DNA of 64,000 bases from Macrostomum lignano (taxonomy: Eukaryota): assembly GCA_002269645.1 (NCBI GenBank), contig NIVC01000725.1, positions 310,296 to 374,295 of the forward strand. The letters are read 5' to 3'. The number at the start of each line of letters is the position of its first letter. The stretch's first letter is position 1. Shown here one piece after another: positions 1 through 64,000 of the stretch. Below the pieces are notes generated by a model that searched no databases, had not been told where the DNA came from, and worked only from the letters and a program-made list of their open reading frames with translations. The position numbers and the translations under genes were made by a program.

Positions 1-120
1 CTCCATGGTCACTCGTGACTCTCATCTCCATGGTCACTCGTGACTCTCATCTTCATGGTCACTCATGACTCTCATCTTCATGGTCACTCATGACTCTCAT
101 CTCCATGGTCACTCATGACT
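1..120. repeat. 25-bp minisatellite (CTYCATGGTCACTCRTGACTCTCAT), intronic to TMEM87
   Basis: About 5 tandem units read directly; runs off the window start. Confidence 0.9.
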
Positions 121-134
121 CTTTAATCTGTTAT

Positions 135-956
135 CAAAGATCCTAACTTTCTCATCGAACATCCCAAATTTCTCATTAAAGATCCCAACTTTCTCATCAA
201 AGATCCCAACTTTCTCATCGAACATCCCAACTTTCTCATCAAATATCCCAACTTTCTCATCGAACATCCCAACTTTCTCATCAAATATCCCAACTTTCTC
301 ATCAAAGATCCCAGCTTTCTCATCAAATATCCCAACTTTCTCATCAAATATCCCAACTTTCTCATCAAATATCCCAACTTTCTCATCAAAGATCCCAACT
401 TTCTCATCAAATATCCCAACTTTCTCATCAAATATCCCAACTTTCTCATCAAAGATCCTAACTTTCTCATCAAATATCCCAACTTTCTCATCAAATATCC
501 CAACTTTCTCATCAAAGATCCTAACTTTCTCATCAAATATCCCAACTTTCTCATCAAATATCCCAACTTTCTCATCAAATATCCCAACTTTCTCATCAAA
601 GATCCCAACTTTCTCATCAAATATCCCAACTTTCTCATCAAATATCCCAACTTTCTCATCAAAGATCCTAACTTTCTCATCAAATATCCCAACTTTCTCA
701 TCAAATATCCCAACTTTCTCATCAAAGATCCCAGCTTTCTTATCAAATATCCCAACTTTCTCATCAAATATCCCAACTTTCTCATCAAATATCCCAACTT
801 TCTCATCAAATATCCCAACTTTCTCATCAAAGATCCCAACTTTCTCATCAAAGATCCCAACTTTCTCATCAAATATCCCAACTTTCTCATCAAATATCCC
901 AACTTTCTCATCAAATATCCCAACTTTCTCATCAAATATCCTAACTTTCTCATCAA
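135..956. repeat. 21-bp minisatellite (ATCAAATATCCCAACTTTCTC), intronic
   Basis: About 39 near-identical units; explains the periodic FDEKVGI/MRKLGYL ORFs; ends about 20 nt before the acceptor at 977. Confidence 0.97.
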
Positions 957-977
957 ACTTGAAAGTTATAAGCTTAG

Positions 978-3910
978 AAATGCTCGCCAACCTTCCGCAG
1001 CCCCGGCCACCACGCCCGCCCCTCCAGCCGGAAAAGCGGGCCTAATAACTCGCACCTGGGAAGACGGCATCTACCTATTAGTACTGCACGCCTACGAGTG
1101 CAACACCGCTAGTCTGCCAAACAATTTTCAAGTTCGAGCTCGCGTTGAAATTGTCAACAGGTTTGGCTATTTGTCCGCTATTGACTGGCCCCTGCTGCCG
1201 TTCTTCGGCTCAATGTGCCTGCTGTATCTGCTGTTCGGCCTGCTCTGGCTCGGCCTGTGCGCCAAGTATTGGCGAGAAATGCTGCGCATCCAGTTTTGCA
1301 TATCGGGCGTTATCTTTCTGGGCATGCTGGAGAAGGCCCTGTTCTATGCCGAATATCAGAGTATTAATAGCACTGGGGTGAGTTTAGCTTTGTATCAGTT
1401 CTCCTTACTCTGACCCGTAATTTATAATACCCATCGTTGGCACCACTCTGACCCATTGCTGACCCAAGCTGACCCATCGTTGGCACCACTCTGACCCATT
1501 GCTGACCCAAGCTGACCCATCATTAGCACCACTCTGACCCATTGCTGACCCAAGCTGACCCATCGTTGGCACCACTCTGACCCATTGCTGACCCAAGCTG
1601 ACCCATCATTAGCACCACTCTGACCCATTGCTGACCCAAGCTGACCCATCATTAGCACCACTCTGACCCATTGCTGACCAAAGCTGACCCATCATTAGCA
1701 CCACTCTGACCCATTGCTGACCAAAGCTGACCCATAATAAGCACCACTCTGACCCATTGCTGACCAAAGCTGACCCATCGTTAGCACCACTCTGACCCAT
1801 TGCTGACCCAAGCTGACCCATCATAAGCACCACTCTGACCCATTGCTGACCCAAGCTGATCCATTATCGCCAACACTCTGACCCATCAGTGACCCAAGCT
1901 GATCCATTATCGCCAGCACTCTGACCCATTATTCATCATGGGTGACCTGTATGCGGCAGTCAATCACGCATAAATCAATCGCTCAAATCTCGCTCAGGTC
2001 AGCGTACGCGGAGCCGTCATGCTAGCTGAGCTGGTGTCCTGCGTGAAGCGTTCGGTCGCTCGCATGCTGGTCCTGATAGTCTGCCTGGGCTATGGCATTG
2101 TGAAACCCCGGCTAGGCCAGCTGCAGCACAAGGTGATTGCAATCGGACTCGTTTACTTCATCTTCTCAGCCGTTGAGAGCTCCATCAGAGCCATGCGACC
2201 GCGGTTTGATCAGTCGCGTAACGCCTTCTACGCCACCATCCCCCTGGCCGTGACCGACGCCATCATCTGCTGGTGGATCTTCAGCTCGCTGGTGCAGACA
2301 ATTCGCAACCTGCGAGTTCGGCGCAACCTGGTGAAGTTGTCTCTGTACAGGCATTTCACCAATACCTTGGTGTTCTGCGTTGTCTGCTCCGTTGTGTTCA
2401 TGACCTGGACTGTTAGCAGGCATAAATTCGCGCTCTGCATTGCCGCCTGGCGAGAGCTTTGGATTGATGACGCATTCTGGCATCTGCTGTTCTCCGTCAT
2501 ACTGTTTGTTATTATCATTCTGTGGCGGCCTTCGCAGAATAACCAGCGATACGCGTTCACTCCGCTGCTGGATGCTGGAAATGATAGCGATGAGGATGAG
2601 GAGGTGAGGGCGCTGATGACGGATCTAAAATAACCACGTTATGAAATATCCCATCAATCTGTAGTTATGAAAAATCCCATAAATCTGTAGTTATGAAATA
2701 TCCCATCAATCTGTAGTTATGAAATATCCCATAAATCTGTAGTTATGAAACATCCCATAAATCTGTAGTTATGAAAAATCCCATCAATCTGTAGTTATGA
2801 AATATCCCATCAATCTGTAGTTATGAAAAATCCCATAAATCTGTAGTTATGAAATATCCCATCAATCTGTAGTTATGAAATATCCCATAAATCTGTAGTT
2901 ATGAAATATCCCATCAATCTGTAGTTATGAAAAATCCCATCAATCTGTAGTTATGAAATATCCCATCAATCTGTAGTTATGAAATATCCCATAAATCTGT
3001 AGTTATGAAATATCCCATCAATCTGTAGTTATGAAATATCCCATAAATCCGTAGTTATGAAATATCCCATCAATCTGTAGTTATGAAACATCCCATAAAA
3101 TCTGTAGTTATGAAAAATCCCATCAATCTGTAGTTATGAAATATCCCATAAATCTGTAGTTATGAAATATCCCATCAATCTGTAGTTATGAAAAATCCCA
3201 TCAATCTGTAGTTATGAAATATCCCATCAATCTGTAGTTATGAAACATCCCATAAAATCTGTAGTTATGAAAAATCCCATCAATCTGTAGTTATGAAATA
3301 TCCCATCAATCTGTAGTTATGAAATATCCCATCAATCTGTAGTTATGAAATATCCCATAAATCTGTAGTTATGAAATATCCCATCAATCTGTAGTTATGA
3401 AACATCCCATAAAATCTGTAGTTATGAAATATCCCATCAATCTGTAGTTATGAAACATCCCATAAAATCTGTAGTTATGAAATATCCCATCAATCTGTAG
3501 TTATGAAATATCCCATTAATCTGTAGTTATGAAATATCCCATAAATGTGTAGTTACGAAATATCCCATAAATCTGTATTTATGAAATATCCCATACATCA
3601 ATAGTTATTAAATCTAATAAATTAGAAATTTCAATTTTTAAGACATCCCAGCAATCTAATTTCAACCTCCCAATACCAGGTGGTGATGGACAACCTGGCC
3701 GAAGGTGTCAAAGCTCGAGGCTCGGGCGCTTCTGCCCAGCAACAGCAGCAGCAGCAGCGATCTCGCCAGTCTAGCAAAGGCGAGGACAGTCTACGCTGGG
3801 TAGAAGAGAACATACCGCAGTCTCTGGTTGAAAGCACTCTGCCCTCGCTGCTTCAAGACAGCGACGAGGAAGTACTGACTACTAAATACGAGATGTCGAA
3901 GCTGCTGTAA
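978..3910 (+). CDS. TMEM87: TMEM87A/B-like seven-TM (lung seven TM receptor family) protein, 3' part; exons 978-1377, 1998-2603, 3680-3910
   Basis: Spliced translation GYLSAIDWPLLPFF...RIQFCISGVIFLGMLEKALFYAE...LAELVSCVKRSVARMLVLIVCLGYGIVKPRLG...RELWIDDAFW...LWRPSQNNQRYAFTPL...LRWVEENIP...DSDEE matches hallmark TMEM87 motifs; GT-AG sites with consistent phase 0; 5' exons lie upstream of the window. Confidence 0.93.
1425..1930. repeat. 43-bp minisatellite (ACCACTCTGACCCATTGCTGACCCAAGCTGACCCATCRTTRGC) filling a TMEM87 intron
   Basis: About 11 tandem units inside intron 1378-1997. Confidence 0.95.
2637..3600. repeat. 26-bp minisatellite (GTTATGAAATATCCCATCAATCTGTA) filling a TMEM87 intron
   Basis: About 36 tandem units inside intron 2604-3679. 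Confidence 0.96.
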
Positions 3911-4054
3911 TTGAAATACTAATTGCGTAACTAGATGTGTGATTTTCTGGGTTTCTTGTGGTGTCACTTAGAAGTTGTTTTATTTATTTATAGAACCTGT
4001 CTGAAAATTTGAAGTTACGAGGCTATATACATTCTTACGAAATATCCAGATCTA

Positions 4055-4615
4055 AGGTTAAAATCCAGGTGCCAGGTATAATTTTCAGGTGCCCAGGTAT
4101 AATATTCAGGTGCCCAGGTATAATATTCAAATGCCCAGGTATAATATCCAGGTGCCAGGTATAGTATTAAGGTGCCTGGTATAATATCCAGGTGCCCAGG
4201 TATAATATCCAGGTGCCCAGGTATAATATCCAGGTGCCAGGTATAATATCCAGGTGCCAGGTATAATATCCAGGTGCCCAGGTATAAAATCCTGGTGCCC
4301 AGGTATAAAATCCAGGTGCCCAGGTATAAAATCCTGGTGCCCAGGTATAAAATCCAGGTGCCCAGCTATAGAATCCTGGTGCCCAGGTATAAAATCCAGG
4401 TGCCCAGGTATAAACTCCAGGTGCCCAGGTATAAAATCCTGGTGCCCAGGTATAAAATCCAGGTGCCCAGGTATAAAATCCAGGTGCCCAGCTATAGAAT
4501 CCTGGTGCCCAGGTATAAAATCCAGGTGCCCAGCTATAGAATCCTGGTGCCCAGGTATAATATCCAGGTGCCCAGGTATAAACTCCAGGTGCCCAGGTAT
4601 AAAATCCAAGTGGCA
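4055..4615. repeat. 21-bp minisatellite (CCAGGTGCCCAGGTATAAAAT)
   Basis: About 26 units just downstream of the TMEM87 stop codon. Confidence 0.95.
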
Positions 4616-5298
4616 TTAAATTATTGCATCTGAGTATCGAACTAATGATCTATTTCTTGGCTGGAAAAGTTCGCGAGCAACAAGTATCTTAATAATATAT
4701 TTATTAACAATTTTAATTTCACTTTGCTAAGCAACTGATATGGATAAAATGTCTATTCATAAGTTATTATTTACTCAGCCGAAAAAAACTTTTTTCTGCC
4801 CAAGTAGTTTCTTTTGTAGTACCTTTTCGTCTTCAATTTTTTGCACTATTAGTTATCCTGGAGGCTAGAATGTATGCATGGTTTACTTTTCATTTTCATT
4901 TATTCACCTGTGTTAAATCAATTTTCTGATATAATAAGTGCTAATTTTTATCATTCAAAATACTTCTCGTACTATACCCAATCGATGCGACTACTATGAG
5001 TAGGAATAAGCGGACTTTTTAATGTTACACTCGTATTGTATTGAAAAAAAATATGTATACACATTTCAATGATGCCTTGGTGAGTAGTATATTTTGCGTT
5101 TTTTATATAAGTTTCATTCCATGACCAATGCGGTTTGATGTTGTTAATTTAAGTATGCTTTCTGTGTTATTCTTGTATATTAAATATAGTAACTAGTAAC
5201 TTTCTGTCTGTCTACAGGCATCCTCAGGCAGTCGAATGTGAGTAATAATATGAACTATTTCTGCTGGAACAAACTGAGATATTATATTGTAGCATTGT

Positions 5299-5537
5299 GC
5301 CGTATGCAGAAGCTCTGCCTAGGGTAGTCCGGTCTTGAAAAGCTAGTCTGGACTTGGATTTGGTTGTTTAGTTCGGCGATGCAGTTTCAATTTCGGCCTG
5401 GTTTTCATTTTGTTATTTCTAAAAGATTGATTAAGAGTTATTTTTAGCTACAGAACTAGGGTAGCTAGACCATAGACTATAGACTGAACTACCCAAGTCC
5501 GGACTAGCTAGTCTGGACTAGGCTTTCTGCATACGGC
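5299..5537. mobile_element. MITE-like inverted-repeat element
   Basis: Terminal inverted repeats GCCGTATGCAGAA...TTCTGCATACGGC with internal AGTCCGG/CTAG sub-repeats; CATTGT occurs on both flanks (offset by 1 nt on the right). Confidence 0.65.
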
Positions 5538-5904
5538 CCATTGTCCCAGCCAGTTGTTGGCCTGGCTAGGGGCAAGCAATTCAATCCTTTTCATTGTCTA
5601 TGGCCCAACCTCTGAACTTGGCTGCTCCACAGACCTTTTCTTATGGCCATAAACAATTATCCCAAAGGCTTGGAAAACTCTGTAGTAATGATCCACACAT
5701 TAATTTTGCCTATCTTACTACCTGCGTGTCAGCGGGTAAAATGATGATATTTAAGTGTTTTTTAAAACCCTGATAAGTTCCTCTTTTTAAGCTTGCCTAG
5801 TTCCGCGATGCAGTTTTAATTTCGGCCTGGTTTTCATTTTGTTATTTTTTAAAGAAACCTCTAACAGACCCATTGCAAACTGAGCAAGTTTTTGTCATTG
5901 CAAC

Positions 5905-6100
5905 TCTTAGCTACTAACTCAAGTAGTCTAGAAAGAGTTGTTATAAATGCGAAATGCGATTATAATTTATAAATTGACGCAGATGCGGTCTGGACAGAAT
6001 TCAATTATTGCACGCCTCAGATACGAATCTACGGCCCCTGAGTCGCTTCAGAGTCGCAGATAAAGAACGCCTCAAATTGACTTTTTGGCGACTTCTACCA
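5905..6100 (+). repeat. Dispersed repeat, second copy at about 20525-20725
   Basis: Shared blocks CTACTAACTCAAG, AAATGCGAAATGCGATT, GATACGAATCTACGGCCCCTGAGTCG and AACGCCTCAAATTGACT.TTTGGCGACTT. Confidence 0.8.
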
Positions 6101-7699
6101 CGACATCTCGTTTTTGAATCGTCTAGATTCACTTCTTTCCTATTATTTTTACCTATGCTACCTACAGCGACTCTGTGGTTGACTCTGGGATGCTTCTTGG
6201 CCTCGGTACCGTTTTCATTGGGAGAAACGAGACTGTTGCATTCGATCCGCAGTCTATAGCCTTGCTTATTGAATTTTGAACTGTATTTTTCCTTCTGTTT
6301 TTCTCGGTATAATACCAATATTTTTGCTTTTCTTTGTTGTCAGTTGTTGTTATTTTATTACTACTTGTTTGCTTCTCTGTCTGTAACTAGCTTAAATGTA
6401 CAAGACCCGGAGTTTTTTCTTTTTAGTAACTTGCTGGATTCATTTATTCGGGCTTTTTAAACTCGTGTTTAGTGAATATTTCTGTCTTGTTTCACTGTAG
6501 TTGTGCGGTTCGGTAAAAACACATTCTATTTATTTATGGACAAATATGTGTAGCTTGCTACTCAGCGTCTTAAACTTGACGATATAATAAATATAACCGA
6601 CTCACCGTATCTCAATAGAAAAAGGCAAACCTGTGACTCTCTTCAATACTGTCACTAAACAGAATTATTATTTATATGTTATTGTTTTGTAAAAAATATT
6701 ATTATCTTTGTTATTAAAATGGGGCTATTTATGGGCTTAAGGCTCGTTCACACTGTCGTCAAATGAGCCACCAAATCGCAGTCCAATGTACTAGTTGTAG
6801 GACCCGGAGGTGGGGTGGGGCAGGCCTAAGGCGGATCCCGGTAGGCTGGAACATTTTGAGGTTTTTATAAGTGTCCATGACTCTGGGATGTGTCCACAGT
6901 TAAAGGGCTCGCGTGTGGTGCGTGACACGCGATGTTGGATAGGGTTGGATCTAGTGTTTTGAGTGGTTAAGAAGACAGGATGAGTTTCTGGCGAACGGTC
7001 CGGTTTCCTTGCAATTTTCGAGTAGAGTAGACTAGAGCTTGAGAGTAGAAAATATTGTACATTTAAGCTTAAGTGAAAAACCGGCTGGCGGAGAAAAGGA
7101 GGGAAGGAAAAGAGGGGACAGGGGGACGGCACCGGCCCGCTAGCCAATCACAAGCCGCCGCCGTGGGGAGGGGCTATAAGGCAGAGAGAGAGCGTAGGCC
7201 AGGCCAGGGTTGAGGCGTGAACCCCCAAACCCGGCCTGACCTAGCCGGGCCAATCAGAGCGCGGGATAGACTGCATATAGCACAAAAAAACCAAAGTAGA
7301 TGTCAACTTAAGCCCGAAGTTTAGCTCCGGACAAAACCGACTTGCAAGTGAAAACTTTCCAAACTTCCGAGCCATGCAGCTGCGAGCCAGAAACGCCAGT
7401 TGCAGCAAACGCAAATAGTGAGATGAAATTGGCTGTGACACTTTCGAAGCAACAGTTTTGTCCGGGCTTCACTCATTCCGGCTCTTAAGAGCGCCAGTTG
7501 ACCTCCCTTTTTCGTCTGTTTGTTACATCAGGAAAGAAAACTCCTCCAGAGTCTGCATTGGAGTTTTTATCGCGTTATCGAAAAATAACAAATTTATTCT
7601 TTCTATGCAATTTAAAGTTAGTAAATTTTTGTCCTTGACTCCTTGGGTAGCGTTGTGATTTTTTATCATTTAATGTCAGAAACAAGTTCATCTGTCATC

Positions 7700-9394
7700 T
7701 CAGCGAACCAGCTGTGTTTCAATGCATCTGCTGTTGCTGCCTCCTGTGCCGCCGCCGCCGCCGCTTCTGCTGCTGCTACGGTTAGCTTTGGTCAAAGGAA
7801 AATGCCAGAACAGCAGGCGAGCGAATAGTTCTAGAAATTCAAACGTACTAATGATTGATACTCCGAGCCAGAGGCCGAGAATGCCTCCAATGTCCGACGC
7901 CAGATTTCGGTCCGGATAGGCCCAGCTCTCGCGCATCACACTGCCCATTGTAGAATGGGTATAGATTGTCAGTTTGGCGAACGACTCTCTAAAGGCTGGC
8001 TCTCGGTGCTCGTCGGACATTCGACGCTGAATCTCCACCAAGGTGGTCAAATCGTCGCCCTGTTCAGCGGCAAGTGCGATTGTCCGCTCGACGGCTTCGG
8101 CCAGGGCCTGGCTGGTCTCGTTGCAGGCGCTCGGCCAACGGTTCTGCGTGAAGCGCATCTCGTAGCGCACGTTTTTGCAGCGCAGCGGGCAAACGTCCGG
8201 GGCTAGGCCAGACGTCTTCTTGTGAATCTCGCTGACTACGGAATCGTGACAGGCCCTCCGGTGCTCGGCGGCTTGGTTGCGCTCGATTGCCGCCTCGGCC
8301 TCGGTGGCCGCCTGCTGGTCGATGCTCTCCATGAGGCTCTCCCGGCTAATGCTGTGGCAGAACGGCACGCTCAGATTAGAATTCAGATTGGCTGGCAGCG
8401 GCAGAGCCTCCGAAACGCAGGAACAGTTAGTGCGCAAGTAGGTTTGGTAAGTGTTGACGAGGCAGTCCCTGATAGTGTACCTGTACTCAGTGATTCGGTT
8501 ATACCTGTCGACAAACTTCACCGTTTGAAAGTTAGCATCAAGCGAGCAGTTTTTCAGCACGACCTCCTCCGTGTAGCCCAGCTGTACATAGGTGCTGGTG
8601 TCTCTCTGCACGTAGAAGCCTTCCAGTAGTTCGGGCCGAGTGCCCGGTTCGTGGATGACCGCGCGGAATCCTTCGGAGTAGCTAAGTGACTCCTCACCTG
8701 TAATAAAATTCTTCACGTCGCCGACGTACATGATGACGTTTAGGCCGCCGTCTCGCTCGCCGCCGACAATGAGGTGCCGCTCGGTTGGCGCAAACGTGTA
8801 ACAGCTGAAATAGTTCGGGTCTACGTAGAGGCTGAAGTTTCTATACGAGCAGCTGTCTCCGGCAAAGTCGCAGTGCAGAATCATCTCCTGCCGTTGCTTA
8901 GTAATGTTCAACTCACGTAGGTAGGACTTTATCGAGTGCATCACGTCGGCGTTAATGCTGATATTTGTGTCGGCGTTCTCTCCCGGATCCCAGAAGGTGC
9001 GAATATGATGCAGCAGCTCGTGAGTGCTAATGTTCAAACTAGGAACCGGCGGATTCTGCTGATAGCGCAATCGGCTGAAGTGACTCGTAGCGCAGATTGT
9101 CACGTCGGGGAAGACAAATTTTGTACCGTAAACGCTGGTCTCCGTGTTGACTGGCCGCTCCAAGTAGCGACTGAACAAGGCGAACAAGTGAGCGGTGAAG
9201 CCGGCTCCGGCTGCTAGGATGATAAACAGCCAAGCCGCTCTGTGCAGCGCGCCTTCGCCGTTTTCCACAATCTTGTGAAAGCCGTGCGCTGAGGTGCTGT
9301 CGCAGAATTGTCTAATCAGCTTCCTTCTACCGCCGACAATGCTGTCGGGTGTGGTTCGGTTTTCTCGGCTTCGTCTGGCTTGGATTTCTGGCAT
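7700..9394 (-). CDS. Degenerin/ENaC-family ion channel subunit, intronless, FaNaC-like TM2
   Basis: FCDSTSAHG pre-TM1 motif, FPDVTIC, CxFAGxxC, Cys-rich thumb, TM2 ASDIGGILGLWLGVSIISTFEF; first ATG at 9394 (the ORF track starts at an upstream TTG, 9460). Confidence 0.93.
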   Translation of the reverse strand: MPEIQARRSRENRTTPDSIVGGRRKLIRQFCDSTSAHGFHKIVENGEGALHRAAWLFIILAAGAGFTAHLFALFSRYLERPVNTETSVYGTKFVFPDVTICATSHFSRLRYQQNPPVPSLNISTHELLHHIRTFWDPGENADTNISINADVMHSIKSYLRELNITKQRQEMILHCDFAGDSCSYRNFSLYVDPNYFSCYTFAPTERHLIVGGERDGGLNVIMYVGDVKNFITGEESLSYSEGFRAVIHEPGTRPELLEGFYVQRDTSTYVQLGYTEEVVLKNCSLDANFQTVKFVDRYNRITEYRYTIRDCLVNTYQTYLRTNCSCVSEALPLPANLNSNLSVPFCHSISRESLMESIDQQAATEAEAAIERNQAAEHRRACHDSVVSEIHKKTSGLAPDVCPLRCKNVRYEMRFTQNRWPSACNETSQALAEAVERTIALAAEQGDDLTTLVEIQRRMSDEHREPAFRESFAKLTIYTHSTMGSVMRESWAYPDRNLASDIGGILGLWLGVSIISTFEFLELFARLLFWHFPLTKANRSSSRSGGGGGTGGSNSRCIETQLVR

Positions 9395-10434
9395 TGCTTC
9401 TGCACTCCTGTAGCTGACTGTCGGCAGGGAAGAAGTCGCCTTTCCAAAATCAAAACTCAAATCGAACCAATTTATTAAGCTCCAGTAGATTAATGGCTAA
9501 ATCTATATAGCTATTCGTCCATTGGCTCTGACTTTGAGCACCAATAGCTGCGATTAGCATTTTTGATCCTTCGTTTATTCACATAGATTCAGTTCAGAAA
9601 TAGCTACTCACGATTTAAATAGGACACTGAGGTTTCTTTCCTCTTTCCTTCTCTGTTAAAGCCTGATAAAGAGATGCTATATCCGCATGCTCAGGGTGGG
9701 TGGCTTTACTGTGCCCAGATGTAGTCTATTGGATGCAATGGACTGTTACTACTCATAACTGGTCTTTAAACTCTTTGGCATGTTTTGGAAAGTAGATAAA
9801 ACATACAAAAACATACAAAGTATAAAGAGTAACAAGACAATTGTTTAAAATGGTCTTGATAGCTATAGCTATAATGCACAGGCTATTTCTCAAAAACATT
9901 AATCCTTCATTTCTTCCACATTTGTTAAAAAAGTGTTTTGTGTTATCTTGTCAAGGAACTAAAGCGAAGCAACGTACTGGGGCCGTTTAATATTTTTACG
10001 GAGTATTTTAGTGTCAGTACCAGCGTGTGGATGCCTCAGCAGTATCCTGCAGCGCAGTGTCTGTCTGTCGGCAAAGTTAAAGCAAATACAGCTCTTGTAT
10101 AGCTTGACGCTATAAAGTTTATCAGCTGCAGACATCCGATTCTCAATAATTGATTCTCCAAACTCATACTCAAAGCTAATTTATAGTGCTATATGGCTGA
10201 AATAGAATATAAGCTATCGTAATTCAACTATCCAATGCAGGTGCCACAGTGCTTTCAAGGCAATTTTTCCGTTATGCTAAGAGGCAGGTAGCTGTTGTAC
10301 AGCTAAGATATTTTTATTCATATTTTTGCTGAATTTCTGCAAATATTTGATAACCTTCAATTCAAACCTATTAGAATTCTTAAATTAGCAGTTTGAGCAC
10401 GAGTCAATGTATGCTTTATGAATTTACTGAAGGG

Positions 10435-10575
10435 TATGCAATGAGTGCTGAATCACATGCAATGAGTGCTGAATCGGGTGCAATGGGTGCTGAGTCGGAT
10501 GCAATGGGTGCTGAATCGGGTGCAATGGGTGCTGAATCGGATGCAATGAGTGCTGAGTCGGATGCAATGGGTGCA
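10435..10575. repeat. Short 21-bp minisatellite (GAATCGGATGCAATGRGTGCT)
   Basis: About 6 tandem units. Confidence 0.85.
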
Positions 10576-10928
10576 AATCCTTAATTATGTATGGTTTTCA
10601 AGCAAAAAGCATGCGTTTACGCGATCTGCCGATAAAAAAATTCGACTCACTTTTACAGCACCATGCAGTGGCCGTGCAATTCCTCCCTGCCGCTCTGGAT
10701 AATAAAATGCTCGCTTAGCCAGAATTCTGCCCAATCACCCCTTCATGCTTCGCGTACATTTATGGCTGTTCAAATGAACGAATCCAGACTTCTCTTGGGT
10801 TTGATTTTAAAATTGAACTTTCTCTCGCGCTGCGCGGTTGCAATCAAATTAATTGGCTAAAGGAGATTTGCTCAAGCTTCCCAGCAGATTTACAGAATTC
10901 AGTCCTACTTGCATGTAGTACTAGCTAT

Positions 10929-11884
10929 CAGGGGCGTCGCCATTGGGGGGGGGCAGGGGGGACATGTCCCTCCCAGTAAAAGCTATGGGGGACATGCCAA
11001 TGCTTTGTCCCCCCACCCTTATGACCCGTTATGGAAATCAATAATTTTGCTTCAGGGCGACAAAATATAGCGCTTCGGCGTCAAAATGAGTGCCTGCGGC
11101 GCCAAAATGAGTGCCTGCGGCGCCAAAATGAATGCCTGCGGCGCTAAAATAACTGCCTTTCTGCGGCGCCAAAATGAGTGCCTGCGGCGCCAAAATGAGT
11201 GCCTTCCTACGGCGCCAAAATGAGTGCCTGTGGCGCCAAAATGAGTGCCTGCGGCGCCAAAATGAGTGCCTTCCTGCGGCGCCAAAATGAGTGCCTGCGG
11301 CGCCAAAATGAGTGCCTGCGGCGCCAAAATGAGTGCCTGTGGCGCCAAAATGAGTGCCTGCGGCGCCAAAATGAGTGCCTGTGGCGCCAAAATGAGTGCC
11401 TGCGGCGCCAAAATGAGTGCCTTCCTGCGGCGCCAAAATGAGTGCCTGCGGCGCCAAAATGAGTGCCTTCCTACGGCGCCAAAATGAGTGCCTTCCTACG
11501 GCGCCAAAATGAGTGCCTTCCTACGGCGCCAAAATGAGTGCCTGCGGCGCCAAAATGAGTGCCTGCGGCGCCAAAATGAGTGCCTGCGGCGCCAAAATGA
11601 GTGCCTGCGGCGCCAAAATGAGTGCCTTCCTGCGGCGCCAAAATGAGTGCATGCGGCGCCAAAATGAGTGCCTACGGCGCCAAAATGAGTGCCTGTGGCG
11701 CCAAAATGAGTGCCTGCGGCGCCAAAATGAGTGCCTTCCTGCGGCGCCAAAATGAGTGCCTGCGGCGCCAAAATGAGTGCCTGCGGTGCTAAAATGAGCG
11801 CTGACAACACCGATTCTGTAAGTAATGTACATGTAGAATTATTAGCTTTGTCGCCCCACTATAAAATCTATGGCGACGCACCTG
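10929..11884. mobile_element. Non-autonomous TIR element with a 4-bp TSD (CTAT) carrying an internal 21-bp minisatellite (about 11075-11800)
   Basis: TIRs CAGGGGCGTCGCCAT / ATGGCGACGCACCTG; CTAT directly flanks both ends; internal unit GCGGCGCCAAAATGAGTGCCT with 25-bp variants. Confidence 0.8.
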
Positions 11885-12743
11885 CTATAGCATGCACTGG
11901 TTTAAAATCAAGCCTGCTATGTGCTCTTACAGTAAAGTGCGGTTACTGCGTAATACATGAGATCCTGATCTTGATATCGACATGTACCATGAAAATCACA
12001 TGGCTCTAAATTTGTGACGAGTCTATTATTGGGAGAACTTTCTTTCAATGCTTGATTATGCAAATTATTTGTAGACGAGATATATACATTATGATTGGTT
12101 AGATTTTAGCCGCTGAGATTTCACTATTTTTTGCCATGATTAGCTTTTTGCTACTATAGGGGCAATTGCTATAAAATTTATGCTAACGCAATTTAGTACG
12201 CGGCGCGGCTGCAGATCCTCGCCGGACGCTAGGAACCCATGCCGATCGAAAATTAATGCTACTAAATTTATATTTTAATTTAATTCATGTACCAAAGGTC
12301 AGTTTTGTACAAAATGCATTGAACATAGACAACACCGTAAGTGCAGTGGAAAGCTTTGATTCATTTCTTCTAAGCAACGACATAAAGCAAGCAGTTTGAA
12401 ACAAAAAAATACATTGACTCGAGTCGATAACTACATGTACAAGAGCCACAGAAAAGTGTTTAAAGTACATGTACATTAGCATATAATGCGTTTGTTTTCG
12501 AATACGTGCTGATTCGCTCATTTCTGCCCTCAACAGCCTAACTGTATTAGTATTGTAGCCAATCTAAGCCTGCCATTCTATGGTCCAATTCCATTTGAAG
12601 TAAGCTATTGGCTTCATTTCTCGCCCGCTTCTTCTTCACTTGTCTATGGCCTAAGCACTCGAGACCTGTCATATTAAGTCATGTTGAAGTCATGTTAGAA
12701 AGAAAAATCCATCGTGTTTTTATTCCTTTACTGTTTGTCGAAT

Positions 12744-14208
12744 ATGCTGCGTTATTCTTCAATACGCGAAGACGAAATTAGTGGATTGAGCTCAGATGAG
12801 CTCGATTTCATCACGCATCTCGATCTTCGGGACCATGTAGACAGAATCGGTCAATGGGCAGGGCTGACGGATGAGCAAGAGAGGCTAATTGATGAGGAAC
12901 TACGCAATCCTACGCCGGAAGATCAGGTTGGAAACCTGTTTCGTGAATTGACCGAAGAAAAAGAAGCTGGCCTACATGTGGAGCAAGAAAGTAAACGGAA
13001 GTCGACGGTTAAGCAATCTGAATTGCATATTCGCAAACTAAAAGAGTTTCTACGCGCGGAGAATTTACCTGATCACATCGAGAATATGCCAGTGAGGTAT
13101 CTCAACTCCTATCTACGCCTGTTCTTCGTTCAGTTAAAAACAGCTGATGGAAAGCCATATGCTGTAAGTACACTGACATGCTTTCGCGCCTGTGCACCGG
13201 TATTTATTAGAGAAGCGAAATCTGAAGCTGATTGGCAACGATGCGTTCTTATCGTTTGATCGAACGTACAAGGCTATGTTGGTCAAATCGCTTCAGCAAA
13301 AAAAGGCTGTAGGCAGCGGTCCAAAGTACTGTCCAATTGACGACGAAGATTTCAACCGCCTACGCCTCTATTTCGATCGTTCGACGCCAACTCGACTGCA
13401 ATTTGAAGTTCTGTTCAAGATTGTTTATGGCTTTGGTTTTTGCGGCAGGGAGTGGCTGCGAGAGTTGACTAAAGCCGATGTGAAAATTTACGAGCATGAC
13501 GGTGTTCGCTATGTGGACCTGCTGAAGACATCTATCGAAAAAACTGTGTCTGATAGTAATCCGTCGACATCTAAGAGCTTTATCTTAGCCGAGACACCGG
13601 ATTATCCAGGCTCATGTCCTGTACGGGCGATTGAGTTGTATCTGTGGGTCATTCCAGAAGATGTTGCCTGTCTCTGGCCCAAGCCTTTGAATCAAGCCGA
13701 CAAAGACGGTATGTGGTACCACAAGACCCTGGTGCTTGGTAAGAATTGGTAAGATCAGGCTGGTCTGAGTTGCCGTTCCCACACAAATCATTGCATTCGA
13801 GCGTTGGTAGTGTCAAACCTTATCGAAGATGAAGTCACTAGATCAGACATTCAAGTCGTAACCGGCCACAAAAGAATCGAGAGTGTGGACCTCTACAACA
13901 AGAGAATGAAGTTCTCGAAGAAGGTTGATCTATATCCAACACTTAGTCGTCGACTGGCTCGACTGGCTGTTCCAGGCCGGTCTGAAACAAGCTTTACCGC
14001 ATCGAACAGGTCGGTTGTATCGACTGGAGACGTAATCGAGAGATCGGCTACCGACTGCTCGACTAGCTCTGTTGTGCCGACTAAGAACTCATTCACGAGA
14101 TCTGCTACCAACTACTCTATTGCAGTCGGCAGTTCACAGAGTGCAAGCTCACTGTTTGGAAATTGCAAGTTTGAAAATTGTACGGTTAACTTTAATCAAT
14201 CAAACTAA
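12744..14208 (+). pseudogene. Decayed Crypton-type (DUF3504-like) tyrosine recombinase
   Basis: Three consecutive ORF pieces give ...YLNSYLRLFFVQLKTADGKPYAVSTL...FGFCGREWLRELT...CPVRAIELY...LGKNW*...GLS..HTNHCIRA...VTGHKRIESVDLY...NCKFENCTVNF; a frameshift near 13195 and an in-frame TAA at 13750-13752. Confidence 0.85.
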
Positions 14209-14384
14209 GGTCAGGAGGTATACCGCGTGAGAAATCTAAAGACTGTCAATGGACTATATATCTAATGTTTATCTCATGTTAATGTTAAATATCTCATGTT
14301 AATATAGCTCAAAATATACACATAGTTTCTTTGTGAACACTTGGGGCCATAGACAACTTTTGCTGGCGGGCAGACATGGAGGAA

Positions 14385-14695
14385 AGAATACGCTCGTAGA
14401 ATGGAGTGCTAATCTGAGCCAGTTATTTTTATCTCGCTCGATTCTCGCTTTTAACATCCCTTCCCCCCGTTCCTTCCTATTGGCTGAAAGCATGTTTTGA
14501 TGCGAGCTCGTACTATGCTGGGACATATACCTTTCAGAGGGGAACGAAAACGAAAACGAGACAAAAAATATACTTTGTCTATGGCAGTCACGAGCTAATA
14601 GGAAAGAACGGGGGGGAAGGGATGTTAAAAGTTAAGATCGAGCGAGATAAAAATAACTGGCTCGGATTAGCACTCCATTCTATTCTTTCCAGATT
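14385..14695. repeat. About 100-bp inverted repeat pair (14385-14484 / 14597-14695) downstream of the recombinase
   Basis: TAGAATGGAGTGCTAATCTGAGCCAGTTATTTTTATCTCGCTCGAT...TTTTAACATCCCTTCCCCC recurs as its reverse complement. Confidence 0.85.
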
Positions 14696-14778
14696 CTTCT
14701 GGGCAGACGTCGTTGCTTTCACCCTCGTTTCGGCAGGCTTAGGACTGCTACAATATACCAATATTGATGGGCTGCAGA

Positions 14779-14865
14779 GGGCAGAAACGAGTTATAACGC
14801 CGAGGCGCGTAGCGCGGCGCGTAGCGCGGCGCGTAGCGCCGAGGAGTGTTAGCTCGTTTCTGCCC
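14779..14865. repeat. 87-bp hairpin element with three tandem GCGTAGC motifs
   Basis: Arms GGGCAGAAACGAGTTA / TTAGCTCGTTTCTGCCC enclose CCGAGG-(CGCGTAGCGCGG)x2-CGCGTAGCG-CCGAGG. Confidence 0.75.
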
Positions 14866-15832
14866 GATGCGGCCCATCCATATTAGTGTTATGGTTAGCG
14901 GGCGTGAAACCGCGTTTCACGGGCCGCTGAGACTGTCTATGGTAAAATGTCATTTACTCCAATGCATTCAGTCGGTTTCACGGCTCGCTGAAAATGTCAG
15001 AAGAAAGCGGGGTCAAGGGGGCGCTGAGCCCCCTTACGGGGGTGTGGGGGCGGAGCGGAGTCCGAGCAGAGTCCGATTTTACTTAAAAAATACATGAAAA
15101 TATAGCGTAGCTAGCCTAGTCCGAAATTTCCTCATATTTGGCATTGGAGCATTCCTTCGTGAGTAAGCGGATCACTGGAATATAGACAGATTTCAGTGAT
15201 TCGGCTATATATTTTACTTCTATAAATTTTGCAGTTTCATAATTTGTATTCCTGTTTTTGAAAGATAGTTGTTTATTAAATTTGCGTTATAGTGTTACTT
15301 GTGCTTGTATATGCGTGAATATTATAATATTATATTTTCTAAGAAGCTAAGCTTAACAAGCAACTAGGCGTGCCGCGTGCGTCGCGTGTCGTTCATAACT
15401 TTTCATTAATCACATCACGTGCATAATTTATTCCACTTTTAACTGGCATGGCATGCTGCATCCGTTTTGCCTCGTCCTACAGGGTCATTAGGCCCAATAT
15501 CAATTAAATTCCAACTTGATAGCTGTTTAATAAGTATGGTTACGGTTAGCTATAATTAAAATACTAAAAGTAAAACTTAAGTTAAAATAAGTTGTCAAAT
15601 ATAAAATGAATACGACGTATCTGACTTACTACTTAACTTAACCTGGCCTCCTAATTTATAGGCCTTGTACATGTATATGTTAAATACTTTTTTCTTGCAC
15701 CTTCACTACAATTAATGCTACTAAACACTAGGCCTAGCAGCCTAGGCCTACATATATACAGTAGGAGCTTCAAATAGTATAGGTAGTTAATATAGTTATA
15801 GCAAGTCTAATCTATATTTAAAATTTCTAACT

Positions 15833-16921
15833 ATATCGCTTTTGACACTCTAGATAAGACTTTAGACATTCAAAATAAGACTGCATAAGATCGCAAGCAA
15901 GGCCAGGCTAGCCACGGCCAGAGCAAGCCCAGTCTTGGCTGCAGGGATGGCTTGGCCATAGACTAAAAATGGTATATCAAAATGAGAATAAGACGCTCAA
16001 TATGAGACCGGGAGTGAACATAATTTATTTGCTTTTTGGCAGTCACCATACAAACAGCTAAGGAAAAATTAGGCAATAAACAAGAAGCAGAATAGCATAT
16101 TGAAATGTTAGCAAAGTCTTACTTTGCTGCGTTAAATTATTTTGACGATAAAAAGTTAAAATCACGCTAATTAGAGTTACAGTTACACTGGAGTAGAGTT
16201 AGGAGAGTAGTTAGAAAGACATAGGCCCATGTCAGCAATTAATAGTAGTGAGCAACCCAGTACATGAAGTTGCCAAACGTCTTCTCCAGGAAGAGGCGGC
16301 GCCAGAGGAACTCATTCAGGTGAGTCTCGAACAGTGCATCACTCGTGCCATGCATCCTTCAGAATTTGTCCTTGACATGTGCCTACAATCCCTCAATGGT
16401 GTTGGTGTGCACGGTGGGGTCGTTAGGGTCGACAAAGTGCAGACGGTGGTTCACCGACATGTGATTCTGTAGCCCGGCCATAGTAGTCACCAGTTCGGCT
16501 GAAATGAAAAAAAAGAGGTCAAAATAATTTAACGCAGCAAAGTAGGACTTTGCCGAAATGTTTAGTCCATCAGCTAGGATGGTTGATCCATTGTTTACTG
16601 CGTCAATCAGACACTGACGGTCTGCTGCAGGAATCGATGGTGCCATCACAGTGAAATCCAAGGGGTCAGATGCAACCCAAGGGGTGAAGAATGAGAGCTG
16701 GCTGAGGGTCAGGGTTAGAGCGATATCTGAAGGCTTTCACACTCAGTCTCCTATTGAGCTTCTTATTCTCATTTTGACATTCCATTTTTTAGTCTATGGC
16801 CAAGCCATTCCTGCAGCCAAGACTGGGCATGCTCTGGCCATGGCTAGCCTGGCCTTGCTTGCGATTCTATGCAGTCTTATTTTGAATGTCTAAAGTTTTA
16901 TCTAGAGCGTCAAAAGTGATA
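15833..16921 (-). mobile_element. Foldback element with about 190-bp inverted arms enclosing a Merlin (IS1016/ISXO2-like) transposase remnant (about 16240-16660)
   Basis: Arms 15833-16020 / 16738-16921; minus-strand translation GSTILADG...HMSVNHRLHFVDPNDPTVHTNTIEGL*AHVKDKF*RMHG...HLNEFLWRR, with two in-frame stops. Confidence 0.85.
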
Positions 16922-17189
16922 AAAAATTATTATATTAAAAATAAACATTTAGGGCCTAGTGGCCTAGGCTGGGTTACTAATTATATCAATTAAAGAAAAA
17001 CAAAGAGAATTTAATTTTGATTTTTATAGGGCCTATTTAATTTTTAACAGTTAATATTAATAGATAGGGCCTAGGCCTAGTATTTTATCAAATCAAGCTA
17101 AGCCTAAGGCTAGGCCTAATGTCAATAGCCTATTGTTTACTATATTCAGTTTAGGTTATTTAGATAAGTTCCATTTTGTCATTAATAAT

Positions 17190-17330
17190 AATAATTATTA
17201 TTTATTACACCTGCCCCAATTAGGCTAGATATGCAATCAATAGCTCAGCCACAGCTTATTGTGTGATACATCTGAAGGCTGCATATGGTTATTTAGTCCA
17301 AGGACTAAGGGGTCACCATACACACCATTA
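17190..17330 (-). mobile_element. SINE family 1, 3' fragment
   Basis: Reverse complement of the AGTCCTTGGACT...GCAGCCTTCAGATG...GGGGCAGGTGTAAT tail seen at 41500-41630. Confidence 0.7.
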
Positions 17331-17949
17331 TCATTAAAATATTATTAAAATAGTTAGATAAATAGGTCTAGGGATATCTATGGTCATCTTTAAGATTATG
17401 ATTAGCCAATCAGCCTAGTTATCTGGCCTGACTGTGACCTATATAGAAGTTTTTTATTAGGCCTAGATTTAAAATTGTTTGAATACATTTAGATTCTAGG
17501 TTAAGCCTAATTTTTACATAAAATAATTCTTAGACTTAACCTTAAAAAATAAGCCTTAGTCTTAGATTAGCCCTCAATGCAAATAGCATCTAAAAATTCA
17601 AAATTGGTGTTCATATTATGAATGGAAACATAATAACTGCTTTAATTTATGTAGTAAGCAATTTTCTTATAGGCAATTCACTCATAGGCAAAATGCACTA
17701 CAAGCAAACCTTGTCAAACAAATCTCAATGAGAAACTTTACTTTATTTTTAAACTTTTATATATTTTTAAATTTAATTTTTTTTTTAACTAAATATAACT
17801 TTAGAAATATCTTGGATGCAAAATTGTATATAGTTATCTAAAAATATAAGTTAGAGCAAATTATTTTAAAGTATAGGCGTAATAGTAGTATAGTAAGAGA
17901 ATTGGTAAAGAATAATTTAGTCTAAGATAAGTACATTCTAAGATACATA

Positions 17950-18690
17950 TGGCTATTTTTAGCTGAGGCTAAGGTTGTGTCCTTAGCTTTTAACTTGTGT
18001 AAAAGCATATTGATTGGCTAGAAATATATTCAAACTGGAAAAAACTTAAAACTAAAATTGGTCATTGTGGTAAAGAAGTGATAGGTGGTTTATTTTTGGA
18101 TAATAGGAATGGTATCATTTCTTGGCTGGCTTCTTTTGTTTTTTTCTAATGTTGTCAGTCTTTCTATATTAGCTTTGAGATCAGAGCCATTAGAGTCCCT
18201 TGTAGAGTCACAAATTTATTTGGTGCAAACTCTTTATTGATTAGATTATTCTCAATGATAATATTTTGCTTCAATAGCTTTTGTTTTATATATAGTAGAG
18301 AATTGATAGTTGTTGCCATTAAGGTGACAAAATAGTCTTGGTTGCACTGGTCAATAATGGCTTGATTTGCAATTTGTGCATCTAGATCAGTGCCATCAGG
18401 ATATTCTATCAGTATTTCTAGCATGGCTAACCAGAGATTAGTGGCAAATGATGACAAGATAAGAGGTAAGACTATTTGCATATCCAGGAGCTTTTTGTTT
18501 GGTTTTAACATTGGTTTACATAGCGATTTCAGTCTTTTGCATTGGGAATAATTTAGATACTACTTGACTACTTTTATTGGCTGAGGCTGGGGTTGTGTCC
18601 TCAGCTTTTAAGTTGTAAAAGCGCATTGATTGGCTGAAAATACATTCAAACTGGATAGAAACTTTCATGGCCAAAATGTGTCACTTCAAC
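17950..18690 (-). other. 115-codon ORF (18164-18511) flanked by about 110-bp direct repeats (17950-18075 / 18575-18690); probable decayed element
   Basis: Repeats share GCTGAGGCT..GGTTGTGTCCT.AGCTTTTAA...TTGATTGGCT..AAAT..ATTCAAACTGGA; the ORF is not recognised. Confidence 0.45.
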
Positions 18691-18704
18691 TCAGCTTAGC
18701 TTAG

Positions 18705-19100
18705 CAATCCCCCACAATTCCCCTCTTACAATTTTGTACAATTCTCCTCATACAATACCCTCATAATTCCCCCTTTCAATGCCCCACAATTCCCCTCTTA
18801 CAATTTCGTACAATTCTCCTAGCTTACAATACCCCATAATTCCCCTCTTTCAATACCCCACAATTCCCCTCTTACAATTTCGTACAATTCTCTTACAATA
18901 CCCCAAAATTCCCCTCTTACAATACCCCATTATTCCCCTTTTACGATGTCCCACAATTCCCCGCTTACAATACCCCATAATTCTTCACTTACAATACCCC
19001 AAGATTCCCTTTTGAAATTCCGTACAATTTACCTTTCACAATATCCCATAATTCCCCGCTTACAATTCCATATAATTCCTCTCTTGTAATACCCAGTGAT
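18705..19100. repeat. About 23-24-bp minisatellite (ACAATACCCCATAATTCCCCTCTT and variants)
   Basis: Degenerate tandem units ending about 15 nt before a candidate acceptor at 19115. Confidence 0.88.
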
Positions 19101-19115
19101 TCCCCGCCATTCCAG

Positions 19116-21233
19116 GCCTCCGACGCCCCCAGCCAAACAGATTTCTCATTCCCCCCGGGCTTCGATTTGTACTCGCTGTCTGGCATAGCCATTTTCCTTG
19201 GCGAGCCCTACTGCCACCGGGAGCTGCCCACCCCGGCCAGGCCCTCCTCTGCTGGGGCTGCCGCCGCTGGCCACCTGCCAGCGCTGTTAAGGCGTCGCCG
19301 GCGTCGCCGACGGTTGATTAGCGATTCGTCCAGCTCTGACGAGGCCGACGAAGAATGGGCCGGGCGAGCTCTGCGCGGCCTCCAGGGCCTGCCGAAGGTG
19401 CAGCGACTGGACGAGTGCGCAGCCGCGTCCAGGTAGGAATTGAATTGAATATCTTTTCCCTTGCTTTCCTGTTAAAACTGGCGCCTCAGTGTCTTTTCTT
19501 CATCTACGCTTCCCCTCCCGTTGAAAGCGTTACCGTGACAAGAATAGCTAAGAGTCATTGCAAACAACTCACTAGTGACTCTAGCGACTCTTGTGACTTT
19601 AACGAATGGGACTCCCGACTGAAAGGTCGAGGGTTCGATTCTCAACCTACTGGAATAATTTGTGTTCTTGAGCAAGACACCTAACTCTTGCATTGCTTGA
19701 GTTTACCCAGCTGTAAAATCGGTGCCAGGGGTCTATGAAATTTGCTAGCCGAAATCTGCTAGCCGAAATCTGCTAGCCGAAACCTGCTAGCCGAGGTTTG
19801 CTAGCCGAAATCTGCTATTCCCTTTCAATTTTAAACCCCTTTCACACATCTGTCCAGTGGTCAGGAGGAAGAGAGAGGCGGAGGTTGGGGTGGCTGTCTC
19901 GCTGACGAAAAGCAGACTAACTTTAAAAGTACACAGTGCCGTTCAGAATTAACTTCGAGACTCGAAACTTTATACACGATTGTGTCAAAATAGTTGAAAA
20001 TTGGATTGTGTCCAATTTGAAGAGGATTGGTAAAGGTGGAGCGACGCTATAGAGGATTTAGTGAAATTCTTGCGAAACTGGACAAGCAAATTGTCTCTAG
20101 CTAATAAAACTTCCTGAGTTCGGCTAGCCAAATTGCTGCTTGCCGGTTTTGGTTGGATTCTCGCTAGCAGATTTCGGCTAGCTAAATCCTCGCTAGCAAA
20201 ATTCCTGCTAGCAAGCTTCGGCTGGCAAACTTCGGCTAGCAGATTTCCTGCTAGCAAATCTCGTACTCCCGGGTGCCTACATTAGCTGGGGTAATTGAGG
20301 ACGAATGTGGCGACTCCCCAGTCCTTAGACTGAACAGCCGTACGCAGCTGCGGCTGAGCTGTCGATTGCACATCTGGCCCAAATGGGGCAGGTGGAATCA
20401 GTAATAATTACCATTATACGACTCAAGCGACTTTTGAGTCACAAGCGCAGCATGTGAATTGTAGAATCGTAAAAAATGCCACGAAAGAATTCGTCCAAGA
20501 TGCGTTATGTTAGCAATAAACTTTCTACTAACTCAAGCAGACAAAATTAAAACAGAGTTGTAAATGCGAAATGCGATTCTAATTCATAGAGTGCCGCAGA
20601 TGCGCTTTAGACGCAACTCAGGGATTCTACAGCGACTCAGAGATACGAATCTACGGCCCCTGAGTCGTTTTTGAGTGGCAGACAATAAAACGCCTCAAAT
20701 TGACTCTTTGGCGACTTGTACCGCGAATTAAGTATTTTTATCACCACTCTACTCACAGTAGGCTGCCACTAATTTCACCCAATGTCTGTCTAATAATGTC
20801 AAGATCGATGTTTGCGGCTTCGCCGCCTCCGCACACCCGTCGTCTGTCCTCGCTGCACCTGCTGACCGCCTCGCGAAGTCCCGGCGGTCGTCGGCATCGC
20901 CGCTGTCCGGCCGCCATGTCGCTGGACTTCGGCGACGATGATGACGACGAAGAGGGCGAAGATGATTCGGCAACTGCCGAGGCCGCCGCCGATGCCGTGG
21001 CTTCATCGTCTGTCCGACCGGTCGACAGCGAGATGGACAGCAGCGTTGTCCAAGTCTTCGGTGACAACGGCGACGATGACTATGGCGTCGACGAAAATTC
21101 GTTCAGTTTTGAGATGCAGTTCGACCCTCCGGCCAGCGACTTGGCTGGCGGCCAGCGGCACTGTCCCATATCGCCCATTCACCTGTCATCGGGCGGTGAT
21201 GCCAGCGGTGGCAGCTTTGACTGCGATGGCTGA
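19116..21233 (+). CDS. Probable last two exons (19116-19432, 20804-21233) of an unidentified Ser/Asp/Arg-rich protein
   Basis: GC-rich open frames; CCAG acceptor at 19115, AG|GTAGGA donor after 19432, phase-compatible (weak) AAG acceptor at 20803; no family recognised and upstream exons not found. Confidence 0.45.
19592..20410 (+). mobile_element. SINE family 1 copy split by a MITE (head 19592-19727, body 20271-20410)
   Basis: B-box GGTTCGATTC and CTTGAGCAAGACACCT head, then GGGTGCC...GTGGCGAC...AGTCCTT.GACTGAACAGCCGTACGCAGC body, collinear with the intact copy at 41352. Confidence 0.85.
19728..20270. mobile_element. MITE with 14-bp subterminal GCCGAAATCTGCTA repeats inserted in a SINE
   Basis: Imperfect TIRs GGG...AATTTGCTAGC / GCTAGCAAAT...CCC; flanks CGGTGCCA / GGGTGCCT resemble a duplicated target. 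Confidence 0.7.
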
Positions 21234-21349
21234 GAGGCTGGGGCTTGCCCTGTGGGGGTTGGCCGCGATTCCGCTGGACTCGCTGATTGATTGATTGCAG
21301 ATGCAGCTGAGGCTGGATTCTGATCTCTTAAATTTGGTCTGATCTCCGC

Positions 21350-21560
21350 CCTGTCCCCTCGCCTCTCATCTCCCCTCTCCTATTTTCTCTCTTTTCCTTC
21401 TTCTCCTCTCATCTCTTCTCTTCTCCTCTCTCCTTTCTCTTTTCCTCTCCTCTCTCTTCTCGTCTCCTCTCCTCTCCTCTCCTCTTCTCTCCTCTCCTCT
21501 CCTCTCCTCTCCTCTCCATCTCTCATTTATCATTTTCTCTCTTTTCCTCTACTTTCCCAT
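21350..21560. repeat. CT-rich polypyrimidine microsatellite
   Basis: (CTCCT)n/(CTT)n low-complexity run. Confidence 0.85.
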
Positions 21561-22124
21561 TTCTAATCTCATATTTGATGTTATGAAATAAAATATCCCT
21601 TTAACCTCCCGGACAGCAATATCTGGCAGTGGTGCATATTCCGATCTCAATCAGTGTTGCAAGCAAGAATCGCACTAGATCTGCCTCCCCTCAGCTCTCT
21701 ACAACAATTGTCCATTTGGTTTATACAAAACCCAGCAAATCACTTTGAACAATCTGCACGATTGAGTATACGAGAGGAAACCCCTCCCAGAACTCTATTT
21801 AAAAGCCCTATTGACCTATTGTTTAGCTGTTGCAAATATGTGCTTGCATTTAAATGAAGCTATTAATCTTTTCTGACTTATAGTTGCATATTTAGTTTTG
21901 CAGTCGGTTACAAGCGGAAGTGCTATCAATGTATTTTTAATTCTTTTACAAATAGAAAGCTAATTGAAATCTGATTTGGATCGCATTTCCTGCCTGCCAT
22001 GTTTGTCTTCAATGTGCGTTTTTAAGTTAAATAAATTACTACTTTTAATCTGGTATTGAATTGTTTTTTTTCGCCTGAGATTTCCTGAAAACTAACCTCT
22101 CAAAACTTGCCCCACTTTGACCTT

Positions 22125-22935
22125 GTACTACCCTCTGGAATTGCCCCTAAAATACCCTCTGGAATTGCCCCTAAAATACCCTCTGGAATTGCCCCTAAAA
22201 TACCCTCTGGAATTGCCCCTAAAATACCCTCTGGAATTGCCACTAAAATACCCTCTGGAATTGCCCCTAAACTACCCTCTGCAATCGCCCCTAAATTACC
22301 CTATAGAATCGCCCCTAAACTACCCTATAGAATCGCCCCTAAACTACCCTCTGGAATCGCATCTAAACTACCCTATAGAATCGCCCCTAAACTACCCTCT
22401 GGAATCGCATCTAAACTACCCTATAGAATCGCCCCTAAACTACCCTCTGGAATCGCATCTAAACTACCCTATAGAATCGCCCCTAAACTACCCTATAGAA
22501 TTGCCCCTAAACTACCCTATAGAATCGCCCCTAAACTACGCTATAGAATCGCCCCTAAACTACCCTATAGAATTGCCCCTAAACAACCCTCTGGAATCGC
22601 ATCTAAACTACCCTATAGAATCGCCCCTAAACTACGCTATAGAATCGCCCTTAAACTACCCTCTGGAATCGCCCCTAAACTACCCTATAGAATCGCCCCT
22701 AAACTACGCTATAGAATCGCCCCTAAACTACCCTATAGAATCGCCCTTAAACTACCCTCTGGAATCGCCCCTAAACTACCCTATAGAATCGCCCCTAAAC
22801 TACGCTATAGAATCGCCCCTAAACTACGCTATAGAATCGCCCCTAAACTACCCTCTGGAATCGCATCTAAACTACCCTATAGAATCGCCCCTAAACTACG
22901 CTATAGAATCACCCTTAAACTACCCTCTGGAATCG
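22125..22935. repeat. 24-bp minisatellite (GAATCGCCCCTAAACTACCCTMTR)
   Basis: About 34 units; explains the PSGIAPKI/PYRIAPKL ORFs. Confidence 0.96.
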
Positions 22936-23314
22936 CCAGAACGGGAATTGATCGCAGACATTCGACAGCTTCCTAACCTCAATTAGGTCAATTCCTGTTC
23001 AATGGCGGTGTGAAACAAAAGCCAAGACAATCGATGGTATTTCAGAGTTGCTGCTATGCAGGCTAAAACAGCATGGAATAGGATTGCAAAGCAAGCGCCC
23101 CAGGAGCGGTGCGGTGCTCAGATTTCCGAGTCTTCAATAAAGAGTAGCAGCGGAGAGGAAGATAAACAAAACCATGAGCTTGGCTCTGAGCTGGTTATCT
23201 TATCTTTTGAGACTTTTAGCTATGCCCGCGGCAAAGCAGAGCTGCGTCTTAGCTATATAGCAAGAAGAGAAGAAACGATGCAGCATACTCTGGGCTTGTG
23301 CGACTCACTCAATC

Positions 23315-26177
23315 ATGGGTAATAACCATTCTTCAAAGTCGAAGCACAAGGTGCAGATATCGTCGGCTTTAGTGGAAGCTTCGTCTGGGCATCGCGGCGG
23401 ATCAGGCTCTGATCAGAGGCGCTCGTTGCCTGTTGCTGAGGCAGATTCGATGCAGTATCGACAGCAAGTAGGGACACAGCAGCAGCAACAACAGTCGCCA
23501 AAAGTCCAACCGAGACAACATCCGCCTCACAGCGCCGGCGCTGCAGGTGTCCGGCACTCGATTGCAACGGCAACAGTTGGCAATTCCACAATGTCAGCCG
23601 ATGTACAGCTGGTTCTCAGCCAGCTGATCGAGAAGAAGCCAAAGTACAGCTTGTTGAAGCAGTTGGACTTTAGCGAGTTGGACGAGAGAGCCAGGTTTGT
23701 CGTGTTCGAGGCGGCCTGCGACCTGCTGGACCAGGCCAAGACCATCGACAGTCTGCGCGAGGAGCGCCAGATGATGCGCAGCAACTTCAATGTTGTGCGC
23801 AGGGTGGCTTCTATTGATCACCTGGACAATCCCAGGCATCACAGGGTCGCTTCTCAGGTAAGACCGATGTAACTCAAATCCCAATCCCTAACCTCCCAAA
23901 TCCCAATTCCTAACCTTCCAAATCCCAATTCCTGACCTCCAAGTTCCCAATTTCTAACCTCCCAAATCCCAATTCCTGACCTCCAAGATCCCAATTCCTA
24001 ACCTCCCAAGTCCCAGTTCCAAATCTACAGAATCCCAATCCCTAACATCCGAAATCCCAATTTCTAACCTCCCAAATCCCAATTCCTGACCTCCCAAATC
24101 CCAAATCCCAATTCCTAACCTCCAAGATCCCAAATCCCAATTCCTAACCTCCCAAATCCCAATTCCTGACCTCCCAAGTTCCCAATTTCTAACCCTCCAA
24201 ATCCCAATCCCTAACCTCCCAAATCCCAATTCCTGACCTCCAAGTTCCCAATTTCTAACCCTCCAAATCCCAATCCCTAACCTCCCAAATCCCGGTTCCA
24301 AATCTACAGAATCCCAATACCTAACATCCGAAATCCCAATCCCTAACCTCCCAAATCCCAATCCCTAACCTCCCAAATCCCAATCCCTAACCTCCCAAAT
24401 CCCAATCCCTAACCTCCCAAATCCCAATCCCTAACATCCCAAATCCCAATCCCTTACCTCCCAAATCCCAATCCCTAACCTCCCAAATCCCAATCCCTAA
24501 CCTCCCAAATCCCAATCCCTAACCTCCCAAATCCCAATCCCTTACCTCTTAAATCCTGGTTCCAAATCTACAGAATCCCAATCCCTAACATCCGAAATCC
24601 CAATCCCTAACATCCGAAATCCCAATCGGAATTCCACATCCTTAGGAGCTGGCCAGCTGCATCCAGCAGGAACTGCAACGCCGACCTCCGCGCCTGACCT
24701 CCCCGACAACAGCAGCCACCGCCGAAGCTGATCCAGCTTCCCCAGCCTCATCGTCCAGTGGGATGCTAGGCGACCTGATCCGATCCTACCTGCAGCTGGA
24801 GCGGCAGTTTGTTGAGCAGATCAGACAGGAGTTGCTGAGCAGACGCGGCCTGTTCGCCGACGGAGTTCAAGCCTGTCGGGCGGTGCACCGCCTGCTGGCC
24901 AACATGCTCGAAGCTGCCGAAGTTTTGCATCGGCGTCGTGTTGAAGAGCTCGTGCAGACTGTGACCAGCCCCACCGAGGCCAGCGGGACGCAGGTTATTG
25001 CTGAAATATTTTGCTTGATTTCTATTGGAGTGCTGACTGAAAACATCCATGCTAGGTCTAAATGGTGAAGACATGAGACACCTGTAATAGATGATGACAC
25101 CTGGGGAAGGGATGAGACACCTGGGAAAGGAAGATGAGACACCTGGGGAAGGGAGATGAGACACCTAGGTAAGGGAGATGAGACACCTGCGATAGGTGAT
25201 GAGACACCTGGGATAGGTGATGAGACACCTGGGATAGGTGATGAGACACCTGGGATAGGTGATGAGACACCTGGGGAAGGGAGGCAAGACACCTGGAATG
25301 GGTGATGAGACACCTGGGATAGGGGATGAGACACCTGGGATAGATGATGAGACACCTGGGATAGGTGATGAGACACCTGGGATAGGTGATGAGACACCTG
25401 GGGAAGGGAGGCAAGACACCTGGGATAGGTGATGAGACACCTTGAATGGGTGATGAGACACCTTGAATGGGTGATGAGACACCTGGGATAGATGATGAGA
25501 CACCTGGGATAGGTGATGAGACACCTGGAATGGGTGATGAGACACCTGGGATAGGTGATAAGACACCTGTGATAGATGGTAAGACACCTTGGGGATGAGA
25601 CACCTGCGGGAGGGAGATAAGACGCTTAGGGGAGGGAGATGAGATACCTGGGGTATTGAGGTAGGGTAAATTACCTGGACAAGGGGTGAGATACCTGTTA
25701 ATAGTAAATTACGTTAGCAATGACGCTAAGCTGCGCTGCTAATAGCTATGCTCAATATTTATTTAACAGGTACTTCGAGCCCGTCTGACACTGCCAACGG
25801 AGGAGGGCAAAGCCATCCGCGACTCGGTCAAGAGGCTGCTGTCCCAGTCCAGCAGTCTCTGCCAGATGCCCTGGGACAGCCTGGTAGATCCCAGCCAGCA
25901 CCCGCAGTTCCGTCAGCTTCCAAGCAGCAGCGCGGCCTTTTTAAACGCTTGCTCTGCCTGGTGCTGGCGGGCTGTCTGCTCCAGCCTCGCCAGGGTGACC
26001 ATCGTTCCGGCCGAGGAAGGCGCCCCGTTTCGTCAGGAGTTGCACCGCTGCGAGCTGGGGCTGGGCGTCGGCCGGCCAGTCGCCTGCTGCCTGTGGCCAA
26101 TGCTGAGGCAGGGCCGCACCGTGATCTGCAAGGCTCTGGTGCAGACCGCGCCGGTGCTGGGACCTATTCGCGATTGA
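23315..26177 (+). CDS. MIEAP/SPATA18-like protein; exons 23315-23857, 24646-24993, 25770-26177
   Basis: Phase-0 GT-AG introns give a continuous ORF: MGNNHSSK N-terminus, helical middle, and C-terminal FRQELHRC...CLWPMLRQGRTVICKALVQT resembling the MIEAP C-terminal WPxL...KxxV motif (family call by eye). Confidence 0.7.
23873..24625. repeat. 22-bp minisatellite (AATCCCAATCCCTAACCTCCCA) filling an intron
   Basis: Starts about 16 nt after the donor and ends about 20 nt before the acceptor. Confidence 0.95.
25070..25640. repeat. 21-bp minisatellite (GATGAGACACCTGGGATAGGT) filling an intron
   Basis: About 26 units within intron 24994-25769. Confidence 0.94.
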
Positions 26178-26329
26178 TTGATTGATGGATATTGATATTT
26201 ATTTGATACGGCTGTCTCTGTGCACTTTGTTAGCCTGTTGTGGCTTTAGGTTTATAGATTGGTTGGTTAAATGATTGTTTGACTGATTGATTGATTGATT
26301 TATTGATTGATTGGTTGATTGATTGATTG

Positions 26330-26361
<32 letters not shown>

Positions 26362-26490
26362 TTTGATTGATTGATTGATCAGTTAATTGGTTAATTGATT
26401 ATTGATTGATCAATTGTTTGAATGATTTATTGACTAATTGGTTAATTAGTTGGTGTATTCAATGGTTTATCAATTGATTGATTAATAAGA
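26172..26490. repeat. Degenerate (GATT)n microsatellite
   Basis: Overlaps the stop codon of the MIEAP-like gene; purest at 26280-26400. Confidence 0.85.
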
Positions 26491-27154
26491 TTGCAGACTG
26501 GCTCAGTTATCTAATTAAGGCGTCAAACCCTTTCTCCAAGGTTAACACGAGGCTGGATTCCAAATCAAATAATTTGAGAATCAGGAATCTGAGCTTTCAC
26601 TTATCCGTCCAGTTGTAGACTTTAGGGGCCAGCGATCCAGCGATGAAATTGGCCAACCGTTTTCGAGTTTCGAGTCATGAGTGCACTAAGTATTTATTGA
26701 TTAATTATTAGATTGACACAATATGCAGTAGATATTGAAATTAGTGGTTAATCAATTGCTTAATGTATAGCATCGATATTTTGATTAATTGCTTAAGTAA
26801 TAGGTACATTGATTGAGGTACATTCAACGGGTACATTGATTGATTGAAGAGATTGAAAACTTTAAAGTAAGGGGACAAATATGCCTTTGTCTGTGTTTTG
26901 CTTGACGCAAATTACTCAACATTTATCATATCTTTTTGTCTTTTTATCAAGGTTAATTTATCATTAGACTGTAAAATGTGCATCATTTTTGTCAATCTTT
27001 AAATTTGAGGTCAAAAGTGTCTGAAAAGTATTGTAAACTTTTTATGCGCCTTTTATATAAGTTTTATTTTAATGTCGATTACGTATTTGCTGACTAGTTT
27101 AAAGGTTTTTGTCAAAATTCTAGTACTGTATTGTCTTTTTTAAGTGGCGGGTTA

Positions 27155-27720
27155 ATGGGGTGGGTGAGGCACAGATAATGGGGTGGTGGCTGAGGCGCAA
27201 ATAATGGGGTGGTGGGTGAGGCACAGATAATGGGGTGGTGGCTGAGGCGCAAATAATGGGGTGGTGGGTGAGGCGCAAATAATGGGGTGGTGGGTGAGGC
27301 GCAAATAATGGGGTGGTGGGTGAGGCACAGATAATGGGGTGGTGGCTGAGGCGCAAATAATGGGGTGGTGGGTGAGGCGCAAATAATGGGGTGGTGGCTG
27401 AGGCACAGATAATGGGGTGGTGGCTGAGGCACAGATAATGGGGTAGTGGGTAAGGCACAGATAATGGGGTGGTGGGTGAGGCGCAAATAATGGGGTGGTG
27501 GGTGAGGCGCAAATAATGGGGTGGTGGGTGAGGCGCAAATAATGGGGTGGTGGGTGAGGCACAAATAATGGGGTGGTGGTGGTGAGGCACAGATAGTGGC
27601 GTGGTGGGTGAGGCGCAGACATGGGGTGGTGGCTGAGGCACAGATAATGGGGTAGTGGGTGAGGCACAGATAATGGGGTAGTGGGTGAGGTGCAGACAGC
27701 AATACGGGGGGTGGTGAGGC
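27155..27720. repeat. 26-bp G-rich minisatellite (GGGTGAGGCRCARATAATGGGGTGGT)
   Basis: About 21 units. Confidence 0.94.
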
Positions 27721-28210
27721 ATGTTTAGAATTGCATGAGACTTCCTTCCGACTTTAAAGAAAAGTGCAGATGCACTAAAAGAGGAGTCGCGACTTTCAGG
27801 GTAATTATTTAAATTGAAGCTTTAAATTATATTGGTGTCATATTTTAGAAAATTGGATCCGATGAGGTAAAAACCTTTGCCAAAGCCGACTCTTTTTGCC
27901 ATCGCCAAAAGACCAATTATTTTGTTCAATAATGGCAATAATTGGATTTTCTTGCAAACCACCTTCTTTAATAGGAGCTCAGGTGTCGAAAATTTCAGTG
28001 CTCTTCTGTCTCCTCTTGCTTTTTTCAATTATTTTTCAACCAAACACCAGAGGCTACTCAAGTCTATTCATTTCCGGTTCGTTCTCTAATCAAACGCTTC
28101 CGCTGTCTGATTTTGGGAATCTGCCATCGAAGGTTTCCATATAAAGACAAGCTTCATCTCTTTTGGCTCTGAAAGGCTGCAGCCATCCTCAATCATCGAC
28201 TTGGTCCGAG

Positions 28211-29401
28211 ATGAGCAACTCAACCGTACGGGAGGTTCCCGTCGAAGGGCAAGCGGCATTCGGGCCTAGCCTGCCCGGCATTGCCTCCGTACTGCAGGTT
28301 TTCTTCTATTACGTCATCTTGGCTAATGGTATTCTAGGCTTGCTAAACAACACCTTGTCGAGCCTGGTGTTCACCATCTACCGAACCAAGTTCCCGCCCT
28401 CCTGTCTGTACTTTATCGTCCTATCCGTGACCGATTTCTTTTGCTGTTGGTTTCTGTGCATCCTGTTCTGGACTGGCGAGTCGCTGCGACAGATGGGTGG
28501 TCGGAGCTTCGATCTGTTCACCTTGAGCCTGTCCAGCTGCAAGAGTCTGCGCTACCTGCAGCAGATCTTCATCAGCACAGGGGCCTACTCAGTGGTGGTG
28601 CTGTCATACGAGCGGGCCGCTTGCCTTGTATCACCAGTTCGATTTCTGAGCTTCTTCACGGTCCGGCGTCGCGTTGCCATGCTATCGAGCATCGCGCTCT
28701 TTGCTGCCGTCCTCTGGACGCAAACTTTTATTGCTTTCGACATTAGATCTCGATTTGTTAATAGCAGCCTAACGGGTTGCTATCCGAGTACCAAAGAGTC
28801 TGTAAGCTTCATCTTAGCTTACTCGTACGAGATGATATTCGTGAACTATACTGTGCCGGCTCTACTGATTTTGGGTGGCAACATTCTGGCCCTGATTGGA
28901 TACCGAATGAACCGAATCAAGCAGGCTCAGCAGAGCGAGCTTCCAGCACCTCTGGCGGGTAGCACAGTCGCGAATCGTCAGGCGGTTGAGAATGGAGTAA
29001 AGGTTACCATGGTGATGCTGTCAATGCAATATCTAATCCTAAACATGCCCTACTCTATCAGTTGGCCTCTATTTAGCTTTCTAAAGTACTTTAAGTACGA
29101 ACTAACGGATCCAACGATGTTTTACAACGCCTCCTACCTAAATTCCATCTTCATGGTTTTGTCTACCGTCAACTATTCCGTAAACTTCTATTTTTATCTT
29201 TTCAAAGTGAGGCGATTCAGGCGCTACCTGCTGCGTCTCCTCGGCTTTAATCGCTGCGAATTTCGGCGCAACAGACGTAGCAGCTCCAGCGGCAACGTTA
29301 ATGCGGCACCTGTGGTTGCTGGGGCCGCCTGTCGATCGGGTGGCTGCGGATCTGGTATCGATCCATTAGCTAGGAGTGGCAACTATCGCCCGAGCTTTTA
29401 G
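28211..29401 (+). CDS. Class A (rhodopsin-like) GPCR, peptide/FMRFamide-receptor-like, intronless
   Basis: Seven hydrophobic segments; GxxNN in TM1, LSVTD in TM2, YER at the DRY position, LNMPY in TM6, NYSVNFYFY in TM7 followed by RRFRRYL helix 8; first ATG at 28211. Confidence 0.9.
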   Translation: MSNSTVREVPVEGQAAFGPSLPGIASVLQVFFYYVILANGILGLLNNTLSSLVFTIYRTKFPPSCLYFIVLSVTDFFCCWFLCILFWTGESLRQMGGRSFDLFTLSLSSCKSLRYLQQIFISTGAYSVVVLSYERAACLVSPVRFLSFFTVRRRVAMLSSIALFAAVLWTQTFIAFDIRSRFVNSSLTGCYPSTKESVSFILAYSYEMIFVNYTVPALLILGGNILALIGYRMNRIKQAQQSELPAPLAGSTVANRQAVENGVKVTMVMLSMQYLILNMPYSISWPLFSFLKYFKYELTDPTMFYNASYLNSIFMVLSTVNYSVNFYFYLFKVRRFRRYLLRLLGFNRCEFRRNRRSSSSGNVNAAPVVAGAACRSGGCGSGIDPLARSGNYRPSF

Positions 29402-29642
29402 ATAGCCGCCACTATCTGGCTTTTCTAGTGCCCGGATGGCCAGGTTCTCGACCGAATTATGAGCTGAAGAAAGTCTTCAAGCTAAATCATTGTTTCGTTT
29501 GTAGCGCACGATTTGAATAGAAAACTTTTCTTACATTGAAACTTAGGAGACTAGAAGTTTTCTGAAGTGTGTATGCGCACGCAAGTAGTTATTAATGCAC
29601 CGGAAAATACATCTTACAACTGAACCGATTTTTACTCCATAA

Positions 29643-30038
29643 AGCCACCTCACGCCCAGCCCCCGCAAACCCCCACTCCCGACAGCCACCTCACGCCCAG
29701 CCCCCGCAAACCCCCACTCCCGACAGCCACCTCACGCCCAGCCCCCGCAAACCCCACTCCCGACAGCCACCTCACGCCCAGCCCCCGCAAACCCCCACTC
29801 CCGACAGCCACCTCACGCCCAGCCCCGCAAACCCCCACTCCCGACAGCCACCTCACGCCCAGCCCCCGCAAACCCCCACTCCCGACAGCCACCTCACGCC
29901 CAGCCCCCGCAAACCCCACTCCGACAGCCACCTCACGCCCAGCCCCCGCAAACCCCCACTCCCGACAGCCACCTCACGCTCAGCCCCCGCAAACCCCCAC
30001 TCCCGACAGCCACCTCACGCCCAGACCCTGCAAACCCC
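29643..30038. repeat. 41-bp C-rich minisatellite (AGCCACCTCACGCCCAGCCCCCGCAAACCCCCACTCCCGAC)
   Basis: About 9.5 near-identical units. Confidence 0.95.
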
Positions 30039-30690
30039 CAAAATGTAGCAGTGAATTCTTTTAGGCTAGTTCTTAGTTGTCTCGTTGCGAGTTCGCGTTC
30101 GATTTATTTATTTTCGTATTTACCTATTTTTCGTTTTAAAATAGCTAGGCGCATAAATTTAATGTGCGATCGTTAAAGCTTTTCTGTTATAGACACGTAA
30201 CTTTTGTTTGTACTTTTTAGCATAGCTGTTCGAGTTTGCTTAAATGACTATTGGTTTGGTTTTTGTCTTCAATTTGCGTTTGCTTAGAATTAGTATTTAT
30301 AATTAGTAACTATTGTAAGTTGTTTTTCATCACTATTATAATATTCAAAACTATTTTAAAGTCAATTTTTGCACCTGCACTTGCGAATTTTGTTTGTCTA
30401 AGTAAGAAATGCACCTCCCTATCGCGTCACAAATATAACTAGTAAAGTTTTTTACAAGGATATTTACAAGGACAAGGATAAAGGAAAGTCTAATAAAGTT
30501 TTTAGGTTGATGAGATGAAAATTGAAATGAGTAGAAATACATAAACAGTTCTGTCAGTTAGTTGTCTTTATCGTTCAATTCTACCTTTGTCCTAATTATT
30601 TGCTTAAAACTTGTTTGGCTAACCGATCAAGCTGTCAATCAATTAACAAATTTCAATCGATCGATCGATCGTCACTACTTGCAGCAGCCA

Positions 30691-33600
30691 ATGGCCAGTC
30701 CGCCGCCTCGTCAATTTAAATCTGCAGCTGTTTTTTGACGGACAACTATTTCCTGGAAGAGCTGGGCATCCATCTGAATCTGCGTAGCCTGACAGATGAC
30801 AGCTTGAAATTGTCCAACAGCGAGCTGGAACAGCTTATAGCTAAAGCGAGTGAAATTTCAATTGTCAAATTCAAATTTTGTTATCTTAAATAACATATTT
30901 TTTATTTCTCGAATGGCTTACCTATTCAAAATCCCATAGCTCAGGTTTAAATACCTTAAATCCTATGTCATAAATACCATATTCTATATCTCAAATTCTA
31001 TTACTTCTATTATTCCAATCCCATACCCAAAATTCAAAATCCCAAGTCCCATATACCAAATCCCATACTCCAAATCCCATACCCCGACCCCATAATCCAA
31101 ATCCCATACCCCGATCTCATACCCCAAATTCTATACCCCAAATCCCATAATTCAAACACCAAATCCCTAATCCCATACCTCAGATAGATCCGATACCTCA
31201 TTTCCCATACCTTACCCCAATCCCATACCCCACATCTCATATTCCAATCACATACCCCTAATCCCATGCCCCAATCCCATATCTCAAATCCCATAGACTA
31301 ATCCCATAACTAAAAATCCCATACCCCATAACCAAAAAGTCCCATACCCGATAACCAAAAATCCCATACCCCATAACCAAAAATCCCATACCCCATAACC
31401 AAAAATCCCATACCCGATAACCAAAAATTCCATACCCCATAACCAAAAATCCCATACCCGATAACCAAAAATCCCATACCCGATAACCAAAAATCCCATA
31501 CCCCATTACCAAAAATCCCATACCCCATAACCAAAAATCCCATACCCCATAACCAAAAATCCCATACCCGATAACCAAAAATTCCATACCCCATAACCAA
31601 AAATCCCATACCCGATAACCAAAAATCCCATACCCGATAACCAAAAATCCCATACCCGATAACCATAAATCCCATACCCCATAACCAAAAATTCCATACC
31701 CGATAACCAAAAATCCCATACCCCATAACCAAAAATCCCATACCCGATAACCAAAATCCCATATCCCATTACCAAAGATCCCATACCCCATAAACAAAAA
31801 TCCCATACCCCATAACCAAAAATCCCATACCCCATAACCAAAAATCCCATACCCCATAACCGAAAATCCCATACCCCATAACCAAAAATCCCATACCCCA
31901 TAACCGAAAATCCCATACCCCATAACCAAAAATCCCATACCCCATAACCAAAAATCCCACACCCCACCGCAGTCCTGGCTCGAGCGTCATCCCAGCGCGG
32001 ACCGAGCTGCCCTGCAGCAGCAGCTCCGCCGCCTACAAGCGGAGGGGATTTTCTCCCGTTGTGCCGCCGAACTGCTAGCCGAGCAAACCCGTCGCGAGTC
32101 GAGGATGAAGCGAGCTTTGCTAGGGAGGCTGAGATTGCCAGCCGGCATGTGTACAAGAATCCGGACCTTTTTAGCTATGGCGAGGTGTCGCAGGTAATTG
32201 CCGAATAATTAAACAATTAGAACTTGGGATTTTCGTATTTTCCTTTTCCAATCCAAGCGTGAGTCGCTTGAGTAGCTTGGTTTTACCCTTGGTATGACTC
32301 ATTATCCTGCCAGAAAGAGTCAGTAACTATCCGCATTCTGCGCACATTTGCAATTGGGCATTAAAATACTAATATTTCTACTGTAAGTAAGTAACATGGG
32401 TCATTTTTTAATTGTATGAAGTTTCAACTTATTATATAAAGCGTTTTTGTCTTGCATTGCGCAATTTTTTTTCATTTCAGCGGTCCATGTTTGATCCCAG
32501 ATTTGTGGCCATTGTTGAGGCTTGTCGCCATGGCAACAAAGCGACACCTGGAGTGTCTATGGATGATCTGAGACAATACGGATTAAGGCAGGTGTTAGAG
32601 GTAAATTCCTTTACAAAACGCGACTACAGTTAGAAATTTTTGCCAGACTTGCAATAAAAAGTGATATTTGTTTAAAATGAATTCAAATACAAAATAGAGT
32701 TTAGTTTAGGATATAGTTCAGTTAGTATAGGGTTTAGTTTAGGCCATTGGGTTTAGGATAGGGTTTGGTTTAGGTTTATTTTAGAATATGGTTTAGTTTA
32801 GGATATGGTTTAGTTTAGGATATGGTTTAGTTTAGGATAGGGTTTAGTTTAGGATATGGTTTAGTTTAGGATATGGTTTAGTTTAGGATATGGTTTAGTT
32901 TAGGATATGGTTTAGTTTAGGATATGGTTTAGTTTAGGATAGGGTTTAGTTTAGGATAGGGTTTAGTTTAGGATAGGGTTTAGTTTACGATAGAGTTTAG
33001 TTTAGGCAATGAGTTTAGGATAAGGTTTAGTTTAGTGTAGATTTAGTTCAGAAAATAGGTTTTAGATTTGGATTTAAAAGTTAGAGTTTAGATTTGGGTT
33101 TAAAATAGGGTTAAAGCAAAGTTTAGGTTTAGAGAGTTAGGTTTAGGTTAGGGTTAAGTTTGGCAGTCAATCTGTAGCTGTCAAATATGCTCACCTATGC
33201 AGCAGCCTTCCTTTGAATTCAACAGTTCAGAATGTACATGCAAATACGGTGTACTATCAGTCAACTCAGTGCTAGAAGACAGTCTCCCATCTCCATCTCC
33301 CAGGACGTGTACTTTCTGCCAGTCTTCTCCCCATCCTTCTGCTCCGCCCTGCACTCCGAGTTCAGCCACTTCTCCGACCATTCGCCAGTGAAAACCGGCC
33401 GGCCGAACACCATGAACCGGGACGGCCTCCTATTGGACGAGCTCCGACCAATCAGAGCCTGGCTAGACCGGCTTCGATCCGATTGGCTGCAGCCGCTGGT
33501 TGATTGTCTGCTTCCGGAAGCGGCAAACGGGGCTAAATTGGACTCGCACCGAGCCTTCACAGTTCGCTACCTGCCTGGCAGGGACACCGGCCTCGGCTAT

Positions 33601-33951
33601 CACTATGACAACGCTGAGGCCACTCTAAACGTGTGTCTAACCGATTCCAATAGTTACCATGGCAACGCCTTGTACTTTGGCGATCTAGTCGAGCCCAAGC
33701 TTGGCGGCGGCTGTCCTTTGATCTCGCCGGAGCGGCTGGAAGCCTTGCCCGGCGTTGAGCAGCGCCTGGGCTGGGGGCTGCTGCACCCCGGACTGCGGAT
33801 GCATGGGGTTCGCCGCCTACTTGAGGGGACCCGTCTGAATCTCATCCTGTGGCTGCGGGCCAGCCGCCTGAGGAACCGTCTCTGCCCGCGCTGCTGGCGC
33901 CGGCCTGAGTGCACCCGGTTGAGCCAGCGCTACGGTGACGGCATGACCTGA
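30691..33951 (+). CDS. OGFOD2: 2-oxoglutarate/Fe(II) oxygenase OGFOD2; exons about 30691-30845, 31973-32193, 32481-32600, 33304-33951; two apparent 1-nt frameshifts
   Basis: MASPPPRQF..CSCFLTDN, ELLAEQTRR..AREAEIA, VYFLPVFSPSFC, GRPNTMN, LDSHRAFTVRY, GYHYDNAEATLNV, LHPGLRMHG, LNLILWLRAS..RNRLCPRC, YGDG match OGFOD2; the HxD...H facial triad is intact. Confidence 0.88.
30930..31960. repeat. 22-bp minisatellite (CCCATAACCAAAAATCCCATAC) filling an OGFOD2 intron
   Basis: Degenerate at its 5' end, homogeneous over 31300-31960, ending about 12 nt before the acceptor. Confidence 0.95.
32700..33155. repeat. 17-bp minisatellite (GGTTTAGTTTAGGATAK) in an OGFOD2 intron
   Basis: About 15 clean units plus degenerate TTTAGG-rich flanks. 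Confidence 0.9.
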
Positions 33952-34208
33952 ACCCCAGGCTGAACCCCAGACTGAGCCCCAGACTGAACCCGACTGAACC
34001 CCAGGCTGAACCCCAGACTGAACCCCAGGCTGAACCCCAGGCTGAACCCCAGGCTGAACCCCAGGCTGAACCCCAGTCTGAACCCCAGGCTGAACCCCAG
34101 GCTGAACCCCAGGCTGAACCCCAGGCTGAACCCCAGGCTGAACCCCAGACTGTACCCGACTGAACCCCAGACTGAACCCCAGGCTGAACCCCAGTCTGAA
34201 CCCCAGAC
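33949..34208. repeat. 12-bp minisatellite (TGAACCCCAGGC)
   Basis: About 21 units; the first unit begins with the OGFOD2 TGA stop. Confidence 0.94.
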
Positions 34209-34660
34209 TCCCTAAGTGAAAATTGTTTTCCATCCTACAAAACCCTATTTAATTTAGCACGAAATAAAACCCTGAGAGGGTTACAGATTTTTGAGAAACT
34301 TTTATCATCTCGAGTCGGATAATGTATAATGTACACGAATACGCTTAGATGCTACTTACAATGCGCACAACCAGTAGGCATATGCAGACATTAAAAGCTA
34401 AATACACAGCGACTGAAATTCTGCATAATAAGTTTTGTTTCTTGCATCTCGCCCTGCTGGGGAAATAGTAACTTGAGGAAATCAGACTACTCACATTCTC
34501 TGTGATCATCAATACTACTTGGATGATTAGCTTGTTTGGTTTACTTTAAATGTTGCTTGAATTGCGCTTGATGAAGATGATAGCTGGTTTTTTTCAAGAG
34601 TTCTCAGCGCTTAATTGTAAGTACTTCACCTAAACTTCCGAACTGCAAAATAAGCAAGTA

Positions 34661-35383
34661 TATCTTTTTGCGATCTAGTTTGCCAAAACTGCTATCAATT
34701 TTGCCCGCGGAAAAATATCACTTATAATTTTGCTGTCTAGGCCAAGTCTGCTCAGTCATGACCAGAGTTTCAGCCACAGACAACTTTGAAAACTGCAATC
34801 AATTTTGCCAAAACTGCGACCTAGTTTGCCCATAGCAAGCCAAGAAGGATTTTTATTGAGAATCAATTCGGAAGTGTGACGAAATAAACTGTAACAGTAA
34901 CAATAAACAGCGAGTTTATAATGGTAGACGTAAGCACAAATGCTCTCAATCAGAGCATTGTTAAGGGACCTCCGCTTGGCACCTCCGCGAGGCAGAGGCT
35001 CTATACGACCGGTTGCGTTGAATTGTCCAACTATGTAAGTCACGGTTCTTCGTGAGATGCCCAACAGCCTACCGAAATCTTGCCAGTCCTCTCCATCCTG
35101 ATATGCTTGAATCAATCGCTGCCGGTCCTTCGCTGAAATCCTGTTATAAGGTCCACGCTGGGCCATTCTTTGATCTTGCTATGTATGTCTGTGGTGTTTT
35201 CTTTGCTATGGGCAAACTAGGTCGCAGTTTTGACAAAATTGATTGCAGTTTTCAAAGAGTTGTCTGTGGCTGAAACTCTGGTCATGACTGAGCAGACTTT
35301 GCCTAGACAGCAAAATTATAAGTGATATTTTTCCGTGGGCAAAATTGATTGCAGTTTTTGGCAAACTAGATCGCAAAAAGGTA
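34661..35383 (-). mobile_element. Tc1/mariner-like deletion derivative with about 180-bp TIRs and a TA TSD
   Basis: TIRs 34661-34840 / 35201-35383 flanked by TA; internal MAQRGPYNRISAKDRQRLIQAYQDGEDWQDFGRLLGISRRTVTYIVGQFNATGRIEPLPRGG is a paired-like HTH; no DDE domain. Confidence 0.85.
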
Positions 35384-35739
35384 TATTTTTATGTTTGAGG
35401 TTCTAAAAGTATAGAACGTAACGGACGCACCTCGTATTATTTTCCGTAGCAACGAGTATACGTCTTACCACAGACAATTGCCGCGTTCAAGGATCGAGGG
35501 AAACAAGGTGGGTGTTTCATATAGCAAACAGATATAGCCGCATATGTATAAGTTTTTGGCTTTTGCCGATTCTATAACTAAAACCTATAACAAAAGGTTG
35601 CAGAACTTTTTTTGATCACCCCTCGTAGTGGATACAAGTGCGGCTAGTGACAAGTGAATTTCATGTCCTTTGCATGTCGGCTTCCCCCGTGTTTTTTTGA
35701 GTGTCGCCTCGACTATACGCAAAGAAAAGAAATTTGAAT

Positions 35740-36290
35740 GACTATGCGGCTGTATGAGTGTGAGCTTGCATTTAAGCAAGTCACAGGTCAACTTACCTCA
35801 AGCAAAGTGCTGATTCACTGTGATCCGTCCAAGAAGCTGAAGCTAGAATGTGGCGCTCTCATTTTCCATAAAACAAAGACCAGAGACAGGCCAATCGCCC
35901 ACGCTTCTAGAACACTGTCAGCTACTGAAAAGCAGGAACAGCATGTGAAACCCAGGCAAATCTAGCTATTTCAGTAGATGACAGTGTACGTGTACGTGAC
36001 AGAAACTCTGAAGGATCCGCGGTGTTGAAGCAGATGTCAGGACGGAACTGAAGCCATACTATGACAAGAGACATGAACTGGGGTTGTCACTGGTGTACTA
36101 TACTGCTGCTTGGGATGCGTGTGGTTATTCCTGCAGAGTTTTGCAGACTGGTTCTTACTCGGGCATTGTGCTCACAAAGTCAAAGGCGAGGATGCACTGC
36201 TGGTGGCCCAAAATTGATCAGGACTCTCTCAAGTGTACCTACCACTTCACTGAGACTGAAGCGCGGTGAATTCCCTTAGAGCAACAACCT
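35740..36290 (+). mobile_element. Degenerate Ty3/Gypsy pol fragment (RT-RNaseH connection and integrase zinc-binding start)
   Basis: FKQVTGQLTSSKVLIHCDPSKKLKLEC, RPIAHASRTLSATEK, RVVIP, GIVLTKSKARMHCWWPKIDQD; multiple frameshifts and deletions. Confidence 0.85.
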
Positions 36291-36377
36291 TTCTGCTGCT
36301 TATAACTTTCTACGTCATTACCCGCTGCGAGTCAACTGTTTAGAGCTAGGCCACTTAGTCATTTATTGGATTGGGGG

Positions 36378-36810
36378 ATAAGCAAGCATCCCCGATAGCA
36401 AGCTTCTCCAGATAGTAAGCATCCTCCAGATAGCAAGCATCCCCGATAGCAAGCTTCCCCAGATAGCAAGCATCCTCCAGATAGCAAGCATCCCCGATAG
36501 CAAGCTTCCCCAGATAGCAAGCATCCCCGATAGCAAGCTTCCCCAGATAGCAAGCATCCTCCAGATAGCAAGCATCCCCGATAGCAAGCTTCCCCAGATA
36601 GCAAGCATCCTCCAGATAGCAAGCATCCCCGATAGCAAGCTTCCCCAGATAGCAAGCATCCTCCAGATAGCAAGCATCCCCCAAATAGCAAAGCATCCCC
36701 CAGATAGCAAAGCATCCCCCAGATAGCAAAGCATCTCCCAGATAGCAAGCACCCCCACCCCAAGAGCAAGCATCTCTCAGATAGCCAGCATCCCCCAGAT
36801 AGCAAGCACC
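36378..36810. repeat. 18-bp-based minisatellite (AGATAGCAAGCATCCCCC), same family as 59470-60240 in the opposite orientation
   Basis: Direct reading; higher-order alternation of 17/18-bp variants. Confidence 0.92.
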
Positions 36811-37099
36811 CTTAATGTATAATAGCTTCCTTCTACTTGTCCATGCTTGAAAATTCGGTGGCCATATTGGGCACTCACAGGCAACTAACTTGACATTTTG
36901 GCGAAATTACCCGATCCGCTTGTACATCTAGACTTTGTGGCCTGCATGGCGCATTGGTTAGGTCAGCCGCAAGCCAGTTGCAATTTAAAATTTATACATT
37001 ATATAAACAGGGCTTCATCGCGAATTCTGTTATTCGTGAGTTAATTGCGCTAAACATCGTGGCAGATTTTCCGTCTGTGTGAATTTGCATAAAAAATGA

Positions 37100-37463
37100 T
37101 TTTTTTTATTAGAGGCAGGGGGGTTGTGTGCACCCTGGCGCACTTTAAGCGACATAGGCACACAACCGGCGAGAGGCATTACTGCCCATTCCGCCGACTC
37201 CCCTGAGCAGGCATACAAGCGCGCGGATACGTACGCAGGCACACACTCACAAAGGAGTGTACAGCGGCCCTAACTTTATTTTATCGTTAGGCATGTACAC
37301 TTCACTGCGCCTTCACTGGGGGATGGCCCTCAAGGCCGTTAATTACACGAGCAGAGCCAAGCCTAGATTCCAATTCAGCCCCAAATTAATGTGACTGCAC
37401 TTGGAATCGAGCCTGGCTCGCTGGCACACCAGAGCAGCTGCGCTACCGCTGGGCTACGGCCCC
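37100..37463 (-). mobile_element. tRNA-derived SINE family 2, full-length, 14-bp TSD
   Basis: Minus strand GGCCGTAGCCCAGCGGTAGCG (A box)...GGCTCGATTCC (B box)...CCCCCTGCCTCTAATAAAAAAA tail; TSD GCATAAAAAATGAT at 37087-37100 and 37467-37480. Confidence 0.9.
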
Positions 37464-38592
37464 CTAGCATAAAAAATGATATAATCTGATTAAATTTCCA
37501 CATCCTGCATCTAGCCTTAATGCATTTTCGCCGTTTAAATGGTTTGTCATCCACGCGATAATTTTGGCATTTGCTTGAATTGCATGCGCTAAACGAGTCA
37601 GTGCTTAGAAGTGCAACATTCTCTCTTATGTCGGAACATTCTCTCCTCCCTTCTGGAAGTGGGTAGCGTGCGGGTGTTCGCCGATATCGCTCCTCAGGTG
37701 ATGGGGTCGCCAGTCACTGCGGCGACAGCGAGACCTCAATTACAGCTCAACCGCGCCATGGTCCGCCGGTGGGTCGTTGCACTTGACCAGCTGGCTCCAT
37801 CTGCTGCCTGTTAGAGAATGCAAGCGTGTTGGGCCCTGCTCGAGAGGCTCTTTCAACCCGCTTACCAATTTTTGCTCTCGAACACAGAGTCACGCGAGCT
37901 CTCCTTTACTTGTTGGTGTAGTCAAGGTTTTTGACCTGTCCCTGTGCCAAGCCTTCTGGTTGGGCCGGTCTACTCCGCCGTTGCCTTACAAGCAGTACCG
38001 GCCCGCTTGTATGCGCTGTGCAGCCTCAGTTTATGTGTTTTACCCGTCTGTTTCTATTGGCTGCCAACCTACCATGTCAGTCAAAACTTGAAAATTGGAA
38101 TGCCAAGCAAAAACAGGCCCCTAATACATCTTCACAGTCCCCACGTATTGCATAGGAGGTATAAAATACTCGGAAACTTTTGATTTTACCTGCTTGCTCT
38201 TCTATACGAGTTTGCGAGCTCAGTTTTTCATCCACAACCTTGTTTTGATCTTCTATCCCTGCAAATAAATTCTTATCTCGATCATCCCGCTTTGAGCTGT
38301 GCAAGGTCGTGCTCACCCTTCAGCTCAAACTCGGCTGTGAGCACTAATCGGGCGAATTCAGATCGTTGAGAAGTGTTGAACTTGCACAGTCGAGGATAGA
38401 AAGAAAGGTAGGGGAGAAGACGATTACAGAGGCGCCAAGAAAGCAGGCGGTGGCTTTAAGAGTGTGGTGGGACTCTATCGGGCGTTAGCTGCGAGGATCT
38501 GTGTAATAATAGTCTGAGTAAACTGACTGCGCTTGCATAGATGAGGATTCGTTTATTCAACCGAATCCAGCAGTTTCCGTTCGAGTTTGAAG

Positions 38593-39120
38593 ATGCGCCT
38601 GTGCTGCTGCTTCCGCTGGCGGAACAAATCACTGCTGATGACTTCTGCGGCCTTCGAGAGGCAGCGACTGTGCTGGCGGCTGTGCGTCGGCTGCGTGGTT
38701 TTGCTGCTTGCCTGGAGCCGTGAGTCTGGTGCTGCTTTTCTTATATGAAATAATGATGAGGAATTGCTGTGTGAAGCTGCCTACTCTGCGAGAGGCCAGT
38801 TACCACTGTTTAAAGCAGATTGTCACACATTGTACAAGACTGTAAAACCAACTTATCAAACTGCACACCTAGACTTAGCTGACTCTTACATGTAGCAAAA
38901 AAGTTTCCAAGACTCAAAAAGTGCTGGAAAAGTCAATTCAAAATGAACCTAGGTATCTATTGCAACGAAATTGGAATTCATCCTGGCAACAGCGTCAGGT
39001 TACTTGCCTGGCATGGTGCGGAAGCAATAGCTTACACTTGCTTGGAACATCTTCTAAGCTTTTCTGTCCCGCCTAGCCAGCACAACTGCTTGTTGCACCC
39101 TCGCACTCTCTCTCTCTCTA

Positions 39121-39151
<31 letters not shown>

Positions 39152-42100
39152 GTCATGAATTGATTATAAATTGACTCCATGTGGTGCGCAGGCTTTGTTG
39201 AGACAGAGATAAATCCAGACTATGTCAACATTTGGCTCAGAGTTTGTATTTTCTATCTAAGTAAACCACCTTTTGCTCGTAATTATTTGTTATACTCATA
39301 CCAAACTTGACTGAATTGGAAGCAAGGCGTGTATGTTGAGGGTTACATGAATGTAGTTGTCCACCTAATGCATTTAATGGTTCACCTATAATCAACTGTA
39401 TCTCCGTTCCCTTTATTCTTTCTCCTATCTGTGCTCCCCAACCAGTCTCCTCGCGTCTTTCCATCGGTGTTTGCTGCAGACAAGCTGCGGACCATTTATT
39501 GATACAAGGGGACGCAGCCAACTGTAACTGCGGCCAGAATCATGTAGACGCCTGCATCACAATTCGAATAAAGGAAAAGGAAATTCAACACCCTAGAGAA
39601 CAAAAGAAGTAGGTTTTAGGCTACACGTCTGAAAGAGTGAACATCAACATGGGACACAAGTGTGGACACCTAGTTGGCACCGCGCCTTTATTGCCAGTAC
39701 TGCACACAGGCACTGAACTCATACACAGCTCACACAGGTGCACAGCAACCTTTGACTTTCCAATGCACACCAAGCCCCAAATTAATGAGGCTGAATCGAA
39801 CTAAGGATCGTGGTGGGAGAGTCAAACGTTTTCGAAATATGACCCGTGAGTCATAGAACTGGCCCACTTCGCTTCTCCCTGAGCAGTTCTTCTGCAGAAC
39901 GGGCTGGAACTGCGCGATATCCCTGTTTTGCTCCGCGATCGCGACGCACCCTTCGAGATTCGGGCCGCCCTGCCGAAGGCGTCCGTCTCAGCATCCGGCT
40001 GTCCGGCCAACGCGAGTTGCATCGCCTTCGCCACTCGAGCGTTCGGCAGCTACAGCTACTGGAATGGAGCGCTGCAGCCTGGCCTCGTGCCGAGCTGCGC
40101 CTCTGACTGCCGCGTGTTGGCGGACCCGTCCGAGGCCCACGCCCTGCTGTTCCACGGCTTCGATCTGCCGAGCAGACGTCGACTGCGTCAGATGCGACAG
40201 ACTCAGCCGAGTAGTCAGCTGTGGATCTACTACAGCCAGGAGAGTCCAGTGCACCTACTCACTAACCGGTGCGTTCGCGACTGCCTCATCTCGCCTTGGC
40301 TACCGTTTGCTGGTAGCGCTCTGGCGTTCGTCAAAGAGTTCGCGTTTCCGTCATACCTATTGCGCAACTATCCAGACACAACTGAGGAGGCCGGCTATTT
40401 CAATTGGACTGTCACCTACCGGAGGGATTCAACAATTTACTTACCTCACTCCAGGCTTGCTCGTGCTACAAACAATCAAGAGTAAGTGAATGCAAGATAT
40501 TGGTTATAGGGTAACCTGCGACTAAACTGGCCTCTTTTTTATCAACCTTAAGCGACATTGTTTCAAAATCGGTGAGAGGCATTGTTTCCGTTGCCGCCGA
40601 CTCTCCCGAGCAGGCACACAACCCTAGAAGACATTGACTTGTTGATTCTTAGCAGATCTTGTCTATCTTCTTGGGTTGCTGCGCAAGTACTTGCAAGAAC
40701 ATGCAAGGTCTTCGCTATGATAAATACTTAGGTAAACTTACCAGATCTGCGCGACTTGCTACATCGTACAAGATCTTATCTTTTATATCTTTTTATAGCT
40801 TCGAATCGCATATTTTCTTAAATTTATTGTCTTATCTTGTCAAAAAATAAAATATAGTTCAGCTAGAACACTTTAGCCAAATGAATAACAAAACAAATGT
40901 ACCTCCATCTTAGAAGACCCTGCAAGAACCTAGCAGATTGAGAAGATTGAGAAGATCAAAACAGAATGTCTTCTAGGGAAGCGACTGCAAAGGCATCAAT
41001 TGCACGAGCAGATCAGAACCGAGATTCCAACTTAGACCAAAATGAATATGTATAACTGCACTTGGAATCGAGCCTGGACAGCTGGCACATCAGAGCGCCG
41101 CGCTGGACCACTGGGCTACGGCCGCCATCCAGGCAGACTGACTTCAGCTCAAGCCCTGGTTTCTCACCAACTGATTTAGTGTAGCATTGCACTGACCTTG
41201 TGCAAATCTACAAGCTAGTACACAGATAGAAGAGAAAAAGTAGTGGAACTAGTTAATATATTGCTTGATTGCTGAGGATTTAGTCAATCAAAAGAAAGAA
41301 TTTATTCTTAGTTCCCGAATCTACCTTAAAGAAGACCTACTTTGCAGTTGTAAGGGGGTTGCAGCCCAGTGGTTAGAGCGTCAGACTCACGACTGAAAGG
41401 TTGGAGGTTCGATTCCAGGTCCCATCCTTGAGCAAGACACCTGACTCTGCAGATGTAAAATGGGTGCCAGCATTAACTGAAGTAACTGAGGGTGTGTGGC
41501 GACCCCGCAGTCCTTGGACTGAACAGCCGTACGCAGCCTTCAGATGCGCCGCGCAATAGCTGCGGCTGAGCTGTCGGTTGAACATCTGCTAATTAGGGCA
41601 GGTATAATCAAATCAAAAGAAGACCAGTCTGTAGCAGTAAAACTAACAGATTACAGTAAAGCAATTCATAATGCGTCACGTGAAGTGAACCTTTGCAACC
41701 CGATACTATTGGATACTTTAGTCAAAGGTATTCAGCCTGTTTTGTGAATTGGTGATCTAGTTCAGTGCACCTGTATTTTTGGCATAAGTAAAAAGCTTCT
41801 AATCAATGATTTGAATCCTATCGACCGATCACTGAAGTGAAAATTAACTTTTTTTCAGATACATAACGCTTCCACCGACGGTGTCCCTGGCTGTGAAGAG
41901 GCACCTGAGCTTCATTGTGGTGTCGAACTGTCACCCGTTTAATCGACGTCCTGAGATTCTGTCGGAGCTGTCCAAGCATATGGAGCTTCACATCTACGGC
42001 AGCTGCGGTGACAGAGTCCTGCCAGCCAGACAGAGCATAGCTGACCTTTCAAAGCAGTACTATTTCCACCTGAGCTTTGAGAACGCGTTTTGTCGTGATT

Positions 42101-42483
42101 ACATCACGGAGAAGTTCTTCTCCAACGGGCTGAATGGCCACGCTGTACCAGTGACGTTTGCTGGCTACTCAAGAGAGGACATCGAGGCTGTGGCTCCGCC
42201 GCACTCCTTTCTGTACGCCGGAGACTTTAAATCGCCCATGGCACTGGCCGAGAGATTAAAAAGTTTAGCCGCTAATCCGACAGAGTACAGCGCCTATCAC
42301 CGATGGAGAAGCTCATACGGATTTGTTAATCAAGACCAAAATCCGTCTTATAATTTGTTCTGCCAGATTTGCCGCAAACTGCGCGACAGCCACGCCGATT
42401 CCGCCATGCATCTGGATTTGAACAGATTCTATAACTCTGGTCGGCAGTGCAGACCACCAAATTATTACCCGTTTCATCGTTAG
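38593..42483 (+). CDS. Alpha-1,3-fucosyltransferase (GT10); exons 38593-38719, 39888-40481, 41859-42483
   Basis: Type II membrane N-terminus, ALLFHG, WIYYSQESP, FNWTVTYRRDS, VSNC, HIYGSCG, YYFHLSFENAFCRDYITEKF (alpha-1,3-FucT motif), YHRWR, CQICRKL; phase-consistent GT-AG junctions. Confidence 0.9.
39105..39153. repeat. (CT)n microsatellite
   Basis: Direct reading. Confidence 0.9.
41053..41125 (-). mobile_element. SINE family 2 head fragment (further fragments near 39760-39790 and 40545-40640)
   Basis: CTGCACTTGGAATCGAGCCTGG...CTGGGCTACGGCC matches the head of the 37100 copy. Confidence 0.7.
41352..41635 (+). mobile_element. tRNA-derived SINE family 1, near full-length, in a FucT intron
   Basis: A box GCCCAGTGGTTAGAGCG, B box GGTTCGATTCC, CTTGAGCAAGACACC core, 3' GGGCAGGTATAATCAAATC tail. 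Confidence 0.88.
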
Positions 42484-42491
42484 TAGCACTG

Positions 42492-44092
42492 GGTTCTCTT
42501 TGGGGCTCTCCCCGTATCTGACTTGGTTCTCTTCGGGGCTCTCCCTGTCTCTGACTTGGTTCTCTTTGGGGCTCTCCCTGTCTCTGACTTGGTTCTCTTC
42601 GGGGCTCTCCCTGTCTCTGACTTGGTTCTCTTTGGGGCTCTGCCTGTCTCTGACTTGGTTCTCTTTGGGGCTCTCCCCTTCTCTGACTTGGTTCTCTTTG
42701 GGGCTCTCCCCGTCTCTGACTTAGTTCTCTTTGGGGCTCTCCCCGTCTCTGACTTAGTTCTCTTTGGGGCTCTCCCCGTCTCTGACTTAGTTCTCTTTGG
42801 GGCTCTCCCCGTCTCTGACTTGGTTCTCTTTGGGGCTCTCCCCGTCTCTGACTTAGTTCTCTTTGGGGCTCTCCCCGTCTCTGACTTGGTTCTCTTTGGG
42901 GCTCTCCCCGTCTCTGACTTGGTTCTCTTTGGGGCTCTCCCCGTCTCTGACTTGGTTCTCTTTGGGGCTCTCCCCGTCTCTGACTTGGTTCTCTTTGGGG
43001 CTCTCCCGTCTCTGACTTGGTTCTCTTTGGGGCTCTCCCCGTCTCTGACTTAGTTCTCTTTGGGGCTCTCCCCGTCTCTGACTTGGTTCTCTTTGGGGCT
43101 CTCCCCGTCTCTGACTTGGTTATTGTTATGTCTTGAATTTAAAATAAGCTGCACAAGTCGTCAAGTGGTGCTGCAAAATAATTACGTACTTCTTACGCTC
43201 CAGACCTCTTAAGGTTTTTCTATATTTTAGCTTGCCACACAGCGGGCTTTAAAACTGGCACTGTCTCTTGACTTCATGCGAGCCCATAGATAAAAGCAAA
43301 ACGGTCCAAACTGAAAACATAAATACAAGTACACAGCCAAGTCACATTAGTTCTCTTTGGGGCTCTCCCCGTCTCTGACTTGGTTCTCTTTGGGGCTCTC
43401 CCCGTCTCTGACTTGGTTATTGTTATGTCTTGAATTTAAAATAAGCTGCACAAGTCGTCAAGTGGTGCTGCAAAATAATTACGTACTTCTTACGCTCCAG
43501 ACCTCTTAAGGTTTTTCTATATTTTAGCTTGCCACACAGCGGGCTTTAAAACTGGCACTGTCTCTTGACTTCATGCGAGCCCATAGATAAAAGCAAAACG
43601 GTCCAAACTGAAAACATAAATACAAGTACACAGCCAAGTCACATTAGTTCTCTTTGGGGCTCTCCCCGTCTCTGACTTGGTTCTCTTTGGGGCTCTCCCC
43701 GTCTCTGACTTAGTTCTCTTTGGGGCTCTCCCCGTCTCTGACTTGGTTCTCTTTGGGGCTCTCCCCGTCTCTGACTTGGTTATTGTTATGTCTTGAATTT
43801 AAAATAAGCTGCACAAGTCGTCAAGTGGTGCTGCAAAATAATTACGTACTTCTTACGCTCCAGACCTCTTAAGGTTTTTCTATATTTTAGCTTGCCACAC
43901 AGTGGGCTTTAAAACTGGCACTGTCTCTTGACTTCATGCGAGCCCATAGATAAAAGCAAAACGGTCCAAACTGAAAACATAAATACAAGTACACAGCCAA
44001 GTCACATTAGTTCTCTTTGGGGCTCTCCCTGTCTCTGACTTGGTTCTCTTTGGGGCTCTCCCTGTCTCTGACTTGGTTCTCTTTGGGGCTCT
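42492..44092. repeat. Composite array: 33-bp minisatellite interleaved with three copies of an about 228-bp block
   Basis: Unit CTCTGACTTGGTTCTCTTTGGGGCTCTCCCCGT; near-identical blocks at about 43121-43348, 43418-43646 and 43781-44008. Confidence 0.93.
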
Positions 44093-45460
44093 GACAGACA
44101 GAACTGACTGACAGAACGATAAGCGCGTGCATTGCCTACCAAATTTTACGGTCTTGTTTTTACTAATAAAGCCCTTTCTGTTTATATATGCATAAAATTT
44201 CAAACATTGCGTACAACATACAAAATGTTGTATTGTGGCAAAGTCGCTAGGCTTGCGTTTCTGTAATGACGAGATACAGAGATTTAGCTAATTTGTTCTA
44301 ATAAATACGAGCGTGTTATACACTGCCAAATTTATCTAAATCAAGCGAGACGAAGCTTTACAAAAATGAAGCTCGCGTTAAAGATTAGATGAGGCATACA
44401 GGATCGTGGCTTTTGTGCATGAGCCTGCTAAGCGTTGTTTCTGAACTATTTTCGCTCCGTTTCTCAGTGCCAGTGTGTCCAGTCTACAAGAATGTTGAGC
44501 GCAAGGCTGCTTATATAAATTAGGAATTCTGCAACTTAGCTATTAGAAAAAAAGGAAATCTATAAAGCATTCAGCATTGCTTTCCTGCCTACTAAAAGTA
44601 GCGTAAAATGTATAATTAGCCTGTTTGTATTATGAATAGCTGGGGCCAGTGTCATGAAGGAAGTACAAGTTTCTCACTATTGATACAGCAGAAAGAGGAG
44701 TGACAAAGGGGATGTCAAAATGGAGCCCGAGACATTCGGTCTGGACTTCTTTACGCCAGTCTCTTTTTTATTTGGAGTCAAATAGCTCCCGTTATGCCTA
44801 AATGATGGGATTGGCTTTTTTCTGGAGTCTCAAGTTCAAATGAAATCCCCATCTATCTCGTTTCTCCCCATAAAGATCCCCAAATGTCTCAAAGGTTTTA
44901 GGCGAAGTCGGTTCGGTTGTCGGTTTCATAAAACAAAACGTTGATTGCAAGTAAATTGATTACAATTGACTACAATTTGTTACAATTGATTGTATTGATT
45001 ACGTATAACCGCACCTCTGAAGTCCGTTAGTTCATTCTGCTACATTTGCGACCAATCTGAGGCGCATTCTCGCAAATTAGCCTGGATCTTATTTACTAAA
45101 ACATCAGGAGCAGCTAATTAGAGTGCAGCGGTATAGGGGCGAGGCTGGTTGCTAGCCATGCCATGCAGTAGCTTTTCATTCGCTATTTTTCGCACGGATG
45201 CCTGCAACGCAGTCTCGCAGGAAATGGATTATTTTTGCATTGAAGACAGAAAAATGGGTCGGATAGGCGTTGAGTTCGGCAATTATGGGCTAGCCAGGCA
45301 TTCTGAATAGTTGGGGAAAACTTCCCCGTGACGAAGCATTAGCGATGCCATTGGCTGGGCCAGGCTGCTTCGAGAGCATACAAAAGTCCCGTTTGGCTAT
45401 GCCCTCATCCTTACTTTGACTCCATCTATCCGAACACAACGAATAGTTAGCATAGCATTG

Positions 45461-48422
45461 ATGCTACTAATAGTAGTTGCAGTCTTGGCTTTACTGCTGC
45501 CGGCAGCACGAACTGCCATGTTGGATGCGCTGACCGCTTCAGCTTGCAGGCCCGGCTCAGTGGCTCTGGCGGCAGCAGTCAGTGCGGGAAGCTGCGAATC
45601 TGGCAACCTGCCAGTAGCCGGCTGGGAGACTCGCTTCCTGCGCGCTTTCGCTGCGTTTCACGCCGCAGAGCTGGCGAACGCGGATCCCAGCTTGGCGTTC
45701 GCGAACGCGTCGGGGCCAGCGGGATATCCGGCTTTGGGCCTCGTCTACCGGGACACCTGCTGGCGCGAGGACGTTGCGGCAGAGTTTGTCCGACGCCTGG
45801 AGCCGCACTGGCTCTATCCGGATGTGTACACTGGCAACTCCAGCGGCCTCTGCCGTCTGAGAGGTCAGCCCGGCTCTCGGCCGCTGTACTTCGTCCTGGG
45901 CCTTGTCGGCGGCTGGTACAGCTCGGAGACGCGAACAATGTCCCGCGTAGTGCAGCTTTCCGGCCTGCCGCAGGTGGCCACGGAGGCGAGCAGCGATCAG
46001 TTCAGCGACAAGTCCGAGTTCCCCAACCTGTTCAGGCTGGTGCCGCCGGACTCTTATCAGTCGCGCGTGCTGGCCGACGTTATTCTGCACTTCGGCTGGA
46101 CCTACGTTGGGCTGTTCTACGCAGACACCGCCAACGGCAGCGGTCTGGCTTTGAAGCTACGAGAGGCGCTGCAGCCAACCAGAGTCTGTCTGGCTTTTTC
46201 CGTCGGAATGAACAAGTTGGTCACGAAGGATGTTCTGCTAACAAAGCTCAGAGCTGCTCAGGCCATGCGAGTTCTGGTTGTGGTGGAGCAATTGTACAAC
46301 CTGCCGAAAGATGTTCTGGAGTACATTGGCAGCAGAGGCATTCTGTTGATTCTGACAGACATCAACTTTACTGGCTTTAAGCACTACAGTAAATACGCGC
46401 TCACTGTATCCTTCAAGAGATTTCCTGCGCCAAGTATGATGGAAAAGTACCTGAACTTCACCTACTCTGACTTTCTTCGCTACCCCTATGGCTTAGAGAC
46501 TGCCAGAGCGCTTTTCAACTGTTCTGTCTGCACAAAGTGTTGTCAGTTGAACTCAAGCATAAGAGCTGGTTCAGTCTCCAAGTTCAACGCATCGGCAGTG
46601 ATAGTTCCCGCTGCCAGAACTATTGATGCTGTACACTCCATCGCTAGAGCGATTAGCCAGGTAGCTACAGGACCAAACTGCTCAGCATATTTTCGCAATC
46701 GATTCGACGAGCCATTAATAAGCTGCATGACAAGCGACAAGTTGCTGTCAGCGTTGCGTTCTCAAAACTTCACCGGGCTGGCTGGAACTGTTGGCTACGA
46801 CTCACACGGAGACGGCCTGCCGAACTACGTGGTTGAGCAGCAGGTGTCGGATGCGGATTCTGACACTCGAGTGGTTGCATCCTGGCAGGCTGGCAGTGGG
46901 TTAACTGTGCACTCGGACAGGCTTACCTGGCCTGCTGTCCCCCAGTCCCGGTGCAGAGAGCCCTGCTCTGCCGGCCAGTACCGCATGGATCTGGACATCT
47001 GCTGCTGGCTCTGTCGGGACTGTCGAACCAACGAAATTGTATCGAGCAACGGCAGTCTTTGTCTGGCTTGTGAAGCTTTCCAATGGCCGTCGGCGGACAG
47101 ACTGAGCTGCAGTCCACTGCCCGTCACCCAGCCTGGCGGAGCTGTCGCGATCTACGCTATCAGCGGAGTCGGTTTCGTCTCTGCCGTCACCTCCGCAGGC
47201 TTTGTTGTCTGGCATCGCGGAGATCAGCTGTTGAAGGCGTCTTCGATAGAGCTGAGCCTATGCAGTCTGGCGGGAATCGCAGTGGGTTACGCCGACGCAT
47301 TCGCCTTCATGTGGCCTCCGTCAACGCTGCTGTGCAACCTCAAAAACTGGCTGTTCCACCTTAGCCTGACGCTGGCTTACGCCAGCCTGTTTGTCAAGAC
47401 CGCCAGAATCTACCGGGTGTTTGCGAACTCAATGAGCGGTAGATCGAAAACCAGGTTCACGAGTCGCGCGTCTGTGCTCGCTGGAACCTTAATTATTCTT
47501 ATGGTTCAGGTGAGTAAATATCGTTCAGATTTTTACGGATATTCAAGAAACTATGGTTTATTAATAAATTCAGCTGCATTTTGTAGGAACTGCACTTACA
47601 CTGCACTCTCTGCCCCAGGAGGTTCATGACTCTCTTGCCTAAACTTGCTTATTATTTACTAAGTCTCAACCATCACTTCACCTCCACCCAAATATCTGCA
47701 GCAGTTCTTTGCAGCAGCTTTATTATCGTTGTAATTTTTTTGTTGTCCTTCGATTTTGAGGGCCACAGTGTGGTCAGAAAGTATATAAATATACTTGCCC
47801 CTCAGCGCCACAACAAACGCTCTAGGGAGGCAAACGTAGACTTCACACACATTTCTTATTAGTTACCCAGGTACGAACTTTTTCCGAATCCTCTAAGCGC
47901 CATTTGCATTCTCAGGCAGTCATTCTGACGGTGCTGACGTTGCTACAACCGATCGAGGTTATCCAGCTGCAGACGTCTGCTGTTCAGTCGTCAGACAGCT
48001 CAAAACCGGCTTCAGTTGAAGAGGACTGCAACTTCGTCCTTCAGATGACCGGCTGGGCTCCCCTAGCCTTCAATTTGATTCTGGTCCTAGCCACATCCGG
48101 GCTGTCGTTGCGAACCAGACACCTGCCGGAGAACTTTCACGACACCAAGTGCATCCTGGCGAGCTCAGCGTGCGCCGTGTTCCTCTGGACTGCCTTCGTG
48201 CCGGCCCTGCTGACTGCAGGACAGCTCGCCACGCAGTCCCTGCTCCTCTGCTTTGCTCTTCTATCAACAAACACCCTCGCCCTGGCGGTGCTGTTCGGGC
48301 CGAAGTTCTACGCGATTCTGGTCGGCTCAAGTAGGCATGGAAACTTCAATTTCTATGGAGGCGCCACTGTGCGCAATTGTGCCACTGCTGATAATGCCAC
48401 AGAGGATCCTGGAGATAAGTAG
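45461..48422 (+). CDS. Class C GPCR, metabotropic glutamate receptor-like; exons 45461-47509, 47916-48422
   Basis: Signal peptide, Venus flytrap (DTC, FSDKSEFPNLFRLVPPD, FGWTYV), Cys-rich domain (PQSRCREPC..CCWLC..C...C..C...WP), 7TM with VKASS-like LLKASSIELS, KTARIYRVF, LPENFHDTK, LFGPKFY. Confidence 0.92.
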
Positions 48423-48985
48423 TGATTTGGCAAAGACTGGAAGCTGGTAACGGCCAGTGGAGTTCCGGTTTTGACCAGTGTAGAAATGTTTAAAGTTTCA
48501 CCCCTCCCCGTCTCGCTCAGTCCCAATGCTATGAGACAGACTTATAGTAGTCACTTACCGCAGATGAAACCTACAAGGTAAAATGTTGGTGAGTTGATCT
48601 TTAAGTTTTACGTCCAGCTACTCTAGAAGACTCTGTTGTACCTCAAAAATCAATGCCTACACTGAAAAAAATATAACTTGAGAAAAAAATATTGTCTTAG
48701 ACTGCTCTGTGTAGATTTTTTCTGGCAAAAAACACAAATTCCTGTATTAAAGCAATGAGTTTCTCTATTAAAAACCTGCTATAAAGAGTTCTGCACAATC
48801 GTTGTAAGATTGTCTCGGTTGACAGTGATATGATTTTTTGTTGATATCTAATCCAAGATCCCTAGAAAGTACAAGTACGCATGGGTTCTTCATTTATAAG
48901 AAATTGCTTTAAAGGTAACAAACTGTAAAGTAGGTAAGTTGAAACAAACAATGCAATGAAATTACCAATTTTTTTGAGGAAGCAT

Positions 48986-50790
48986 TTTAGCACCAGGGGC
49001 TTTAGCACCAGGGGCTTTAGCACCAGGGGCTTTAGCACCAGGGGCTTTAGCACCAGGGGCTTTAGCACCAGGGGCTTTAGCACCAGGGGCTTTAGCACCA
49101 GGGGCTTTAGCACCAGGGGCTTTAGCACCAGGGGCTTTAGCACCAGGGGCTTTAGCACCAGGGGCTTTAGCACCAGGGGCTTTAGCACCAGGGGCTTTAG
49201 CACCAGGGGCTTTAGCACCAGGGGCTTTAGCACCAGGGGCTTTAGCACCAGGGGCTTTAGCACCAGGGGCTTTAGCACCAGGGGCTTTAGCACCAGGGGC
49301 TTTAGCACCAGGGGCTTTAGCACCAGGGGCTTTAGCACCAGGGGCTTTAGCACCAGGGGCTTTAGCACCAGGGGCTTTAGCACCAGGGGCTTTAGCACCA
49401 GGGGCTTTAGCACCAGGGGCTTTAGCACCAGGGGCTTTAGCACCAGGGGCTTTAGCACCAGGGGCTTTAGCACCAGGGGCTTTAGCACCAGGGGCTTTAG
49501 CACCAGGGGCTTTAGCACCAGGGGCTTTAGCACCAGGGGCTTTAGCACCAGGGGCTTTAGCACCAGGGGCTTTAGCACCAGGGGCTTTAGCACCAGGGGC
49601 TTTAGCACCAGGGGCTTTAGCACCAGGGGCTTTAGCACCAGGGGCTTTAGCACCAGGGGCTTTAGCACCAGGGGCTTTAGCACCAGGGGCTTTAGCACCA
49701 GGGGCTTTAGCACCAGGGGCTTTAGCACCAGGGGCTTTAGCACCAGGGGCTTTAGCACCAGGGGCTTTAGCACCAGGGGCTTTAGCACCAGGGGCTTTAG
49801 CACCAGGGGCTTTAGCACCAGGGGCTTTAGCACCAGGGGCTTTAGCACCAGGGGCTTTAGCACCAGGGGCTTTAGCACCAGGGGCTTTAGCACCAGGGGC
49901 TTTAGCACCAGGGGCTTTAGCACCAGGGGCTTTAGCACCAGGGGCTTTAGCACCAGGGGCTTTAGCACCAGGGGCTTTAGCACCAGGGGCTTTAGCACCA
50001 GGGGCTTTAGCACCAGGGGCTTTAGCACCAGGGGCTTTAGCACCAGGGGCTTTAGCACCAGGGGCTTTAGCACCAGGGGCTTTAGCACCAGGGGCTTTAG
50101 CACCAGGGGCTTTAGCACCAGGGGCTTTAGCACCAGGGGCTTTAGCACCAGGGGCTTTAGCACCAGGGGCTTTAGCACCAGGGGCTTTAGCACCAGGGGC
50201 TTTAGCACCAGGGGCTTTAGCACCAGGGGCTTTAGCACCAGGGGCTTTAGCACCAGGGGCTTTAGCACCAGGGGCTTTAGCACCAGGGGCTTTAGCACCA
50301 GGGGCTTTAGCACCAGGGGCTTTAGCACCAGGGGCTTTAGCACCAGGGGCTTTAGCACCAGGGGCTTTAGCACCAGGGGCTTTAGCACCAGGGGCTTTAG
50401 CACCAGGGGCTTTAGCACCAGGGGCTTTAGCACCAGGGGCTTTAGCACCAGGGGCTTTAGCACCAGGGGCTTTAGCACCAGGGGCTTTAGCACCAGGGGC
50501 TTTAGCACCAGGGGCGCCAGCACCAGAGGCGCCAGCACCAGGGGCGCCAGCACCAGGGGCGCCAGCACCAGGGGCGCCAGCACCAGGGGCGCCAGCACCA
50601 GGGGCGCCAGCACCAGGGGCGCCAGCACCAGGGGCGCCAGCACCAGGGGCGCCAGCACCAGGGGCGCCAGCACCAGGGGCGCCAGCACCAGGGGCGCCAG
50701 CACCAGGGGCGCCAGCACCAGGGGCGCCAGCACCAGGGGCGCCAGCACCAGGGGCGCCAGCACCAGGGGCGCCAGCACCAGGGGCGCCAG
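48986..50790. repeat. 15-bp satellite: about 100 identical AGCACCAGGGGCTTT units followed by about 18 AGCACCAGGGGCGCC units
   Basis: Direct reading; explains the KPLVL/GFSTR ORFs. Confidence 0.98.
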
Positions 50791-51347
50791 GCCGTCATAT
50801 AATTTTAGCAGAGAGTTTATGGGTCGAGGGTTTTCCTGTTTTTTTAGAAGATATAAGCTGTCCTCATTTCTTTTCTAGTCCTTGATGTTTCCTTACCCTG
50901 CTGTGTACCTGTACTACACGAGCTATAACATTAATTACTTACACAAAAGTACTTTGGACTTTCCCGTGTACTCTGGTCACGAGAGGAGAAGCTTCCTTTG
51001 ATTAAATACCCTGCAGGGATCAGGATTAGGATGGTGGATTTTTTGTTTAGTCGATACCAAATCCTGAATGTTAGACTCCTGACAGCTAAATTATCGGTGG
51101 AAATTGGCTTGCACAGAAAGCAACTGAGCTGCTTTCGGCATCGATACGAGCTGGGAAAATAGCTGTGACTGCATATTTGACTCTGCGAAATCGACTTTCA
51201 ACTCACCGTTGCTACGCTCGCATTACTCGATGCTAATACAGATTCGATGTAATGATTTGTTTCGTAATTATTATCTCTGAGGAATTAAAAACCTTAGATC
51301 TCCGTCCTTATTTGAGAATCTGTCTACTTTTTCACGAGCCATTCCTC

Positions 51348-51432
51348 GATCACTCTTTTATCCTTAGGTCACTCTTTTATCCTTAGGTCACTCTTTTATC
51401 CTTAGGTCACTCTTTTATCCGTGGGTCACTCC
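51348..51432. repeat. Short 20-bp tandem repeat (GGTCACTCTTTTATCCTTA-like)
   Basis: About 4 units. Confidence 0.8.
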
Positions 51433-51461
51433 TTTTACAACTCTTTTTATCCGTGGATTCT

Positions 51462-52045
51462 ACAACAACAACAGAATACGCAGTTAGCGTCACAGGGCGC
51501 GCTTCAAGGCCCGGCCGCCGGTAGGGTGCCTGCAGCGTTAGCAGCAGCACCTCCTGCACCGGCTGTGGGCAGTACTACTCGGCGCGGATGATATGGCCTG
51601 CCACCTGGAGTCGCCGACGGCGCAACAGGTCGCTTGGACAGACTAGGCCGGCGCTGTGATACAAAGCCGCGTTGGTCACTCGCTCGATCGTAGCCGATCT
51701 TGAAGGCGGCGAGCAGCAGGCCAGCGTGCGCCGCGTCAACTTGTTGCTCGAGCGACTCCGTCACCGTCCAGGTCTCGGCGTTGTACAGCAGGACGGTCTC
51801 GATCACCGCCTGAAACAACGCCGCCCTCTGGCGGTCAGGTAAGGCCTCGGACTGCATGACTGTCTTCACAGAACGAAAGGCAGCCCAGGCAAGCCCGCGG
51901 CGACACCGCAAATCCTCGCGGACGCCGCGAACCAGACCGCCGAGGTAGACGAACTGCTGACAACGCGGAAGCTTTGTCGCCTGTCCATCAGCGCCTCGGC
52001 ACAAAATCGGAGCCTCGATGTTTGTCCGGCATGCAGAGCAGGGGA
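51462..52045 (-). mobile_element. 5'-truncated RTE-clade non-LTR retrotransposon (RT C-terminal part)
   Basis: FVYLGG...RRGLAWAAF...LFQAVIETVLLYNAETWT; (GTT)n tail on the minus strand at about 51462-51473. Confidence 0.85.
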
Positions 52046-52965
52046 TTATGGAAACACGATGGCTCTTATTATAATAAAAATTTAAAAGCTCTGGAAATGT
52101 TAATAATGAAAAATCCCGCACGGGTGTCCATAGTCAACTGTTGTCATCTTTTGAAGGTGCCGACTGCGTCGGGGTGATGACGGAATGCTTGAGAGACCAG
52201 CTGAGGATGTTCAGCAGTTGAGGCTTCATCAGCGAAACTCGAAAAATTCGCAATAGGGTACACAAAGTCACCTGGTGCCACCTGTTGAAGGTCCAGAAGC
52301 TCCGCCTGGGTGAAGGCTAGTAGCTATAAAGTCAGAGCTGATGCAGACGCATGCGGTCGACGTGCTGATGAAATTTGGAGACTTGGCAAGGCTGCAGTGA
52401 GGCGCAGTGCTGATTGGCGCATGCAGGGGTGTACTGAATATACTAGCGCTTATGGGAAAAATCCGACCTTCTGGCAGAATCGTTGAATATCTCGACGGTC
52501 CGGAGGGCTGGCGATTTGATTCTTGTTTGAGAAGGTGCGCAACAAAAAGTCAGCCCGTGTTCTTGAATTTCGTGTGCCTGCGTTGCTTCGTTCCGGCGCA
52601 CCAAAAAATTGTCAGGGAGAATCCCCCCCGGTAGTTCTACTGTCAAGCCATTCTTTCATCTGCATGTCACTTCAAAATCGCTCAAAGTTCTCGAAAACTG
52701 AATGAAAACTGGATTGGGTGGCTTATACTCGTAAACAGGTGGCTTACAGGTTTCGCATCTCGAGTTGGCTTATCAACTTTTTTCAATGAGTTTACATGGG
52801 GAAATATCCGACATGTTTGCGAACGATCATAGTTCGATCGTTTCAATTGTTTGACAAGAAGTTGACAGTGCGGCTGACAGATTGAAGCTTATAGTGACGA
52901 CCGCCTACGCAAAGATTCGTGTCAGAATGGCTCAAGCCCATCAGGTGAACCAGGTGCAAAAAGTC

Positions 52966-52973
52966 TATATAAG
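52966..52973 (+). promoter_or_regulatory. Candidate TATA box of the Cys-rich peptide gene
   Basis: TATATAAG about 80 nt upstream of the ATG at 53049. Confidence 0.5.
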
Positions 52974-53048
52974 AGAGAGATCTGTTCCGAGCCAAGCGTT
53001 CAATCAGTCCAAGGCAACTTCTAAGCGCGCCTAATCTGTTCAGCAAAA

Positions 53049-53670
53049 ATGTCCGCCGCCTGCAAAACCGCCCTCGTCGCGATCTTCATGCTCGCCAGTT
53101 TAATCTCACTGGGACTCGCCGCCAGTCATGCTGAACTGATGGAGCTGCCGGCTGCTGCAGTGGCCAAGTCCGGCATCCAATTCGCTAAAAGGATTCGCAT
53201 GGACAGTGAGTCATACTTGAACTGGAAAGGCCAAACCCCCCCCTCCCAATAGAAAGTCAGGACCGATGTGCAACCATGAGTGAACGGGGCTGCCTGTGTG
53301 TCAGAAAACGATAAAAAATGAAAGATAAGAGCTACAATTTCAATGAAAAAAGGACTATTAGAGACAGAAAGCTAGATAATGTACAACACGCTCGTGGAAA
53401 GTAAATAGCAGGAAGGCAGGAAGGCAGTACTAACCCTGGTGCAACGCCTTCGTCTGGTGTTCGTCTGACACGTGATACATCGTTTGACACCTTTACAATG
53501 TTGCCAGCGCCCCCCCTCTCTTCACTCCGATTGCAGCTCACCGAGCATTTGTACCGTTCTGCACCTATCGTTGCGAGATGCACTTTGGTAGGGAACGGGG
53601 CTGCGTCGGCTACGTCAATCAGAAGGAGGGCAACTGCCTGTGCGCCTGCCCCCGGCCTGCTGGCAACTGA
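53049..53670 (+). CDS. 96-aa secreted Cys-rich prepropeptide (defensin/mytilin-like); exons 53049-53205, 53537-53670
   Basis: Phase-1 intron A|GTGAGT...TTGCAG|CT gives MSAACKTALVAIFMLASLISLGLAASHAELMELPAAAVAKSGIQFAKRIRMDTHRAFVPFCTYRCEMHFGRERGCVGYVNQKEGNCLCACPRPAGN*: signal peptide, pro-region, KR site, six Cys. Confidence 0.78.
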
Positions 53671-54027
53671 TTAACCGATTCGCCGTTGGCTGACAGCTCA
53701 CCGGAAAATGCGCTTAAATGCTACGCACCGATTAATAGATATTTTCCGCACATTCCCAATTAGATATTTCTCGGCAAGACTGAGAAGTTTTATCATTTAC
53801 CATTTTAAAAGCAAGTTTGTAAGTTAATCAAATCAGCCAATGGACAGAAATACTCCGGACTAACTATAACCTACTACTGTACAGTAGAATGACTTGAGTT
53901 TAGTTTTTATTATTTTAACATCATCAACAATACAACATTCACTTACAGCGCATATGAAAGTGATTGCAGCTGTATGATTGATAGCTGAAGTAGTGAAACT
54001 TCTTTGAGAGCTTCTTCACATATATTA

Positions 54028-54292
54028 ACAGAGATTCACAGAGATTCACAGAGATTCAAAGTGATTTACACAGATTCACGAGATTTACAGAGATTCACAT
54101 AGATTCACAGAGATTCACAGGGATTTACAGAGATTCACAGAGATTCAATGTGATTTATAGAGATACACAGAGATTCACACAGATTCACAGAGATTCACAA
54201 AGATTCACACAGATACACAGAGATTCACAGAGATTCACACAGATACACAGAGATTCACAGAGATTCACAGAGATACACAGAGATTCACAGAT
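54028..54292. repeat. 10-bp satellite (AGAGATTCAC), left arm
   Basis: About 26 units including the AAAGTGATTT variant. Confidence 0.93.
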
Positions 54293-54954
54293 TTTGTATT
54301 AATAAGCAATGTTGGAAATCCAAACTTCCACTTTCTAAGAACCGCGTTTAGTTGAGAGGAAAATCGTTCTAAAATGAAAGCAGCAATGAAAAGCAACTGC
54401 AGTTAGAAATGACATCTAAGTAGCTACGCGCGTAATTAAAGTGCTTAATTTACAAGCAGATAAGAGTTGAAATACGTGTTAAAAGGTAGATTGCAGAGTT
54501 CGGAGCAACAGACGTCATTAGCTTGACAACCACGATCCCTTCTGATCGAATTTTGGTCAGGAATGTTGCTCCGAACTCGTGACCTGTTTGAGGGCATCCT
54601 CAAATTAAAGTACAATTAACAAATGGAAATTTCCGAAAGTCTATTGGGTGACACTTAAATTAAATAAATGCGTGTGATTCGTTATTGAGTATCGATTAGA
54701 AAATAAGAATGTCTAACTAATATGAAAAAAATGTTCAATCTATTAGTTACAGTGACAATGCAAATGTGCTTTAGTTATTAGCTGACCTATTTTTGGATTG
54801 CTACTGGAGCGACTGTATATAAATATGAATTAGCACCTTTGCTCCATGCAATGATGTTTTTAAAATGATGTTTCACTGCACGTTTCATAACAGAAATATA
54901 TTGAATACTTAGCAATATACAGCTTACGTATATACGCTTGTACATTGTGATGGC

Positions 54955-56256
54955 TGTGAATCTCTGTGAATCTCTACGAATCTCTGTGAATCTCTGTGAA
55001 TCTCTGTGAATCTCTGTGAATCTCTATGAATCTTTGTAAATCTCTGTGAATCTCTGTGAATCTCTATGAATCTCTATGAATCTCTGTGAATCTCTGTGAA
55101 GCTCCGTGAATCTTTGTGAATCTCTGTGAATCTCTGTGAATCTCTATAAATCACTTTGAATCTCTGTGAATCTCTATGAATCTCTATGAATCTCTGTGAA
55201 TCTCTGTGAAGCTCTATGAAACTCTATGAACCTCTGTGAATCTTTGTGAATCTTTGTGAATCTCTGTGAATCTCTGTGAATCTCTGTGAATCTCTGTGAA
55301 TCTCTATGAATCTCTGTGAATCTCTGTGAATCTCTATGAATCTCTATGAATCTCTGTGAATCTTTGTGAATCTCTGTGAATCTCTGTGAATCTCTGTGAA
55401 TCTCCGTGAATCTCCGTGAATCTTTGTGAATCTCTGTGAATCTCTGTGAATCTCTATAAATCACTTTGAATCTCTGTGAATCTCTATGAATCTCTATGAA
55501 TCTCTGTGAATCTCTGTGAAGCTCTATGAAACTCTATGAATCTCTGTGAATCTTTGTGAATCTTTGTGAATCTCTGTGAATCTCTGTGAATCTCTGTGAA
55601 TCTCTGTGAATCTCTATGAATCTCTGTGAATCTCTGTGAAGCTCTATGAATCTCTATGAATCTCTGTGAATCTTTGTGAATCTTTGTGAATCTCTGTGAA
55701 TCTCTATAAATCTCTGTGAATCTCTGTGAATCTCTATGAATCTCTGTGAATCTTTGTGAATCTCTGTGAATCTCTGTGAATCTCTGTGAATCTCCGTGAA
55801 TCTCCGTGAATCTTTGTGAATCTCTGTGAATCTCTGTGAATCTCTATAAATCACTTTGAATCTCTGTGAATCTCTATGAATCTCTATGAATCTCTGTGAA
55901 TCTCTGTGAAGCTCTATGAAACTCTATGAATCTCTGTGAATCTTTGTGAATCTTTGTGAATCTCTGTGAATCTCTGTGAATCTCTGTGAATCTCTGTGAA
56001 TCTCTATGAATCTCTGTGAATCTCTGTGAAGCTCTATGAATCTCTATGAATCTCTGTGAATCTTTGTGAATCTTTGTGAATCTCTGTGAATCTCTATAAA
56101 TCTCTGTGAATCTCTGTGAATCTCTATGAATCTCTGTGAATCTTTGTGAATCTCTGTGAATCTCTGTGAATCTCTGTGAATCTCTGTGAATCTCTGTGAA
56201 TCTCTGTGAATCTCTATAAATCACTTTGAATCTCTGTGAATCTCTGTGAATCTCTG
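54955..56256. repeat. 10-bp satellite (GTGAATCTCT), right arm, inverted relative to 54028-54292
   Basis: About 130 units; AAATCACTTT marker at 55148, 55458, 55848 and 56218. Confidence 0.96.
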
Positions 56257-56355
56257 AGGTGCTTTTGGTTTTACTTTTAGAGAATTAACGGTAATTAACC
56301 TTGAAGTCGTCGCTTCCGATTGCAATCCCTAGAAAAATATACGCAGTAATTAAAG

Positions 56356-64000: not shown

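Follow-up and report, generated by a model that had tools for sequence, protein, structure and literature searches.

CS-alpha-beta defensins are regarded as almost ubiquitous among plants, fungi and invertebrates, and in insects their precursors usually carry a pro-region that ends in KR. The defensin genes of arthropods and molluscs share a layout in which the mature peptide is encoded in a single exon behind a phase-1 intron (PMC6435467). In the protein, the CS-alpha-beta fold is completed by a canonical third disulfide (C2-C6 of the cysteine array) that links an N-terminal cysteine to the first strand (Tarr 2016). ASABF-6Cys-alpha is a six-cysteine member of the group that has no N-terminal cysteine, and its bonding must be non-canonical (Tarr 2016). 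Mytilins have eight cysteines, spaced C-x3-C-x3-C-x4-C-x11-C-x-C-x-C-x2-C, and four disulfides, and their precursors consist of a signal peptide followed by the mature peptide and then an acidic C-terminal extension of about 47 residues.

For flatworms, Irvine et al. (2023) carried out BLAST and HMM searches over 33 species, including both Macrostomum lignano annotations, and concluded that these animals encode no CS-alpha-beta peptides, big defensins or myticalins; that CS-alpha-beta peptides were missing was described as "surprising" (PMC10414684). The cysteine-rich peptides that flatworms do have were found to be generally lineage-specific (PMC10414684). The gene described here, BOX15_Mlig020375 of M. 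lignano, bears on that published absence, although its scope is small. We suggest that its product is best described as a defensin-like peptide with a cysteine-stabilised-helix motif and a rewired third disulfide, so far known from Macrostomum only.

The window, by which we mean the whole stretch of 64,000 nucleotides analysed, is base-for-base identical to M. lignano scaffold NIVC01000725.1 of assembly GCA_002269645.1 (Mlig_3_7). An earlier, sequence-only reading had proposed in it a two-exon gene with the junction 53205/53537, and that structure is exact. Read directly from the sequence, the gene is compact and its two exons (Table 1) encode a precursor of 96 amino acids, MSAACKTALVAIFMLASLISLGLAASHAELMELPAAAVAKSGIQFAKRIRMDTHRAFVPFCTYRCEMHFGRERGCVGYVNQKEGNCLCACPRPAGN, which matches GenBank PAA68142.1/PAA77746.1 (BOX15_Mlig020375) with 100% identity and 100% coverage. 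The public scaffold annotation gives the gene a span of exactly ATG to stop. Because the coding part of exon 1, from the ATG at 53049, is 157 nt long, the intron is in phase 1. The donor is ACA followed by GTGAGT, directly 3' of 53205, and the acceptor is CTCTCTTCACTCCGATTGCAG followed by C, the first base of exon 2 at 53537; a pyrimidine tract and TTGCAG close the intron. The stop codon occupies 53668-53670.

The gene had been called hidden because the ORF list shows just two fragments there, one of 67 aa that reads through exon 1 and one of 30 aa from exon 2. It is invisible in the ORF track, as stated, but it was not hidden in a wider sense, since an RNA-seq-derived model of it was already in GenBank. 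Mlig_3_7 gene models rest on a genome-guided RNA-seq assembly, made with StringTie/TACO and the TBONE boundary pipeline, in which TransDecoder called the ORFs (PMC5730564); the splice junction of BOX15_Mlig020375 is therefore supported, indirectly, by transcripts. BOX15_Mlig020375 is a genuine gene of M. lignano, and it is transcribed. Our literature search found no paper that discusses it and no induction or activity data, and a search for expression data under the gene identifiers, in full texts and in the supplementary files of five M. lignano papers came up empty. A TATA box upstream, another element of the sequence-only reading, is present as TATATAAG; it is unchanged in a second genomic copy (L002) and may act as a promoter element.

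Table 1. Coordinates of the BOX15_Mlig020375 features within the window
Feature	Positions	Strand	Remarks
TATA-like box TATATAAG	52966..52973	+	about 76 nt upstream of the ATG; read directly
Exon 1, coding part	53049..53205	+	codons 1-52 and base 1 of codon 53; encodes signal peptide and pro-region; from translation and donor
Predicted signal peptide, about residues 1-24	53049..53120	+	K6, hydrophobic core TALVAIFMLASLISLGL, then A-A-S
Predicted pro-region, residues 25-48	53121..53192	+	slightly acidic; ends in dibasic K47-R48 (codons 53187-53192)
Intron, GT-AG, phase 1, 331 nt	53206..53536	+	TACTAAC at 53428-53434; pyrimidine tract before AG
Exon 2, coding part	53537..53670	+	remainder of codon 53 to stop; entire cysteine domain
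Six-cysteine core C61-x3-C65-x9-C75-x10-C86-x-C88-x-C90	53560..53649	+	from sequence and pattern scan

The N-terminus has the composition of a secreted precursor: inspection gives an n-region that is basic, a hydrophobic core of 17 residues and a c-region of small residues, with K6 leading into a core over residues 7-18 (9-residue Kyte-Doolittle mean up to 2.9). This agrees with the signal peptide of about 24 residues that had been proposed, and cleavage would fall after A24 or S26. The pro-region had been described as ending in AKRIR. A pro-region is present, but the conserved site within it is K47-R48: KR is invariant between both paralogue families considered below, and the KRIR motif is not kept. 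A convertase would be expected to cut after K47-R48, and, because it is KR and not KRIR that the paralogue conserves, the mature peptide most likely begins at I49 (IRMDTH...) and not later, giving a product of 48 amino acids and 5.5 kDa. Its charge had been estimated at about +2 and taken as weak. The predicted 48-aa peptide has a net charge of +3 and a pI of 8.7, both equal to those of Phormia defensin A, and low charge is therefore no argument against a defensin.

The cysteines are spaced by 3, 9, 10, 1 and 1 residues, just as previously read. This strict pattern occurs once in the six frames of the window and in none of 100 block shuffles; the only other match in the window to a loose CS-alpha-beta-type pattern is an artefact that lies within a 10-bp minisatellite. 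No cysteine lies between the KR site and CxxxC. The sixth cysteine stands instead after the CxC, and the precursor ends six residues beyond it. As for the gamma-core that had been claimed, the levomeric C-x9-C-x-G form is present and the G-x-C form is not.

The M. lignano genome holds three near-identical syntenic copies of the gene, that of the window and two others (L002 and L004), each followed by a minus-strand protein-kinase gene. This arrangement is consistent with the known neopolyploidy of M. lignano. All three copies encode an identical cysteine domain, and exon 2 differs by a single synonymous change. Relative to the window copy, L002 has one synonymous change in 291 coding bases, and L004 has two nonsynonymous changes, in the signal/pro region, and one synonymous change. 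With exon divergence of 0-1.3%, the copies are too similar for selection among them to be demonstrable.

More can be learned from a second family. An exhaustive HMMER search of 1.84 billion representatives returned one further relative, BOX15_Mlig034330 (E = 5e-4), itself present in three genomic copies (g1-g3) on a different scaffold. Its product also has a net charge of +3, has a shorter pro-region and is 35-45% identical to that of the window gene, and it keeps all six cysteines, their exact spacing and the KR site; the two families share the motif R-C..HFG...GCVGY.N...G.C.C.C. The BOX15_Mlig034330 gene has a phase-1 intron at the same position, exactly 8 codons before the first cysteine, and, about 100 nt upstream of the ATG, a TATA-like box, TATAAATA. 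BOX15_Mlig034330 is a true homologue of BOX15_Mlig020375, and no other evidence for a functional peptide is as strong as this conservation between paralogues. The search for paralogues and orthologues that the sequence-only reading had called for was thus productive within the species only: a tblastn search of the window with the product gave no tandem paralogues, and no relatives outside M. lignano were found by HMMER (1.84 billion representatives) or by two word-indexed searches of 5.8 billion proteins.

Neither family is wholly new to the record. The accessible part of file S5 of Irvine et al. places BOX15_Mlig034330g2/g3 in group 149 of the antimicrobial-like peptides from their machine-learning pipeline; the group is SignalP-positive and was scored antimicrobial-like by 54.5% of predictors, but was discarded as single-genome, and BOX15_Mlig020375 is not among the entries listed there (PMC10414684). 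UniProt/UniRef names the product of BOX15_Mlig020375 "INVERT_DEFENSINS domain-containing protein" after a match to the PROSITE PS51378 profile, a kind of match that can be borderline, and BOX15_Mlig034330 carries the same PROSITE-derived invertebrate-defensin name. The family is flagged only by the PROSITE generalised profile, through UniProt naming; that homology surveys missed it is explained by the negative HMM results obtained here.

The Pfam models PF01097, PF00304 (gamma-thionin), PF16839 (nematode ABF) and PF10690 (myticin/mytilin) were matched by neither the precursor nor the mature peptide even at E up to 10, in a scan in which known peptides matched their own models at 1e-8 to 1e-25. 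The hits that did appear, YacG at 15 bits and the Shavenoid-B N-terminal domain at 14-15 bits where the cut-offs are about 25, are cysteine-spacing noise, and the paralogue gave nothing in the Pfam scan. Searches of PDB sequences with the single sequence and with a profile returned no defensin, their sole match being oxalyl-CoA decarboxylase at E = 1. Against small alignments (arthropod/mollusc defensins, mytilin with myticin, and ASABF), hhalign gave probabilities of 1.4% or less, with 0.7% for the arthropod/mollusc defensins and 0.5% for ASABF. Insulin-like and knottin-type frameworks were rejected on inspection of the cysteine spacing.

Structure prediction, which had been suggested as a check, was more favourable. 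A single-sequence AlphaFold2 model of 46 residues (pLDDT 82.9) has a short strand, a helix at 9-19 and strands at 26-30 and 35-39, and in a 40-residue model from a three-sequence alignment (pLDDT 81.0) the helix spans 5-17 and the strands 24-28 and 33-37. In both, C61 and C65 of the CxxxC are placed in the helix and C86, C88 and C90 in the last strand of the hairpin, so that the arrangement of a CxxxC helix and a CxC last strand appears both in the sequence motif and in the two predictions. In both models C75 immediately precedes the first hairpin strand and, by the register of the hairpin, lies opposite C90. The predicted pairing would then be C61-C86 and C65-C88, the classical bridges of a cysteine-stabilised helix, with C75-C90 as a cross-strand staple. 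No Foldseek comparison of either model with the PDB reached an E below 0.8. The 46-residue model had no defensin among its top 50 matches, and those it had, such as CBF-beta and calsequestrin, are meaningless. The second model ranked ASABF (2d56) 2nd of 350,542 chains (TM 0.43) and the plant defensin AtD90 (7jn6) 4th (TM 0.50, rmsd 2.9 over 33 columns), both at E of 2-3. These ranks lend weak backing to a CS-alpha-beta fold, and no stronger signal would be expected from queries of about 40 residues. Taken with the models, a CS-alpha-beta, defensin-like fold for the peptide is plausible.

The comparison with the six-cysteine arthropod and mollusc defensins (Phormia defensin A; PS51378; PF01097) shows where the Macrostomum peptide follows that group and where it departs from it. 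The two are alike in a prepro architecture that ends in KR, in CxxxC, in the nine residues to the next cysteine, in CxC and in the helix and hairpin predicted here. The gene layout is also of the defensin type, in BOX15_Mlig020375 and in its paralogue. However, the defensins have an N-terminal cysteine of their own, which forms the C1-C4 bond, whereas the Macrostomum peptide has none and carries an extra cysteine after the CxC instead. The canonical C2-C6 disulfide is thus impossible here, because no cysteine lies N-terminal to the helix. The hairpin loop is x10, compared with x4-9 in the defensins, the second helix cysteine follows an arginine where the defensins usually have a histidine, and GC stands in place of GxC. 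ASABF-6Cys-alpha provides a precedent for the missing N-terminal cysteine, although its cysteine positions (array C3-C6, C8 and C9) are unlike those of the Macrostomum peptide. The proposal that the peptide is CS-alpha-beta-like agrees with the AlphaFold helix-hairpin, the PROSITE label and the gene layout, and not with HMMER, hhalign or Foldseek, which gave no significant match to any defensin, or with the N-terminus, where the cysteine is absent.

A resemblance to mussel mytilin had also been proposed, and it is reproducible. BLASTP against mytilin B, whose sequence was checked against PDB 2EEM, gave 14/33 identities and aligned the six cysteines with mytilin Cys 1, 2, 4, 5, 6 and 7. The Smith-Waterman score had a z of 4.9, was reached by none of 2000 composition-preserving shuffles and was the best among nine CS-alpha-beta comparators; for the paralogue, z was only 1.9. 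When 12 real mytilin precursors were used as a profile, the hhalign alignment covered 39 columns with P = 6.5e-4 and a probability of 27.6%; in a re-run that scored 21.3 for the real query, 6 of 300 queries with shuffled columns equalled or beat the mytilin-profile score. Both peptides have CxxxC, a C-GY opening a long hairpin (x10 here, x11 in mytilin) and a terminal CxCxC. However, mytilin Cys3, the third helix cysteine, and Cys8, the last, are absent from the six-cysteine Macrostomum peptide, which makes two mytilin disulfides impossible. Its precursor is ordered signal, pro-region, KR and mature peptide, and so differs from the mytilin arrangement described above, and its net charge of +3 compares with +9 for mytilin. 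Mytilin B and myticin A match PF10690 at 1.7e-9 and 5e-16, respectively, whereas the Macrostomum peptide does not match it. The similarity exceeds that of shuffled sequences, and membership of the family failed on cysteine number, PF10690 and precursor layout. We regard the likeness as suggestive: it appears to be above chance and falls short of proof of homology.

We suggest the following account of the product, in which we have about as much confidence as doubt. The N-terminal signal peptide would send it into the secretory pathway, where a furin/PC-type convertase would probably remove the pro-region after K47-R48 and release the mildly cationic 48-residue peptide (+3, pI 8.7). This peptide would most likely fold as a cysteine-stabilised helix on a beta-hairpin, in a CS-alpha-beta-like or cis-defensin-like manner, with the CxxxC helix bonded to the CxC last strand by the two classical bridges. 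The non-canonical C75-C90 bridge would staple the two strands and take the place of the usual bond between an N-terminal cysteine and the first strand. On the analogy of the invertebrate defensins and mytilins, the most likely role of the peptide would be that of a secreted antimicrobial host-defence effector. Plectasin-type defensins bind lipid II in part through the n-loop and its cysteine; both are absent here, so the exact target may differ. A further proposal, that both Macrostomum families are vertically inherited cis-defensins, distantly homologous to mytilins, in which C75-C90 has replaced the N-terminal disulfide, is tentative, and we consider it less likely than not.

Several other explanations must be weighed against a host-defence effector. 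The peptide might have the defensin-like helix-hairpin fold and yet serve in signalling, in reproduction as a seminal-fluid or gland product, or as a toxin-like modulator of ion channels. CS-alpha-beta scaffolds are used in such ways elsewhere, as in scorpion toxins, and names and cysteine patterns are poor predictors of activity in a fold that toxins share (Tarr 2016). The conserved dibasic KR is a site of the prohormone type, the N-terminal loop of classical defensins is absent, and a family confined to a single lineage whose paralogues have diverged rapidly, to 35-45% identity, is typical of reproductive or secretory-gland genes. However, a KR-ending pro-region is equally usual for an insect defensin, the charge and pI match those of an antibacterial defensin, the paralogue scores as antimicrobial-like, and the literature searched places the transcript in no tissue. 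On balance we judge a non-immune role unlikely, though it deserves to be taken seriously. The alternative that touches the fold itself, namely that this is a Macrostomum-specific cysteine-rich secreted peptide whose spacing, PROSITE label and mytilin likeness are due to convergence or chance, seems to us quite unlikely. It would account for the calibrated homology tests, all of them non-significant, for Foldseek E-values that all exceed 0.8, for the column shuffles that equal the real mytilin-profile score and for the low z of the paralogue against mytilin B; the bond that defines the fold cannot form, and lineage-specificity is the general rule for flatworm cysteine-rich peptides (PMC10414684). 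It would not account so readily for two independent AlphaFold2 runs that give a helix and a hairpin with the cysteines in the expected elements, for two CS-alpha-beta structures among the top four Foldseek matches, which is unlikely by chance, for an intron in the phase and position of defensin genes, or for a pairwise match to mytilin B that aligns six cysteines and that shuffles did not reach.

That the gene is an annotation artefact or a non-functional remnant, whether a chance pair of ORFs or a pseudogene in duplicated DNA, is highly improbable. In its favour, the copies are too little diverged for purifying selection to be demonstrated from them. Against it, the gene model was produced by an RNA-seq-based pipeline, all three copies have an uninterrupted reading frame, the strict cysteine pattern never arose in shuffled sequence, and a paralogue of only 35-45% identity has nevertheless retained all the cysteines and their spacing, as well as the KR site and the intron.

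What is already known sets the measure of these results, as the gene was in databases with an automatic defensin label and the family comes from one species so far. If a host-defence effector of the kind proposed here were validated, it would be a natural defensin scaffold with a rewired third disulfide. Should the tentative cis-defensin reading hold, Platyhelminthes would have, in the two Macrostomum families, their first bona fide host-defence peptides of the CS-alpha-beta type, the published absence of such peptides from flatworms would be overturned, and HMM- and BLAST-based surveys would be shown to miss rewired members of the group. A validated defensin-like family in an early-branching flatworm would fill a phylogenetic gap and, in an animal as experimentally tractable as M. 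lignano, where RNAi and transgenesis can be used, would open a way into flatworm innate immunity.

All three genomic copies of the peptide locus carry a protein kinase gene downstream on the opposite strand, which shows that they are large duplicated segments in synteny and not repeats scattered through the genome. The window matches M. lignano Mlig_3_7 scaffold NIVC01000725.1 without differences. The copy in the window, where position 53049 corresponds to about position 363344 of that scaffold, is surrounded by the genes listed below, and the Pfam assignments for genes of the 64-kb window revealed no immune-gene cluster near the peptide gene.

Features of the window around the peptide gene, with one site from the paralogue locus L003
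Feature	Position	Strand	Remarks
GOST seven-transmembrane protein	2019-2633	+	Pfam
ASC/DEG-ENaC channel	7700-9460	-	Pfam
Rhodopsin-type GPCR	28163-29401	+	Pfam, score slightly below gathering score
OGFOD2-like	33232-33951	+	Pfam
Family-10 fucosyltransferase	41881-42483	+	Pfam
Class C GPCR	45416-47629	+	Pfam
15-bp tandem array	48986-50785		unit TTTAGCACCAGGGGC, 120 copies, 1.8 kb, 99% identical
AG before ATG, peptide gene	53042-53048		ttcAG/caaaaATG
AG before ATG, paralogue	L003 4996-5000		aattAG/ccaATG
Chimeric model A0A1I8I6D2	53049-53640 and 56407-56898
TACTAAC, perfect branch-point-like heptamer	53428-53434		peptide-gene intron, ~100 nt before acceptor
10-bp minisatellites	54015-54291 and 54954-56000		TTCACAGAGA and complement
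Protein kinase gene, multi-exon	about 56675-63670	-	Pkinase / PK_Tyr_Ser-Thr

Minisatellites begin approximately 350 nt 3' of the peptide-gene stop codon. The first of these arrays is far shorter in L002, another of the three copies, and is thus length-polymorphic between the subgenome copies. The 15-bp array gives rise to long spurious ORFs on both strands, and most of the long ORFs listed for the window stem from the many similar arrays.

UniProt A0A1I8I6D2, an older 400-amino-acid model named "Apple domain-containing protein," is chimeric: the peptide gene contributes all of exon 1 and the greater part of exon 2, and the remainder comes from an ORF lying some 3 kb further downstream. Its peptide part stops at ...EGNCL, and the final two cysteines are consequently missing. 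The 90%-identity cluster of the defensin-like protein (P0001) also holds P0004, a 56-amino-acid ENA metagenome protein (MYVEDRGIWSRES...) with no visible similarity to the defensin-like protein, and its placement there is probably a clustering artefact.

If the TACTAAC heptamer in the intron is taken as the putative branch point, its distance from the acceptor would be unusually long. Spliced-leader trans-splicing is common in M. lignano, and in both the peptide gene and its paralogue family an AG dinucleotide lies 3-5 nt 5' of the ATG. This AG could serve as a spliced-leader trans-splice acceptor in both families, and such trans-splicing could operate alongside, or replace, TATA-driven short 5' UTRs.
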